A stretch of 64,000 bases of DNA, from NCBI GenBank assembly GCA_001512885.1, contig LFSZ01000043.1:2314-66313 (forward strand), written 5' to 3'. The DNA comes from Rikenellaceae bacterium DTU001 (GTDB taxonomy: Bacteria; Bacteroidota; Bacteroidia; Bacteroidales; DTU049). Under the pieces are notes generated by a model. The model was not told the DNA's origin. It was given only the letters and a program-made list of their open reading frames with translations, and did not search any database. Positions 1-64,000 of the stretch are shown piece after piece (the stretch's first letter is position 1; the number at the start of each line of letters is the position of its first letter). The position numbers and the translations under genes are program-made.

Positions 1-583
1 ATATTTACTTGGAATAGCTAATAAATTTTCTAATATAGAAATAGGCATTTCGGATAAATCAAATATCAATAAAGTGAAAAAAGAACTTGCAAATTTATTG
101 CCTGAAGGATTTATAGTAAAAGATAGACACGAGCAAGACGAACTTTTATTTAAAATCTTAAGAAATGAACGCTTGATAGTTTTTATATTATTAGCGTTTA
201 TTGTTTTGATAGCTTCATTAAATATTATTAGCTCACTGGGGTTATTATTGTTAGATAAACAAAAGCGTGTACAAACACTTTATGCTCTAGGTATGAATAT
301 TTCGCAATTAAAAAAACTTTTTTTGAGAGAAGGTGCTATGATTGTATTAGGAGGTGGAGCCATAGGTCTCTTACTTGGTAGTATAATAGCTTTTTTACAG
401 TTACAATTTGGGATTGTACCTATGCATGGAGGCGATATGGTAGGACATATAGCTTACCCTATTGCATTCAAAGTTAGAGATTATTTTTTCATTATCTTAC
501 TCCTTTTATCTATTGCTATTTTATTGCCTAGAATACCTATCAAAAGAATAGATAAAGATTTCGTAGCTATTAGAAATGTTTAA
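1..583 (+). CDS. LolC/LolE-family (FtsX/MacB-type) ABC permease, C-terminal part; 5' end outside window
   Basis: Frame 2 is open from nt 2 with no stop before the GTG listed at 74, so the gene runs off the left edge. The C-terminal hydrophobic helices (LIVFILLAFIVLIASLNIISSL, REGAMIVLGGGAIGLLLGSIIAFL) and the overall layout are typical of FtsX-domain permeases. Confidence 0.7.
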   Translation, partial: YLLGIANKFSNIEIGISDKSNINKVKKELANLLPEGFIVKDRHEQDELLFKILRNERLIVFILLAFIVLIASLNIISSLGLLLLDKQKRVQTLYALGMNISQLKKLFLREGAMIVLGGGAIGLLLGSIIAFLQLQFGIVPMHGGDMVGHIAYPIAFKVRDYFFIILLLLSIAILLPRIPIKRIDKDFVAIRNV

Positions 584-677
584 AAAAATTAATATAAAAT
601 AAAAAGCAAAGGGGAATGATTTTAGAAAGTTATAAGTTTAGATTTATATGTTGTTTGTTATAGGCTATTTGTTAAAA

Positions 678-1493
678 TTATTTACCCCAATTTGGTACAT
701 TAAAAGGTGTAGATACATTTTGATTTAATTTTATTTGTTTAAAGAGCACCTTAGCTATAATTAATGGATTTTCGTAAGATTTTAATTCTATATTAATATT
801 AGTAGGCAATAACATAGTACCTATTAAATCATATTTTTCATATTTAATCGAGATACTTATATTGTCTCTATTCCAATAATTTAGTTCATTTTGTACTATC
901 TTTAAGGAATTATTAGAAATTTTTAGATTTTGTAATAAATTACAATTCTTATCATCAGGACCGATAATAATATTTCTAGATATAGTATAGTTAGTAAATA
1001 ATGAATCAGTGTGTTTTTGAATAATTTCATGGTTAAAAGAAATGAAATCATTAGCTACCAATAATGCTTCTACAACATCAAAATTTATACAAATACCAAT
1101 TTTTTCATAAATTTTTTCAAATGAGTCTGTGTAATATTCTCTACTAAATCGATTAATAATTTTGATGCTATCTTTATTTACTAAAATTCTAAATATCTCT
1201 ATTCCCGGCAAAACTGAGGCACTCATCCATACTAAACTATCGTGTATTATGATGATATTTGCATTGAAGTTGATTTCTTTATTTTCATAATTAAAAATAC
1301 CATTAGTTTTTAAAGATATATTATTATAACTAGTATTATTTACTAATACAAAGGTGTCTTTTGACTCTATAGATATAAATTTACTATCCTGAGAGTATTG
1401 CTGAGGTGATTTAGAAGTTTTGCAACTAAAAAAAACAAGAGAAACTATCAAAATAGATAAAATAAATTTAAAACGCATAATATTTTTTATCAT
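678..1493 (-). CDS. Putative outer-membrane lipoprotein (possibly LolB-like DUF4292 family)
   Basis: 271-aa ORF with an N-terminal signal peptide ending in a lipobox-like LVFFSC. The body is Asn/Ile-rich and beta-type. It overlaps the stop of the upstream TPR gene. The family guess is from memory of Bacteroidota neighbourhoods and was not searched. The true start may be the internal Met at nt 1478 (MRFKF...). Confidence 0.55.
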   Translation of the reverse strand: MIKNIMRFKFILSILIVSLVFFSCKTSKSPQQYSQDSKFISIESKDTFVLVNNTSYNNISLKTNGIFNYENKEINFNANIIIIHDSLVWMSASVLPGIEIFRILVNKDSIKIINRFSREYYTDSFEKIYEKIGICINFDVVEALLVANDFISFNHEIIQKHTDSLFTNYTISRNIIIGPDDKNCNLLQNLKISNNSLKIVQNELNYWNRDNISISIKYEKYDLIGTMLLPTNINIELKSYENPLIIAKVLFKQIKLNQNVSTPFNVPNWGK

Positions 1494-3240
1494 TTATTTT
1501 TTTATTGATTATCTCAGAGTTATTTCCATTTTCCTTAGATTTTTGCCATAGTTGCACTGCATCATCTATTAGATTTAGATGATAATAAATATCACCTGCA
1601 TGTTCTAAAATTTCTGGATCCGAATCATTATACATCAAAGCTTTATCTATCCATTTTTTTGCTTCATCATAATTTTTCATTTTAAATAAAATCCAAGCCT
1701 TAGTATCAATAAAAGAAAATCTAGTAGGTTCTGTTAGTAAAACCTCATCTATTAAATTTAATGCTTTATCCATCATAGTATCTTGTTGAGCCAAAAAATA
1801 TGCATAATTATTTTTGAGTACGAGATTCGCTGGATTAGCTTTTATTGCTTTTTCGAAATAATCGAATGCTTTGGCATATTCTCCTGTTTCATAGTAAGCG
1901 TTAGCTAGTAATTCTATAATAATATTTTGCAATTCTTTATTCTTAGAAGGTATATAGCTGAGTGCGTTTTCTAAATGTGGAATGCACTTTTCAAATTTTT
2001 TCTGCATAAAGGCAGCATAACCTGCATAAAAGTAAAATTCGCCTATATCAGGGTAAAAATTAAGCGCTTTATTAGCATAAAATAGCATACTATCATAATC
2101 ATTTTTAGCTTCATAAGACATAATGAGATTTCTATATGTCGCGTCATTAGTAGAGTCTAACTCAAGAGCTTTTTTGAAATAAACAATAGCAGTGTCTAAA
2201 ATGTTTTGTGCTTGATAATAAAAACCTATGATATTAAAAGTTTCGGCTTTATCGCTATGTAAATCTTCTAAATGATAAAATAATTGTTGTATAAATTGTT
2301 CATCTATATTGGGGTTTTCTATGCTTGTTAATATCACTTGCAGTTTGTCTTGAAAATCGACTCTTGGGTCCTTGATAGCTATTAACAATTCTTTTTTTAA
2401 CTCTTCTACTTTATTAATTGCAAAATAATAATTAGCAGCGAATAGCGCTGCATACCCATCGGTACTATCACGTTGTTTATACCATTGCACTAAACGGTAG
2501 AGAGCTGTTATTTTACCTTTTTCTATTGCAAATGAGGAATATTCTTTTTTGTAATCCAAATTAGACGGATCATATTGTATACATCTCCATAGCTCATCTA
2601 GAGCTTCATCACTCTTACCTAGCAATGAGTATATTTGATATTTATAAAAACCTATTTCCGGTATAAAGCCATGCTGCGATTCTAATTTCGTAAAGATTTC
2701 TAAGGCATTATTTGGCATAAAAGCTATTAAATACATTTGTGCAACATTTAAATAATAATCTAATATTTTAGGATTCTTAGATATTAATATCTCATATCGC
2801 TGTGCAGCTTCTCGGTATTTTCTTAATTTAACCAGTATATTGGCACTTAGTTCTAAATAATAAACATTTTCTGGTGATAATTTGATAGCAATATCGATAT
2901 ATTTATTTGCGCTATCCCATTTATTGTTTAGCTCATAATATTTACTAAGTAGATAATAAGCAACATCTTGCTTAGGATCTTTACTGATAATGTCAAATAA
3001 TATCTCTTTTGCTTGATCTAACTCATTTAGTAGTAAACATTTTTGTGCATCTAATAAAAGATTTTGTATCTCTACTGAGGCTTGCAAAGTTTTATTAGTA
3101 TCTTTTATTTTACAATTACTAAGTGAAAAGCTTAAAAATATTAATAATATAGGAATAATGACAAAGTTATATTTATTGATAAATTGTTTTTTTTCGTCTA
3201 TAATGATATCTGTAGATTTGATTTTTTTTGAATATTTCAT
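1468..3240 (-). CDS. TPR-repeat protein with N-terminal membrane anchor
   Basis: 590-aa ORF with many 34-residue A/Y/L-patterned repeats (e.g. AYYLLSKYYELNNKWDSANKYIDIAIKLSPEN, YFYAGYAAFMQKKFEKCIPHLENAL) and an N-terminal hydrophobic segment. Confidence 0.8.
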   Translation of the reverse strand: MKYSKKIKSTDIIIDEKKQFINKYNFVIIPILLIFLSFSLSNCKIKDTNKTLQASVEIQNLLLDAQKCLLLNELDQAKEILFDIISKDPKQDVAYYLLSKYYELNNKWDSANKYIDIAIKLSPENVYYLELSANILVKLRKYREAAQRYEILISKNPKILDYYLNVAQMYLIAFMPNNALEIFTKLESQHGFIPEIGFYKYQIYSLLGKSDEALDELWRCIQYDPSNLDYKKEYSSFAIEKGKITALYRLVQWYKQRDSTDGYAALFAANYYFAINKVEELKKELLIAIKDPRVDFQDKLQVILTSIENPNIDEQFIQQLFYHLEDLHSDKAETFNIIGFYYQAQNILDTAIVYFKKALELDSTNDATYRNLIMSYEAKNDYDSMLFYANKALNFYPDIGEFYFYAGYAAFMQKKFEKCIPHLENALSYIPSKNKELQNIIIELLANAYYETGEYAKAFDYFEKAIKANPANLVLKNNYAYFLAQQDTMMDKALNLIDEVLLTEPTRFSFIDTKAWILFKMKNYDEAKKWIDKALMYNDSDPEILEHAGDIYYHLNLIDDAVQLWQKSKENGNNSEIINKKINDKKYYAF

Positions 3241-3528
3241 TTTCCCTTAATATATTCGTAAGTTAATTATGCAAAATTAAAATTTAAAATTAATATAAAA
3301 AATTATTTAAATACTTAGATTTATTAAGATCTAATCTGTAATTGATAATTTACATCATTGATCGGATAAATAAATATATAGTTATTCAAAAAATGGAATT
3401 TCAAATAAGATTTATTGTATATTTGTTTTGTTATTTATGATTTTTAAACTTTTTTCTTTTACATAGTTTATTTCTGCTTATTTATAAATATTTTTACATT
3501 TAAAATAGTATTATTATTTCAAATTTAT

Positions 3529-3546
3529 TTGTTAATTTTGTAACAA
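3529..3546. promoter_or_regulatory. Candidate Rex-type operator (inverted repeat TTGTTA-N6-TAACAA)
   Basis: TTGTTAATTTTGTAACAA read directly from the sequence. It matches the Rex consensus TTGTGAAnnnnTTCACAA at 11 of 14 specified positions. It overlaps the -7 box of the hydrogenase-like operon, and a rex gene closes the same locus. The AT-rich background makes a chance match plausible. Confidence 0.3.
3533..3540 (+). promoter_or_regulatory. Bacteroidota-type -7 promoter box (TAATTTTG) for the hyd-like operon
   Basis: Matches TAnnTTTG. It lies 12 nt upstream of TTG(3553) and 24 nt upstream of ATG(3565). Confidence 0.4.
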
Positions 3547-3552
3547 TGTTAT

Positions 3553-4005
3553 TTGATAAACAATATGAGAATAATTTTACCTTTTACCATAAATGAATTA
3601 TTTAAGGAAGTATGGCACGTATATCCTAATTCTCTCATAGATTTTTGTGCTAAAATAATGTTAGAGCCATATGCACTCTCTAAATCCCATTTTGATGAAT
3701 TAGAAATTTATTTTAAACAGCCTGCATCGGAGATTTATGCTTTTGTGGTTACTTGCTTCCCTGATTTATTAATATCCGATATCAATTATGACATAGTTAT
3801 GTGTAGAGGGTGGAATTGCTACCTAAAATATGGTAAAAATTTTTTAAATGAAGTTAATTACCAATTTAGAAATGAGTCAGAAAAACCAATTATAAAATTT
3901 CATAAATGTAATGGCAAATGCCATACAGATCAAATAGAATTAAATATAAATTCAGCTTTTTATAAAATCTTGAATAATATTAAAGAAAAAATTATAAAAA
4001 AATGA
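3553..4005 (+). CDS. NuoE/HydC-like thioredoxin-fold [2Fe-2S] ferredoxin subunit (divergent)
   Basis: The four-Cys pattern IVMCRGWNCYLKYG ... HKCNGKCH is C84-x4-C89-x29-C119-x3-C123. It mirrors the NuoE/HndA signature VCxGxxCxxxG ... CLGxCxxAP (canonical spacing about x35). The stop overlaps the next start (ATGA at 4002-4005). The start may be ATG 3565 rather than TTG 3553. Confidence 0.65.
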   Translation: MINNMRIILPFTINELFKEVWHVYPNSLIDFCAKIMLEPYALSKSHFDELEIYFKQPASEIYAFVVTCFPDLLISDINYDIVMCRGWNCYLKYGKNFLNEVNYQFRNESEKPIIKFHKCNGKCHTDQIELNINSAFYKILNNIKEKIIKK

Positions 4006-5873
4006 GCACTATAAAGCTTCAGTTAGGCTATGCTATCACCTCATTAGAATTGCAAAATATATGGGAAAAAGAGTTATTGTCTCTGCTCTCTCAAGATAAA
4101 CATTTTATTTTAAAAAATCATAGTACAGATTTATCGCCTAATGATGATGCTATTATAATAGAAACTTTTCCTAATACTGGATTAAAAGGATTTTTGTATG
4201 CCGAACCCTTAGTATGGATAAAACATCCACTCAAGCGTACTTTATGTTTCAGAAATTTAGAACCTGAGTTAATACCATGGATAATAGAATGTGTTGTAAA
4301 TCTTGATATAACTAGTTTGAAACCTTGGATACAATTAGATGATTATGGAGAAAGCTGGCCCCATATCCCTATAATAACTCAAATGCCTTGGTATGACAAG
4401 ATAGTGCCCTTTTTGACAAATTCTTTTTCTGGAGATGATTGGATAATAGACAATACAATTTTAGACAATACAAATATTGATTTCATCGTCTCTCTATATA
4501 ATAAAAAAAGTAGTGTAGAAGTAAAAGATTTAATTTTTAAGAGTAAGCTTATCGGTAGAGGTTCAGGTACTCTACCTATAGAAATCAAGTGGCAAGCTAT
4601 AGATGAGCAATTAGCAGAAAAAAAATATTTAATAATAAATGCTAACGAATTCGGACCTAGTAGTCTAAGTAATTATTTTTTACTTCGATATTATCCTACA
4701 ATGATTCTAGAAGGTATAATAACCACTTGCTATGCTTTGCATATTAATAACGCCATAATAGCTATTCATCAAGACTATCTAGATGTTTATGAAGCTTTTA
4801 GTAAATTGATCAGCCAAGCCAAAGATTTAGGTCTATTAGGTGATGATATTTTAAATACTGGTAATTCTTTATCTATTGATGTAATGTTGACACCTGGTAT
4901 GTTAATTACAGGTGAAGAGACTGCCCTTATACATTTATTAGAATCTCAAATGCCTTTTCCTACTAATAAACCGCCATATCCCACTAGTTTAGGTTTGTGG
5001 GGACAGCCCACTTTAGTTCATAACGTAGAGACTATAGCAAATATTTCTCAAATAATAAAAACTGATAAATCTCTTGAAATCTACGCCCCCATTTCGAAGC
5101 AAGGGACTAAAGTAGTAACTCTATGTGGAGAAATAAATAATTATGGCGTTTACGAAATATCTATGGATATCAGTATAGATGAGGTAATAAACAAAATAGG
5201 TGGTGGACTTAATAATTCAAATAAAATAAAAGGCTTTCACATTGGAGGAGTTACTGGGAGATTTTTTGATCTAGATAACTTGGATAAATCTCTTTATGAT
5301 TTAGAAAAACAAACTAATTATTTAGGTACATCTACTATTTTTACTTTTTCAGAAGAGCAATGTATCGTTAAACTTTTACAACATATATCAGAAATACTTA
5401 CAGAGCAAAGTTGTGGTAAATGTATACCATGCTTATATGGATCTAGGGTATGGTCTGAGCTGATTAGTTATCTATCATTAGCTAATAATCCCCAAATTCC
5501 CCATTTTCCTTTATATAGATTAAAAACTATTTTATCATTTAATAAATTAGATCGTACTGTTACTGAATCTTCACTATGTGCATTAGGCAAAAGTCTTTCG
5601 CAAACATTCATATCAGCATATAATTTTTTCAAAGATGAAATCGAAGAGCATATATTTGATAAATATTGTCGTTCTTATCAATGTGTAGGATTGAGAAATT
5701 ATATTATAGATGAAGATGCATGTACTGGATGTGGACTTTGTATAGTAGAATGCCCTGTAAATGCTATAATAGAAAAACGAATAAATCTATTTGTTATTTT
5801 AGATGGTAAATGTGTAGGCTGCGGTTTATGTGAAAAAGTTTGTAAGTTTTCAGCTATAAATTTAAAAAAATGA
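4002..5873 (+). CDS. NuoF/HydB-like subunit with C-terminal 2x[4Fe-4S] ferredoxin domain; flavin/NADH motifs divergent
   Basis: NuoF signature blocks are present: GRGSGTLPIEIKW, NANEFGPS, ITGEETALIHLLES, PPYPTSLGLWGQPTLVHNVET, SCGKCIPC and SLCALGKS. The C-terminus carries CTGCGLCIVECP and CVGCGLCEKVC. The N-terminal Trx-like domain has no cluster cysteines (TGLKGFLYAEPLVWI). Confidence 0.85.
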   Translation: MSTIKLQLGYAITSLELQNIWEKELLSLLSQDKHFILKNHSTDLSPNDDAIIIETFPNTGLKGFLYAEPLVWIKHPLKRTLCFRNLEPELIPWIIECVVNLDITSLKPWIQLDDYGESWPHIPIITQMPWYDKIVPFLTNSFSGDDWIIDNTILDNTNIDFIVSLYNKKSSVEVKDLIFKSKLIGRGSGTLPIEIKWQAIDEQLAEKKYLIINANEFGPSSLSNYFLLRYYPTMILEGIITTCYALHINNAIIAIHQDYLDVYEAFSKLISQAKDLGLLGDDILNTGNSLSIDVMLTPGMLITGEETALIHLLESQMPFPTNKPPYPTSLGLWGQPTLVHNVETIANISQIIKTDKSLEIYAPISKQGTKVVTLCGEINNYGVYEISMDISIDEVINKIGGGLNNSNKIKGFHIGGVTGRFFDLDNLDKSLYDLEKQTNYLGTSTIFTFSEEQCIVKLLQHISEILTEQSCGKCIPCLYGSRVWSELISYLSLANNPQIPHFPLYRLKTILSFNKLDRTVTESSLCALGKSLSQTFISAYNFFKDEIEEHIFDKYCRSYQCVGLRNYIIDEDACTGCGLCIVECPVNAIIEKRINLFVILDGKCVGCGLCEKVCKFSAINLKK

Positions 5874-7453
5874 AAATTAATATTACAGTAAATAATCAAA
5901 AATACAAAGTAGATCTAGGGGAAAATCTACTAAATGCTTTACTTTCTTTAGGCTATGATATTCCACATCTTTGCTATTTAGAAAATTACTCCCCAAATTA
6001 TGCTTGCAGATTGTGCATGGTAGAAATTGATGGATTTAATAATCCTATTCAAGCTTGTACTGTTGATGTAAACACACCACTGCAGGTTTACACTCATACT
6101 CCGAAGCTAATAAATATTCGTAAGAATATATTAGAATTAATCTTGTCACAACATTCATTAGAATGTAATACATGTCCTAAGGCTATTAATTGCAGTTTAT
6201 TAAATTATGCATATCAATATGGTGTAAACGAAATTATTTGGAGACATGTGATTACCGATTCCAAGGAAAAAGATATATCTAGTCCTGTGATAGCTAAAAA
6301 TATAAATAAATGCATCTCTTGTGGTATTTGTGTTAAAATTTGTAATGAAATGATGCATTGCAATGTATTTAATCATGCTTTTATTGGTACTAAAAAAACT
6401 ATTATTTCTTCTTTGGATAAACCTATAAATTTATCTAATTGTTACTACTGTGGACAATGCTCTTATCATTGTCCTACTAGTGCTTTATATGAAAAATCAT
6501 ACATTGATAATGTGGAGATAGATCCACAAAATACTACCTTAATATTTGACTCTGCTGCTGTTTACAACTTGATGTCTCAGATTAATAGTAATTTTACAAA
6601 AAATCCTATTTTATCATTTAATTATTTATGTCAATTCTTAGGTTTTAAAAAATTAATTAATTTAGGAGAATTAATAGATGCTAAATTATATTTAGATTTT
6701 CAACTTTTAAAAGATAGAAAACACCCTATCATTTCTAATTTATGTCCTGTCAGTATAGAATATATTAAACAAAAATATCCAGAATTAATTGAATTTATCA
6801 GTCCTTTAGCTTCCCCAATGCAGGCTGCAATTAGATTGACTAATAAAAGTAATCCTATCCTGATACTCACTAATTGTTCGGCTTACAAAAATGATATTTT
6901 TCAAAATTATAGTAATACTGAGCACAAAATTTATGTTGCTAATGTAAGAGATTTTTTAAAATATTTATTGCGAAATGGCTATACATTAGAACAATTAAAA
7001 AATTTGATTCCTAACATCAAAGCTAAAAAAAACTATTCATATTCTATCGGCGGACTGTATGCTGATATATCAATGTATAATTTATTAAAATTAATTTTAG
7101 ATGAAACCAATATACAAATAGATAAACCCTCAAAAATTAATAGTTTTTTAACAGGAAAAAATGAAAATAAAAAGTATAATTTTAGATTAAAAAATAAAAA
7201 TTATTCTTTAATAAGCATTAATACAATAAGTGAGATTGCAAATTTTTTTGATCATGAATTTTTAAAAACAAATTTAGCATTAATAGGATGCTGGAGCTGT
7301 GCTAATGGATGCATTAATGGTGGAGGCAAAACTTTCGAAATATTTAAAACTACAAATAAAAGTTTATCCTCAAGAAATCCCTTGCTCACCCAAATTTATA
7401 ATATTAATGAAGATTTAATAATTCAAGAGAAATTATGGAAACAAGAAAATTAG
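5870..7453 (+). CDS. [FeFe]-hydrogenase HydA-like protein (2Fe-2S + His-ligated 4Fe-4S + 2x4Fe-4S + H-domain) with non-canonical L1/L2/L3 motifs
   Basis: Cluster patterns read from the sequence: C35-x10-C46-x2-C49-x13-C63, H95-x3-C99-x2-C102-x5-C108, CISCGICVKIC and CYYCGQCSYHC. H-domain motifs are ISNLCPVS (canonical TSCCPxW), LTNCSAYKND (MPCxxKxxE), ASPMQ and LIGCWSCANGCINGGGKT (ExMACxxGCxxGGGQP). The start overlaps the upstream stop (ATGA). Confidence 0.8.
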   Translation: MKINITVNNQKYKVDLGENLLNALLSLGYDIPHLCYLENYSPNYACRLCMVEIDGFNNPIQACTVDVNTPLQVYTHTPKLINIRKNILELILSQHSLECNTCPKAINCSLLNYAYQYGVNEIIWRHVITDSKEKDISSPVIAKNINKCISCGICVKICNEMMHCNVFNHAFIGTKKTIISSLDKPINLSNCYYCGQCSYHCPTSALYEKSYIDNVEIDPQNTTLIFDSAAVYNLMSQINSNFTKNPILSFNYLCQFLGFKKLINLGELIDAKLYLDFQLLKDRKHPIISNLCPVSIEYIKQKYPELIEFISPLASPMQAAIRLTNKSNPILILTNCSAYKNDIFQNYSNTEHKIYVANVRDFLKYLLRNGYTLEQLKNLIPNIKAKKNYSYSIGGLYADISMYNLLKLILDETNIQIDKPSKINSFLTGKNENKKYNFRLKNKNYSLISINTISEIANFFDHEFLKTNLALIGCWSCANGCINGGGKTFEIFKTTNKSLSSRNPLLTQIYNINEDLIIQEKLWKQEN

Positions 7454-9432
7454 AATATCATCAATTAGTTTTTACAGTACAAAATAGATGCAAGGTTTGT
7501 TATACTTGTGTTAGAGAATGTCCAGCTAAAGCTATAAGGATATTTAACGGGCAAGCTGATATTTTACCAGATAGGTGCATTACCTGTGGCAACTGCATAA
7601 AAGTTTGTAGTCAAGGCGCCAAAGATTTTGTAAAGCACTCTGATGAGGTCGATGAGCTTTTACAAACAAATGAAAAAGTAGCTGCATTAGTAGCGCCAAG
7701 CTTCCCATCCGAATTTTCTGATTTCAAAACTCATAATAATTTTGTAGGTTTATTAAGAAAACTTGGTTTTGACTATATTTACGAAGTGGCTTTCGGTGCC
7801 GACTTAGTAGCTCATACATTTAAAAAACTAATAAAAGCTAATCCAGATATGCAATATATCACTTCAGATTGCCCTGCAATAGTGAAATTTGTTAAAAAAT
7901 ATTATCCTGAACTGACAGAAAATTTATTACCTGTATGCTCGCCTATGAATGCAATGAATAGAGTAGTAAAAAATATGTTTGACTATAATATTAAAACTAT
8001 TTTTATAGGACCTTGTATCGCCAAAAAAGATGATTGGGAAGAGGTGGATTTCAAAATTACTTATCGTGAACTTAGAAGTTTAATTCAAAAACATAATATT
8101 GAAATAGAAAATATAGAACCTTCAACTTTCGACCCTCCTTATGGAGGTTTAGGAGCCATATTTCCTGTATCTAGAGGGCTGATACAAGCTGTAGACATTG
8201 ATGATAAACTCTATAAAAGTAATATAATAGCTGCTGAAGGCAGAGAAGATTTTCAAGAAGCTCTGAAAGAATTTTATTCAAAAACTTGGGGCAAAGAAAA
8301 CCTTGAACTTTTGTGTTGTGATGGCTGCATAATGGGGCCAGGAACTACTTCTTTGAGTAATAGATTTGCTAAGGAGGCTTTCGTTACTAATTATGTTAAA
8401 AGAAAATTAAAAAATATTGATTGGGAAGAATGGGAAAATAATTTAAACTATTGGATGGAAACACTTGATTTATCTGTAGAATATTATCCCTCCCCTATTG
8501 AAGATTTAATACCAAGTGAAGAGGAAATCAGATCTGTTTTAATTGAATTAGGTAAATCTACTCCCGAAGATGAACTCAATTGTGGTGCTTGTGGATACAA
8601 TACTTGTAGAGAGCATGCTATAGCGATAATAAAAGGTATAGCTGAAACCGAGATGTGCCTTCCATATACTATAGACAGATTGCATAGCCTATTAGAAGAA
8701 TTAAATATCTCAAACAAAGAATTGCGAGATGCCCAGGAAGCTCTGAAAAAAACTGAAAAATTAGCAACTATGGGACAATTAAGTGCTGGCATAGCTCATG
8801 AACTCAATAATCCCCTCGGTGTTATAATAATGTACGCAAATATTCTTTATGAAGAATGTCCGCCCGATGACCCTAAAAGAAAAGATCTAGAAATGATAGT
8901 CTCGCAAGCCGAGAGATGTAGGCAAATTGTTAAAGGATTACTTAATTTTGCTAGAAAAAATCAAGTTGTTTATGAAAAAATAAATATACAAAATCTATTT
9001 GATAAAGCTATTAATTCTGTTATAATACCTGAACATATTACAGTAAAAACCAAAGTTGATCCGCCAGATCTCGAAGGATATATAGACATAGAACAAATGC
9101 TACAAGCCATTACTAATCTTATTCAAAATTCAATAGATGCTATTGGCAATAAAAAAGGTGAAATCATATTAGAAGCTCAGACTAAAGATAACTATTTGGC
9201 AATCTCAGTATATGATAATGGTGTTGGGGTACCCGATAGTGATTTATCAAAAATTTTTGAACCATTTTTTACAACTAAACCCGTGGGCAAAGGGACGGGG
9301 TTGGGTTTGGCTACCGTTTATGGAATCATTAAAATGCATAGGGGCAAAATAGAAGTGGAAAGCAATGCTGATCCGTCTAAAGGGCCTACATATACTAAAT
9401 TTTATATCTTTATACCTCAAAGTAAAAATTAA
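7435..9432 (+). CDS. Sensory [FeFe]-hydrogenase-like protein fused to histidine kinase (2x4Fe-4S + H-domain + Cx2Cx4Cx16C module + HisKA + HATPase_c)
   Basis: Ferredoxin motifs [12 protein letters not shown] and [12 protein letters not shown]-domain motifs [17 protein letters not shown] and [14 protein letters not shown] four-Cys module CGACGYNTC...x16...C at aa 383-408. H-box [10 protein letters not shown] (His455, nt 8797-8799). N/G boxes [16 protein letters not shown] and GKGTGLGLA. It overlaps the upstream gene by 19 nt. Confidence 0.85.
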
Positions 9433-9473
9433 TAATTTTATATAAAAAATAAAATATTATTAAAGCCAAAAAT

Positions 9474-9908
9474 ATGATATCATTAAGTAGTTTTAAAAAA
9501 AAAATAAAAATTATGGAAAAAATAAAAATTTTATTAGTAGATGATGATCCCGATTTTTCTGATCAAATGTTATTTTATCTAAATAAATTTGGTTATAATA
9601 CAATATATTTACCTTCGCAAAGATCAGCTGAAAGTCGTCTGAAAGATTTAAAATTTGATCTTGCTATCATAGATTTGATGATGGAAGAGGAAGATAGTGG
9701 ACTACAATTAGCTCGAAAAATCAAATCAAACTATCCAGACATACCTATTATATTACTTACTGCTATCACTAATGAAACAGGGTATTCACTTTCTAATGAA
9801 TTTGATAATTCGCCAGAATTAATGCCTATAGATAAATATTGTGAAAAAGGTATCAGGCCTGAGGTATTAAATAAAATAATCCAACAATTATTAACAAATA
9901 AAAAATAA
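9474..9908 (+). CDS. Stand-alone response-regulator receiver (CheY-like, no output domain)
   Basis: Receiver pattern KILLVDDDPDF ... DLAIIDLMM ... PIILLTA, with no additional domain. The probable true start is ATG 9513 (MEKIKILLVDDD). Confidence 0.85.
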   Translation: MISLSSFKKKIKIMEKIKILLVDDDPDFSDQMLFYLNKFGYNTIYLPSQRSAESRLKDLKFDLAIIDLMMEEEDSGLQLARKIKSNYPDIPIILLTAITNETGYSLSNEFDNSPELMPIDKYCEKGIRPEVLNKIIQQLLTNKK

Positions 9909-9913
9909 AGGTT

Positions 9914-11065
9914 ATGATATACAATATTTTAATAGTAGATGACGAAGAAGGCATTAGAATGGCAATAAAAAGAGCATTAGAAAAACATCGGATAGATTTT
10001 CCATTTTTAGATGAACCTATCAAATTATCGCTATATGAAGCAGAGAGTGCTGAGAGGGCTTTAGAAATTTTGTCTGATACTCACATGGATATTATATTAT
10101 TAGATAATAAATTGCCAGGAATGCAAGGTATCGATATTATGCCTTATCTAAATGAGCATTATCCTGATACTAAAATACTAATCATTACTTCCTTTGCCTC
10201 ATTAGATATAGCATTAGAAGCTACTAAACATGGAGCTTTTGATTTCATTCCCAAACCTTTTACTCCACAGGAACTAAAAAATGCTATCGAGATAGCTAGC
10301 AAACAAATATATCTAAATAGTATAATAAAAGATATGGATAAAGAAGCTAGAAAAATACGCTTCAAATTTCTTTCTATTTTGTCGCATGAGCTCAAAACCC
10401 CCATAACTACCCTAGAAGGATATATTTATATGATAAAAGAAAAGCAATTAGGTGATAATATAGATAATTATATGGAATTAATAGACAAAATGCTTAATAA
10501 ATTAGAAGAAATGAGAACTCTGATAATGGATCTTCTAGACTTCACTAATTTGCAAGCCGAAAGCACTATAGGAGAAAAAGAATTGTTATCATTAAAAGAA
10601 ATTATCATGTTTTCTATTGATAGTCAACGACCATTAGCTATTCAAAAATCTATAACTTTCGATATAGATATAAAAAGTCCATTAAATATTTTTGCTAGTA
10701 AAAATGAAATGGAAATATTATTTAATAATTTAATAAATAATGCAATAAAATACAATAAAAATAACGGTAAAATAATAATAAAAGGCGAAGAAAATGATAA
10801 TAATATAATAATAAAAATAAAAGATACAGGTATTGGTATCAATGAAAATGATTTACCACATATTTTTGATGAATTCTATAGAACAGTAGATGCTAAATCT
10901 CGTCGTTTATCTGGTACTGGACTGGGACTTTCTATCGTAAAAAAAATGATAGAATTGTATAATGGAACTATAGAGGTAGAGAGCAAAGTTAATGAATACA
11001 CAGAATTTACCATTATTTTACCTAAAATAGAAGATAATAAAACTAAAAATTTTATTGATAATTAA
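9914..11065 (+). CDS. Hybrid receiver-histidine kinase (N-terminal REC + HisKA + HATPase_c)
   Basis: REC pattern ILIVDDEEGIR ... DIILLDNKLPGMQG ... ILIITS ... KPF. H-box LSILSHELKTPIT. N/G boxes NNLINNAIKY, DTGIGI and GTGLGLSIV. Confidence 0.85.
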   Translation: MIYNILIVDDEEGIRMAIKRALEKHRIDFPFLDEPIKLSLYEAESAERALEILSDTHMDIILLDNKLPGMQGIDIMPYLNEHYPDTKILIITSFASLDIALEATKHGAFDFIPKPFTPQELKNAIEIASKQIYLNSIIKDMDKEARKIRFKFLSILSHELKTPITTLEGYIYMIKEKQLGDNIDNYMELIDKMLNKLEEMRTLIMDLLDFTNLQAESTIGEKELLSLKEIIMFSIDSQRPLAIQKSITFDIDIKSPLNIFASKNEMEILFNNLINNAIKYNKNNGKIIIKGEENDNNIIIKIKDTGIGINENDLPHIFDEFYRTVDAKSRRLSGTGLGLSIVKKMIELYNGTIEVESKVNEYTEFTIILPKIEDNKTKNFIDN

Positions 11066-11098
11066 AAGTCTTTTTTATTAATTATAAATTTCACTAAT

Positions 11099-11719
11099 AT
11101 GATATTACCAGAAAAAACAATAGAACGTTTAAGTAAATATAGAAGGGTATTGATAAACCTAAATTTTCAACAAAAAGATTATATCTATTCACATGAATTA
11201 GCTAATCTGATTCATATAACTCCCGAACAAGTAAGAAGGGATATGATGTTAATAGGACATAGCGGTACACTTAGAAGGGGTTATGAAGTTAAACAATTAA
11301 TAGAAAAGATAAATTCTATAATAGATGGTAACACAGTACAATATGTTACTCTAGTAGGTGTTGGTAATTTGGGACGTGCAATGCTCAATTATTTAAAAAA
11401 TAAAAATAAATATTTGCAAATAATAGCTTGCTTTGACAATGACCAGGATAAAATTAATAAAATGTGTTGTGGTATACCTTGTTATTCTATCAATGAAGCA
11501 GAAGAACAAATAAAAAAGTTAAATATAAATATTGCTATATTGACAGTCCCAACAAATGTAGCTAACGAAGTAGCTGATATTTTAATTAAGGCAGGCATTA
11601 AAGGATTATTAAATTTCACTACTATGCCTTTAAAAGTGCCATCCAACGTATATCTAGAAGAATATGATATGATAACATCTTTGGAAAAAGTTGCTTACTT
11701 TACACAATTTATTGAATAG
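11099..11719 (+). CDS. rex: Redox-sensing transcriptional repressor Rex
   Basis: N-terminal winged-helix block IPEKTIERLSKYRRVL ... SHELANLIHITPEQVRRDM, followed by the Rossmann motif VTLVGVGNLGRAMLNY. The 206-aa length is typical. Confidence 0.85.
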   Translation: MILPEKTIERLSKYRRVLINLNFQQKDYIYSHELANLIHITPEQVRRDMMLIGHSGTLRRGYEVKQLIEKINSIIDGNTVQYVTLVGVGNLGRAMLNYLKNKNKYLQIIACFDNDQDKINKMCCGIPCYSINEAEEQIKKLNINIAILTVPTNVANEVADILIKAGIKGLLNFTTMPLKVPSNVYLEEYDMITSLEKVAYFTQFIE

Positions 11720-11788
11720 AACCAAAATAATTAAAAAAAAAGTAAATGCTAAATAAATGAGTAAGTATTTTTTTTTAAAAAAATAAAA

Positions 11789-12700
11789 ATGCATATATAT
11801 TATAGCTTTGATGAAGATTTTGAAATATCTAATCCTGTTGTAACGATTGGCACTTTTGATGGTGTGCATGCTGGACACAGAGCTATATTGAAAAGATTAA
11901 ATATATTAAGTCAAAAAGTAAATGGTGAGTCTGTACTGATAACTTTTTATCCTCATCCTCGCAAAGTATTATATCCTGATACCTTAGGTAAAAATTTAAA
12001 AATGATCTGCACTCAAAATGAAAAAATACATCTATTACAAGAGACTAAATTGAATCATCTATTTATAATACATTTTACTAATGAATTTTCTAAAATTACC
12101 GCTGAGCAATTCGTTAGAAATTTTTTAGTAAATAAATTGCACGCTAGAGTCATAGTAGTTGGTTTTAATCATCATTTCGGCTACGACAAACAAGGTGACT
12201 ATGAATATTTATATGAATTACAACAATATTTTGGATTTCAAGTAGAGGAGATACCACAACAAGAGATAGAAAAAGAGACTGTATCATCTACTAGAATCAG
12301 ACAAGCTCTAAGCCAAGGATTGATACAAAAAGCTAATGCTTACTTACAATCTCATTTTCCCTTTTTCGGTGTTGTAACTGAAATAAACCCATTAGACAAT
12401 AAATTGACAAAAATAAAAATCAAAACTGATGAAATAGAAAAAATAGTACCACCGATAGGTTTATATGCTGGAGTTTTGCAAATGGATATTAAAAAAATTA
12501 AATGCTTAATAATCACAAATGAAATTGATGAGAATATCATACCATTTATTGAAATAATTTTTCAAGGTGAAATAAATATCACATTAGGAGATAATGTACG
12601 TGCATTTTTTGCAAAAGAATTACAATTATATGATAAAATAGATAATTTGCATAAGAGTATTAATGAGTATATAACATTAATAAATGAATTGATATATTAA
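11789..12700 (+). CDS. ribF: RibF-type FAD synthetase (FMN adenylyltransferase module intact; riboflavin-kinase module degenerate)
   Basis: The N-terminal motifs GTFDGVHAGH, FYPHP and SSTRIR are present. In the C-terminal half the expected GRxLGFPTAN, NIGxRPT and LRxE motifs are replaced by DNKLTKIKIK, ITNEIDE and AKELQ. Confidence 0.75.
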   Translation: MHIYYSFDEDFEISNPVVTIGTFDGVHAGHRAILKRLNILSQKVNGESVLITFYPHPRKVLYPDTLGKNLKMICTQNEKIHLLQETKLNHLFIIHFTNEFSKITAEQFVRNFLVNKLHARVIVVGFNHHFGYDKQGDYEYLYELQQYFGFQVEEIPQQEIEKETVSSTRIRQALSQGLIQKANAYLQSHFPFFGVVTEINPLDNKLTKIKIKTDEIEKIVPPIGLYAGVLQMDIKKIKCLIITNEIDENIIPFIEIIFQGEINITLGDNVRAFFAKELQLYDKIDNLHKSINEYITLINELIY

Positions 12701-12738
12701 AGATATTTATTTTTTTTAAAAAAAAAGTCCCAAAAATA

Positions 12739-13413
12739 TTATAAATTTTGAATTTCGACTTTAAAAATTTCAGAAAAAATATCTAAAATATATTTTTTTA
12801 CTTCATTTATATCTACCTCATACCCTAATTCTTTAGCTATAGATGTTACTCCTTTGCCAGTAATACCACATGGATTTATATATGAAAAGTATTTTAGATC
12901 TGTATTTACATTAAATGCAAAGCCATGCATAGTAATATTTCTAGTAATTCGAATACCGATAGAGCAGATTTTTCTAGCCTTTGGTGTATTAGGATCTAGC
13001 CATACACCTATAGAGCCGCTCATTCTATCTCCCTTTATTCCATATTTATCTAATACATTAATTATCACTTCTTCGACATTATAAACATACTGTTTGGGTC
13101 CTATTTTTAGTTTCATCAGATCGATTATCGGATAACCAACAATCTGTCCTGGTCCATGATAAGTAATGTCACCCCCTCTATCAGTTTTTACTAATTCCGC
13201 ATTAATCTTTTCTAATAATTGAGGTGAAATGAGCAAATTATCTTCTTTACCATGTTTTCCAAGGGTATAAACATGTGGGTGCTCAAGTAATATTAAATAA
13301 CCAATAAAATCAGGTTCATTTTTCTTATTGAAAACTTCATCAACTTTTTTTAATTGATACTGGTAAGCGTCATCGAATCGCTTATTACCGAGATCTACAA
13401 TTTTTATATTCAT
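12739..13413 (-). CDS. lipB: Octanoyltransferase LipB
   Basis: RGGDITYHGPGQIVGYPI, KICSIGIR and HGFAFNV are typical LipB blocks. Confidence 0.9.
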   Translation of the reverse strand: MNIKIVDLGNKRFDDAYQYQLKKVDEVFNKKNEPDFIGYLILLEHPHVYTLGKHGKEDNLLISPQLLEKINAELVKTDRGGDITYHGPGQIVGYPIIDLMKLKIGPKQYVYNVEEVIINVLDKYGIKGDRMSGSIGVWLDPNTPKARKICSIGIRITRNITMHGFAFNVNTDLKYFSYINPCGITGKGVTSIAKELGYEVDINEVKKYILDIFSEIFKVEIQNL

Positions 13414-14750
13414 AATAATTCATTTGCTATATTTGCTAATTCACTTCTTTCGCCTTTTTCTAAGGTTACATGAGCATAAATGGGATGTCCTTTTAGACGA
13501 TCTATGAGGTATGATAATCCATTACTTCGAGCATCTAAATAAGGGGTATCTATTTGTCTAATATCGCCAGTAAATATAATTTTAGTACCTTCTCCTGCTC
13601 TAGTGATGATAGTTTTTACCTCATGAGGTGTTAAATTCTGAGCTTCATCTACTATGAAGCATACATGTGAGATACTACGACCTCGAATATATGCTAACGG
13701 GGCTATTACTAGATTATCTTCTTCGAGCATCTTATCTATATTTTGCTGAAAAGCATAGTTATTATTTTGAGATTTTATGAAACGCAGATTATCATATAGT
13801 GGCTCCATATAAGGATTTATTTTACTTTTTATATCTCCTGGCAAAAATCCAATGTCTTTATTACTAAGTGGTACGATAGGTCTAGCTAAATATATTTGTT
13901 TGAAATCATCTTTAGTTTCTAAAGCGCCGGCTAAAGCTAATAAAGTTTTACCTGTACCAGCAACACCTTGCAATGTAACTAATTTAATATTAGGCGAGAC
14001 AATAGAATGAATAGAAAATACCTGCTCTGCATTTCGTGGATAAATACGTGCTGCTGGTTTTTTGACAATTTTCTCTATTACTTGTGTTAATGGATTATAA
14101 TAACCTAATACGGAGTTGCTATTATATTTTAAGATAAAATAATGATTAGGGACAGGATCAGTGATGCCTATTTCATTTGGTTCCACAAAGCCTTGTTTAT
14201 ACATCAGATCTATTATAGATTTGTCATCAATTTCTAATGTAGTTTTGCCAGTATATAATTTTTCTAAATCTTTTATTTTACCTGTTTCATAATCTTCGGC
14301 CATTATATTCAGAGCTCTTGCTTTTAATCTAAGATTTATATCTTTAGACACCAAAATCACTTTACGATCAGGAAATTCTTTTGATAGCTTTATAGCTACA
14401 TTTAAAATTCTATGATCTGGCTTGTGGCCACCAAAAATTTTATTAGCATCAGGGTCGGATCCTTCATCTAATATGACTCTAACAGAGGCCCCATTTTCTC
14501 TAAACTGTATCCATTCATTAATTGAATGATTATATGATATCTGATCTAAGATTCTTATAAATTCACGAGCTTCGAAATTAATTAATTCATTTCCTTTTTT
14601 GAAATTATCTAATTCCTCTAATACTGTTATGGGAATAGCAATAAAATTGTCATCAAAGCTATAAATAGCTTCATGATTATACAAGATGACAGATGTATCT
14701 AATACAAAAATTTTAGGAAGTGATTTTGTTTTTATATTTGGTTCACTCAT
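13410..14750 (-). CDS. PhoH-family ATPase with N-terminal PIN domain (YlaK-like)
   Basis: PIN-like N-terminus FVLDTSVIL. Walker A LQGVAGTGKT. PhoH blocks IVDEAQN and GDIRQID. Confidence 0.85.
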   Translation of the reverse strand: MSEPNIKTKSLPKIFVLDTSVILYNHEAIYSFDDNFIAIPITVLEELDNFKKGNELINFEAREFIRILDQISYNHSINEWIQFRENGASVRVILDEGSDPDANKIFGGHKPDHRILNVAIKLSKEFPDRKVILVSKDINLRLKARALNIMAEDYETGKIKDLEKLYTGKTTLEIDDKSIIDLMYKQGFVEPNEIGITDPVPNHYFILKYNSNSVLGYYNPLTQVIEKIVKKPAARIYPRNAEQVFSIHSIVSPNIKLVTLQGVAGTGKTLLALAGALETKDDFKQIYLARPIVPLSNKDIGFLPGDIKSKINPYMEPLYDNLRFIKSQNNNYAFQQNIDKMLEEDNLVIAPLAYIRGRSISHVCFIVDEAQNLTPHEVKTIITRAGEGTKIIFTGDIRQIDTPYLDARSNGLSYLIDRLKGHPIYAHVTLEKGERSELANIANELL

Positions 14751-14823
14751 TTTTTTATCAAAGATAATAATTTATTTTTTAGCCTAGCCAATTATTTTAT
14801 AATTGCAACATGTTTTTTATCAT

Positions 14824-17800
14824 CTAATAACACAATGGCAGGATAATCGTAAATTTTGTCCCCTCACCTAAAAGACTTTCTACCAATATTTTACCATTTA
14901 AGTCTTCGATTATATGCTTTACTATTGCTAAGCCTAGTCCGGTACCAGATGATTTAGTAGTGAAATTGGGTTCAAATATATTTTCTAGCATCTCATTGGC
15001 GATTCCGATACCATTATCAGAAATTATAATTATAGCATTATTATTATCTGATTTAGCATAAATGTTTATCTCTCCGCGTCTTTCATTTGATAGAGCTTGC
15101 ACGGCATTTTGCAATATATTAGTAAAAGCTCTATTTAGTCTACTCTCATCTCCTATTACTGTCAATTTATCAGATTCTAAATGAATATTAATATCATAAT
15201 CTGTACTATGAAACAGGGCAGCTAAATTTTGTAAAAGTGTTATGAGATTTACTTCCTTGCTTAATGGTTCTGGCATTTTATTAAATTGAGAAAATGCTGT
15301 TGCTATTTCAGATAATTGTTCTATTTGTTCTAGAAGTGTTGTTAAGTATTTTTCGATATCTTGTTCAAATCTTTTTTTATCTTGCTTCCATATTCTTTGC
15401 AAAAATTGAACACTTAGCTTCATAGGTGTAAGAGGATTTTTTATTTCATGAGCTACTTGTTTTGCCATTTCTCTCCAAGCTATTTCTCTTTCGTTCTGAG
15501 CCAGCTTTTCAGCTTTTTCAGCTAATTCATCTATCATTTGATTATATTGCTTTACTAATTGTCCTATCTCATCATTACTTTTGTATTCTATTTTTTCATT
15601 TTGTTTAGATAAATTTAGTGATTTTAGCCTTTTACTTATTAATTGCAAGGGTCTATTTATATATTGTGTTATTAAAAAAGTAAAAATTAGAGAAATCAAG
15701 AGTAAAATGGCATAAATATTTATAAAAGCACCTATTAGCTCACTCAATTCTCCCCGTAATTCTGTGATCTGGCTAAACATAGGTATAGACAATATGCCTA
15801 TTATATTATTACCTCTAAATACTGGCATATATGTATTGCGATATTCAAACTCACTTATTTTTTCTTTATTTGAGTAATACCAATACTTTTTCCATTTGTT
15901 TGTCCAATAAACATCTGGATTTATCAATGTTGTTAACAAATGATCGTTAAACAATGCAAATTGTGTCGTTGATAATAAAGTGCCATCTGTATTATAAAAA
16001 TGTAAATCCGAAAAGTAAGAGTATTTATATTTCCATAACAGTGAATCTATGCTGGTCGAGTTGATTTTTATATTATTTTTTACGATTTCGTCTTGTAATG
16101 ATAAGTACAATCCATAATTGCGCTCAAAACATTGTTTTTCTAATTGCCGTGAGTATGTGTTTTGTATATATTTGACAGACAAAATACCTGCTACCAAAAT
16201 GACAATAGTAATAATACTGATCAATGTGATTTGTAATCTACCCGCATAACTTCTAAAAATCTTTTTAATGTTAATACCTTTTATTAATATGTAATAAATT
16301 AAATAAAGCAATAGAATTATTATAATAAAAAATGAAAAGATACTCAACCAATTTGGTAAAGTGTGATTAGACACTAACACAATAAATCTATTATTGTCTA
16401 TTTCGCTTTTGATGGCGTATTTATCATGATATTTAAATAATTTGCCAATAGGAGCTGCATCTATTTCATTATCTACTTGTAAAGGAAAAATTGTATTACC
16501 ATAGCTCTGCATTAATGTATTATTATAGTATGTAGCATAATCTAGCTGTCCAGGGAGTAATTGCTCTTCCTCTATATTTACTAATAATTCTAAATATCCT
16601 TCTGGTCTAAAAGGTTTCTTTTTGTAAAGTTCTAAATATAATTGGTGTGGTAGCTCACTATGAAGCATGATTTTGTATAAATAGTAAGTAATATTGGCAT
16701 TAGTAATGAAATATAAATTATCTGATATGTGCTGTGCTTGCGAATACTCCACTATGCTATCATAATATTGCCAGCAATTGATTTCTAAATTATTATTTAA
16801 AAATTTATCATGACTACTACAGATGAAACCTATGATATCATACTGATCTTGAAATGAGGATAAGTAGTGATTTTTTATATGTGTCAGCCATTGCATACTG
16901 GTATCGAAGCTATTAGCATAATTCACTAAAAATCTATCAGCAGATATTTCAGTTTGGAGTTCATTTAAGTGATTTTCTAGTATCAAATCTCGCTCAGAGC
17001 TTATTTTTACAGCATTTAAGAGTAAATAATTCGAAAAACTCTGATGATGCACTCGCATAAATAAAAAACTACTAATAGCTACTATCATACCACTAAAAAT
17101 ATAAATAAAATAGCGCCTAAACGACTTCTTATTCATAGATGATAATAGGTACATTATCAGCCAAAGTAAGATCCCTAACATCGAGATAATAAGATAAAAA
17201 TTTTGATTTTTTAATAAAAAAATCAAAAAAATTGTATAAAAAGCAAAACCACTATAAACTATTTTTTTGGGTGGTTTGTGAGTTAGCATCAATCTGATCG
17301 ACCATGTCCATATGACCAGTAGGGATATAGCTAAAATTATTACAAATATAATATCCACTTTTGTAGATATCCATTCATAATAGCTATAGGGAAATTCAGT
17401 TGCATTGAATATGCGAGATAGCCAGATAAAAATATTACCAGAGAAAAATATTGAGGTTACAAAACAGAAAAGCCTTTTGTAATCATTAGGTAATAGCTTG
17501 ATAGCAATCTTGATAATTAGAGCAGCTAGCCACACTAATAAAAATGTTTTACCTATATTGTTAAAAATAAGAGATAATGCAAAAAATGAAGGATTAAAAA
17601 CATAATATTTGGTAGATAAAAAATTAGTAAGTATCCATAATAACCCGATAATCGTTAATATTAAAATTAAAAGGACAAAGATTTTATTACTAGCTTTCCA
17701 TTTATTTATCAATGCAGAAATCAAAAGATACAAACCAAATAAAAACAAAATAAAACTTAATAATGCAATGAAATTTTGAGTTTTAGTAGGCTGAATATCC

Positions 17801-18363
17801 CGAGGAATAAATTCTAAATTTTCTAAAACATTATTATTTTTATTATTTATTTTTAATTCAAAAGCTGCTAATGGGTCTATTTTTTTATTTATCTTATTTG
17901 TTAAATAATTATTTTTAATTGGATAACTTTCTTGTAATTGCCAGCTCAAAATCAATTTATAATTTTCAAACTCTTGGCTGTAACATAAAAAAATACCCCT
18001 CTCACTCTCAGCTACCCATTGCTGCGCTGTTAAATTATTAATTATAAAGTCATTAGTAGACCAATAGATCAAACTGTCTGCATCATATATCCAAACACCA
18101 GCCTTTATATTATTAATATTTTCTAACTCCTGTTGTAGACTACTCCAATCATTATTGATTATTAATTTAATGATAGCAGTATCATTTACAAAACTTTTTA
18201 GTTCATTCCATTGTTTTTCAACTTTTTTTGATAAATTATTTTTATTTATTGACTGATAAAGTGGATAAAATGTATGATTAATAGTAAATACTAAAACACT
18301 TATCAGAAGTATCCACAGGCTTAATTTTAATTTTTTATTAATTATATAATCAATTTTGATCAC
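14824..18363 (-). CDS. Large multi-pass membrane sensor histidine kinase (HAMP-like linker + HisKA + HATPase_c, NtrY-like core)
   Basis: 1179 aa with many hydrophobic helices across roughly aa 190-450 and 660-900. H-box VAHEIKNPLTPM. N/G boxes NILQNAVQA, DNGIGI and GTGLGLAIV. No adjacent response regulator. Confidence 0.8.
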   Translation of the reverse strand: MIKIDYIINKKLKLSLWILLISVLVFTINHTFYPLYQSINKNNLSKKVEKQWNELKSFVNDTAIIKLIINNDWSSLQQELENINNIKAGVWIYDADSLIYWSTNDFIINNLTAQQWVAESERGIFLCYSQEFENYKLILSWQLQESYPIKNNYLTNKINKKIDPLAAFELKINNKNNNVLENLEFIPRDIQPTKTQNFIALLSFILFLFGLYLLISALINKWKASNKIFVLLILILTIIGLLWILTNFLSTKYYVFNPSFFALSLIFNNIGKTFLLVWLAALIIKIAIKLLPNDYKRLFCFVTSIFFSGNIFIWLSRIFNATEFPYSYYEWISTKVDIIFVIILAISLLVIWTWSIRLMLTHKPPKKIVYSGFAFYTIFLIFLLKNQNFYLIISMLGILLWLIMYLLSSMNKKSFRRYFIYIFSGMIVAISSFLFMRVHHQSFSNYLLLNAVKISSERDLILENHLNELQTEISADRFLVNYANSFDTSMQWLTHIKNHYLSSFQDQYDIIGFICSSHDKFLNNNLEINCWQYYDSIVEYSQAQHISDNLYFITNANITYYLYKIMLHSELPHQLYLELYKKKPFRPEGYLELLVNIEEEQLLPGQLDYATYYNNTLMQSYGNTIFPLQVDNEIDAAPIGKLFKYHDKYAIKSEIDNNRFIVLVSNHTLPNWLSIFSFFIIIILLLYLIYYILIKGINIKKIFRSYAGRLQITLISIITIVILVAGILSVKYIQNTYSRQLEKQCFERNYGLYLSLQDEIVKNNIKINSTSIDSLLWKYKYSYFSDLHFYNTDGTLLSTTQFALFNDHLLTTLINPDVYWTNKWKKYWYYSNKEKISEFEYRNTYMPVFRGNNIIGILSIPMFSQITELRGELSELIGAFINIYAILLLISLIFTFLITQYINRPLQLISKRLKSLNLSKQNEKIEYKSNDEIGQLVKQYNQMIDELAEKAEKLAQNEREIAWREMAKQVAHEIKNPLTPMKLSVQFLQRIWKQDKKRFEQDIEKYLTTLLEQIEQLSEIATAFSQFNKMPEPLSKEVNLITLLQNLAALFHSTDYDINIHLESDKLTVIGDESRLNRAFTNILQNAVQALSNERRGEINIYAKSDNNNAIIIISDNGIGIANEMLENIFEPNFTTKSSGTGLGLAIVKHIIEDLNGKILVESLLGEGTKFTIILPLCY

Positions 18364-18602
18364 AAAAAATTTATTTAGTAAACAAATTTATTAAATTTAA
18401 ACAAAATGATTTAATTAAATGCTTCGTTAATAATATTTATAATTAGACACAGAGAATAGATGCCTATAAACAAAACTAAATACTCACTTAAAATTTTTTA
18501 TATAAACTTATTTCAGGATTAGAAACATCATTTCTCAGTTTCATACTCATACTTATTGGGTATCTAATTAATTCAATTTATTTGGATGATTTTGATTATC
18601 TA

Positions 18603-19385
18603 TTATTTAAAAAAAGTTTTTAATAAAACATTGCTACCATCAAATTGTGCGTAGTTAGGTTCTAGTAGCCAAGTACCTAAATTTATATATCTAATATCAT
18701 TTATTAGAAGATCCGTTTTTAAATGTCTATGACCGAAAATGGCAATATCGGGCTTAATACTTTCATCTAAAGAAGCTAAAAATTGAATGATAAATTCCTT
18801 TTCTATTCCTTTAAACTCTTCGATATGCTTTTCATAATCACCTCTGCTAGTCGATGATAATCTATGAGCAATTTTAAAAGCAAAATAAGGATGGAGCATA
18901 GAAAATAATTTCTGAGCAACATTATTCTTAAAAATTTTTTTCATTACCTTGTATCCATAATCTCTAGGCCCTAATCCATCTCCATGACCTAAAAGAATTC
19001 GTATATTATCTATATAAAATCCAGCAATATCACTATATATTTTAAATCCTATTTCATTTTCTAAATAACCATAAGTCCACATATCATGATTACCTACAAA
19101 AAAATGAATTTCTATGCCACTGTGGTTCATTTTAGCTAATTGCCCCAAAAGGCGAGTATATCCTTTAGGAACAACATACTTGTATTCATACCAAAAATCA
19201 AATAAATCACCCAAGATAAAAATTGCTTGTGCATCAGATGAGACTTGTTCTAACCATTGAACGAGCAAAATCTCTCTATTTTTGCTATCGCTCTCATTAG
19301 GCATCCCCAAATGAATATCAGATATAAAATATAATTTTTTTTCTTTAGCTAGTGAATAAGGAATATAAGAAATTTGTTTTTTCAT
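18603..19385 (-). CDS. lpxH: UDP-2,3-diacylglucosamine diphosphatase LpxH
   Basis: Calcineurin-like metallophosphatase motifs ISDIHLG, GDLFDFW, GNHD and GHGD. The size is right for LpxH. Confidence 0.8.
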   Translation of the reverse strand: MKKQISYIPYSLAKEKKLYFISDIHLGMPNESDSKNREILLVQWLEQVSSDAQAIFILGDLFDFWYEYKYVVPKGYTRLLGQLAKMNHSGIEIHFFVGNHDMWTYGYLENEIGFKIYSDIAGFYIDNIRILLGHGDGLGPRDYGYKVMKKIFKNNVAQKLFSMLHPYFAFKIAHRLSSTSRGDYEKHIEEFKGIEKEFIIQFLASLDESIKPDIAIFGHRHLKTDLLINDIRYINLGTWLLEPNYAQFDGSNVLLKTFFK

Positions 19386-20563
19386 TGAATAGTATTGATA
19401 GATGAAACATTTATGCTGTCAGCAGTAAAAGCTTTATCTCTTATAATACCATTAGCATCTATCAAATAATACATAGGCAATTGCTCTACAGCATACAATT
19501 TAGCAACAGGACTACGTGTGCTACTAAGATCATAACAAATAGTCCAATTTATTCCCTCTCCATCAATTGCACGTGCGATGGTCTCCATATCATAATCAAG
19601 AAAGATAGTAATTAATTTAATTTTATATTTTGAGAGTTTTGGTAAAAGTTTTTTTAGCTTAGACATATCTTTTACACTTGATAGAGAAGCACCAGCAAAA
19701 AAATGAAGTAATAAAGACTTGCCACGTTCTAATGACAAAACAAACTCAGAATCAGACTGCCATAAAGGCAGTGCAAAATCTGGAGCTGGCTTACCAATAG
19801 CTAATCTACTTAAAATACTATCACGCTCTGCTATTTTGGTTTTTATTTTATTGATCCTCATCTTTAGATTTATTACGTGTTCATTGTCAGAATAATTTTT
19901 TTCTAAATTACTTAATACCCATTGATAAATTTCTAAGTCGTGATATTCGTCGAATAGAGGTTGATTAATAAAAAATTGATAAATAATAAAAATATTTGCA
20001 AAATCTTCTGGATTTTTGTTTATCAGAGCTAGAGCAGAATCTCTCTGATTTTTAAATATTTCTAAAGCTTTTCTATCTAAGCTATCTTTTATATTTAAAT
20101 TATCATTATCATATTTATGATTTTCCCAGTAGATGGAGAGCATGTGCAATTTTTCGAGATTTTTACGTGTAAAAGATCTATATTTATGTATAATTTCACT
20201 AGAAGGAGAACCAAATACTGAATATGTAGCATCTAATTGATAATAATCACCACTGATGTAGATATCTTCTTTTGGATGAGCTGCTAATATTATAAAATTA
20301 GTATCATTGCTGTATGCTTTAATAAATTGTGGTTGAGCTATAGCAAGCTTGATTTTAAAGAAACCCTCCTCATTGAGAGTGCAGCTATCTAATAATTCTA
20401 TTTCTTTAGGATGTACAGTAGCGAAATACAACGGCTTGCCTCCACCACCGATGAGTCTACCAGAGATGCTTACATGACCTTGTGGTACATTCTTTTTGCA
20501 GCAAACTATAATTGATAAAATAAAAAATATTACTAAAATTAAGTATGCTTTAATTTTTTTCAT
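19382..20563 (-). CDS. TlpA-like thioredoxin-fold lipoprotein paralog lacking the CxxC active site
   Basis: Same architecture as the 25274-26377 gene. Its FFAGASLSS segment aligns to FWASWCGPC, so CGPC has become SLSS. Has an N-terminal signal/lipobox (IIVCC). Confidence 0.65.
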   Translation of the reverse strand: MKKIKAYLILVIFFILSIIVCCKKNVPQGHVSISGRLIGGGGKPLYFATVHPKEIELLDSCTLNEEGFFKIKLAIAQPQFIKAYSNDTNFIILAAHPKEDIYISGDYYQLDATYSVFGSPSSEIIHKYRSFTRKNLEKLHMLSIYWENHKYDNDNLNIKDSLDRKALEIFKNQRDSALALINKNPEDFANIFIIYQFFINQPLFDEYHDLEIYQWVLSNLEKNYSDNEHVINLKMRINKIKTKIAERDSILSRLAIGKPAPDFALPLWQSDSEFVLSLERGKSLLLHFFAGASLSSVKDMSKLKKLLPKLSKYKIKLITIFLDYDMETIARAIDGEGINWTICYDLSSTRSPVAKLYAVEQLPMYYLIDANGIIRDKAFTADSINVSSINTIQ

Positions 20564-20581
20564 TTTTTATCTAAAATATTT

Positions 20582-21055
20582 TTATAATTCAAACTGAAAA
20601 GGCAACAACACATCAATAGAAGGCAAAATAATACCACTATTAGTGGGACTGAGTAAAATCACTCTTAGAGGTTTTTTTTGAGCAGATTGTATCTCAGCCA
20701 TCACTTGCCTACAAGCTCCACAAGGGGTTACAATGTCTTTATAGGTATTATCTTCATTATTAGCATAGATGGCTATAGTTACTATTACTTCATTAGGATA
20801 CCGACTATGAGCATAGAAAAGTGTCACTCGTTCAGCACATAATCCTGACGGATAAGCTGCATTTTCTTGATTATTTCCCTGAATAATAATATCATTTGAT
20901 AATCTGACAGCTGCCCCTACATGAAATTTGCTATAAGGAGCATATGCACGAGTAGAAGCATCTATCGCATTTTTTACTAATTCTTTATCTTTTTTATCTA
21001 ACTCTTCTAAATTATCAAATATATAATATTCTAATCCTAAATATTCTTTTTTCAT
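20582..21055 (-). CDS. cdd: Cytidine deaminase
   Basis: Zinc motifs CAERVTLF and PCGACRQVM. 157 aa. Confidence 0.9.
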   Translation of the reverse strand: MKKEYLGLEYYIFDNLEELDKKDKELVKNAIDASTRAYAPYSKFHVGAAVRLSNDIIIQGNNQENAAYPSGLCAERVTLFYAHSRYPNEVIVTIAIYANNEDNTYKDIVTPCGACRQVMAEIQSAQKKPLRVILLSPTNSGIILPSIDVLLPFQFEL

Positions 21056-21141
21056 TTTAACTTTTAATTGATAAGTACAAAGATACGATAAAAAATTTTA
21101 TTACCTAAACACAATTAATACACACCCTATTTTATAAAAAA

Positions 21142-22104
21142 TCAAAAATTAAAATTTTCCAAAAATTTTTGTGCATCAATGGCAGCCATTGCTCCAGAAC
21201 CGGCAGCTATAACAGCTTGCTTATAAATAGGATCTCTCACATCACCACAAGCAAAGATTCCTTCTACACTCGTTTTAGTACTTCCAGGAATAGTTTTTAT
21301 ATATTTATCATTTGTTAATTCCAATTGTCCTTCAAATAATTCTGTATTAGGATGATGACCTATAGCAATGAAAACACCATCTACATTAATAGTTTTCAAT
21401 TCGTTGGTTTTTACATTTTTCAAAACTATAGCATTGACATTTTTAGTAAAACCTTTGGTTTCACCTTTTATTTCCTCCACCACACTATCCCAGATAACCT
21501 CAATATTTGGTGTATTAAAAATCTTTTTTTGATTACAAGTGCATGCTCTCAATTGATCACGTCTGTGTATAATATATACTTTAGAAGCTAGATTAGCCAG
21601 ATAAATAGCTTCTATAGCAGCTGTATCACCACCACCTACTACAGCTACTACTTTTCCTTTATAAAAATAACCATCACAAGTAGCACAAGTAGAAACTCCA
21701 TAACCTAGATATTCTTTTTCGGAAGGAAGGCCAAGAAGTCGTGGCGAAGATCCAGTAGCGATGATTACAGATAAGGCAGAAATAGCTATATCATTGTCAT
21801 CCCATAAAAGAAAAGGATATTGCAAAAAATCAACTTTTTCTATTGATGAAAAACGCAAATCTGCACCAAATTTAATAGCCTGTTTTTTTATTTTTTCCAT
21901 AAGTTCCATACCTTGTATCCCATCAGGAAAACCAGGATAATTTTCTATTAATGTAGCATTTATTAACTGACCCCCACTGATTAATCCTTCATATAATAAT
22001 GGATGTAAATCTGCTCTAGCAGCATAAATACCTGATGTGAGCCCGGCAGGACCTGAGCCAATAATAACTAAGTTTCTTTTTTCTTCTCCTGTTATATTTG
22101 ACAT
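21142..22104 (-). CDS. trxB: Thioredoxin-disulfide reductase
   Basis: FAD motif IIGSGPAG, redox-active CATCDG, NADPH motif VVGGGDTA and C-terminal GDVRD. Confidence 0.9.
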   Translation of the reverse strand: MSNITGEEKRNLVIIGSGPAGLTSGIYAARADLHPLLYEGLISGGQLINATLIENYPGFPDGIQGMELMEKIKKQAIKFGADLRFSSIEKVDFLQYPFLLWDDNDIAISALSVIIATGSSPRLLGLPSEKEYLGYGVSTCATCDGYFYKGKVVAVVGGGDTAAIEAIYLANLASKVYIIHRRDQLRACTCNQKKIFNTPNIEVIWDSVVEEIKGETKGFTKNVNAIVLKNVKTNELKTINVDGVFIAIGHHPNTELFEGQLELTNDKYIKTIPGSTKTSVEGIFACGDVRDPIYKQAVIAAGSGAMAAIDAQKFLENFNF

Positions 22105-22275
22105 TTATAATATTTTTTTGTAAAATTACTAAAAGAAAATAAGTTTAAAAAACAACGAGAAAGATTAAAATAGGTATCACTTGCTCGTTATTAGTAGACT
22201 ATTCAATTTTTTATATAAATGATTGAAAATATATAAATCTGTTATTGGCAAAAATATCATTATCTCAAATTTTTA

Positions 22276-22283
22276 TATATTTG
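22276..22283 (+). promoter_or_regulatory. Bacteroidota-type -7 box (TATATTTG) upstream of ftsX-like gene
   Basis: Matches TAnnTTTG, with 18 nt between the box and the ATG at 22302. Confidence 0.4.
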
Positions 22284-22301
22284 CACAATAAATAATATAT
22301 T

Positions 22302-23156
22302 ATGAGATTTAGAGGCATTCATGCCATATTAATATTAGCTCTAAGCCTTGTATTGTTACTATTAGGAATAGCAGGTATTATCTATTTGCATGGTACAGCA
22401 CTAGAGAATAAATTAAAAGAAAATTTCACTATACAAATAATGCTAAAACCTACTGCTAGTGAGGTAGAGATCTCATTACTAAAACACAATTTAGAAGCTA
22501 CAGGCAAATTTTCTGCTATTAATTACATCCCATCAATGAAAATGCTCGAAGAACTTCAAGCTGAGTTAGGTGATATATCTGCAGATAAATTAGAATTAGA
22601 AAATATTCCTTTGCCATCTCTCTTAGAGGCTACTATATCCGCTGATTATTTAAATGATGAAGTAATAAAAAATCTAGTAACTCAGATAAAACAAAAAGAT
22701 ATTGTAGACGAAGTGTATTATCCTACTAATGTGCTAACTGAAATAGAAAAAAATAAAAATACCCTCAGTACCATAACACTTGTAGTAGCTATTATTATTT
22801 TAGCAATCGCAGTTACATTGCTAAGCTTGACTATACGCTTGACAATATATAGCCAAAGATTTACCATCAGAACAATGCTACTTGTAGGAGCTAAGAAAGG
22901 ATTTATTCAAAAACCTTTCTTAAAAGATGCCCTATTCTGGGGTGTATTAGCATCTATATTAGCTATTCTAGGATTAGAAGTAATAATAAATCAACTCTAT
23001 AAACTTATTCCTGAACTTAATGGAGTTGTTACTCAACAACATTTTATATTTCTTTTTATATTTATATTTATAATAGGTGTAGTGATAACTGAATTATCAA
23101 CTCTCTTTTCTGTAAATAAATATATAAAAATGAAAACAGATTCATTGTTTTATTAA
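22302..23156 (+). CDS. ftsX: FtsX-like cell-division permease
   Basis: 284 aa. One N-terminal TM helix, an extracytoplasmic domain, then three C-terminal TM helices with an FtsX-domain pattern (MLLVGAKKGFIQKPFL). Confidence 0.7.
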   Translation: MRFRGIHAILILALSLVLLLLGIAGIIYLHGTALENKLKENFTIQIMLKPTASEVEISLLKHNLEATGKFSAINYIPSMKMLEELQAELGDISADKLELENIPLPSLLEATISADYLNDEVIKNLVTQIKQKDIVDEVYYPTNVLTEIEKNKNTLSTITLVVAIIILAIAVTLLSLTIRLTIYSQRFTIRTMLLVGAKKGFIQKPFLKDALFWGVLASILAILGLEVIINQLYKLIPELNGVVTQQHFIFLFIFIFIIGVVITELSTLFSVNKYIKMKTDSLFY

Positions 23157-23201
23157 TTAAAATTTTTATTTTTTCTAATTCTTGTTTAACTTTGCAAAAA
23201 A

Positions 23202-24419
23202 ATGAAAATTTTAGTTCTTAATTGTGGTAGTTCTAGCATTAAATATCAATTGTTTGATATGCTAGCAGATGAAACTGTACTAGCTAAAGGGTTACTAGAA
23301 AGGATAGGTTTGCCAATGGGCATTGTAAATCATACTCCTATAGGAAAAGAAAAAATAATATATGAGCAGCCTATACCAAATCATACAGCAGGTATAGAAA
23401 TAATTATAAAAATATTGATAGATAAAGAACTAGGTGTTATAAAATCTCTTAATGAGATAGCTGCTGCAGGTCATAGGGTAGCTCATGGAGGCGAACATTT
23501 TAAAAATAGCGTACTCATAAATAATGAAACAAAATCAGAAATAAGTAAATGCATACAATTAGCTCCTTTACACAATCCAGCAAATCTTAAAGGTATTTTA
23601 GCTGTCGAACAATTAATTCCAGGATTACCCCAAGTAGCAGTTTTTGATACATCTTTTCATCAATCTATTCCAGATTATGCTTATATTTATGGAATACCCT
23701 ATGAATATTATGAAAAGATGGAAATTCGTCGTTATGGCTTCCATGGTACTAGTCATAAATATGTATCTGATAAATCAGCTAAATTGATTGGTAAAAATAT
23801 TGATGATTTAAAGATAATCTCATGCCATTTAGGTAATGGTGCTTCTATAACTGCTATAGAAAATGGTAAATCAATTGATAATAGTATGGGGTTTACACCT
23901 GTAGAAGGCTTGATAATGGGAACTCGTTGCGGAGACTTGGATGTAGGAGCCTTACTTTATATTATGGAAAAAGAAAATATAGATACTAAACAAGCTAATG
24001 ATTTGATAAATAAAAAAAGTGGGGTTTTTGGTATCTCTGGTCTTAGTCCCGATATGCGTGATATAGAATCTGCAGCTAAAAATGGTAATAAACGAGCTCA
24101 ATTAGCTTTGGATGTATATGCATATCGCGTAAAAAAATATATTGGTGCTTATGCAGCAGCTATGAATGGGCTAGATTTGCTCATCTTCACTGGTGGCATA
24201 GGTGAAAATAGTAGCTTTATGAGAGAAAAAATAGCTTCTGATTTGGAATTTCTTGGTATTAAATTAGATTCTAATTTGAATAATTCTGCAAAAGGTAAAG
24301 ATGCTCTGATATCTACTACAGACTCTAATGCTTATATTGTAGTAGCAACTACAAATGAAGAACTTGTCATTGCACGTGATACTATGTGTATAGTGAATGA
24401 TAATCTTTCAAAAAATTAA
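23202..24419 (+). CDS. ackA: Acetate kinase
   Basis: MKILVLNCGSSSIKYQLF, HRVAHGG, FDTSFHQ, YGFHGTSH and the GGIGEN blocks. Confidence 0.95.
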   Translation: MKILVLNCGSSSIKYQLFDMLADETVLAKGLLERIGLPMGIVNHTPIGKEKIIYEQPIPNHTAGIEIIIKILIDKELGVIKSLNEIAAAGHRVAHGGEHFKNSVLINNETKSEISKCIQLAPLHNPANLKGILAVEQLIPGLPQVAVFDTSFHQSIPDYAYIYGIPYEYYEKMEIRRYGFHGTSHKYVSDKSAKLIGKNIDDLKIISCHLGNGASITAIENGKSIDNSMGFTPVEGLIMGTRCGDLDVGALLYIMEKENIDTKQANDLINKKSGVFGISGLSPDMRDIESAAKNGNKRAQLALDVYAYRVKKYIGAYAAAMNGLDLLIFTGGIGENSSFMREKIASDLEFLGIKLDSNLNNSAKGKDALISTTDSNAYIVVATTNEELVIARDTMCIVNDNLSKN

Positions 24420-24471
24420 ATAAATAATAAAATTCATTAATCGCTATTTGTAGCTTTAGATTTTTTATAAA

Positions 24472-25224
24472 ATGAGATATTTACTTGAATTATCATTTGT
24501 AGGTACTAATTACTTTGGTTGGCAAAAGCAAAAAAATCTACCTACTATTCAAGGTGAATTAGATAAAGCACTTACAATATTTTTTCGTCAAGATCTTACT
24601 ACTATTGGTTGTGGCAGAACTGATACAGGCGTACATGCTATAAATTTTTTTGCTCATTTTGACATAAATATTAATATAGAAAATCCTAATAGGATATTAT
24701 ATAATCTAAATGCTATTTTACCAACTGAGATTGCTATTAAAAATATAAATAGTGTGCAAGATGATTTTCATGCTAGATATTCGGCTATTAGTCGTACATA
24801 TCATTATTTGATTATTAAAAATAAAAATCCTTTTTTTATTAATAGAGCCTGGCAAATGTCTAAACCTTTGAATATAGATAATATAAAAAAATTATTACCA
24901 TCTCTAATCGGTATCAAAGATTTCAGTGCTTTTGCTAAAAAAATGCCTATATCAAATTATAATTGCAATATCCACGAAATAATTGTGAAAGAACATAAAG
25001 ATTTTATAATTTTTTCAATTACAGCTAATAGATTTCTTAGACAGATGGTAAGAAGCATTGTCGGGGTATTGACCTCAATAGGTTTAGGTGATATAGATGA
25101 AAAAACATTTAATGATTTACTGATTAAAAAAGATAAAAACAAGATTAAATTAATTGCTCCACCACAAGGTTTATATTTGACACATGTCTGTTATCCTGAA
25201 AATCTTACTCACATAGTTAAGTAA
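24472..25224 (+). CDS. truA: tRNA pseudouridine(38-40) synthase TruA
   Basis: YFGWQKQ and GCGRTDTGVHA (catalytic Asp). 250 aa. Confidence 0.9.
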   Translation: MRYLLELSFVGTNYFGWQKQKNLPTIQGELDKALTIFFRQDLTTIGCGRTDTGVHAINFFAHFDININIENPNRILYNLNAILPTEIAIKNINSVQDDFHARYSAISRTYHYLIIKNKNPFFINRAWQMSKPLNIDNIKKLLPSLIGIKDFSAFAKKMPISNYNCNIHEIIVKEHKDFIIFSITANRFLRQMVRSIVGVLTSIGLGDIDEKTFNDLLIKKDKNKIKLIAPPQGLYLTHVCYPENLTHIVK

Positions 25225-25273
25225 TAAAAAAATGAATGGTTTGAAATTCTTTATATAATTTTGAAATAAAAAA

Positions 25274-26377
25274 ATGGGGAAAAATATAAAACTTCTTATT
25301 ATACTATTGACAGCGCTGCCGTCAATAGTATTAAGTCAACAAAAAATAGAAATATTTGGTAAATTTATTTCTCCAACTCAATATTCTGAAATCACCTTAT
25401 CAAATTATCTAAATCCTGCAGCACTCACCATAAAAGTGCCTATTATCAACTCAGATTCGTTTTATATATCATTAGAGCAGACATCTGCAGAAGAGATTTA
25501 TAAATTGTATTTCGACATTAGAACAAATTTTTTGGCCTTAGTTTTAAAACCTGGCGAGAAAGTACATTTATTACTAAACCCATATCAATTAGGAAATAAA
25601 CCAATAATAAAAGGTTCTCCTTCGAGTATTATGGTTTACGAAGTAGAATGGATACTTGCTAATCTGCCAAAACAATTAGATAGCTTACAAAGGCTTTATA
25701 TTCAAACAAAATCAATAGATACAAAAGCAATAATAGAACAGGAATTTATCAATTTGCATAATGTCAAAAATACTTACATAAATAATATAGTTAGAAGCAA
25801 TCCAAGTAGTTTAGCAAATTTATTTTTTATTGAACGATTAAATATAGATGATGGCTATGCTGAAACATATAAAATTGTAGACAGTGCTTTGCTACATAAT
25901 TATCCCCATCACCCTGGTGTTTTAAATTTTCATAATAAAACCCAAGCATTACTTAGGACAAGTATAGGCTCTAAAGCACCAAATATTAAATTACCATCTC
26001 CCAATGGAGATACATTAGAATTATATTCTATAAAAGGGAAATTAATTTTAGTAGACTTTTGGGCTAGCTGGTGTGGCCCATGTAGAAAAGAAAATCCTTT
26101 AGTAGTAAAGGCATATCAAACTTTTCATCCTAAAGGGTTTGAAGTTTTTGCCATTTCCTTAGATAAAGATAAACAATCGTGGATCAATGCCATTAATACA
26201 GACAAACTCACATGGCATCACGTAAGTGATCTAAAATATTGGAATTCAGAAGCAGCAAAACTTTATGGAGTAAGTGTGGTGCCTTACAATTTTTTATTAG
26301 ACGAAAATTATAACATCATTGCAAAAAATCTTAGAGGCCAACAGCTTTATAATTTTTTAAATCATTATTTTAAATAA
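25274..26377 (+). CDS. TlpA-family thiol:disulfide oxidoreductase (N-terminal DUF4369-like domain + thioredoxin fold)
   Basis: Signal peptide, then an intact VDFWASWCGPCRKENP active site. Confidence 0.8.
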   Translation: MGKNIKLLIILLTALPSIVLSQQKIEIFGKFISPTQYSEITLSNYLNPAALTIKVPIINSDSFYISLEQTSAEEIYKLYFDIRTNFLALVLKPGEKVHLLLNPYQLGNKPIIKGSPSSIMVYEVEWILANLPKQLDSLQRLYIQTKSIDTKAIIEQEFINLHNVKNTYINNIVRSNPSSLANLFFIERLNIDDGYAETYKIVDSALLHNYPHHPGVLNFHNKTQALLRTSIGSKAPNIKLPSPNGDTLELYSIKGKLILVDFWASWCGPCRKENPLVVKAYQTFHPKGFEVFAISLDKDKQSWINAINTDKLTWHHVSDLKYWNSEAAKLYGVSVVPYNFLLDENYNIIAKNLRGQQLYNFLNHYFK

Positions 26378-26494
26378 AATTTTTTGATTTAGGCTTTTTT
26401 TTTAAAAACAATTATATATAAAAATCAATAACAAATAAATTCTAAAATACAAATCATAAATCTTTTTTTCTTCAGTTTTACTTGTATTTTTTGT

Positions 26495-26528
26495 ATAATT
26501 AATTTCAGAAAATACTGAAATTAATTAT
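26495..26528. terminator. Perfect 14-bp stem / 6-nt loop hairpin between convergent genes (candidate bidirectional terminator)
   Basis: ATAATTAATTTCAG-AAAATA-CTGAAATTAATTAT read directly from the sequence. It overlaps the stop codon of the minus-strand gene ending at 26525. The stem is almost entirely A/T, so its stability is modest. Confidence 0.45.
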
Positions 26529-27685
26529 TTTTTAGATTTTTTAATAGCATTCCAAAATATATGAGGAATTTTATTTTGTAATGCAGCTAAATAATCTTCA
26601 TACAAGCAGGGGATGAGAGTATGCCGTTGAATTTGCGAAGTGTTGTAAATAGGTAGTTCTATCCACCAACGATCTGAACGAGGACTTCTATAAAATATCA
26701 ATTCCTTTACAGCCGAATCCATAATAACAGTATATTTTATCATTTGAGTTTTAGCAGTAAAAGGATAATCTTTTACCCTAAGCGAAACGCCTTCTACGAT
26801 ATACCATATAGTTTGCGCTAAAAGTTGAATGGTCTGATCTTGCAAATCTTTATCAGGATAATAATTATAAAAAGTAAAAACAGATGATTTGTCAGACATA
26901 CCAGCATAAAAAGCTAATTGGCAAAGTTCTTCTGCATATAATCCATTTGGTAGAGTGAGCATAGTGGCTGGGGCTTCAGCTTTTTTCATAGCATTCAAAT
27001 CGAAGCATACGATATCCGAATTTCTAATATATGGTTCTGTAGCTTTAATATTTTCGCGTATGTCACCGAGCCTGAGTGTATCATAAAAATTATTTTCTAC
27101 CCATTCTAGTGCTTCATTATCAGTCAGATAACTCTGATAGCCTATGAAAGTAGCATTATTTAGTAGATTGTTATCTTTAAATATTTCATTATGCCACGGC
27201 AAAAGATCTTTAGATTGTTCCCACAGATTGTCTGCATTCACATCTATAAAAGGCAAAATAAAAGCCAAATTATAAAATCTTTTTATTAACTCATAAGCTT
27301 TATGAATGGCTAATACTACAGATCTATCATCACTCAATATTATAGGCAAAGCACCTTTTAATAATAAATCAGATAATACATAAGCCAAACCATTAATATT
27401 TTCGAAAGCATCTGTATTGTTTATAAATGTTCCTAGATCTATTATTTGAACATTGTCTATTTTTCTATACGAATAAAGGTAAGATCTAAGCTTATATAAG
27501 CTATTAATAAAGTTTTTTTTCCCAGTATTTATTGAGAAATTAATAATTGCTAAAGAATTAATATCAGACATAGACTTATCATCTAGTTTATCTATAGTGA
27601 TAACATTAGAATATAAATGTGATTTATGATTATTAAAACTAAAATCATAAAAGCAAGGTTCGAAAAGATATTGAAGCTCTTTCAT
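26525..27685 (-). CDS. Arginase/formiminoglutamase-fold protein with substituted metal ligands
   Basis: Blocks align to the ureohydrolase motifs. ILSDDRS aligns with GGDHS, FIDVNAD with DAHxD, CFDLNAMKKAEAPA with DxDxxDPxxAP, and LPNGLY with PGGL. His and Asp ligands are replaced by Arg and Asn. The gene sits next to topA, overlapping it by 4 nt. Confidence 0.5.
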   Translation of the reverse strand: MKELQYLFEPCFYDFSFNNHKSHLYSNVITIDKLDDKSMSDINSLAIINFSINTGKKNFINSLYKLRSYLYSYRKIDNVQIIDLGTFINNTDAFENINGLAYVLSDLLLKGALPIILSDDRSVVLAIHKAYELIKRFYNLAFILPFIDVNADNLWEQSKDLLPWHNEIFKDNNLLNNATFIGYQSYLTDNEALEWVENNFYDTLRLGDIRENIKATEPYIRNSDIVCFDLNAMKKAEAPATMLTLPNGLYAEELCQLAFYAGMSDKSSVFTFYNYYPDKDLQDQTIQLLAQTIWYIVEGVSLRVKDYPFTAKTQMIKYTVIMDSAVKELIFYRSPRSDRWWIELPIYNTSQIQRHTLIPCLYEDYLAALQNKIPHIFWNAIKKSKK

Positions 27686-30075
27686 TTTTTATTTTTTTTG
27701 GTTTTATGATTTTCTATGATAAATTTTATTTCATCATCGGTGATAGTATTTATATCTGTCCCTTTAGGTATAGGTATATTGCCATCATCAGTTTTAATAT
27801 AAGGTCCATAACGACCTATCAATAATTGTATCAATGGTTTTTCAGAAATAGTTTTAATAAGTCCAGTAGGTTGTTTGATTATTTCGATGGCTTCATCGAG
27901 TGTAAACTCTGTCAAAGGTTTATCTAGTTTTTTGATAGAATAAAATTTATCCTTATACAAAACATACGGACCATATCTACCGATGTTTACTACCACTTTA
28001 CTACCTTGATAATCGCCGAGCTCTTTAGGTAGTTCAAAAAACTTCAAAGCTTCTTCCAACGTTATTTTATTGAAATCAATATTTTGTCTCTTATTTATAG
28101 AAACATATGAAGGTTTTTCGTTATCAGTATAATCGCCTAGTTGCAATGCCATACCATGCTTAGTATAAGTAATGTAAACATTTTTATTAGTTTTAGGATC
28201 CACTCCTAATAATCGAGAAATATGTTGTTTGCTAGAAGTTTCTATAGCTTCTAATACTTTGGGATGAAAATCTTTGTAAAAATCTCTAAGCATATCTTGC
28301 CATTCTTCTTGACCGAGGGCAATTTTATCAAAGCGTTCTTCTATTTCAGCAGTGAAATTATAATCCATGATATCAGGGAAATGTTTCATTAAAAAATCTG
28401 TAACTACCTTACCAAGCTCTGTAGAGATTAATTTTTGCTTTTCACCACCATATTTTTCTTTCTTTTCTGTATCTTTTATTTTTTTAGAATTATCTAAAGT
28501 ATAAATTTTTATATTTCTCTCCTTAGCAGGGATGCTCCTTTTATCTACATAATCTCTTTGCTGAATAGTAGTGATGATAGTAGCGTAAGTAGATGGACGA
28601 CCTATGCCTAACTCTTCTAATTTTTTAACTAGTGCAGCTTCATTGTAATGATAAGGAGGATTGGTAAATGATTGCTTGGCAGTTATATCTTTAAAGTCCA
28701 ATCTATCATCAATTTTAAATTTAGAAATATCTATTGCAGAGGTGATTTCCTTTACATCATCATCATCATCTTTTTCTTGATAAATTTTTAAATAACCATC
28801 AAAAACTAAAGATTCGCTTTTAGCTAAGAAGAGATGTTTATTCTGGTCAGATGCAATAGAAATGGTAGCTCTTATAAATTCTGCATCAGACATTTGTGAA
28901 GCTATGGTGCGTCGCCAGATAAGCTCATAGAGTCTTTTCATTTGTTGTGTGGCCTCTATAGTAGATTTAGATAAATCTGTAGGTCGTATAGCTTCGTGAG
29001 CTTCTTGAGCACCCTTTACTTTATTTTTGTATTGCCTACGTTTATAATATTTTTCGCCATAATTTTTAGTAATAAACTCTTTAGCAGCATTCAGAGCTAA
29101 ATTACTAAGAGTCACACTATCTGTTCTCATATATGTGATCAATCCAGCTTCATATAATTGCTGAGCGATGTTCATTGTTTGTGAAACGCTAAATCTTAGC
29201 TGTTTAGCTGCCTCCTGTTGTAGAGTAGAAGTGATAAATGGCGGTGGTGGAGTACGCTTAGCAGGATGCTGCTTTATATCTTTGATAGTAAATATTGCAT
29301 TTTTAGATTTTTCTAAAAAATTTAAAGCATCTTTTTCTTTTTTAAATTCATGATTTAACTCTGCTGAGAGTAAAATATCTGGTTTTTCTAATAAGAAAAA
29401 ATTTCCAGAAATTTTATATGATTCTTCGGCAACGAATCTTTCAATTTCTCTATCCCTTTCGACTATCAGACTCAATCCGACAGACTGCACTCTACCAGCA
29501 GAAAGATTTTTAGCTATTTTTCTCCATAAAACAGGTGATAATTCATAACCAACTAGACGATCTAAAATACGACGAGCCTGTTGAGCATTTACAAGATTAT
29601 AATCTATACCTCGTGGATTTTTAATAGCCTCTTCGATAGCAGATTTTGTAATTTCATGAAAAGTAATCCTTTTTAATTTATCTTCAGGTATTTCTAATGC
29701 TTCGGCTAGATGCCAGCTAATAGCCTCTCCTTCTCTATCTTCATCTGTAGCCAACCATACCAATTCACTTTGATTGCTAGCAGCACTTAATTGATTTATA
29801 ACTTTCTCTTTGCCTTTTATAATCACATATTTAGGTTCGAAATTTTTCTCTACATCTACACCTAACTCACCTTTTGGCAAATCGCGTATATGCCCAAAAC
29901 TTGATAATACTGTAAAATCGCTTCCTAAATATTTTTCGATAGTTTTGGCTTTAGCCGGAGACTCTACTATTACTAAATTTTTACCTTTTAATGTATAGGT
30001 ACTACTTTTATTTGTTGTTTTTTTACTTGTACTAGATTTTTTTTCTTTTTTTTCTTCTTTACTTTGTTTAGCCAC
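27682..30075 (-). CDS. topA: DNA topoisomerase I
   Basis: Toprim block LVIVESPAKAKTIEKYLG and DEDREGEAISWH, active-site region GLITYMRTDS, and C-terminal repeats GRYGPY. 797 aa. Confidence 0.95.
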   Translation of the reverse strand: MAKQSKEEKKEKKSSTSKKTTNKSSTYTLKGKNLVIVESPAKAKTIEKYLGSDFTVLSSFGHIRDLPKGELGVDVEKNFEPKYVIIKGKEKVINQLSAASNQSELVWLATDEDREGEAISWHLAEALEIPEDKLKRITFHEITKSAIEEAIKNPRGIDYNLVNAQQARRILDRLVGYELSPVLWRKIAKNLSAGRVQSVGLSLIVERDREIERFVAEESYKISGNFFLLEKPDILLSAELNHEFKKEKDALNFLEKSKNAIFTIKDIKQHPAKRTPPPPFITSTLQQEAAKQLRFSVSQTMNIAQQLYEAGLITYMRTDSVTLSNLALNAAKEFITKNYGEKYYKRRQYKNKVKGAQEAHEAIRPTDLSKSTIEATQQMKRLYELIWRRTIASQMSDAEFIRATISIASDQNKHLFLAKSESLVFDGYLKIYQEKDDDDDVKEITSAIDISKFKIDDRLDFKDITAKQSFTNPPYHYNEAALVKKLEELGIGRPSTYATIITTIQQRDYVDKRSIPAKERNIKIYTLDNSKKIKDTEKKEKYGGEKQKLISTELGKVVTDFLMKHFPDIMDYNFTAEIEERFDKIALGQEEWQDMLRDFYKDFHPKVLEAIETSSKQHISRLLGVDPKTNKNVYITYTKHGMALQLGDYTDNEKPSYVSINKRQNIDFNKITLEEALKFFELPKELGDYQGSKVVVNIGRYGPYVLYKDKFYSIKKLDKPLTEFTLDEAIEIIKQPTGLIKTISEKPLIQLLIGRYGPYIKTDDGNIPIPKGTDINTITDDEIKFIIENHKTKKNKK

Positions 30076-30098
30076 AATATTTCCTTTTTTTTATTGTG

Positions 30099-30106
30099 CA
30101 AAAATA
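30099..30106 (-). promoter_or_regulatory. Bacteroidota-type -7 box (TATTTTTG on minus strand) upstream of topA
   Basis: The plus strand reads CAAAAATA, with 23 nt between the box and the topA start at 30075. Confidence 0.35.
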
Positions 30107-30353
30107 TATAAAAATAATTTTATTGTATTTTGGTAAATCATTTTTTCAAATATAAAAATAATCTACCGGTAATATCTATGTTGTCGTATAAATCTATAAA
30201 AACGGGAATACTTATTAAACAATTAAATGATAGTGAACTTTAGCTTTGCAAAATAAGATACATTCTTAACTAATCCTTAAATCCAGAAAATCAAAGTTTA
30301 AAACAAAAAAATTGTATATTAATGATTATATGCAATTACTAATCATAAAAAAA

Positions 30354-31688
30354 TTAATATTTCTTGAGCCAATTCCACAGTTCTTTATATGAAGGTTTTT
30401 TGCCATAGGTAAGTATGCCAATTCTATATATTTTAGAGGAAATATATGCTGATAGTATAAAAGTAAGCACTAAGATAGCCATAGATGTTATAATAAGCCA
30501 TAATGGTGGATTAAAAGGTATGAGTCCAATCATTATCACAGGAGAAGTAAAAGGAAAAAGGCTGAAAAAGATAGAAACTCCGCCCGTAGGGTTGTTAAAT
30601 ATAGGTTGCAAACAAATGATAGCTAAGATTAGTGGTATTGTGATCGGTAGCATAAATTGATTAGTATCATCTTGATTATCTACTGCTGCACCTATAGCAG
30701 CAAAAAGCGTTGCATAAATCAGATAACCAAAGATAAAATAAAATAAAAACAATAAAAGATATAATGGAATATTTATATTAGCTAAAGCTAAAAGTGCATT
30801 ATTAGAAGGACTTTCTTGTAATTTGGCAGCATTTGCTATTTGTTGAGCCTCTGATTGTGTAAGTCCTTTAGTTTGTATATTTACGATTTCTGGCTCGGTA
30901 TATTTAAAAAGTTGAGGAAAAGCTTGCTGTACTCCGAAAATGATTAACACTGTTAGCAAGATCCACGTAACAAATTGTGTAAGACCTACTAACAAAACTG
31001 CTATTACTTTGCCGATCATTAGATGAATAGACTTCACAGAGCTGATAATGATCTCTACAATTCTATTAAGCTTCTCTTCCATTACTGAACGCAATACCAT
31101 AGAGCCATACATAAATACAAAGAAATATATTATTAATGCCATTACAAAGCCCAAAATTGTAGCTACAGTACTAGAAGCTACTTTTTCTACTCCCCCTTTA
31201 TAAGTATAATTATTTACTTTTACGTCTGCATTTATTTGCTCGAGGATTTGATTATTGATACCATATAAGGCTAATCTATGTTTTTCTAATTCACTTTTAA
31301 GTACTGATTCTATATTATTTATTACAGATTGATTTATAGCATTTTTAGACCATATACGTGGTGTCTGTGGTGAGTTAATAAATGAGATAGGAATATAAAG
31401 TATAGCATCATATTTGTCTTCATCTAATAACTTTTTAGCACTGTCTACAGGCAGATATAACAAAGTGTATCTAGCTAGAGCATTAGTCTCGAGCCCCTTG
31501 TATATAAAACCTGTTTCATCTATCACACCCACTGATATTTGAGCTTCATTAATGTGAGAAATATATATAGGTATAACAAATATGCTAGCTAATATTATGG
31601 GCCCAAGTAATGTAATTACAATAAAGCTAGTTTTCTTTACTATATTTAGATATTCTCTTTTAATTATTATAGGTAATTTGCTCTTCAT
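30354..31688 (-). CDS. ABC-2 family transporter permease (NatB-like)
   Basis: 444 aa. An N-terminal TM helix, a large extracytoplasmic domain, then about five C-terminal TM helices. It overlaps the upstream ATPase gene by 29 nt. Confidence 0.75.
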   Translation of the reverse strand: MKSKLPIIIKREYLNIVKKTSFIVITLLGPIILASIFVIPIYISHINEAQISVGVIDETGFIYKGLETNALARYTLLYLPVDSAKKLLDEDKYDAILYIPISFINSPQTPRIWSKNAINQSVINNIESVLKSELEKHRLALYGINNQILEQINADVKVNNYTYKGGVEKVASSTVATILGFVMALIIYFFVFMYGSMVLRSVMEEKLNRIVEIIISSVKSIHLMIGKVIAVLLVGLTQFVTWILLTVLIIFGVQQAFPQLFKYTEPEIVNIQTKGLTQSEAQQIANAAKLQESPSNNALLALANINIPLYLLLFLFYFIFGYLIYATLFAAIGAAVDNQDDTNQFMLPITIPLILAIICLQPIFNNPTGGVSIFFSLFPFTSPVIMIGLIPFNPPLWLIITSMAILVLTFILSAYISSKIYRIGILTYGKKPSYKELWNWLKKY

Positions 31689-32634
31689 GATCGTAGATTT
31701 CTTCTTTTTGTTGTACTACAGTTACAAATATATCATGCATACTAGGTAGCTGTTCTCTAAAAGAGATGATCTCTCCTAGTTCTATTACTAATAGTAATAT
31801 TTCATTAGATTTTATTGGCAAGTTAGATGTGATAGATATAGTGTTTTTGTCATTATTATTTTTATTAACTCTATTGATAGTAAAATGAGGATGATTTTTT
31901 TGCCAGTTTTCTATTTTTTTATCATCTATTGGGTGAGCAAAAGTGACTTCAAAATGATTTTTACTAAATTTCCGTTTTATTTCATCTACTTCTCCGTAGA
32001 GTATAAGCTTAGACCTATCTATCAATACTATCTCATCGCAAAGCTCTTCTACAGACTCCATATTATGAGTAGAGAGTAAAATGGTAGCTCCTTTATTTTT
32101 TAATTCTATGATTTCATTTTTTAATATATCTACATTAATAGGATCGAAACCACTAAAAGGTTCATCAAAGATCATAAGTCGCGGAGAATGAATCACAGTA
32201 ATGATAAATTGTACTTTTTGTTGCATCCCTTTAGATAATTCCTCTACTTTGCGTCCAAGCCAAGATTTTATTTCAAGCTTTTCGAACCAATAATTAATCC
32301 TTTCTCTGGCTTGCTTCTGAGATAATCCTTTTAGCTGTGAAAGATATAGTACCTGATCGCCAACGGACATTTTTTTATACAAGCCTCGCTCCTCTGGTAG
32401 ATAACCAATCTGCTCCATATGCTTATCTGTCAGTGGCTCATCGAAAAGTAATATTTCTCCATTGTCAGGTGGTATGATATTATTGATTATTCTCAAAAGT
32501 GTTGTTTTGCCAGCACCATTTGGACCTAAAATACCAAAAATACTTCCCGTAGGTACTTCAAAGCTAACATTATCTAAAGCTGTATGTTCTCTATATCGCT
32601 TAGTTATATTAGAAACTACTATAGCATTATTCAT
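31660..32634 (-). CDS. ABC transporter ATP-binding protein
   Basis: Walker A GPNGAGKTT, signature LSKGMQQKV and Walker B LMIFDEP. Confidence 0.9.
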   Translation of the reverse strand: MNNAIVVSNITKRYREHTALDNVSFEVPTGSIFGILGPNGAGKTTLLRIINNIIPPDNGEILLFDEPLTDKHMEQIGYLPEERGLYKKMSVGDQVLYLSQLKGLSQKQARERINYWFEKLEIKSWLGRKVEELSKGMQQKVQFIITVIHSPRLMIFDEPFSGFDPINVDILKNEIIELKNKGATILLSTHNMESVEELCDEIVLIDRSKLILYGEVDEIKRKFSKNHFEVTFAHPIDDKKIENWQKNHPHFTINRVNKNNNDKNTISITSNLPIKSNEILLLVIELGEIISFREQLPSMHDIFVTVVQQKEEIYDHEEQITYNN

Positions 32635-32734
32635 AATTATTAAAAGATAAATAAATTAAATGCAAAATTAATAAAAATGAGAAAATTAACAATGATTGTA
32701 ATAAAATATTTTTTTAATAAAAATTAGTTTGCTT

Positions 32735-33583
32735 TCAATACGCCATAGCTTCTAATTTCTCAATTCTTTTTTCAATCGGAGGGTGGGTTGATAATAAAGC
32801 TGCTAATCCTCCTTTTTTGAATGGATTAATAATGAGCATATGAGTAGCTGCAGGATTAATTTCATTTTCTGTAACAGGTTTCATTTTAGCATAAGCATCC
32901 ATTTTTCGTAAAGCATTAGCTAGATATAAAGGATTACGAGCAAGCTTAGCACCTTTTTCATCAGCTACATATTCACGAGTACGTGAAATAGCTAATTGAA
33001 TTATCATAGCTAAAATAGGAGTAATTATTATCATAATGAGAGTAGCTAATAAATTGCCGATTCCACCACCTTTATTATCACCACCAAAGATATTTGCAAA
33101 ATAAGCAACACGAGCTAACATAGCTATAGCACTAGCTATCACTGCTGCTAATGAAGAAATCAGGATATCTCTATTAGCAATATGAGCAATTTCATGAGCT
33201 AATACTCCTTTTATCTCATTTTGATCTAATATTTCTAATAATCCTTTGGTTACTGCGACAGCACTATGTTTAGGACTACGACCTGTAGCAAAAGCATTGG
33301 GTACTTCTATGTTTGAAATATATACTCTAGGCTTTGGGATGCCAGCCTCAGTAGCCAATTCTTCCACTATTCTATGAAGTTGAGGTGCTTCGGATTCTGA
33401 AACTTCTTTAGCTCTAAACATCGATAGTGCTATTTTGTCAGAATAAAAAAAGGAGATCCCATTCATCAATAAAGCGATAAAAAATGCTATAAACATTCCA
33501 CTCTCACCACCTATTAGATATCCTACACCCATAAATAGTGCAAACATTAATCCTAATAAAAATGCAGTTCTGACTTTATTCAT
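32735..33583 (-). CDS. htpX: M48-family zinc metalloprotease HtpX
   Basis: HEIAHI zinc motif, four TM segments and a C-terminal STHPP. Confidence 0.9.
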   Translation of the reverse strand: MNKVRTAFLLGLMFALFMGVGYLIGGESGMFIAFFIALLMNGISFFYSDKIALSMFRAKEVSESEAPQLHRIVEELATEAGIPKPRVYISNIEVPNAFATGRSPKHSAVAVTKGLLEILDQNEIKGVLAHEIAHIANRDILISSLAAVIASAIAMLARVAYFANIFGGDNKGGGIGNLLATLIMIIITPILAMIIQLAISRTREYVADEKGAKLARNPLYLANALRKMDAYAKMKPVTENEINPAATHMLIINPFKKGGLAALLSTHPPIEKRIEKLEAMAY

Positions 33584-33660
33584 AATTACTTTAATTTTTT
33601 ATTTTTGCTCAAAATATATGCCAAATATTATTATTAAAATATTTTTTAAATAATTACAAT

Positions 33661-34956
33661 TCATTTCGAAATACTAAAAACATGTAAAAGTCTAAAATAT
33701 CTATCACTCTCTTCTCTATAATAAATCAAGCCTTGATACTCATTTTCTGTTTCAGAATGATTGCCTTCGAAATATGAAATATTTAATATATCTGTTTGAT
33801 TTGGCACTAATGCATAAGCATAATTATAATAACCTTGCTTTAGTAATAAACAAAGTTCGTATTGTTTAGCTTCATAGTTATATTGCATTCTATATCTTGG
33901 AATAATTTCATAATTAGTAAAATCTCCTATTAGATAGACGGCTCCCTCAGTAATAGGTTCACTTTTGATAGCAAAATGCACATAATAGTATTCACTTTCT
34001 GTATTTATATTACTGTATAAATCATTAGAAATAAAAAATCTACCATTTAAATCTGGTTGTCTAAGATATTGAGTATATCGCCGTGATATATCTGGCACCA
34101 AATATACATGTACAGTCTCGCTGTCGTGCATGATTCCGGCTAAATTGCCAGTTTGGTATGATATGCTTCTAATATCAAAATATCTAAATTCGTTATTCCC
34201 ATCAAAAGTTGTAAAATTTTTTGCAGATTCATCGAAATAAACAATATTATCTTTCATATAAGTAGGTTTTATATTGCAATGAGCATCTATCCATCTACCG
34301 TTTTGGAGTAAACACACATATAAGCGTTCATAAATATTATTGAATACTATATTATTGCTGGTAAAGCTAAAGAGCACTTGTTGACGATAAAATCTTTCAG
34401 TTACATCACTAGCAAATATTACATGAGCATTTACTAAAAGTGCTTGCTCACTTACGACAAATCTTTTACTAAAAGCTTTACTATATTTATTATTTTCTTT
34501 GTCATGGTAATAAACTGTTAGTAAATAATTTCCACTCCTTTTAAATTTGATATCTTCATTAGGAAAATAATAATAATAATTTATATATGATATTAGTGTA
34601 TTGCGAGAAAAACTATAATCAAATATAGGATTTTCATTAAAACCTTCAATAAAATCAGTGATAGGCTCATCTAAGATTTGCCATTCTGGCGAGCAAGGAC
34701 TAAAAACTACATAAAGATCATATACTTCATCTACTAACATATCAAATGATAATTGCAATGCATTGCCTTTAGCTAAATCTATCACAGGAAATTTGAATTC
34801 CCACGAAGTATCTAATAATAATATGGTAGCAAATCTCTCATCATAAACTCCGTCAAACGTATTTTCTATATCATATATATAATAATCATATTGGGCAAAC
34901 AAATACAATGGTAAAAAGAAAATAAAAATAGACTTAATAATTTTTTTATTTAACAT
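33661..34956 (-). CDS. DUF5103-like protein (T9SS plug-protein family)
   Basis: Signal peptide, and a Tyr/Asn-rich beta protein. The block LQLSFDMLVDEVYDLYVVFSPCSPEW resembles the conserved SFD...Y.Y...HC..DW segment of that family. This is from memory and was not searched. Confidence 0.45.
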   Translation of the reverse strand: MLNKKIIKSIFIFFLPLYLFAQYDYYIYDIENTFDGVYDERFATILLLDTSWEFKFPVIDLAKGNALQLSFDMLVDEVYDLYVVFSPCSPEWQILDEPITDFIEGFNENPIFDYSFSRNTLISYINYYYYFPNEDIKFKRSGNYLLTVYYHDKENNKYSKAFSKRFVVSEQALLVNAHVIFASDVTERFYRQQVLFSFTSNNIVFNNIYERLYVCLLQNGRWIDAHCNIKPTYMKDNIVYFDESAKNFTTFDGNNEFRYFDIRSISYQTGNLAGIMHDSETVHVYLVPDISRRYTQYLRQPDLNGRFFISNDLYSNINTESEYYYVHFAIKSEPITEGAVYLIGDFTNYEIIPRYRMQYNYEAKQYELCLLLKQGYYNYAYALVPNQTDILNISYFEGNHSETENEYQGLIYYREESDRYFRLLHVFSISK

Positions 34957-35034
34957 TTTTTTAATTTTTTCAAAATTAAAAATTAAACTTTAAAATAAGA
35001 AAAATAATATATTTGCAATAGTTGCAATTTTATT

Positions 35035-35042
35035 TAATTTTG
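35035..35042 (+). promoter_or_regulatory. Bacteroidota-type -7 box (TAATTTTG) upstream of ABC-2 permease gene
   Basis: Matches TAnnTTTG, with 19 nt between the box and the ATG at 35062. Confidence 0.4.
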
Positions 35043-35061
35043 CAAATATATTATTATTTAG

Positions 35062-35883
35062 ATGGAGATAGAGATAAAGCCACCTGGTAAATGGAGTTTT
35101 TTTGATGTTAAAGAGCTTGCTTTTTATAAAGACACTCTTTATTTTTTAGCATGGAAAGATATCAAAATAAAATATAAACAAGCAGTTTTAGGCTTTTTAT
35201 GGGCTTTTATCCAGCCCATAGCTATGACTGCTGTATTTGTGATTTTTAATTTAGCTATTAATGTTACATTAGGCGATGTCAATATACCATATCCATTATT
35301 TGTACTCTCAGGGGTGATGCTATGGAATCTTTTCGGTAATGCAGTAACAACTACTTCTAATAGTGTTGTAAGCAATGCTAATATTCTAAAAAAAATATAT
35401 TTTCCTAGAATTTTTTTCCCAATGAGTTCTCTATTGGTCAATCTTTTTGATTTTTTCATTACATTATTGATTTATATTCCAGTGATGGTGTATTTTAAAG
35501 TTTACCCCAATTGGGATATTATATACATTTTGCCTATTTGTGTATTATTAGTTTCTATATTAGTATTAGGAATAGGTTCATTTTTTGGTGCATTAAATGT
35601 GAAATATAGAGATGTCAAGTATGTAATTCCTTTTATTATCCAACTTTTATTTTTTATTTCTCCAGTATTTTATTCTAATAATCAAATAGCTATACCATGG
35701 TTGAAATCTGCTTATTACTTAAACCCAATGACTGGTGTCATCGAATTATTTAGGTATGGCCTTTTTGGTACACAAATAAATCAATTCGGATTATCGATAA
35801 GTATTATAATATCATTTGTCTGTCTAATAGTTGGCTTATATTATTTCAGAAAGACAGAATATTTCTTTGCAGATATATCATAG
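35062..35883 (+). CDS. ABC-2 type polysaccharide/polyol-phosphate export permease (Wzm/TagG-like)
   Basis: The N-terminal block LAWKDIKIKYKQAVLGFLWAFIQP and six TM helices are typical of Wzm/KpsM/TagG. No ATPase partner lies adjacent. Confidence 0.75.
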   Translation: MEIEIKPPGKWSFFDVKELAFYKDTLYFLAWKDIKIKYKQAVLGFLWAFIQPIAMTAVFVIFNLAINVTLGDVNIPYPLFVLSGVMLWNLFGNAVTTTSNSVVSNANILKKIYFPRIFFPMSSLLVNLFDFFITLLIYIPVMVYFKVYPNWDIIYILPICVLLVSILVLGIGSFFGALNVKYRDVKYVIPFIIQLLFFISPVFYSNNQIAIPWLKSAYYLNPMTGVIELFRYGLFGTQINQFGLSISIIISFVCLIVGLYYFRKTEYFFADIS

Positions 35884-36064
35884 ATAGTAAATACTAGTTT
35901 TTATTTTAATCACAAATATTCTTTACTTTTTAATAAATTAAAATTTATGAGATATGAAAGTATATTACATGTTTAAAAAAAAATAATATAAAAATTCAAA
36001 AAAGATTACTCTATATTTTTTATTAAAATACAAATTAAAATTTTTTTTATTTAAAAAAAATTAA

Positions 36065-36072
36065 TAATTTTG
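36065..36072 (+). promoter_or_regulatory. Bacteroidota-type -7 box (TAATTTTG) upstream of rplU
   Basis: Matches TAnnTTTG, with 19 nt between the box and the ATG at 36092. Confidence 0.4.
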
Positions 36073-36091
36073 CAATTCAAAATTCAATATA

Positions 36092-36403
36092 ATGTTTGCA
36101 ATAGTAGAATTAGGGGGTAAACAGTTTAAAATAACTGAAGGCAAAAAGCTATATATCGACAGATTAAATGCTGAACTAGAAAGCATTTTAGAAGTAGACA
36201 AAGTTTACTTAATAGCAAATGATGAAGGTGTGAAAGTAGGCAAACCAATAGTAGAAGGTGCTAAAGTTACTATTAAAGTTTTAGAGCATTTAAAAGGACC
36301 AAAAGTAACAGTTTTTAAAAAGAAACGTCGTAAGGGTTACAGAGTGAAAAAAGGTTTTCGTCCTTATTTAACTAAAGTTGAAGTTTTAAATATTAAAGCA
36401 TAA
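36092..36403 (+). CDS. rplU: 50S ribosomal protein L21
   Basis: [14 protein letters not shown] ... [15 protein letters not shown]. Confidence 0.95.
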
Positions 36404-36419
36404 AAAAAGGAAATTATAT

Positions 36420-36674
36420 ATGGCACATAAAAAAGGTGTAGGAAGTTCTCGCAATGGTAGAGAATCCGAAAGTAAACGATTAGGGGTTAAAAAATTTGGT
36501 GGCCAGTATGTAAAAGCTGGTAATATTATAGTTCGTCAACGTGGTACTAAACATTATCCAGGTGAAAATGTAGGCATCGGCAGAGATCATACTTTGTATG
36601 CTTTGAAAGATGGTATAGTAGAATTCAAAAAGACACGTGGAAATAAATCCTATGTTTCTATAAAAGTAAATTAA
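36420..36674 (+). CDS. rpmA: 50S ribosomal protein L27
   Basis: [24 protein letters not shown] ... IIVRQRGTK. Confidence 0.95.
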
Positions 36675-36678
36675 TTGT

Positions 36679-37425
36679 TTATTCTAATGCTTCTATAAGT
36701 TCATCTGATAATTCTAAATTGTGGTATACCTCTTGCACATCATCGTCATCTTCGAGTAAATCTATTAATTTTAGTATTTTTAAAGCTTGTTCTTTTTCTA
36801 ATTTAATATAATTATTTGGTATACGTTCTAATTTAGATGATTCTGCTTCTATAGATAATCTTTCAAGTGCTTTTTGAATGTTACCAAAATTTTCACGAGC
36901 TGAATATATGATTACAAAATCATCTTCTTCTATTATATCATCAGCTCCAGCATCGATAATTTCAAGCATAAAATCATCGAAATTTTTTATTTGATCACGT
37001 TTGATGCTAAAGACACCTTTTTGATCAAATATAAAATTTAGTGATCCCGTTGTAGTAAGATTGCCCCCATGTTTATTGAAATAACTTCTAATATTAGATA
37101 TAGTTCTTTGTTGATTATCAGTAGCACATTCTACTATTATAGCCACACCATGAGGAGCATATCCTTCATAGACAAGCTCTACATAACTAGCAGAATCTTT
37201 TTCGATAGCTTTATTTATAGCCCTTTGTATATTATCCTTAGGCATGTTTACCCCTCTAGCATTAGAAATGGCTAATCTGAGCCTAGGATTAGAATCTGGG
37301 TCGGGGCCACCTTCTCTGACAGCTATTGTTATATCTTTAATGATTTTAGTAAACATTTTAGAGCGTTTAGCATCATTTGCTTCTTTTTTCCTTTTTATTG
37401 TTGACCACTTACTATGACCTGACAT
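36679..37425 (-). CDS. YebC/PmpR-family DNA-binding transcriptional regulator
   Basis: MSGHSKWSTIKRKKEANDAKRSK ... NPRLRLAI. 248 aa. Confidence 0.9.
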   Translation of the reverse strand: MSGHSKWSTIKRKKEANDAKRSKMFTKIIKDITIAVREGGPDPDSNPRLRLAISNARGVNMPKDNIQRAINKAIEKDSASYVELVYEGYAPHGVAIIVECATDNQQRTISNIRSYFNKHGGNLTTTGSLNFIFDQKGVFSIKRDQIKNFDDFMLEIIDAGADDIIEEDDFVIIYSARENFGNIQKALERLSIEAESSKLERIPNNYIKLEKEQALKILKLIDLLEDDDDVQEVYHNLELSDELIEALE

Positions 37426-37492
37426 ATTATATTATTTTTACAAATTTACAAAAAAATATAATTATTTAAAACAATATTTTTTTTTTATTTTA

Positions 37493-38533
37493 TTATTCCT
37501 CTTTTTTGAAACTATCCCATCCCTGTGCTTTCAGTTCTATAGCTTCGCCGATATTATTTATTAGATACATGCCTTCGTTTGCATCTGTGATATGGCCGAT
37601 TACTGAAATATCATCTATGTTTTTTATGAGATCATATTGATTTAGTGGAATTGTAAATAACAATTCATAGTCTTCTCCACCATGCAATGCCATAGTAATG
37701 GGAGAAATATAAAACTCATCAGCTATATTAGATACCATCATATCTATTGGGATATGATCTTCGTATATTCTGCAGCCAGTATTACTCTGCCTGCATATAT
37801 GATGTAGCTCACTGGATAGACCATCACTGATATCTATCATAGCTGTGGGCAGTATATTTAATTCTCGTAGTTTATTAATAATATCTATGCGAGGTTCTGG
37901 TTTTATTTGTTTCTCTATCACATATTCATAATTTTGTAAATCGGGTTGATAATAAGGATTAGCCATAAAAGTTTTTTTCTCTCTCTGCAATATAAGTAAC
38001 CCGGCATAAGCAGTACCTAAATCACCGGTAACACAAATCAAATCATTAGGTTTGGCTCCATTACGATATACAAGATTTTCTTTATTTATATAACCCATTG
38101 CAGTAATAGAGATTATAAGTCCTTGATTAGATGACACCATATCTCCGCCTATTATATCTATTTTGTAATTTTCGCAAGCTAATCTAATTCCTTCATATAA
38201 TTCATCTATAGCCTCCAGAGTAAATCTATTAGATATCGCTAGGGTTACTGTTACATGAGCTGGTATAGCATTCATAGCTACTACATCACTTACATTTACT
38301 ACTATAGATTTGTATCCCAAATGTTTCAAAGGCATCCAACTGAGATCGAAATGTATATTCTCTACTAACATATCAGTAGTTACTACTTGTACTAAGTCTA
38401 TATCTGGTTTAATGACTGCTGCATCATCACCTATACCTTTGATTACTTTATCTTTGTTATAAATATTTATTAATTTGGCTAATCTCTCTAACAGTGCAAA
38501 TTCACCAATATTATTTAACGGAGTTAATGACAT
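37493..38533 (-). CDS. thiL: Thiamine-monophosphate kinase
   Basis: AIR-synthase-like fold with GIGDDAAVI, TTDMLVENIHF and GGDM. Confidence 0.85.
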   Translation of the reverse strand: MSLTPLNNIGEFALLERLAKLINIYNKDKVIKGIGDDAAVIKPDIDLVQVVTTDMLVENIHFDLSWMPLKHLGYKSIVVNVSDVVAMNAIPAHVTVTLAISNRFTLEAIDELYEGIRLACENYKIDIIGGDMVSSNQGLIISITAMGYINKENLVYRNGAKPNDLICVTGDLGTAYAGLLILQREKKTFMANPYYQPDLQNYEYVIEKQIKPEPRIDIINKLRELNILPTAMIDISDGLSSELHHICRQSNTGCRIYEDHIPIDMMVSNIADEFYISPITMALHGGEDYELLFTIPLNQYDLIKNIDDISVIGHITDANEGMYLINNIGEAIELKAQGWDSFKKEE

Positions 38534-38620
38534 ATAAGCAATTTATTAATAATTTTTAAAAAACTACAAAATAAATAATAAAATATCAATAATAAAATTT
38601 TATAAATATCATTAAACCAA

Positions 38621-40987
38621 TTATAATATTAATGTAAAAATACTTTTAACTAACAGAGCTACTCCATAAGCTATTATAGTTGTATAAACTACAGTAAACA
38701 TAGCCCACCAAACCGAACCTGTTTCTTTTTTAATAGTTGATAAAGTAGCTATACATGGACAATATAACAAAGCAAAAAACAATAACCCAGCAGCAGATGG
38801 AGGCGACAATATATTAGCCATGGCTCCTCTATTAGGCAATACTATAGATAATGTAGATACTACAAGCTCTTTAGCTACCGAACCACTAATAAGTGCAGAT
38901 ATTACGTGCCATTCGTAGCCTAAAGGTTTAAATATGGGTTCCAAAAACATACTTATTTTAGCTAAATATGAGTTAGAAATACGCTCATATACTAATTGGG
39001 TATGTAAAGAATCCAACAAAGCTGTATTTGTTTCAGTTTCTGTGATTCTTGCTATTTGTGTCTCTATCAATCTAGTATTGTCATTATCTAATGGGAAATG
39101 AGATAAAAACCAAATTACAATAGAAGCTATAAAAATAGTAGTACCAATTTTTTTTAGATACATAGAAGCTCTAAACCACATGTGTTTTATAATAGCATTA
39201 AATGTAGGCATTCTATAAGGCGGTAATTCCATTACAAATGGAGAAGACTCTTTAGCAAATAAAAATTTTCTAAATAAAATAGCAACAATTGCTGCTATTA
39301 ATACGCCAGTTAAGTATAAGATAAATGGCATATATGCTAAAGAATTAGGGAAAAATATATTAATTATAAATACATAGATAGTTAATTTAGCATTGCAAGA
39401 AAAAAATGGATTTATCAATATAGTTATTTTTCTATCCGACGGATTTTCTAATATTCTAGCAGACATAATAGCTGGCACATTGCACCCAAACCCCATTATC
39501 ATTGGTATAAATGATTTGCCATGAAGTCCTATACGATGCATTAATTTATCCATCAAAAAAGCTACTCTACTCAAATAACCTGTATCCTCCATAAAGGCTA
39601 TAAATAAAAATAAAATCATTATATTAGGTAAAAAGACTAAAACGCTACCTATACCAGTAATCACACCATCTATTAATAAATTTTTAAATAATGATGCTGG
39701 CAAAAATCCAGACAAAAATACTTTGAACCAATCTACTCCTGATTCCATCCAATTTTGCAAATAACTACCTAAATAAAAGGTAGAAAAAAACATAACATAA
39801 AGAAAAGCAAGGAAAATGGGGATTCCCCAGATCTTGTGTGTCAATATTTTATCTAGCTTATCGATACTTTGGTCAGCATCCTCTTTTGAATAACTTAATG
39901 TCTCTTTAAGTGCACCTTTAATAAAACCATACCTCACATCTGTAAATAAAAATTCTGATGGTCGATTATATTGTTTTTCAATATTTTCGATACATTTATC
40001 TACTACGTTATTCAGAGAAGCATATTCATTTCTTTTCAGAAAACGATGAAATTCTGGATCTTTTTCTAATAATTTAATAGCTACGAAACGTTGAGATATA
40101 GCAGATTTAGTGAAATTTGTCTTAGCGATCTCATTTTCTATTTTTTCTATACAGGCTTCTACTGGCAGAGGGAAGTGTACGACGCTTTTCACTGTTAAAG
40201 TAGATTCATATCTATCGATGACTGCACTCAAAAGTTTATCTATACCTTTATTTTTTATTCCTATAGTAGGAATAATCGGTATTTTAAACATCTCTTCCAG
40301 TTTATCAATATTTAGCTTTGCTCCTTTTTTTGTTAATTCATCATACATATTAATAGCTATAATCATAGGATAGTCTAATTCCATCAGCTGAGTAGTAAGA
40401 AACATATTACGTTCTATATTAGAAGCATCTATTACATTGATGATAACATCTGGCATTTTTTTAAGTAAATAATGGCGTACAAAGGCTTCTTCTGGTGAAA
40501 ATACTTGAAGAGAATAAGTTCCTGGTAAATCTACAAAAGTGATTTTGTAATCTTTAAATTCTATAGTTCCACTTTTGGCATCTACAGTGACTCCAGCATA
40601 ATTGCCCACATGCTCATGTGCGTGGCTAACGTAATTAAAAATAGTTGTTTTTCCAGAATTTGGATTCCCTATAAGTGCTACTTCTATATTTTTGCTCTTT
40701 TTGGTTATTAAATGTTGAATATTTGTTGAAAGTATATCAATATTTTCAGATTCTTGTAATTCTTCTTCAGTTGTGATTTCAATATTAATAGCTTCACTTC
40801 TCCTGAGAGAAACCTTAGAGCCCATGACTTGAAAGAGTAATGGATCATTAAGGGGAGCTTTGTGTAGCAGAGTGACATTTTCATTGGTTTTAAACCCCAT
40901 TTCCATTAATCTATGACGAAAAGTCTCATTACCCTTGATCTTAACTATGTAGCCACTTTGTCCTATATCTAGATCGTTTAAAGTCAT
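38621..40987 (-). CDS. feoB: Ferrous iron transporter, fused FeoA-FeoB
   Basis: N-terminal FeoA SH3-like segment (LNDLDIGQSGYIVKIKG ... RLMEMGF), G-domain ALIGNPNSGKTTIFN and DLPGTYSL, and a C-terminal polytopic membrane domain. Confidence 0.9.
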   Translation of the reverse strand: MTLNDLDIGQSGYIVKIKGNETFRHRLMEMGFKTNENVTLLHKAPLNDPLLFQVMGSKVSLRRSEAINIEITTEEELQESENIDILSTNIQHLITKKSKNIEVALIGNPNSGKTTIFNYVSHAHEHVGNYAGVTVDAKSGTIEFKDYKITFVDLPGTYSLQVFSPEEAFVRHYLLKKMPDVIINVIDASNIERNMFLTTQLMELDYPMIIAINMYDELTKKGAKLNIDKLEEMFKIPIIPTIGIKNKGIDKLLSAVIDRYESTLTVKSVVHFPLPVEACIEKIENEIAKTNFTKSAISQRFVAIKLLEKDPEFHRFLKRNEYASLNNVVDKCIENIEKQYNRPSEFLFTDVRYGFIKGALKETLSYSKEDADQSIDKLDKILTHKIWGIPIFLAFLYVMFFSTFYLGSYLQNWMESGVDWFKVFLSGFLPASLFKNLLIDGVITGIGSVLVFLPNIMILFLFIAFMEDTGYLSRVAFLMDKLMHRIGLHGKSFIPMIMGFGCNVPAIMSARILENPSDRKITILINPFFSCNAKLTIYVFIINIFFPNSLAYMPFILYLTGVLIAAIVAILFRKFLFAKESSPFVMELPPYRMPTFNAIIKHMWFRASMYLKKIGTTIFIASIVIWFLSHFPLDNDNTRLIETQIARITETETNTALLDSLHTQLVYERISNSYLAKISMFLEPIFKPLGYEWHVISALISGSVAKELVVSTLSIVLPNRGAMANILSPPSAAGLLFFALLYCPCIATLSTIKKETGSVWWAMFTVVYTTIIAYGVALLVKSIFTLIL

Positions 40988-41008
40988 TATCTATTCTATA
41001 ATAAATTG

Positions 41009-41016
41009 CAAAATTA
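41009..41016 (-). promoter_or_regulatory. Bacteroidota-type -7 box (TAATTTTG on minus strand) upstream of feoAB
   Basis: The plus strand reads CAAAATTA, with 21 nt between the box and the feoAB start at 40987. Confidence 0.35.
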
Positions 41017-41435
41017 TGTATAAATGTTTATTAATATATTTCATAATTGATATTTATCAGAAAAATGTGATCTTAAAATGACAACATACAATGGTTTTCC
41101 GATTTTCGAAACTTTTAATCTATGTTTGAAAAATATTATTAATCAGGACCAAAAAAAATCATCACCTTCACTTTTTTGTTCCCCAAAATTAAGATGTTAA
41201 TAATTATATGCTTGAATATTAGTTTCAAAATGCCTTTATTTGCTCATTCTCCTCTAACTCTTCATTGAAACTCTCTACTCATCATAAATCTAAAAATCAT
41301 GCTTCGTATAAGTTTACTAAATGTCATTAACTAAAAGTCTGATTTAAAAAATAATTTTTTCTATACCTATCTCCATAAATATTGAATTATTAACTTATTT
41401 TTTTTAAAAGGTTTAATATATAATATTAAAATAAA

Positions 41436-42305
41436 TCAATATTTAATTACTTTTTTCCATCTTTTATGTGACCATAAATAGTCTCCAGGGTGTTCGCAAA
41501 TAGCTTTTTCTAAAACATTTGCAAATCTTTGTGTAATGGTTTTTGATTCTACTTTTTCTTCTCCATTATAAATTAAATGATATTTGGTAGTATATTCAAA
41601 AGGTTTTATATATAATATATCTGCAAAAAAAACTGGCATATTAAATTTAGTAGCTAAAAATTCTATGCCTCGATGAAAAGGTGTATTTATTCCAAAAAAA
41701 TCCACCCAATGCACCCCTGTATCTGTAGCTGGAGATTGATCTGCGACCATTAAAAAAACAGATGGAGTGCCTTGCTTTGAAACTTTTAATATATGCCTTG
41801 CAGCAGATCGATTGTCTATGAAAATAGTATTGGGAGAATGTAGATTATTTCTTAGCCAATTATCAATATACTTATTAGATAATGGTTTATAAACCATATA
41901 GACTGGCACTTCTAAAACCTCTGATAAAATTATTTGTGTCGTCCATGCATTCAAATGTCCCAATGCTATCATCACATTTTTGCCTTCTGATAAACATTTT
42001 TTTATTTCATTTATATTTTCAAATTTTAGATATTTTAATCTTTTAGTTTTATTTGTAGTCCCATTAATAGCTATATCTATGATTAATCTGGCAAAATAAT
42101 GATAAAATTGTTTTTCGATTTTTTTATAATAATTTTTAGATTTATCAGGAAATGCTAATTTTAAATTTTTTTGAACTACTTTTTTTCGATAGTGTAGCAA
42201 ATGATATGTAATGAAATAAATAAAATAATCCCAAAAAAAAAGTAAAAAATGAGGAGTATAACCTATTAATATTTGAAGTAATCTAGCAAAAAAGGATGTT
42301 AACAT
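41436..42305 (-). CDS. Lipid A biosynthesis late acyltransferase (LpxL/HtrB family)
   Basis: 289 aa with an N-terminal TM helix. ALGHLNAWT aligns to the HX4D/E acyltransferase motif region, and the C-terminal block is DYLWSHKRWK. Confidence 0.7.
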   Translation of the reverse strand: MLTSFFARLLQILIGYTPHFLLFFWDYFIYFITYHLLHYRKKVVQKNLKLAFPDKSKNYYKKIEKQFYHYFARLIIDIAINGTTNKTKRLKYLKFENINEIKKCLSEGKNVMIALGHLNAWTTQIILSEVLEVPVYMVYKPLSNKYIDNWLRNNLHSPNTIFIDNRSAARHILKVSKQGTPSVFLMVADQSPATDTGVHWVDFFGINTPFHRGIEFLATKFNMPVFFADILYIKPFEYTTKYHLIYNGEEKVESKTITQRFANVLEKAICEHPGDYLWSHKRWKKVIKY

Positions 42306-42560
42306 TATAAAATTTTTACAAAAATATATATTTATATTTACAAAAAAGATTTTAATACTAAATAATTAATACACTTAAAAGCTAATAAAAAATAAAAACA
42401 ACAACAAATGACTTTCGGCTTTCTTGCTTTTTTATCTCTCATTTTATCATTTATAGCTTTTATATTAAACTTTAGTAATTTTTAATTAAAATAAAAAACA
42501 ATCTTAAATAAAATCAGTTAATGTTTTAGATAATACATATTTTACTTTCGATAAAAATAT

Positions 42561-42568
42561 TATTTTTG
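42561..42568 (+). promoter_or_regulatory. Bacteroidota-type -7 box (TATTTTTG) upstream of TPR-histidine kinase
   Basis: Matches TAnnTTTG. It is 11 nt from TTG 42580 and 17 nt from ATG 42586, which favours 42586 as the start. Confidence 0.4.
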
Positions 42569-42579
42569 CATAAATAATA

Positions 42580-44631
42580 TTGAAAATGAAAAATTTTTTA
42601 AAAATATTTCTATGTGTTATATTGTGTATTTTATGTATACCAAGATTAAATTCCAAAAATACTTATGATATCGATAAGGAGTTTATCGATATTATAACTA
42701 AAAGATCTTTGGATGATATAACTGATAATCTAAAAAACATAAAAGATACAATTAAAATATTTAATATTTTAGATACTTTAGAAAATCAAGCTTTATATAA
42801 AAATGATTTAAACCTTAGAGCTAAAATAGAATTTACTAGAGGTTGTTTGCATTACTTAGGTTCTAATCATATACAATCATTAAAACATTTTTCCACATCA
42901 TACAGGATTTTTACTTCACTACACGATACTGTAGGCATAGTATATTCTTTATATTATCAAAGTGTAATTGCTTTTAATATAAATTTGAATTCAATAATAG
43001 TATCAAACTTTTTCGAAGCTAAAGATTATCTACCAGGATTTAAAAATGATAGTTTATTAATAGAATTTTACAGATTATTAGGTTCAGCATATTTTAATAT
43101 GGGCTTTTACAAAGAAAGTATAGATGCTGTACAATCTGCAATACAACTATCATACCATATCAATAGTAAAGAACAATTGTTGCGTTCATACATGAATTTA
43201 GCATTAAATTTTATAGAATTAAAAAAATATAAAGAAGCCGAAGAAATACTATTATATGTTTTAGAAAAAGCCCAAGAATCAAATAATTACAATTTAATAG
43301 GTACTGCTTATTCTTATATTGGATACTTATATAATGAATTTGGAGAATATGAAAAAGGAATAGAATATAATAAAAAAGCTTTAGAATTTAGAAAAAAAAT
43401 CAATGATAAACGTGGTATATCTACCGAATTAAATAATATAGCAGATGGATATTATAAATTAGGTAATTATACAATGTCTATTGAGTTTAGCAAAGAAGCA
43501 TTAAAATATGCAGATAGTGCTAATCTAACAAATGCTAAGATATCAGCCAATTTTATTTTAGCACAATCTTATGCTTGTCTTGGTAATTATAAAGGTGCTT
43601 TCGATGCATTATTAAAATCTTATACTGCTTATAAAGAAAAATATAATCAAAATTTTATTCAAGAAGTACTGGATATACTTGTGAAAACTTCTTATGATTA
43701 TCTTATTAATGAAAACATGGCATTAAAGCAAAAATTAGAAATAAATGCTAAACTTATAAAAAATAATCGCAATTTACAGTTTTTTATGGTTTTGATAATA
43801 ATCATTACTATTATTATCGCCTACTTTTTGTTTAGAAATACAATGAAAAATCGTAGATTAGTTAAAGAAATGGCTAAAATAAACCTAGAATTAATAGAGA
43901 CTAATAAAAAACTAATAGAAAACGAAGAAGCCTTAAAAATAGCAAATGCAACTAAAGATAAATTTTTGAGCATCATAGCTCATGATATACGCAATCCGAT
44001 AGCTAGTATGATAAGTTTTATCAGAATAATGAGAAGAGATTTTAATGATCTAACAAAAGAAGAGAGAAATGCTCTGATAGATGAGCTAGAAAAGGTTGTG
44101 AATAACACAAATCAATTACTTGACAATTTGCTTTTATGGGTAAGATCTCAATCAGGTAAAATAGAAGTAAAAATAGTAGATACTAATCTAAATAATATAA
44201 TATCTCACGTGCAAGATTTGTTTACATCAATAGCTAAAAACAAAAATATTGATTTAATAATTGAAGGTGATACTAATATAGATATAAAAACAGATGTGGA
44301 TATGTTAAATACTATTTTGCGTAATCTTGTAAATAATGCTATAAAATTTACTCACCCTCAAGGTACAGTAACTATTAGTACTGAAATATCAAACGGTAAT
44401 TTGATAATTTCTGTATCTGATACGGGTATTGGAATGTCCGAAGAATTACAAGAAAAATTATTTAAAATCGGTGAAAAAGTAGTTCAGAATGGTACTAATA
44501 AGGAAACTGGCTCTGGATTAGGTTTGTTACTCGTTAAAGAATTTGTCACACTTTTAAATGGTAAATTAGAATTAGAAAGTGAAAAGGGCAAAGGGACTAC
44601 TTTTAGAATATATTTGCCCTTGGATTTTTAA
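42580..44631 (+). CDS. TPR-domain sensor histidine kinase (signal peptide + TPR sensor + TM + HisKA + HATPase_c)
   Basis: TPR-like repeats across roughly aa 150-340, a TM helix FFMVLIIIITIIIAYFLF, H-box LSIIAHDIRNPI, and N/G boxes RNLVNNAIKF, DTGIGM and GSGLGLLLV. Confidence 0.8.
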   Translation: MKMKNFLKIFLCVILCILCIPRLNSKNTYDIDKEFIDIITKRSLDDITDNLKNIKDTIKIFNILDTLENQALYKNDLNLRAKIEFTRGCLHYLGSNHIQSLKHFSTSYRIFTSLHDTVGIVYSLYYQSVIAFNINLNSIIVSNFFEAKDYLPGFKNDSLLIEFYRLLGSAYFNMGFYKESIDAVQSAIQLSYHINSKEQLLRSYMNLALNFIELKKYKEAEEILLYVLEKAQESNNYNLIGTAYSYIGYLYNEFGEYEKGIEYNKKALEFRKKINDKRGISTELNNIADGYYKLGNYTMSIEFSKEALKYADSANLTNAKISANFILAQSYACLGNYKGAFDALLKSYTAYKEKYNQNFIQEVLDILVKTSYDYLINENMALKQKLEINAKLIKNNRNLQFFMVLIIIITIIIAYFLFRNTMKNRRLVKEMAKINLELIETNKKLIENEEALKIANATKDKFLSIIAHDIRNPIASMISFIRIMRRDFNDLTKEERNALIDELEKVVNNTNQLLDNLLLWVRSQSGKIEVKIVDTNLNNIISHVQDLFTSIAKNKNIDLIIEGDTNIDIKTDVDMLNTILRNLVNNAIKFTHPQGTVTISTEISNGNLIISVSDTGIGMSEELQEKLFKIGEKVVQNGTNKETGSGLGLLLVKEFVTLLNGKLELESEKGKGTTFRIYLPLDF

Positions 44632-44728
44632 TTTATTTGTACTGATATTGAATTTCATATTTATTTATAAAGTAATCATTTAATTAACATTTGATAATTT
44701 ACAACTTCCAATAATTTTATTTTTTATG

Positions 44729-44736
44729 TATATTTG
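44729..44736 (+). promoter_or_regulatory. Bacteroidota-type -7 box (TATATTTG) upstream of OmpA-family gene
   Basis: Matches TAnnTTTG, with 43 nt between the box and the ATG at 44780. Confidence 0.35.
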
Positions 44737-44779
44737 CATTACATTATGTGATTATGATTGAATAATAAAAAATGAAAAA

Positions 44780-46771
44780 ATGAAAAAAATTTATATATTT
44801 TTTGCAAGCTTAATTAGTATTTTATCCATTTCAGCACAAGATTACAATTGTACAAGCATTCCTAAAAGCAAACATCAACAAAAATTGGACCTTGCTATTT
44901 CAAAAATATATCAAGGCATGCAAAGCAAATTTATTGAATCTCAAAAAATTTATTTTAGTGAAGCTACCGAAATTTTAAAATCTATAAATGAAAATCATGA
45001 ATATCCTATTGTTAACTATTATTTAGGATTAACATATATTTATAAACCTGATAATAATTTTTACCTTGCAGAACAATATTTAAAAAAAGCAATAGATGCT
45101 TGTCCTGATGATATACCAGAGGCATATTTTCATTTAGGTAAATTAGCATATACTAATAATGATAAATGTGAGGCTATAAATTATTTTAAGCGTTTTTTAT
45201 CTTATGAAGGTGATTTTGATACTCTTTTGGATGAAGCTCGATTGCTTTTGAAGTGGAGTATAGAGATATGTGACATAATCAGTAATCCCGTTCCTTTTGA
45301 GCCTAAATTAGTAAAAGGTATTAGTAGTCCTTTAGATGACTATTTAGTGTCTTTGAGTCCTGATAATGAAATAGCCTATTATACTAGAAAAACAAAAGAA
45401 TATCAATTATCCGGTTATAAGTCTGAGCCTGCATTTCAAGAAAGATTTTACTATAGTTATCGTATTGGTAAAAATGAGTTTGATAATGGCAAACTAATGC
45501 CATATCCTTTTAATAGAAATGAAAATGAAGGCGGTGCTACGATTACAGGTAATAACAAAGAATTGATCTATACTGTATGTATAATGGTCAATAGTCCCAG
45601 ACAGTATTATAATTGCGATTTATATTCATCGAGATACGTGAAAGGTTATTGGACAGATATCATACCACTAGATAGAGTTAATAGGCCAGATACTTGGGAA
45701 AGTATGCCATCAATAACTGCTGATGGTCAAGAGTTATATTTTGTGAGCAATAGACCTGGAGGTATAGGTGGTTATGATATTTATAAAAGTATAAGAGATC
45801 AAAATGGTGAATGGTCTGAACCTATTAATTTGGGCAGACCTATTAATACTCCTGGTGATGAAAAATCGCCATTTATTCATACTGATACTCGTACCTTATA
45901 TTTTAGTTCTAATGGACATCCTGGAATAGGCGGTTATGATATTTTTTATGTAAAATTGAATGATAATGATGATAAATCTTATCTGAAAGTCAAAAATATA
46001 GGGTTTCCAATAAATACCGAAAATGATGAAGTGGGTTTCGTAGTGAGTCTAGATGGTAGATATGGCTATTTTGCTAGTAATAATATTAAAAATCAAAGCA
46101 TTGGTGGAATGGATTTTTATTATTTCGATTTGCATCCTGATGCTAAACCAGAAGAAGTATTGTTGGTAAAAGGAAATCTAAAATCTCAAGATACTACACA
46201 GTCTGTAAAAGCTACTATACAGATAAAAAGCATGGAAAGCAAAAAAGTATCGTTTATTCCTGTAGATGATGAGGGAGATTATGCAGCTACATTGTTAAAA
46301 AATGAAGATTATTTATTAACTATAAAAGGCGAAGATATTGTTTATCAGAGTACTTATATATCTGCTAGAGATTCATTAGAGGCTTCAATTATAGAGCTAG
46401 AAATGGAAGTACAACCTATAGAGCTGGGAATGCACTATCGCTTACACAATATTTATTTTGCTTTTAATTCTGCAGATATTTTACCTAGTTCTCAAAAGGT
46501 ACTCGATGAGTTTATAATATTTTTGAATGATCACCCTACTATGAAAATTAGCATCGAAGGACATACGGACTATATCGGTAGCGACGATTTCAACTTGATA
46601 CTTTCCGAAAAAAGAGCAAGGGCAGTTTATGACTATTTAGTTATTAATGGAATAAATAAAAATCGTTTGGAATGTAAAGGTTTTGGTAAACAAAGACCAA
46701 TAGCCACAAATGACACTGAAGAGGGTAGAGCAATGAATAGAAGGACTGAATTTGTGATATTGAGTTATTAA
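44780..46771 (+). CDS. OmpA-family protein with TPR and TolB-like beta-propeller repeats
   Basis: Repeated PINTxxDExxPF motifs (WD40-like/TolB repeats) and a C-terminal OmpA domain: NIYFAFNSADI ... GHTDYIGSDDFNLILSEKRARAV ... NRRTEFVI. Confidence 0.85.
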   Translation: MKKIYIFFASLISILSISAQDYNCTSIPKSKHQQKLDLAISKIYQGMQSKFIESQKIYFSEATEILKSINENHEYPIVNYYLGLTYIYKPDNNFYLAEQYLKKAIDACPDDIPEAYFHLGKLAYTNNDKCEAINYFKRFLSYEGDFDTLLDEARLLLKWSIEICDIISNPVPFEPKLVKGISSPLDDYLVSLSPDNEIAYYTRKTKEYQLSGYKSEPAFQERFYYSYRIGKNEFDNGKLMPYPFNRNENEGGATITGNNKELIYTVCIMVNSPRQYYNCDLYSSRYVKGYWTDIIPLDRVNRPDTWESMPSITADGQELYFVSNRPGGIGGYDIYKSIRDQNGEWSEPINLGRPINTPGDEKSPFIHTDTRTLYFSSNGHPGIGGYDIFYVKLNDNDDKSYLKVKNIGFPINTENDEVGFVVSLDGRYGYFASNNIKNQSIGGMDFYYFDLHPDAKPEEVLLVKGNLKSQDTTQSVKATIQIKSMESKKVSFIPVDDEGDYAATLLKNEDYLLTIKGEDIVYQSTYISARDSLEASIIELEMEVQPIELGMHYRLHNIYFAFNSADILPSSQKVLDEFIIFLNDHPTMKISIEGHTDYIGSDDFNLILSEKRARAVYDYLVINGINKNRLECKGFGKQRPIATNDTEEGRAMNRRTEFVILSY

Positions 46772-46810
46772 AATTGATATTTAATCATTTAAATGTGAAA
46801 AATTTCATAA

Positions 46811-47464
46811 TTACTCAATAACTCCATCTTTTATATATACTATTCTATCTGATATTTTTGCAAAAGACTCTTGGTGGGTTACTAAAATTATTGTGCGTTT
46901 GCATTCATCACGCAATTTCTTGAATAAATTTATTACTTCTTGAGCATTTTTACTATCTAGATTACCAGTAGGCTCATCAGCAAGTAAAACTTTAGGATTG
47001 TTGATCAAAGCTCTAGCAATAGCTACACGTTGTTGTTCGCCTCCTGATAGTTCTTGTGGTCTATGAGTAAAGCGATGTGATAAATTTAAATTTTCCAATA
47101 ATATTTTAGCTTTATCCATAGCTTCATCTTTGTTTAGACCACCTATTAATACTGGAAGCATTACATTTTCGATAGCTGTAAACTCCGGTAAAAGATGATG
47201 AAACTGAAATACAAACCCAAGATTTTTATTACGAAAATCACTCAATTCTTTATCATTTAATTTATAAATATCTATATCATTATATTTCACTGTGCCACTA
47301 TCCGGTTTTTCTAATGTGCCAATTAAATGTAGCAATGTAGACTTGCCAGCGCCGCTAGGTCCTACTATCGATATAAATTCATTTTCTTTTATTTCTAAAT
47401 TGATACCTTTCAAAACTTCAACAGGCTTAAAGGATTTATAAATGTTTTCTAATTTAATTATCAT
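46811..47464 (-). CDS. lolD: Lipoprotein-releasing system ATP-binding protein LolD-like
   Basis: Walker [10 protein letters not shown], signature [15 protein letters not shown] and Walker [13 protein letters not shown] divergent LolC/E-type permease lies next door. Confidence 0.8.
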
Positions 47465-47558
47465 AATTTCAAAAAATTAACATAAAATTATTGCCAAAAT
47501 TACAAATCAAAAATTAATTATATTTATTTTAATAATAATTAATTCTTTTTAATTACTT

Positions 47559-48797
47559 TTGTTACAAAAAAATTTGAAAATCGATAGGTATCTTGCTTCT
47601 AAATTGATACAAAGTAAACAAGAAGGGTCAGCGCGCCCTATACTGATAATTGCTCAAATATCAATAGCTATTAGTATTTTTGCTATGCTTATTTCTTTTG
47701 CTATCATTAGAGGATTCAAAACTGAAATTAAAGAAAAAGTAGTCGGTTTTAATGGTCATCTACAAATTGCTAATTATAGTAGTTTAGTAGAAGTTTATAC
47801 TAGCGATCCTATTGCATATCCACGCGATGATGTAGAAAGTTTGAAATCTATTAGTGGTATCGTCTCTATAGCACCTGTAATAGAAAAACCAGCAATTCTA
47901 CACGAAGATAATTTAATCGAAGGGATCATCTTTAAAGGTATTAATGCTGATTACCCAAAAGATTTCTTCGAAAAAAATCTTGTAAAAGGTCGCTTCCCTA
48001 ATTTAGATACAGCCCTCACTGAAGTATGTATTTCTAAAAATATTGCCCAAAAGTATAATCTAGACATAGATAGTGCTGTTAGAATTTATTTTTTTAAAGA
48101 AGGTCAATACACTCCAAGAGGTCGTAAATTAAAAATTGTTGGTATTTATAATACCGGATTACAAGATTATGACAATCATTACGTTTTAGGTAATATTAAA
48201 ATTCCTCAACAGATAGATGGTTGGAGTGATTCATTAGTAGCAGCTTACGAAATATATCTGACAGATATCGATAAAATAGATATTATAAAACCATTGATAT
48301 TGCAAAGGCTAAATTATGATGTGCAATTAATAGACGTCAGAGACAAAGAAAATCGTTTTTTTTCATGGTTAGAAATGCTAAATAGTAATGTGGTAGTGAT
48401 ATATATTCTAATGGCTATCGTCGCTTTTATTAATATTATTAGCATTTTACTAATATTAATCTTAGAAAAAATCAAATTTATCGGACTAATGAAGACTCTG
48501 GGAATGACCACAAATAATCTTTCAAAAGTATTTTTGTGGATTACAATGCGGTATATATGTTATAGTTTGATCATTGGTAATGTAGTTACAATTTTATTGA
48601 TAATTGCTCAAAATCTATGGCACCTGATACCACTCAATGAAGCTATGTACTACATGTCATATGTGCCTATGCAGTTTGATTTTGATTATTTCATTTTTGC
48701 CAATTTAGCTATTATATTTTTAGGTTTATTAGGAATAGTGATACCTCGCTTGGTTATCAAGCAGATATCACCTGCAGAAGCTTTAAAAATAGAATAG
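47559..48797 (+). CDS. LolC/LolE-family lipoprotein-release permease
   Basis: 412 aa with an N-terminal TM helix, a periplasmic MacB-like domain and a C-terminal FtsX domain. TTG start as listed. Confidence 0.8.
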   Translation: MLQKNLKIDRYLASKLIQSKQEGSARPILIIAQISIAISIFAMLISFAIIRGFKTEIKEKVVGFNGHLQIANYSSLVEVYTSDPIAYPRDDVESLKSISGIVSIAPVIEKPAILHEDNLIEGIIFKGINADYPKDFFEKNLVKGRFPNLDTALTEVCISKNIAQKYNLDIDSAVRIYFFKEGQYTPRGRKLKIVGIYNTGLQDYDNHYVLGNIKIPQQIDGWSDSLVAAYEIYLTDIDKIDIIKPLILQRLNYDVQLIDVRDKENRFFSWLEMLNSNVVVIYILMAIVAFINIISILLILILEKIKFIGLMKTLGMTTNNLSKVFLWITMRYICYSLIIGNVVTILLIIAQNLWHLIPLNEAMYYMSYVPMQFDFDYFIFANLAIIFLGLLGIVIPRLVIKQISPAEALKIE

Positions 48798-48965
48798 ATA
48801 ACAAGTAATTGAAATGAAAATCAAATAATTAAGTATACTAGTGATTTATTAATTTTCAATTTATTTAAATTAATCTTAGCGAATTGATTTTATGATATTT
48901 AAATGCCCAAGTTTTAACTTTTAAATTAGATTAATTTACTATTTTTGATGAAATTTTTAAATTTA

Positions 48966-48973
48966 TATTTTTG
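48966..48973 (+). promoter_or_regulatory. Bacteroidota-type -7 box (TATTTTTG) upstream of GH18 gene
   Basis: Matches TAnnTTTG, with 22 nt between the box and the ATG at 48996. Confidence 0.4.
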
Positions 48974-48995
48974 TAATAAATAAAAATATATAAAT

Positions 48996-51980
48996 ATGAG
49001 AACAAAAGTAATACCCTTTTTTTTATCTATTCTATTATTTGCTAATGCAATTAATTTTTTAAATGGGCAAATATCAATAGTACAAGAAGAATTTTACTAT
49101 CACGAATCCACAGGGATGACAATAGAAGATTATGAGCATTACAATCTAATGAATAAAGCTAATATGGCGCCTCGTAAAAAAGATAATTGTGTTTTGACTA
49201 AGTTGGTCTATGGATGGCATCCTTATTGGCAAAATGGCTTACAAACAAACTATGATTGGAATCTCTTAAGTCATTTTGTATATTTTGCCTATGCAATAGA
49301 CCCTGCCACTGGAAATCCTTCTACTACTCAAGCTTTTAGCACTGCTCAATCAGTTACAGACGCTCTAAATGCAGGTGTCAAGGTACATCTATGCGCTACT
49401 CTATTTAGCAATCATTCCACATTTTTAAATAATATTACAGCACAAAGAAATTTTATGCATCAGATCGTAACCTTAGTTTTAAATAGAGGAGCTCATGGAG
49501 TAAATATAGATTTCGAAGGAATGAACTCATCTCATAATGCTGCTTTTGCTAATTTTATGAACGAACTTGCTGATACTTTTCATACACGTATCCCAGGATC
49601 AGAAGTTACTATAGCTCTTAATGCAGTCGAATGGAGTGATGTATTCAACATTAATGCCATGAAAAATAAAGTAGATTATTTCGTCATTATGGGCTACGAT
49701 TATTATTGGGGTGGTAGCACTACTGCAGGCCCTACAGACCCTTTATATAATTTTGTAACCTCATATAATTATACACTTACTAAATCTATTACTCATTATC
49801 TAAATAAAGGTTGTCCACCTAATAAATTAATTCTCGGTTTACCTTATTATGGACGTGAATACGGCACTGTATCCAATACTATACCTTCTGATGTAAATAA
49901 TCCTCCTAATTGTGTATCGCGCACATATAAATTTGTTAGAGACAACACAACAGGACATTACTCTGCTACTAACAAACTGTGGGATCAGGCCTCATTCACA
50001 CCCGCATATATCTTTTATGATGGCACTGAGTGGCGGCAATGTTTCATAGATGATAAATATAGTATGGGTAAGCGCATGGATTTGATTAATCAAAGAGGTA
50101 TAGCAGGTATGGGAATATGGGCTCTGGGTAATGATGATGGTTATTCAGATTTTTGGGATGCTATTAGAGATCATTTTACTACTTGTGCTCTGACGCCTTG
50201 TGTAGATAGCTTATTCGATATGGGTGGACCTCTTAGAAATTATTATGATAATGAAGATTATACATACACTATTTCACCATCAAATGCTCAATCTATTACA
50301 CTTAATTTTACTCAATTAGATTTAGAGCCTAATAATGATATGTTGTGGTTGTATGATGGTAGTTCTACATCTTCTCAATTGATAGGGTCGTTTACAGGTA
50401 ATTCTCTTCCAGGCACTCTTATTGCTAATTCTGGTGCCTTTACTCTAAAGTTTCATTCTAACTCTTCTATTAATAAATCTGGTTTCAAACTATATTATCA
50501 ATGTGATCAGTCTCCAATAGACAATATACCACCAATTACACTTATCTCCCCAATATCTACTTGGCAAACACAAGATTTCTCAGTTATATTTCAAGATTCT
50601 GATGCTGAGAGTGGTATACAAAAGGCTTATTATCAAGTGATCGAATACGACGGTATAGATTGGGGAGCCAATCCCCATAGAGGCTTCTTGGGTGATAATT
50701 TCGATTCACCATCCATAAATAGTAGATGGAACATCATAACAGGAAATTGGGTACAAGAAAATGGTTGTCTCATACAAACAGATTCGTCTATTCATAATAC
50801 TCATATCAGCACTTACCTCGATCAAGAACTTTCTAATAGATATTTATATGAATTTGAAGCAAAAGTACTAGGGAATAATTTGACAAATAAACGTGTAGGC
50901 TTTTATTTTTTCTCTTCTGACTCTGCTTCTGAAAATAGAGGTAATGGATATTTTATCTGGTTTAGATTAGAAACTGGAAAACTCGAATTTTATAAAGTAA
51001 CGAATGATGTTTTCTCTAAAGTACATGAAACTAACTGTCCATTAAACTTAAACCAATGGTACAATATAAAAGTAATATATGATAGAATAGATGGTGGGAT
51101 ATGGGTTTATGTCAATAATTTATTAAAAGGTAAATGGATAGATAGTCAACCTTATAATAATGGTAGTTATATATCTTTCAGAACAGGCAATTGTTCAGCA
51201 CAATTTAATCAAATCAAGGTCTATCGTTCTCGTTACGAAAATGCAACAATACATATAGGTGTAGGTCCCGATAATTCTAAGGAATTGAGATATCAAAGTA
51301 TCAATACTTTGTCACCTGCTGGCAAGATCAAAAGCATTGTCCAAGATAATGCAGATAACCTTTCGAATACTGCTATGTGTGATGTATATGTAGATTATAC
51401 TCCTCCTATACCGCCTTCTTATGTTTGGGATGGCATAGGACAAGATTATGATACCATTTTTTTATTACCGATATCTACTCAATGGGACCATGCCCAAGAT
51501 CCTAATAGTGGCATTAGTCATTATGAAGTTTGTCTAGGTTCTCAACCTGGTTATAATGATATAGTCGATTGGATAAATGTGGGAACTAATAATTTTTATT
51601 CATTTAATCCAACAAGTTTAATTTATGATAATTTTTATTATATTACAGTTAAAACTTTTAATAATGCAGGTATGAGTATTCAGACTTTTAGTGATGGATT
51701 TAGATATATAGTGGTTGATCAAATATCAATTTTTAATCAAAATAACAAGCCATGGATCATCTATCCTAATCCTGCCAATGATCACATATATATAAAAGGT
51801 GATATAAATATCGAAAAATTATCAATTTATAGTTTGCTAGGAGCTAAAATAGATTGTCCTATTATCGAAAAGCATAATAATAAAGTGGCCATCCAAATAG
51901 ATCACTTATCATCAGGTATTTATATTTTTCAAATAAATTCTGGTAATCAAATATATTTTTATACATGGGAAAAGCAATAA
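48996..51980 (+). CDS. Secreted multidomain GH18-family glycosyl hydrolase (GH18 + CUB-like + concanavalin/LamG-like + Ig/Fn3-like + T9SS C-terminal sorting domain)
   Basis: Signal peptide. GH18 catalytic block HGVNIDFEG (D172, E174; E174 at nt 49515-49517). CUB-like segment CVDSLFDMGGPLRNYYDNEDYTYTISP ... LWLYDG ... FKLYYQC. Lectin-like segment WNIITGNWVQENGCLIQ ... YFIWF ... IKVYRS. C-terminal T9SS-type CTD IIYPNPANDHIYIKG ... LSSGIYIFQI. Confidence 0.8.
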   Translation: MRTKVIPFFLSILLFANAINFLNGQISIVQEEFYYHESTGMTIEDYEHYNLMNKANMAPRKKDNCVLTKLVYGWHPYWQNGLQTNYDWNLLSHFVYFAYAIDPATGNPSTTQAFSTAQSVTDALNAGVKVHLCATLFSNHSTFLNNITAQRNFMHQIVTLVLNRGAHGVNIDFEGMNSSHNAAFANFMNELADTFHTRIPGSEVTIALNAVEWSDVFNINAMKNKVDYFVIMGYDYYWGGSTTAGPTDPLYNFVTSYNYTLTKSITHYLNKGCPPNKLILGLPYYGREYGTVSNTIPSDVNNPPNCVSRTYKFVRDNTTGHYSATNKLWDQASFTPAYIFYDGTEWRQCFIDDKYSMGKRMDLINQRGIAGMGIWALGNDDGYSDFWDAIRDHFTTCALTPCVDSLFDMGGPLRNYYDNEDYTYTISPSNAQSITLNFTQLDLEPNNDMLWLYDGSSTSSQLIGSFTGNSLPGTLIANSGAFTLKFHSNSSINKSGFKLYYQCDQSPIDNIPPITLISPISTWQTQDFSVIFQDSDAESGIQKAYYQVIEYDGIDWGANPHRGFLGDNFDSPSINSRWNIITGNWVQENGCLIQTDSSIHNTHISTYLDQELSNRYLYEFEAKVLGNNLTNKRVGFYFFSSDSASENRGNGYFIWFRLETGKLEFYKVTNDVFSKVHETNCPLNLNQWYNIKVIYDRIDGGIWVYVNNLLKGKWIDSQPYNNGSYISFRTGNCSAQFNQIKVYRSRYENATIHIGVGPDNSKELRYQSINTLSPAGKIKSIVQDNADNLSNTAMCDVYVDYTPPIPPSYVWDGIGQDYDTIFLLPISTQWDHAQDPNSGISHYEVCLGSQPGYNDIVDWINVGTNNFYSFNPTSLIYDNFYYITVKTFNNAGMSIQTFSDGFRYIVVDQISIFNQNNKPWIIYPNPANDHIYIKGDINIEKLSIYSLLGAKIDCPIIEKHNNKVAIQIDHLSSGIYIFQINSGNQIYFYTWEKQ

Positions 51981-52747
51981 ATTACATAGATACTCATGCG
52001 CATATATACTTAGAGGATTTCGATAAAGATAGAAAAGACGTTTTAGAAAGGGCTGAAAAAGCAGGCATAGATTTAATTATACTTCCAGCCATAGATATGA
52101 GCACTTTTGATGCTATGTGGCAGTGCTATCAAGTAAATGTAAATTTACAAAAAATGATGATAGGATTGCATCCTGGTAGTGTAAAAGAAGATTATAAATT
52201 AGAATTAAATTTTATAGAAAATCAATTACAAAATAATGTAAATAGTTTCATTGGTATTGGAGAAATAGGAATGGATTTATATTGGGCTAAAACTTACATA
52301 GTAGAGCAAAGGATAGTCCTTATACAGCAATTACAATGGGCTATACAATATGACTTACCAGTTTGCATTCATCAGAGAAATTCATTACATGAAATTATTT
52401 CTATATTAGATGAGTTTTCTAATAAACCAAGGGGTATATTTCATTGTTTTACAGGAACTTATGAAGAGGCTAAAATAATTATTGATCGCGGTTTTATGCT
52501 AGGAATAGGTGGTATTATTACCTTTAAAAATAATAAATTGGCACAAACTATATCACAAATTGGCTTAGATTATTTAGTTTTAGAGACAGATGCACCATAT
52601 CTAACACCAGTACCATATAGAGGTAAAAGAAATGAAAGCTCCTTTATACCACATATTGCTAAGAAAATTGCTGAAATTCTTAAAATAGATATAAAAAAAG
52701 TAGCATTTAAAACAACTATGAATGCTAAAAATTTATTTTCTTTATAA
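51965..52747 (+). CDS. TatD-family metal-dependent hydrolase
   Basis: IDTHAHIY, GEIGMDLY, IHQRN, FHCFTG and LETDAPYL. It overlaps the upstream stop by 16 nt. Confidence 0.9.
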   Translation: MGKAINYIDTHAHIYLEDFDKDRKDVLERAEKAGIDLIILPAIDMSTFDAMWQCYQVNVNLQKMMIGLHPGSVKEDYKLELNFIENQLQNNVNSFIGIGEIGMDLYWAKTYIVEQRIVLIQQLQWAIQYDLPVCIHQRNSLHEIISILDEFSNKPRGIFHCFTGTYEEAKIIIDRGFMLGIGGIITFKNNKLAQTISQIGLDYLVLETDAPYLTPVPYRGKRNESSFIPHIAKKIAEILKIDIKKVAFKTTMNAKNLFSL

Positions 52748-52781
52748 TTAAATTTACTTTTGCTTTTTGATATATTTTTCA

Positions 52782-52789
52782 TACATTTG
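52782..52789 (+). promoter_or_regulatory. Bacteroidota-type -7 box (TACATTTG) upstream of gyrA
   Basis: Matches TAnnTTTG, with 19 nt between the box and the ATG at 52809. Confidence 0.4.
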
Positions 52790-52808
52790 CAAATAATTTT
52801 ACTATATT

Positions 52809-55328
52809 ATGGAAGACAATGAATTAACTCAAAGTGGAGGGCAGATAATTGATATAAATATCGAAGATCAGATGAAAACTGCCTACATTAACTACTCAAT
52901 GTCTGTGATAGTTTCTCGGGCTCTCCCAGATGTACGTGATGGACTAAAACCTGTACATAGAAGAGTATTGTATGGCATGTACGAATTAGGTCTTTTTTCT
53001 AATAGACCAACCAAAAAAAGTGCTCGTATAGTAGGAGAAGTATTAGGTAAATATCACCCTCATGGTGATTCATCTGTATATGATGCTATGGTACGTCTAG
53101 CTCAACCGTGGTCTATGCGATATCCATTAGTAGAGGGGCAAGGTAATTTTGGGTCTATAGACGGTGATAGCCCTGCAGCTATGCGTTATACAGAAGCCAA
53201 ACTTACTAAGCTTGCCGAAGAAATGTTAGCTGATTTAGAAAAAGATACTGTAGATTTTCAAAATAATTTCGATGATTCCTTAAAAGAACCTACAGTTTTA
53301 CCTGCCAAGATACCCAATCTGTTACTTAATGGAGCCTCAGGGATAGCTGTAGGTATGGCTACTAATATGCCTCCTCATAATTTATCCGAAGTAGTGGATG
53401 GCATCATTGCATATATAGATAATAGAGATATTACTGTAGAGGAATTAATGAATTATATAAAAGGTCCTGATTTTCCTACTGGTGGACTTATTTATGGAAT
53501 TGATGGCGTCATAGAAGCTTATAATACAGGTAGAGGTAGAGTATGCATACGCGGTGAAGCAGAAATCATAGAACATAATAATAAACATCAAATTATTATT
53601 TCTAGTATTCCTTATCAAGTTAATAAAAGTGATTTAGTGCAAAAAATGGCTGCACTGGTAGAATCTAAAAAAATTGATGGGATTACTGATATACGGGACG
53701 AATCTGATAGAGAAGGCATACGTATTGTGATAGACATGCGTAGAGATGCTAATGCTAATGTTATTTTAAATTCACTTTATAGATTTAGTCCATTACAATC
53801 TACTTTTAGTATCAATAATATAGCACTCGTAAATGGTAAGCCTGAAACATTGAATCTAATTCAATTAATCCATTATTACGTTGAACACAGGCATGAAGTC
53901 ATAATTCGTAGATCTCAATATGAATTAAATGAAGCTGAAAAAAGAGCACATATCTTAGAAGGCTTATTGAAAGCATTGGATTTTATCGATGAAGTGATAG
54001 CCATTATTCGTAGTAGTGAAACAGTAGAAATTGCTAAAAATGGTTTGATGCAACGTTTTGATTTCACAGATATACAAGCTACAGCTATTATTGATATGAG
54101 ATTGAGAACTTTGACTGGACTCGAGCGTGATAAATTGCAAAGTGAATACGATGAGTTGATGAAAAAAATTGCTTACCTCAAACATGTCTTGAGTGACGAA
54201 AACTTGCAAATGCAAATAATAAAAGATGAACTACTAGAAATCAAACAAAAATATGGTGATAAACCTAGAACAGATATAGATATTCATGGTAAAAATGTTA
54301 GAATTGAAGATTTGATAGCTGACGAACCAGTAGTTATCACAATATCTCATCTTGGTTATATCAAACGAACTAAATTAAGTGATTATCGTAGTCAAAATAG
54401 AGGTGGTAAAGGCAAGATAGCATCTGATATCAGAGATGAAGATTTTATAGAAAATTTGTATATAGCTACTAATCATGATTATTTACTATTATTTACTCGA
54501 AAAGGAAAAGTTTACTGGTTACGTGTATTCGAAATACCCGAAGCTGCTCGCAATGCTAAAGGAAAGCCAATACAAAATCTAATAGCCTTAGATAGTGATG
54601 ATAAAATACAAACTATTATTAATACTAAAAATCTTGATGACCATGATGCTATTAAAAATGATTATGTGATTTTTATAACTACTAAAGGAATTATCAAAAA
54701 AACAAGTCTTACAGCTTTTGCACGCCCTCGCAGTACTGGTATAATAGCTTTGAATATTAGAGATGGTGATGATTTATTACAAGTAGCCCTTACTCATGGT
54801 AAATCAGAAATAGTAGTTGCTACTAGTCAAGGTAAAACTGTACGTTTTAATGAAGAAGAAGTACGTCCGATGGGTAGAACTGCGATAGGTGTTAAAGCTA
54901 TAACTTTAAGTTCTAAAGATGATAGTGTGATAGGTATGGTAGTAATGGAAGATGAAAATCAACAAATATTGGTGATTTCTGAAAAAGGTTATGGAAAACG
55001 TTCATTTTTATCAGCTTATCGAAAAACTCATCGTGCTACTAAAGGTATAAAAGCTATGAACATAACTGAAAAAACTGGAAAACTGATCAGTATAATTGAT
55101 GTAACTAATGAAAATGATGACATTATGCTGATCACTAAAAATGGCATAGGTATACGTCTTAATATTTCTAATATCCGATTACAAAATAGAGTAACTCAAG
55201 GGTCACGTTTGATTCAATTACAAAATGATGATGCTATTGCCTCTGTTGCCAAAATAGCTCATGACATTGATGATGATGATACAGAAAATATAGAAGCCGA
55301 AATTAGCTTAGAAGAAAATAATGAATAG
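52809..55328 (+). CDS. gyrA: DNA gyrase subunit A
   Basis: [57 protein letters not shown], and a C-terminal beta-pinwheel with an acidic tail. Confidence 0.97.
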
Positions 55329-55384
55329 AAAAATTCACAAATATTTAAAAAATTTGTATTAAATTTGTATAAAAAATTAACAGT

Positions 55385-56593
55385 ATGAAAACTAAAAGTT
55401 TTTTAATAAGTATGATACTTTTAATAAGCGTGAGTAGTTTTGCTCAATCAAATAAAGTATTAGATGCTTATAATTATTTAAAAGCAGGAAAATTAGATAA
55501 AGCTAAAGCAGCTATAGATGCTGCGGCTCAATATCCAGATACTAAAGATGATCCTAAAACTTGGCTCTACAAAGGCAATGTTTACTTGGCTATTGCTTTT
55601 ACTAAAGATGATAAATATAAACAGCTGACTCCTAACCCTCTCGATACAGCCTTAGAAGCATATAAAAAATGTCTCATTTTAGACCCAGATTTTACAGTAT
55701 CAACTGCTGTACCGCCACATCCTAATATGGGACTCAAATTAATAGCTGATGAATACTTTAATATAGGGGCTACATATTTCAATAATAAAGACTATAATAA
55801 TGCATTAGTTTATTTCGAAAAGTCTCGAAATACAAGAAAAATTTTTACAAAAGAGGTTGATACTTTAGCCAATTTTTATGGTGCTATAGCAGCTCTTAAT
55901 CTACAAGATACTATTACAGCTGAAAAACTTTTAAAGGAGCTAACTACTGCTACTAATTATAATGAACCAAGAGTTTTTACTCTATTATTTGATATTTATT
56001 TAGCTAAAAAAGATACTGATAATATGCTTAAAACAATTCAATTAGGTAAAAAAAGATTTCCTAATGATAATGATATTTTATTGAGAGAAATAAATTATTA
56101 TCTAATTACTGGTGATTTAGAAAAATCTCAATTACTATTGCAAGAAGCCATCACTAAAGATCCTAATAATCCTATGTTGTATTATGTAATAGGTACTAAT
56201 TATGATCAACTGGCCCAAGATACTACTTTATCTCAAGAGAGAAGGGATTTATTTTTCGAACAAGCTAAAAAATCATATCAAAAAGCTATTGAGTTAAATC
56301 CTGATTTTTATGAAGCATATTACAACTATGGTGCATTGCTATTTAATAAAGGCGTAGAGATTTTCAATAAAGCTAATAAGCTGCCTCCAACAGAACAAGC
56401 TGAATATGAAAATTTGAAAAAAGTATATGAATCTCTTTGGCATCAATCATTACCTTTATTAGAAAAAGCACTAACTATTCAACCAGATGATATCCCTACT
56501 CTATACACACTCAGAACTATATATGCTAGATTGTCTATGCCTGATAAATTAAAAGAAATAAATCAAAAAATAGAATTGCTAGAAAAAAATTAA
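55385..56593 (+). CDS. Secreted TPR-repeat protein
   Basis: Signal peptide (VSSFAQ) and TPR-like repeats (e.g. YNNALVYFEKS, AIELNPDFYEAYYNYGALLFNKG). Confidence 0.7.
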   Translation: MKTKSFLISMILLISVSSFAQSNKVLDAYNYLKAGKLDKAKAAIDAAAQYPDTKDDPKTWLYKGNVYLAIAFTKDDKYKQLTPNPLDTALEAYKKCLILDPDFTVSTAVPPHPNMGLKLIADEYFNIGATYFNNKDYNNALVYFEKSRNTRKIFTKEVDTLANFYGAIAALNLQDTITAEKLLKELTTATNYNEPRVFTLLFDIYLAKKDTDNMLKTIQLGKKRFPNDNDILLREINYYLITGDLEKSQLLLQEAITKDPNNPMLYYVIGTNYDQLAQDTTLSQERRDLFFEQAKKSYQKAIELNPDFYEAYYNYGALLFNKGVEIFNKANKLPPTEQAEYENLKKVYESLWHQSLPLLEKALTIQPDDIPTLYTLRTIYARLSMPDKLKEINQKIELLEKN

Positions 56594-56601
56594 AAAAAAT
56601 A

Positions 56602-56619
56602 TATATTAAAATTTATAAA
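56602..56619 (+). repeat. 18-nt direct repeat copy 1 (TATATTAAAATTTATAAA)
   Basis: An identical 18-mer recurs at 56672-56689. The two copies bracket the terminator hairpin. Confidence 0.6.
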
Positions 56620-56652
56620 AGGAGTTATTTATCATAAATAACTCCTTTTTTT
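56617..56652 (+). terminator. Rho-independent terminator downstream of TPR gene
   Basis: AAAAGGAGTTATTTA-TCA-TAAATAACTCCTTTT forms a 15-bp perfect stem whose 3' arm runs into a T7 tract. It starts 24 nt after the stop codon. Confidence 0.65.
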
Positions 56653-56671
56653 ATCACATACATTGAAATAT

Positions 56672-56689
56672 TATATTAAAATTTATAAA
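56672..56689 (+). repeat. 18-nt direct repeat copy 2 (TATATTAAAATTTATAAA)
   Basis: Identical to 56602-56619. Confidence 0.6.
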
Positions 56690-56877
56690 CCTTACTATGC
56701 CTTATTTTGCTCTCGTAATTTCCTAATAATTACTTTGTTATATAGCTCCTTACTATTGGGATAACTTAAATTATGAAATATATTTGCGCATAAATATATA
56801 TGATATTTGTCATTTTATACATATTTATGTTGAATATGTTTTAATTTTGTATAAATAAATCAAATAATTTAGGTAAT

Positions 56878-57630
56878 ATGAAAAAATTAGAAAATAAAAT
56901 CGCGATAATAACTGGAGCTGCTAAAGGTATGGGGAGAGAGGAAGCTATTTTATTTGCTAACGAAGGAGCTAAAATTGTTGTAACAGATATTCTAATAGAT
57001 GAGGCTAAAATAGTTGCTAATGAAATAATAAAAAATAATGGCGAAGCAATAGCATTTAAACTAGATGTAGCTAAAGCTAAAGACTGGGAAAAATTAATTG
57101 ACCAAATTATGGACAGATGGGGCAAAGTAGATATATTGGTAAATAATGCTGGTATATTAAATTTGTGTGGTATAGAAGAAATCACTGAAAAGGAATGGGA
57201 TAAAATTATGGAAATTAATGCGAAAGGAACTTTTTTGGGTATTAAGTATGTATTGCCTGCTATGAAATTGACTAAAAATGGATCTATTATTAATATCTCT
57301 TCTATTTATGGTTTGGTTGGTAGTGGTGCAGCCGTAGCATATCATGCTTCTAAAGGCGCTGTGAGGCTTTTGACAAAAACAGTTGCTGCCGAATTAGCTA
57401 AATATAATATTCGTGTCAACTCAATTCACCCAGGTGTCATTAAAACCCCTATGACTGATGATTTATTAAAAAATCCAGAAAATGCTAAAAATCTGCTTGG
57501 CACCACTGTATTAGGAAGAGCTGCTGAACCTATAGAAGTAGCTTACGGTGCATTGTTTTTAGCTTCTGATGATGCTTCCTACGTTACTGGTTCTGAATTA
57601 GTAATAGATGGTGGATACACAGCTTTGTAA
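56878..57630 (+). CDS. Short-chain dehydrogenase/reductase (classical SDR, FabG/glucose-dehydrogenase-like)
   Basis: Cofactor motif ITGAAKGMGR, NNAG and catalytic YHASKGAV. 250 aa. Confidence 0.85.
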   Translation: MKKLENKIAIITGAAKGMGREEAILFANEGAKIVVTDILIDEAKIVANEIIKNNGEAIAFKLDVAKAKDWEKLIDQIMDRWGKVDILVNNAGILNLCGIEEITEKEWDKIMEINAKGTFLGIKYVLPAMKLTKNGSIINISSIYGLVGSGAAVAYHASKGAVRLLTKTVAAELAKYNIRVNSIHPGVIKTPMTDDLLKNPENAKNLLGTTVLGRAAEPIEVAYGALFLASDDASYVTGSELVIDGGYTAL

Positions 57631-57647
57631 ATTAATAAATTAATTTT

Positions 57648-57655
57648 TAATTTTG
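57648..57655 (+). promoter_or_regulatory. Bacteroidota-type -7 box (TAATTTTG) upstream of rubredoxin
   Basis: Matches TAnnTTTG, with 21 nt between the box and the ATG at 57677. Confidence 0.4.
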
Positions 57656-57676
57656 CATGTCAAAAAATAAAAAGAT

Positions 57677-57841
57677 ATGAAAAAGTATGAATGTGATATT
57701 TGTGGTTATATTTATGATCCACAAAAAGGTGATCCAGATTCTGGTATAGCACCAGGTACGCCTTTTGAAGAATTACCTGATGATTGGGTGTGTCCTATAT
57801 GTGGCGCTGATAAATCAGAATTTAGCGAACTAGAAGATTGA
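57677..57841 (+). CDS. Rubredoxin (54 aa; absent from supplied ORF track)
   Basis: Hand translation gives [54 protein letters not shown]. It carries the classic CxxCG ... CPxCG iron-binding pairs and the conserved Y, PGT.F and W residues. TGA stop at 57839-57841. Confidence 0.85.
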
Positions 57842-58004
57842 TTTTTAATACCAATTTTGCAGAATTTATAAAATTTACAACGTACAAAAACTTATAAACA
57901 TAAATTTTTTAATTGATCCCTTCTAATAATTATGTTAATTTAGTATACTCTAGATCGTGAGTATTAGATTTGTAAATCATTAAAATGTAGGGTTATAAAT
58001 TACC

Positions 58005-58895
58005 TCAAATTGGTTCTGTATGAATATTTATAATGGTTTCTTTGCCAAATTTATTACGTATTTTACTTTCTATCTCACTGGCTACATCATGCGAATGAAC
58101 AAAAGTAATATTTTTATCTAATTTCACATGAACATCTATTGCATAAATATTACCAATTTTTCTAGTTTTTAAATTATGACAATCTTTAACGTCTGGATGT
58201 GATTTGATAATATCGACAATTTCATTTTCTAAATTTTCGGGAAGCGATGATTCTAATAGTTCATTGATAGCAGGTAATAAAATTTTCAAAGCAGCCCATA
58301 TAATAAATCCGCTTACCAATATACCAGCTATAGGATCAAGTATGTGAGCTTTTTCGCCTAAAAATATTGCTCCACCAATACCTAAAGCTGTTCCTACTGA
58401 TGATAAAGCATCTGAACGGTGGTGCCATGCATTAGCTATCACTGCTTGATTATTTGTTTTTTTCCCTATTTTTATAGTGTACCAATACAAAGACTCTTTA
58501 GTGATGATAGATACAATAGCAGCTATAAATGCTATCATACCAGGAGCAGCAATAGATTTGCCCTTAATTACATATGAAACTTTATTAATACCATTGATTA
58601 AAATACCTATGCCCACTGCTAACAAAATAGCACTTACTAATAAAGAAGCAAAAGTTTCGAATTTGCCATGTCCGTAATCATGTGTTGCATCACGCTGCTT
58701 TGCTGAAATACTAACAAAAACTATAACTATTAAATCTGTAACAAAATCTGAAATAGAATGAATAGCATCAGCTAGCATAGCAGTACTTTTGCCAAATATA
58801 CCCGCAAATAGTTTAAAAAAGCAAAGAATAAGATTTACAAAAAAACCAATCCATGATACTCTAATAGCATCACGAGTACGGATATCACTATTCAT
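58005..58895 (-). CDS. Cation diffusion facilitator (CDF) family divalent-metal efflux transporter
   Basis: Six TM helices with metal-site motifs HSISDFVTD and HHRSDALSS, plus a C-terminal cytoplasmic domain. Confidence 0.85.
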   Translation of the reverse strand: MNSDIRTRDAIRVSWIGFFVNLILCFFKLFAGIFGKSTAMLADAIHSISDFVTDLIVIVFVSISAKQRDATHDYGHGKFETFASLLVSAILLAVGIGILINGINKVSYVIKGKSIAAPGMIAFIAAIVSIITKESLYWYTIKIGKKTNNQAVIANAWHHRSDALSSVGTALGIGGAIFLGEKAHILDPIAGILVSGFIIWAALKILLPAINELLESSLPENLENEIVDIIKSHPDVKDCHNLKTRKIGNIYAIDVHVKLDKNITFVHSHDVASEIESKIRNKFGKETIINIHTEPI

Positions 58896-59029
58896 AAAAA
58901 TTTTTTACAAAAATAAAAATTTTATTATTTATTTTTATAGTGCTAAAAATAGTAAACAAGAATATTTTTTTTGATTATTAGAATATATTAAAATTATAAT
59001 TAAAAAAATTGTACAATAATATAATAAAT

Positions 59030-59305
59030 TTATGCTGTAGTAGCAGCTGAATTCAATCGTTTATTTAATTCTTTTGTGATTTTATGTTTTAGATTTGCAC
59101 CTTTGTTTTTATGTATTATTCCACGTTTCACATTTTTGTCAATGATAGAATATAAAGATGGTAGCATCTGAGCTGCCTCTTGGGGATCAGCAGTTGCATA
59201 AAATTTCTTTACCATAGTGCGCATGGTTTTATTGTAATATCGATTATAAAGTCGTTTTTTTTCGTTAGAACGAATACGTTTCTTTGCAGATTTATGATGT
59301 GCCAT
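59030..59305 (-). CDS. rpsT: 30S ribosomal protein S20
   Basis: MAHHKSAKKRIRSNEKKRLYNR. A 91-aa basic protein. Confidence 0.9.
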   Translation of the reverse strand: MAHHKSAKKRIRSNEKKRLYNRYYNKTMRTMVKKFYATADPQEAAQMLPSLYSIIDKNVKRGIIHKNKGANLKHKITKELNKRLNSAATTA

Positions 59306-59334
59306 AATTTACTTTGATTTTTTTTTAAAATTAG

Positions 59335-59409
59335 TGACCCATGGGGGATTCGAACCCCCGATTTCCAGGATGAAAACCTGGCGTCCTAGGCCGACTAGAC
59401 GAATGGGCC
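59335..59409 (-). tRNA. tRNA-Glu (anticodon UUC)
   Basis: The reverse complement GGCCCATTCGTCTAGTCGGCCTAGGACGCCAGGTTTTCATCCTGGAAATCGGGGGTTCGAATCCCCCATGGGTCA folds by hand into a cloverleaf. The acceptor stem is 7 bp, the D stem is GTCT/GGAC, and the anticodon stem CCAGG/CCTGG carries the loop TT-TTC-AT. The T arm is GGGGG-TTCGAAT-CCCCC. No CCA is encoded. Confidence 0.9.
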
Positions 59410-59510
59410 AAAATATTTTTGCAAAGATAATAATTTTTTTAATTTCAAAAAAATTATTATTAAACTTTTATTTTAATAATAATCTATAAAATGTCAAACA
59501 CAAAAAAAGA

Positions 59511-60023
59511 TTACTTGATACCTAATTTATCTTTTACGAAACTCATTATGTCATCACCACTTTCCCAATATAATACGACACCTGTACCTGTATCTAAAAT
59601 GTAAGTATATCCTTTTTCTTTTGCTACTTCCTCTATAGCTTTTTTAGCTTTATCTATGAGCGGATTCAGAAGTTCTTGCTCTTTTGCGACTAATAATTTT
59701 TGAGCTTCTTCTTGAAAATCTTCTATACGAGTCTGTAAATCTAACAGCTCTTTTTGTTTAACTTGTTTAATAGCATCTATAAATTGATTTTCATTAGCTA
59801 GGTAGTCGCTGTATTTAGTTTGAAATTCTTCGACCATTGCTTCAAGTTGTTTTTGTAAGTTTTGTGCGTAAACAGTTAATACTTGTTCTGCGGTATCTCT
59901 ACCAGGCATCAACTGCATTAATTCATTTGTATTAATATGTCCAATTTTTAATTTAGTTTGTTGTCCCATTAATGCAAATGACAAAAATACAGACAAAATA
60001 ATTACTAAGGGAATTTTTTTCAT
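59511..60023 (-). CDS. OmpH/Skp-family periplasmic chaperone
   Basis: Signal peptide plus a coiled-coil-rich 170-aa protein, located downstream of bamA as in other Bacteroidota. Confidence 0.8.
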   Translation of the reverse strand: MKKIPLVIILSVFLSFALMGQQTKLKIGHINTNELMQLMPGRDTAEQVLTVYAQNLQKQLEAMVEEFQTKYSDYLANENQFIDAIKQVKQKELLDLQTRIEDFQEEAQKLLVAKEQELLNPLIDKAKKAIEEVAKEKGYTYILDTGTGVVLYWESGDDIMSFVKDKLGIK

Positions 60024-60100
60024 ATTATTTATTTTTTATATATAATTTGCAAAATTAATAAAATTTATTAAAAAAAAATTAATTTATTAAAACAAAAGTC

Positions 60101-60616
60101 TTATAATCCGAGATTCATCTTAATATCATTAGTAATATCGAGTTTATTATCATAAAACAACAAAGTAGTATTATTAGAAATATCAAAAATAGCACCCATA
60201 CGATTTTTTTTGGCATAATCATTAATAGCTTCATAAAGTTGATTTTGAATAGGTTGCAAAAGGGCTTTTCTTCTTTGAAATAGCTCACCTTCTGGTCCGA
60301 AGTATTTCTTTTGTAATTCTTTTGCAGCTTTTTCAGCTTCTACGATTTCGTTTTCTCTTTTTATTTTTTCATTTTGTGGTAAAAGATATGCTTCAGCTTG
60401 ATATTTTCTATACATTTGATCTATTTCAGCATATTTTTGTTCCAGTTCTTGTTGCCATTGAGCACTCAGATTATCTAACTGATTAATAGCATTTTGGTAT
60501 GCAGGCATTTGTTCTAAAATGTATTGTGTATCTACAAACCCTATTTTAGTTGGGCTCTGTGCTATCAGTCCCACACTAAAAAAAACTAATAAAATTAATG
60601 GAATTAACTTTTTCAT
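60101..60616 (-). CDS. OmpH/Skp-family periplasmic chaperone (second copy)
   Basis: Coiled-coil protein whose signal peptide starts at the internal Met (MKKLIPLILLVFF, ATG at 60616). The longer ORF-track start at 60712 would overlap bamA and adds a non-signal extension. Confidence 0.75.
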   Translation of the reverse strand: MKKLIPLILLVFFSVGLIAQSPTKIGFVDTQYILEQMPAYQNAINQLDNLSAQWQQELEQKYAEIDQMYRKYQAEAYLLPQNEKIKRENEIVEAEKAAKELQKKYFGPEGELFQRRKALLQPIQNQLYEAINDYAKKNRMGAIFDISNNTTLLFYDNKLDITNDIKMNLGL

Positions 60617-60629
60617 AATTATATTTTTT

Positions 60630-63149
60630 TTAATCAATTGACGCATTAATAGAAAAATGGAATTGTCCTTGATATTTTTTATTTGCAAATGTATTATCAA
60701 AAGGTATGCCAAAATCTAGACCAAGTAAACCAAACATAGGCATATAAAGTCTCACACCAATACCAGCAGATTTCAAGGTGTTGAAGGGTTGAAATTCTTT
60801 TATATTTACCCATGCATTACCAGCTTCTACAAAGCCGAGCAAATATATAGTAGCCATCGGATTCATAGACAAAGGATAACGCATTTCTAAAGTATATTTT
60901 GCATAAATAGTGCCACCAATATAATTGCCCTTTGGATCTCTAGGAGTTAAAACTTGATTAGCATAACCTCGCATACCTATTACTTCTCTGCCATCCAGAG
61001 AAAAACCAGATAGTCCATCTCCACCCAAATAAAATCTTTCAAAAGGAGATAACCCAATATCTCTATTGTACATTCCCATCAAACCAAATTTAGCTCTTGC
61101 CATTAATACCCATTTACCATATACATTTGTATAATTTTCTAATTCTATCTTCCACTTGTGATATTCTATCCATCTAAATTTGACAGAATCAGGCAATTCA
61201 CTCCAATTTTTTTTCTTAAAAAATGAATATGGCGGAGTTATATTTAATGATAAATAAATAGAACTACCACTTTTGGGATAAATAGGTGAATCCGTAGAAT
61301 TTCTACTAAAAGATACACCAATATTAAAATTATTAGCAACTCCATTTTGAAATGTGAGAACTTGGTAATATTTATCTAATTTATAATGTTGATAATTCAC
61401 TGTAATAAATAGACGAGAGAAATCGTCAGGTTTTTTTAGTTTTAGACCTAATCCAACGCTAGCACCGGTGATTGAAATTTCTTGTCTTTGTAATAAAGTG
61501 CCTTCGGAATTATAAGTGCCATCCTTTTTTTTGCTAATACCATTAGATTCTAATGAATGATAAATAGAAATAGATAAAGCATTTGGTTTTTTACCCCCTA
61601 ACCATGGCTCCATAAAGCTAAAACTATAAGCTTGATAATATTGTCCATTGGTTTGAGCTCTTATAGCTAAAATTTGCCCATCACCTGACGGTATAGGTCT
61701 CCAAGCATCTTTTTTAAATATATTTTTTAATGAAAAATTATTAAGTACGAGTCCCAATGTACCGACAAATCTGCCAAGTCCCCATCCACCACTAAGTTCT
61801 ATTTGATTAGTTGATATTTCTTCTACTACATATTCTAGATCTACAGTGCCAGCTGATGGATCAGGATTCATATTTACATTTAATTCTTCTTGATTAAAAA
61901 AACGCATCTGTGCTAGTTCCATCTGTGTGCGAATAATATCTGAACGTTTAAAAAGATCTCCAGGTTTGCTACGCACTTCTCTTAAGATCACTCTATCATT
62001 TGTAACTGTATTTCCTATTACTGATACTTTGTTTATAGTAGCTTGCTTACCCTCATATATTTGTATTTCTATATCTATGCTATCATTTTCTATATTTACA
62101 ATTACTGGATTCATTTGAAAAAATAAATAACCATTGTCCATATATAGAGCAGCTACATCCAGCCCGTTAGGATTTGCAAAAAGGTTTGTTTGCAATAATT
62201 TCTCGTTATATGTATCGCCTTTTTTAATTTGTAATATTTGATTTAGTGTCTCAGACGAATATTTTGTATTGCCTACCCAAGTAATATTTCTAAAATAATA
62301 TTTTTTGCCCTCTTCTAGGTAAATATCAATTTTAAGACTTTTATTATTAATGGGGTATATAGAATCTTTTAAAATGATAGCATCTTTGTATCCCAACTCT
62401 GCATATTTATTTATGATATTAGCTTTATCTTTTTCATAATTAGCTAAAATAAATTTAGAAGATTTGAAAATATTAAAAATATTTTTTTCTTTTGTATCTT
62501 TCATAGCCTTTTTTAGTTTTTTATCAGTTAATACTTGATTACCTTCAAAATTTATTTCTTCTATTTTTACTCTTGGACCTTTGTCTATGTTTATATATAG
62601 TGTAGAGCGACCTTTTGCTGATGTGTCTGGTATTTGGTCGATTTTTACTTTTATATTATGAAATCCTTTATCAATGTAATGTTTTTCTATTTTATTTTTT
62701 ACATTTTCTATCAAAAACTCTGTAATAATATCACCAGTTTGGATATTTATTTTTTCTTTTAATGAATTAGCTTCATTTTTTTTAACACCTTCTATTACAA
62801 AACTTGATACTCTATCCTTCTCTTCGATATAAATATCTAAATATATCGTATTGGCAGCACGTGATACCACAGATATTTCAATAGTTTCAAACATTCCTTG
62901 CTTGTATAAATTTTTAATAGCTTTTTGAATATCTTCGCCTGGTATAGTAATTTTTTTGCCTGGAACCAAATCGCTAATCAATATTATCAGATCTTTAGAC
63001 TCTTCATTTTGCAAGCCAGATACTGTAACACCACCAATAATATACTCTTTTGGTAGTCTGTAATCTATATCAATTATTTGCCCTATCGAGCTAAAAGTTA
63101 TTATAAATAACAGTAAAAATAAAGCGAGGGTTTTTTTATACATAAACAA
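60630..63149 (-). CDS. bamA: Outer-membrane protein assembly factor BamA
   Basis: 839 aa with a signal peptide, five POTRA-like repeats (e.g. INFEGNQVLTDKKL, ITWVGNTKYSSETL, VSVIGNTVTNDRVILRE) and a C-terminal beta-barrel ending in F-x-F-type strands. Confidence 0.9.
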   Translation of the reverse strand: MFMYKKTLALFLLLFIITFSSIGQIIDIDYRLPKEYIIGGVTVSGLQNEESKDLIILISDLVPGKKITIPGEDIQKAIKNLYKQGMFETIEISVVSRAANTIYLDIYIEEKDRVSSFVIEGVKKNEANSLKEKINIQTGDIITEFLIENVKNKIEKHYIDKGFHNIKVKIDQIPDTSAKGRSTLYINIDKGPRVKIEEINFEGNQVLTDKKLKKAMKDTKEKNIFNIFKSSKFILANYEKDKANIINKYAELGYKDAIILKDSIYPINNKSLKIDIYLEEGKKYYFRNITWVGNTKYSSETLNQILQIKKGDTYNEKLLQTNLFANPNGLDVAALYMDNGYLFFQMNPVIVNIENDSIDIEIQIYEGKQATINKVSVIGNTVTNDRVILREVRSKPGDLFKRSDIIRTQMELAQMRFFNQEELNVNMNPDPSAGTVDLEYVVEEISTNQIELSGGWGLGRFVGTLGLVLNNFSLKNIFKKDAWRPIPSGDGQILAIRAQTNGQYYQAYSFSFMEPWLGGKKPNALSISIYHSLESNGISKKKDGTYNSEGTLLQRQEISITGASVGLGLKLKKPDDFSRLFITVNYQHYKLDKYYQVLTFQNGVANNFNIGVSFSRNSTDSPIYPKSGSSIYLSLNITPPYSFFKKKNWSELPDSVKFRWIEYHKWKIELENYTNVYGKWVLMARAKFGLMGMYNRDIGLSPFERFYLGGDGLSGFSLDGREVIGMRGYANQVLTPRDPKGNYIGGTIYAKYTLEMRYPLSMNPMATIYLLGFVEAGNAWVNIKEFQPFNTLKSAGIGVRLYMPMFGLLGLDFGIPFDNTFANKKYQGQFHFSINASID

Positions 63150-63250
63150 ATTTTTATGTTAATTTAAAAATAAATCAACTTGCAAAAATATAATATTGTA
63201 TCCATATCATGTAGCTAAAAAAAAATTTTAATATAAAAATCTCATAAAAT

Positions 63251-63967
63251 TCAAATTTTACCATATCTTCTTTTACGATTATAAAAGTCAGCTATAGCTT
63301 CTTCAAATTCACTTTCATCAAAATCGGGCCATAGAGTATCAGTGAAATACAATTCACTATAAGCAGACTGGAAAAGTAAGAAATTAGAAAATCTTTTTTC
63401 TCCAGAAGTACGAATTATCAGATCAGGATCAGGTAATTCAGGTAAATATAGATATTGTCTGAAACTATCAACGTTTATATCATCAATAGTCATCTGATCA
63501 TTAAGAATTTTTTGAGAAATAGCTTTAGTGGCATCTACTATTTCCTGTCGGGAGCCATAGCTCATAGCTATTACAAGTGTAAGGTGATTGTTGTCAGCAG
63601 TTTGACTTTCTAGTAATGATACACCTTCTTGAATATCAGGAGGCAATAGAGACAAAGTCCCCATAAATTTTACTTTTACACCATTGGCAATTAATTCATC
63701 AGAATAGGTATTAATAGCCTTATCAAAAAGTGAAAATAAATACATAACCTCATCTTGTGGTCTACCCCAATTTTCTATAGAAAAAGCAAACAAAGTTAAA
63801 TATTTAATGCCCATCTCACCAGCTTTATTAATTATTTTTTTAGCAGCATCAATACCAGCTTCATGTCCTTTAACTCGAGGCAAACCTCTTATTGATGCCC
63901 ATCTTCCATTACCATCCATGATGATGGCTACATGAAGTGGTAGATTATTAAATAAATTTTGTTTCAT
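63251..63967 (-). CDS. uppS: Undecaprenyl-diphosphate synthase (isoprenyl transferase)
   Basis: HVAIIMDGNGRWA, FAFSIENWGRP, and the RTSGEKRFSNFLLFQSAYSELYF blocks. Confidence 0.95.
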   Translation of the reverse strand: MKQNLFNNLPLHVAIIMDGNGRWASIRGLPRVKGHEAGIDAAKKIINKAGEMGIKYLTLFAFSIENWGRPQDEVMYLFSLFDKAINTYSDELIANGVKVKFMGTLSLLPPDIQEGVSLLESQTADNNHLTLVIAMSYGSRQEIVDATKAISQKILNDQMTIDDINVDSFRQYLYLPELPDPDLIIRTSGEKRFSNFLLFQSAYSELYFTDTLWPDFDESEFEEAIADFYNRKRRYGKI

Positions 63968-64000
63968 AATATATCAGAATCTAATTTTTTCTTTACTTTT

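What the first reader, a model, noticed from the sequence alone, without database searches (positions are those of the whole stretch)
7435..9432. [FeFe]-hydrogenase H-domain fused directly to a histidine kinase
Domain order read from the sequence:
- Two CxxCxxCxxxC ferredoxin motifs (aa 19-59).
- An H-domain with L1 = ITSDCPAI (nt 7861-7875; canonical TSCCPxW, with the first Cys replaced by Asp), L2 = GPCIAKKDD (MPCxxKxxE) and L3 = [13 protein letters not shown] (ExMACxxGCxxGGGQP, with the C-x3-C pair kept).
- A Cx2Cx4Cx16C module at aa 383-408 (nt 8581-8658).
- A short coiled coil, then H-box [10 protein letters not shown] (His455) and a complete ATPase domain.

The ligand cysteines are retained, the proton-relay cysteine is lost, and the four-Cys module follows. 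As I recall, that is the signature of the sensory hydrogenase HydS of Thermotoga maritima. Here the PAS domain of HydS is replaced by a kinase transmitter. The fusion predicts a direct H2 (or H-cluster redox state) to phosphorylation switch. I remember kinase-linked sensory [FeFe] hydrogenases being predicted bioinformatically (a group C subclass), but I know of no biochemically characterised example.
Basis: partly seen in the sequence, partly recalled or inferred. Interest (0 to 1): 0.8.

Follow-up and report, generated by a model that had tools for sequence, protein, structure and literature searches.

The report
Hydrogen-sensor hydrogenase fused to histidine kinase
This gene encodes a hydrogenase-like hydrogen sensor joined directly to a signalling kinase. 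It belongs to a widespread family that has been catalogued but never tested biochemically, and it sits beside the hydrogenase genes it probably helps control.

Summary
ORF 7435-9432 (+), 665 aa, contains two [4Fe-4S] ferredoxin motifs, a strong [FeFe]-hydrogenase H-domain (Pfam PF02906, 159 bits), a Cx2Cx4Cx16C FeS module (PF04060), and HisKA plus HATPase_c domains. There is no PAS domain.

Two details need correcting. The L3 cluster ligands are C295 and C298, a C-x2-C pair as in all group C-like enzymes, not C294 and C298. The proton-relay Cys is replaced by Asp, which published mutagenesis shows is the only substitute that keeps prototypical enzymes active. Asp145 is invariant in the Bacteroidota clade only.

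The fusion is not rare. At least 563 species-level genomes hold relatives. The best 80 come from about 15 phyla, and 78 of the 83 loci examined carry a full-length fused gene. The gene order hydC-hydB-hydA-[sensor kinase]-REC-[REC-kinase] is conserved, often with rex and hydG nearby. The family fits HydDB's "[FeFe] group C1, histidine kinase-linked (putative)", and genome papers have already noted such genes. I found no biochemical study.

Verdict: a real, well-conserved member of a known but uncharacterised sensor class. The most likely function is H2 or redox control of a phosphorelay tied to the bifurcating hydrogenase. In this lineage the adjacent HydA is unusually divergent.

The parts
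7435..9432 (+). Complete gene for the sensory [FeFe]-hydrogenase/histidine kinase fusion (665 aa). Its start overlaps the end of the upstream hydA-like gene by 19 nt.
   Evidence: An identical protein (P0001) is already in public data, where JGI names it 'signal transduction histidine kinase/iron only hydrogenase large subunit-like protein'.
7489..7611 (+). Two CxxCxxCxxxC [4Fe-4S] ferredoxin motifs (C19/22/25/29 and C48/51/54/58).
   Evidence: These cysteines are nearly invariant in 150 representatives.
7675..8340 (+). H-domain (Fe_hyd_lg_C, aa 81-302).
   Evidence: Pfam 158.9 bits. PDB sequence hits to HydA of TmHydABC and to CpI. Foldseek matches to [FeFe]-hydrogenase structures with probability 1.0.
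7861..7875 (+). L1/P1 motif TSDCP. D145 (nt 7867-7869) sits at the CpI C299 position and C146 at the C300 ligand position.
   Evidence: D145 and C146 are invariant in 118/118 close homologues. Asp occurs only in the Bacteroidota clade.
8008..8034 (+). L2/P2 motif [10 protein letters not shown]194 corresponds to CpI C355, G192 to M353 and K197 to K358.
8305..8343 (+). L3/P3 motif [14 protein letters not shown]295 corresponds to CpI C499 and C298 to C503 (C-x2-C). C294 is a clade-specific extra Cys.
8581..8658 (+). Cx2Cx4Cx16C module (C383/386/391/408, PF04060), the presumed C-terminal [4Fe-4S] site of group C and D sensors.
   Evidence: The motif is described for the M2e/M2f enzymes in PMC8163306.
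8659..8856 (+). Predicted single continuous helix, aa 409-474. It starts one residue after ligand C408 and runs through the phospho-acceptor H455 (codon 8797-8799).
   Evidence: AlphaFold2 secondary structure H409-474. pLDDT in this stretch is 62-87.
8770..8961 (+). HisKA (DHp) domain with H-box [10 protein letters not shown].
   Evidence: H455 is invariant in 118/118 and present in 77 of the 78 locus orthologues.
9085..9420 (+). HATPase_c catalytic domain with N, G1, F and G2 boxes (N565, D594xGxG598, F611, G622LGL).
   Evidence: The profile matches the ZraS cytoplasmic domain at E 4e-62.
3553..4005 (+). hydC/NuoE-like small subunit. It has no Pfam hit but keeps Cx4C...Cx3C.
   Evidence: It is 81% identical to its L001 counterpart.
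4002..5873 (+). hydB/NuoF-like flavoprotein subunit.
5870..7453 (+). hydA-like subunit, strongly diverged (L1 reads SNLCP, no small-subunit domain).
9474..9908 (+). Stand-alone receiver (REC) protein. The likely true start is M14 at nt 9513. D67 is the candidate phospho-acceptor.
   Evidence: Present immediately downstream in 46 of the 70 loci with room.
9914..11065 (+). REC-HisKA-HATPase_c protein, the second kinase of the cluster.
   Evidence: Present downstream in 64 of the 70 loci with room.
11099..11719 (+). rex, the redox-sensing (NADH/NAD+) transcriptional repressor.
   Evidence: NCBIfam Rex models at 199 bits, above cut-off. Found in the cluster in 32 of 80 loci.

Best explanation
The gene encodes a cytoplasmic sensor kinase whose input module is a complete group C-type (HydS-like) [FeFe]-hydrogenase.

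Proposed mechanism, with each step marked as shown or inferred:
1. Inferred: H2 binds and is slowly split at an H-cluster held by C146, C194, C295 and C298. This changes the redox and protonation state of the H-cluster and of the neighbouring [4Fe-4S] clusters.
2. Inferred: the change reaches the kinase in one of two ways. One is the Cx2Cx4Cx16C cluster, which caps the N-terminus of the signalling helix. The other is a conformational change of the H-domain.
3. Predicted, not shown experimentally: a continuous helix spans aa 409-474 and carries H455.
4. Inferred: the change alters autophosphorylation in a dimeric kinase.
5. Inferred from conserved gene order: the phosphoryl group passes to the stand-alone receiver and/or to the receiver domain of the REC-kinase encoded next.
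6. Unknown: the final output. It is presumed to be control of the co-transcribed hydCBA hydrogenase, acting in parallel with the NADH sensor Rex.

Shown here: the domain architecture, conservation of the ligands and catalytic residues, the fold, purifying selection, and the conserved synteny.
For: Architecture and scores.

Conservation:
- All four H-cluster ligands, the pocket residues (P88-S89 = CpI P231-S232, S169-P170 = S323-P324, K197 = K358), the 4-Cys module and H455 are invariant or nearly so. This holds in 118 close homologues and 150 distant representatives.
- The kinase boxes are intact, and the kinase core matches ZraS at E 4e-62.

Structure: the AF2 model has pLDDT 89 and a helix 409-474 linking C408 to H455. 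Foldseek matches hydrogenases and ZraS.

Selection: dN/dS is 0.057 against an 85%-identical orthologue.

Synteny:
- hydA lies immediately upstream in 50 of the 66 loci with room.
- The REC-kinase lies downstream in 64 of the 70 loci with room.
- This holds across about 15 phyla.
- hydG is nearby in 31 of 80 loci.

Modularity: the same Fer4-H-FeS module is fused to GGDEF, GAF-GAF-kinase and PAS-HATPase outputs in other proteins. That is how a portable sensor domain behaves.

Literature:
- Group C and D enzymes bind a normal H-cluster, turn over slowly and stabilise reduced states (PMC10055695, PMC8163306).
- HydDB predicts C1 enzymes sense H2 through histidine kinases (PMC5037454).
Against: - No member of the kinase-fused group has been studied, so H2 dependence of the kinase is untested.
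- In TamHydS (group D), 1 atm H2 did not reduce the C-terminal cluster, and removing the cluster hardly changed activity (PMC13104023). This argues against the simple version of the relay step that goes through that cluster.
- No DNA-binding response regulator is encoded in the cluster, so the regulatory target is inferred only from proximity.
- No hydE, hydF or hydG lies in the 64-kb window, so maturation capacity of this organism is not shown.
- The adjacent HydA is atypical in this lineage.
- Asp145 could mean more catalytic competence than expected for a pure sensor.
Confidence: 0.7

Rival explanations
1. It is a general redox sensor for the ferredoxin/NADH pool rather than an H2 sensor. 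The N-terminal [4Fe-4S] clusters exchange electrons with ferredoxin or with HydABC. The kinase reads cluster redox state. The H-cluster either only equilibrates this with H2 or is absent in vivo.
For: - Two ferredoxin-type clusters sit at the surface-exposed N-terminus.
- The gene is tightly coupled to hydCBA and rex, which handle ferredoxin and NADH.
- In TamHydS the N-terminal clusters are the main electron route (PMC13104023).
- No maturase genes lie in the window.
Against: - All residues specific to the [2Fe] pocket, not only the cubane ligands, are conserved across phyla. A plain FeS redox sensor would have no need for them.
- hydG and hydE neighbours occur in 31 of 80 loci.
- The characterised relatives TmHydS and TamHydS incorporate an H-cluster and react with H2 (PMC10055695, PMC8163306).
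Confidence: 0.15
2. It is a catalytically relevant hydrogenase, possibly an extra subunit of the HydABC complex. Asp145 would serve as the proton relay, and the kinase would report the turnover of the complex. In this lineage HydA has lost its own relay Cys.
For: - Published mutagenesis shows that Asp is the only replacement of C299 that keeps group A enzymes active (PMC10055695). The query's best CpI match is the C299D variant.
- D145 is invariant in the clade.
- The window's HydA has Leu at that position.
- hydA and the sensor gene overlap by 19 nt.
- The Hydrogenedentota paper treats group C3 proteins as a 'T' subunit of Bfu complexes (PMC11406978).
Against: - The rest of the canonical proton path is missing: E279 is deleted, E282 is Thr128, R286 is Leu132 and S319 is Leu165 (alignment).
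- M353 is Gly and M497 is Leu, as in the slow sensory enzymes.
- Most relatives outside Bacteroidota have T, S, A or P instead of Asp, with the same gene order.
- Relatives with a canonical HydA (L003 and others) have the same Asp, so Asp is not a compensation for the degenerate HydA.
Confidence: 0.08
3. It is a sensor of O2, CO or another small molecule. The signal would be inactivation or ligand binding at the H-cluster or FeS clusters, not H2.
For: - H-clusters and [4Fe-4S] clusters react with O2 and CO.
- TamHydS forms a distinctive O2-derived state and tolerates CO (PMC8163306).
Against: The conserved linkage is to hydCBA and to maturase genes, not to oxidative-stress or CO-metabolism genes. 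No such genes were seen next to the cluster.
Confidence: 0.04

Closest known systems
HydDB [FeFe]-hydrogenase group C1, 'histidine kinase-linked (putative)' (Sondergaard, Pedersen and Greening 2016, PMC5037454)
   Same: - Both are sensory-type H-domains linked to a histidine kinase and predicted to sense H2.
- A Bacteroidales isolate (Petrimonas mucosa) has a C1 'HydA' close to hnd/hydABC genes (PMC7768429).
- Hydrogenedentota C1 proteins carry HATPase_c, and 21 of 53 lie next to group A3 genes (PMC11406978).
- A Hydrogenedentales orthologue (L021, 47% identical) has the same gene order as the window.
   Different: - I could not run the HydDB classifier, so assignment to C1 is by description, not by test.
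- Some C1 entries have the kinase as a separate neighbouring gene, or lack HATPase_c (PMC8542988, PMC11406978). Here it is fused.
- The Hydrogenedentota authors could hardly find P1-P3 motifs in their C1 proteins. Here modified but complete motifs are clear: [ST][ST]xCP, GPCxAKK and ExLxCxGCxxGP.
[quoted passage not shown]
   Same: - Two N-terminal [4Fe-4S] motifs, an H-domain with all four cluster ligands, and a Cx2Cx4Cx16C C-terminal module.
- C299 not conserved, and M353 replaced by Gly (G192 here, G177 in TmHydS).
- Canonical proton pathway absent.
- Encoded next to a bifurcating HydABC (PMC10055695, PMC8163306).
   Different: - TmHydS ends in a PAS domain and has Ala131 at the C299 position and Ser at the M497 position.
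- This protein has no PAS domain: 35 residues separate the FeS module from HisKA. It has a full kinase transmitter, Asp145 and Leu.
- Representatives of TmHydS-like length (about 560-590 aa) are about 30-35% identical over the sensor part.
[quoted passage not shown]
   Same: - The same three-part FeS/H-domain layout without a PAS domain.
- M497 replaced by Leu.
[quoted passage not shown]
   Different: - The kinase-like protein is a separate gene there.
- M353 is Ser there and Gly here.
- H2 does not reduce its C-terminal cluster (PMC13104023). Whether that also holds for the fused kinases is unknown.
Regulatory [NiFe]-hydrogenase HoxBC with kinase HoxJ (group 2b) of Cupriavidus/Rhodobacter
   Same: The logic is the same: a slow hydrogenase acts as an H2 receptor that controls a histidine kinase and hence hydrogenase gene expression. 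This rests on established knowledge and on HydDB table entry 2b (PMC5037454).
   Different: - The metal site ([NiFe]) and the fold are unrelated.
- Sensor and kinase are separate proteins in a complex.
- The response regulator HoxA is a known DNA-binding activator. No such output is visible here.
NtrB/ZraS/AtoS-type HisKA kinases
   Same: The transmitter core matches ZraS at E 4e-62 with Foldseek TM 0.79. It matches the NCBIfam AtoS model at 178 bits (below that model's cut-off).
   Different: There are no transmembrane or periplasmic sensor parts. The input is a cytoplasmic metalloenzyme domain.

Membership tests
[FeFe]-hydrogenase H-domain superfamily | Significant match to the Fe_hyd_lg_C profile and the hydrogenase fold | tested here: met
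   PF02906 at 158.9 bits. PDB phmmer and hmmsearch hits to HydA and CpI. Foldseek probability 1.0 to more than 40 hydrogenase chains.
[FeFe]-hydrogenase H-domain superfamily | Four cysteine ligands of the H-cluster (CpI C300, C355, C499, C503) | tested here: met
   C146, C194, C295 and C298 align to them. They are invariant in 118/118 and nearly invariant in 150 representatives.
[FeFe]-hydrogenase H-domain superfamily | Actual incorporation of the [2Fe] subcluster and reactivity with H2 | not testable with these tools
   This needs expression, maturation with [2Fe]-adt, and FTIR/EPR. No hydE, hydF or hydG lies in the window.
Prototypical group A [FeFe]-hydrogenase | Canonical motifs TSCCPxW / MPCxxKxxE / ExMACxxGCxxGGGQP and the proton pathway C299-E279-S319-E282-R286 | tested here: not met
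   The motifs read [16 protein letters not shown] and [14 protein letters not shown]279 is deleted, E282 is T128, R286 is L132 and S319 is L165.
Sensory group C/D [FeFe]-hydrogenases (M2f/M2e) | Two N-terminal [4Fe-4S] motifs, an H-domain and a C-terminal Cx2Cx4Cx16C motif | tested here: met
   The definition comes from PMC8163306.
Sensory group C/D [FeFe]-hydrogenases (M2f/M2e) | C299, M353 and M497 not conserved | tested here: met
   They are D145, G192 and L293. This compares with Ala/Gly/Ser in TmHydS and Leu at M497 and Ser at M353 in TamHydS (PMC10055695, PMC8163306).
Group C as defined by a fused PAS domain (M2f, TmHydS type) | PAS domain after the 4-Cys module | tested here: not met
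   There is no PAS hit at E <= 0.01. Only 35 residues, predicted as one helix, separate PF04060 from HisKA.
HydDB group C1 (histidine kinase-linked) | Assignment by the HydDB k-NN classifier | not testable with these tools
   HydDB is not available here. Indirect support comes from published C1 calls for a Bacteroidales isolate and for Hydrogenedentota proteins with HATPase_c next to A3 genes (PMC7768429, PMC11406978).
HydDB group C1 (histidine kinase-linked) | Linkage of a sensory H-domain to a histidine kinase | tested here: met
   They are fused in one polypeptide. A full-length fused ORF is present in 78 of the 83 loci examined.
HisKA-type sensor histidine kinase | H-box His plus N, G1, F and G2 boxes | tested here: met
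   H455, N565, D594, G596, G598, F611 and G622-L625 are invariant or nearly invariant in alignment A3. The profile matches ZraS at E 4e-62.
HisKA-type sensor histidine kinase | Autophosphorylation and phosphotransfer to a cognate receiver | not testable with these tools
   Candidate receivers are encoded at 9474-9908 and 9914-11065.

The most novel reading that the evidence does not exclude
The Bacteroidota sensor kinases have an invariant Asp at the proton-relay position, so they may not be slow, sensor-only enzymes. They could be physically attached, turnover-competent modules of the HydABC complex, with a kinase that reports the flux through the complex rather than ambient H2. In the window's lineage HydA has lost its own relay Cys (Leu) and about 70% of its sequence identity, yet it stays under purifying selection. 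There the fused protein may have taken over H2 chemistry for the complex.
Probability: 0.1. Interest if true: 0.75.

Novelty: new member of a known kind. Interest (0 to 1): 0.45.

Why it matters
Whether group C and D [FeFe]-hydrogenases really sense H2, and how the signal leaves the protein, is still open after eight years of work on TmHydS and TamHydS. In 2026 the authors still call for identification of the interaction partners (PMC13104023).

In the kinase-fused form the output is built into the same polypeptide, and a standard assay (autophosphorylation and phosphotransfer) can read it. The family therefore makes the question directly testable. It is widespread in anaerobes of digesters, sediments and guts, so it probably sets hydrogenase expression in many H2-producing fermenters.

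This work adds three practical points:
1. Corrected motif definitions for the class, with a C-x2-C L3.
2. A conserved three-protein phosphorelay cassette to clone together.
3. Cultured or complete-genome sources (Petrimonas mucosa, Tenuifilaceae strain CYCD).

The window's own copy is one ordinary member of the family.

Tried and rejected
- Rex operator search: TTGTGAAN6TTCACAA with up to 3 mismatches gave 8 matches against 7.5 expected, and none in the hydC upstream region. There is no evidence for a Rex box.
- Sigma-70 promoter and intrinsic-terminator scan of 3100-13000 was no better than shuffles. It is uninformative for a Bacteroidota genome.
I used phmmer with the window's kinase part and spot checks instead.
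- tblastn search for hydE, hydF and hydG in the window found none. This says nothing about the rest of the genome.
- I considered that C294/C298 keep the canonical C-x3-C spacing and rejected it. C294 is not conserved outside the nearest clades, while C295 is.
- I considered that the HydA-like neighbour is a decaying pseudogene and rejected it. The frame is intact and dN/dS is 0.14.
- I could not retrieve the TmHydS or TamHydS sequences themselves. Comparisons with them rest on residue identities stated in the papers.
- The Greening 2016 ISME J paper that first defined the C subgroups is not in the searchable library.


Full report
**1. What is in the sequence**

Window 7435-9432 (+) is one uninterrupted ORF of 665 codons. 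Pfam finds the following:
- ferredoxin-type 4Fe-4S families over aa 16-62
- Fe_hyd_lg_C over aa 81-302 (E 2.2e-46, 158.9 bits, cut-off 22.1)
- the small 'FeS' family PF04060 over aa 381-410
- HisKA over aa 446-509
- HATPase_c over aa 551-662

NCBIfam agrees. The N-terminal part matches [FeFe]-hydrogenase models and the C-terminal part matches AtoS/ZraS/NtrB-type kinases, all below the equivalog cut-offs.

I listed all cysteines. No PAS domain is detected. Only 35 residues separate PF04060 from HisKA.

**2. Mapping onto CpI**

phmmer against PDB sequences aligns the H-domain with the HydA subunits of bifurcating HydABC and with CpI.

In the ungapped stretch around L1, query residue n corresponds to CpI residue n+154:
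- D145 = C299
- C146 = C300
- L165 = S319
- S169-P170 = S323-P324

Further upstream, E279 falls in a 4-residue deletion, T128 = E282 and L132 = R286. In L2, G192 = M353, C194 = C355 and K197 = K358. In L3, HMMER pairs C295 with C499 and C298 with C503, with a one-residue deletion. P88-S89 align with P231-S232.

So the four cluster ligands and the residues that hold the [2Fe] subsite are present, and the canonical proton pathway is absent except for position 299. That position is Asp. Of all CpI entries, the query scores best against the C299D variant 6glz. According to PMC10055695, Asp is the only substitution of this Cys that preserves activity in prototypical enzymes.

**3. Conservation**

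*Close homologues.* The word-indexed search found 7,944 proteins at E <= 1e-10. The best 120 have 53-100% identity, and the full-length ones all show the same domain set; where named, they are Bacteroidales, Tenuifilaceae or Bacteroidota. An identical protein is already in JGI data under the name 'signal transduction histidine kinase/iron only hydrogenase large subunit-like protein'. In 118 full-length sequences, D145, C146, G192-P193-C194, K197, C295, C298, all four cysteines of the C-terminal module and H455 are invariant. C294 is conserved in 117 of 118.

*Distant representatives.* An exhaustive HMMER search with the sensor part only (aa 1-430) against 1.84 billion cluster representatives gave 5,157 hits at E <= 1e-3 and 947 at E <= 1e-30. 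Among the best 149 of these plus the query (150 sequences), C146, C194, C295 and C298 are nearly invariant and C294 is not. The usual L3 is [ED]xL[FA]CxGCxxGP. The class has a C-x2-C L3, and C294 is an extra Cys confined to the nearest clades.

*The C299 position.* It is variable across the class: A 54, P 24, T 19, S 18, C 15, N 7 and others. This fits the published 43% Ala, 17% Cys, 10% Pro and 10% Ser (PMC10055695). Asp occurs only in the Bacteroidota clade.

*Outputs.* 43 of the 150 sequences (the query plus 42 representatives), concentrated among the best hits, carry a kinase C-terminus. Other sequences with the same Fer4-H-FeS module end in GGDEF (P0143), GAF-GAF-HisKA-HATPase (P0163) or PAS-HATPase (P0124). 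This is the behaviour of a portable input module.

**4. Distribution and gene neighbourhood**

The best 80 loci match the query almost end to end at 33-53% identity.

They come from Bacteroidota, Ignavibacteriota, Planctomycetota (including a Kuenenia MAG), Myxococcota, Desulfobacterota, Elusimicrobiota, Acidobacteriota, Verrucomicrobiota, Spirochaetota, Chloroflexota, Actinomycetota, Clostridia, Armatimonadota, Calditrichota, Lentisphaerota and Hydrogenedentota. 78 of the 83 loci held (the 80 plus L001-L003) carry a full-length fused ORF with the ligand set intact, and 77 of them also keep the H-box His.

Using the window's neighbours as tblastn probes:
- A hydA lies immediately upstream on the same strand in 50 of the 66 loci with room (57 of 80 have one within 7 kb).
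- A REC-HisKA-HATPase gene lies downstream in 64 of the 70 loci with room.
- A stand-alone REC lies directly downstream in 46 of the 70.
- rex is present in 32 of 80 loci and hydG in 31 of 80.

The window has the same order:

| Coordinates | Gene |
|---|---|
| 3553-4005 | hydC-like |
| 4002-5873 | hydB |
| 5870-7453 | hydA-like |
| 7435-9432 | sensor kinase |
| 9474-9908 | REC |
| 9914-11065 | REC-kinase |
| 11099-11719 | rex |
| 11789-12700 | ribF |

All lie on one strand with overlaps or short gaps. Precomputed gene calls for relatives show the same picture.

In Tenuifilaceae strain CYCD and several other Bacteroidales, a second sensory hydrogenase lies divergently upstream of the same hydCBA, next to a SpoIIE-type phosphatase. 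This matches the group C3 arrangement. The window lacks that pair.

**5. Structure**

AlphaFold2 with a 30-sequence alignment gave mean pLDDT 89 and pTM 0.67. Foldseek against the PDB matches solved [FeFe]-hydrogenases (CbA5H, DdH, HydA of HydABC, CpI) over 360-460 columns with probability 1.0. It matches the ZraS cytoplasmic kinase domain with target TM 0.79.

The most useful feature is a single predicted helix from residue 409 to 474. It begins one residue after C408, the last ligand of the Cx2Cx4Cx16C module, and contains H455. The C-terminal cluster site is therefore predicted to cap the signalling helix that becomes DHp helix 1. The model is a monomer. The kinase is expected to be a dimer, from general knowledge of HisKA kinases.

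**6. Selection**

Against the orthologous cluster in L001, Nei-Gojobori dN/dS is 0.057 for the sensor kinase, 0.047 for REC, 0.087 for the REC-kinase, 0.042 for rex and 0.139 for the hydA-like gene. Synonymous sites are close to saturation, so these values are approximate. All the genes are clearly constrained.

**7. How it most likely works**

*Shown:* an intact sensory-type H-domain, an intact kinase, the direct helical connection, and the conserved cassette with the bifurcating-type hydrogenase.

*Inferred:* the state of the H-cluster sets kinase activity. H2 and the redox poise of the N-terminal clusters govern that state. The phosphoryl group then goes to the adjacent REC and/or to the REC domain of the second kinase.

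[quoted passage not shown] That route is questioned by the 2026 finding that H2 does not reduce this cluster in TamHydS (PMC13104023). A conformational route, through the secondary-structure changes reported for TamHydS and cited in the same paper, is equally possible.

*The final output is unknown.* No DNA-binding response regulator is encoded in any locus inspected, and no Rex box stands out.

*Rivals:* a general redox sensor, a catalytically relevant subunit of the complex, or an O2/CO sensor. They are listed in the rival explanations with their tests.

**8. Comparison with what is known**

The protein meets the published definition of group C/D sensory [FeFe]-hydrogenases (PMC8163306). It does not meet the narrower 'H-domain plus PAS' definition (M2f, TmHydS).

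[quoted passage not shown] Genome papers have reported such genes:
- a C1 'HydA' near hnd genes in the Bacteroidales isolate Petrimonas mucosa (PMC7768429)
- C1 genes beside kinase genes in Cloacimonadota (PMC8542988)
- C1 proteins with HATPase_c next to group A3 genes in Hydrogenedentota (PMC11406978)

The Hydrogenedentota authors could hardly find the P1-P3 motifs and doubted H2 sensing. The alignments here show the motifs are present in modified form, including in a Hydrogenedentales orthologue (L021: [28 protein letters not shown]).

I could not run the HydDB classifier, so C1 membership is by description. Full-text searches for any biochemical work on a kinase-fused [FeFe] sensor found none. 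The library does not cover most subscription journals.

**9. Verdict**

The fusion is a common, already catalogued class rather than a rarity, and this copy is an ordinary member.

Its value is as an experimental handle on the unproven sensory role of group C and D hydrogenases. Two smaller points look new:
- the invariant Asp at the relay position in the Bacteroidota clade
- the corrected C-x2-C L3 for the class

The interest score is 0.45. The novelty rating is 'new member of a known kind'.

Noticed in passing
window 5870-7453 (+): The hydA-like gene upstream of the sensor is highly atypical.
- L1 reads SNLCP (C299 is Leu), L2 reads TNCSAYK (M353 is Thr, P354 is Asn) and L3 reads GCWSCANGCINGGGK.
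- It has several deletions, no small-subunit domain, and a Pfam H-domain score of only 52.6 bits.
- It is 30% identical to the canonical HydA of Tenuifilaceae CYCD, while the neighbouring sensor is 54% identical.
- Only two full-length clusters at about 70% identity (plus one identical fragment) exist in 5.8 billion proteins, one of them named as Rikenellaceae. The next hits are at 28%.
- All four cluster ligands are kept and dN/dS is 0.14, so it is not a pseudogene.
   Followed up: partly
window 3553-4005 (+): The NuoE/HydC-like 150-aa protein has no Pfam or NCBIfam hit at E <= 0.001. It keeps a Cx4C...Cx3C pattern and the hydC position, and it is 81% identical to its counterpart in L001. Like hydA, it is strongly diverged in this 28% GC lineage.
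   Followed up: partly
L003:157-3244 (-), and similarly in L006, L009, L012, L013, L017, L051, L082: In Tenuifilaceae CYCD and other Bacteroidales, a second sensory hydrogenase (about 630 aa, Fer4-H-FeS with an unassigned C-terminus) lies beside the same hydCBA, next to a SpoIIE/PP2C phosphatase. In most of these loci it is divergently upstream. One hydrogenase operon is therefore flanked by two different putative H2 sensors, one C3-like and one kinase-fused. The window lacks this pair.
   Followed up: partly
proteins P0143, P0163, P0124 (representatives): The same Fer4-H-FeS input module is fused to other outputs. P0143 has a GGDEF diguanylate cyclase, P0163 has GAF-GAF-HisKA-HATPase and P0124 has PAS-HATPase. 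This suggests H2 or redox control of c-di-GMP signalling in some organisms.
   Followed up: partly
L040, L041, L053, L059, L060, L063, L064, L071, L072 (Thermoleophilia and mostly Ignavibacteriota, plus one MAG labelled Bacteroidetes): In these genomes a second hydC-hydB-hydA set follows the REC and REC-kinase genes, so the sensor cassette sits between two hydrogenase operons.
   Followed up: no
window 1-64000: No homologue of HydG, HydE or HydF was found anywhere in the window by tblastn at E <= 1e-6. These maturase genes follow the cluster in 31 of 80 other genomes. The closest relative's locus (L001) also continues with DsrE/DsrC-like genes instead.
   Followed up: partly
window 42580-44631 (+) and 14824-18363 (-): Two further large ORFs (683 aa and 1179 aa) contain HisKA/HATPase-like regions that cross-match the cluster's kinases at 25-30% identity. 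They are possible additional two-component proteins.
   Followed up: no
window 9474-9512 (+): The REC ORF as listed starts at an upstream ATG, giving 144 aa. Orthologues are 131-132 aa and align from M14 (nt 9513), which is probably the true start.
   Followed up: partly
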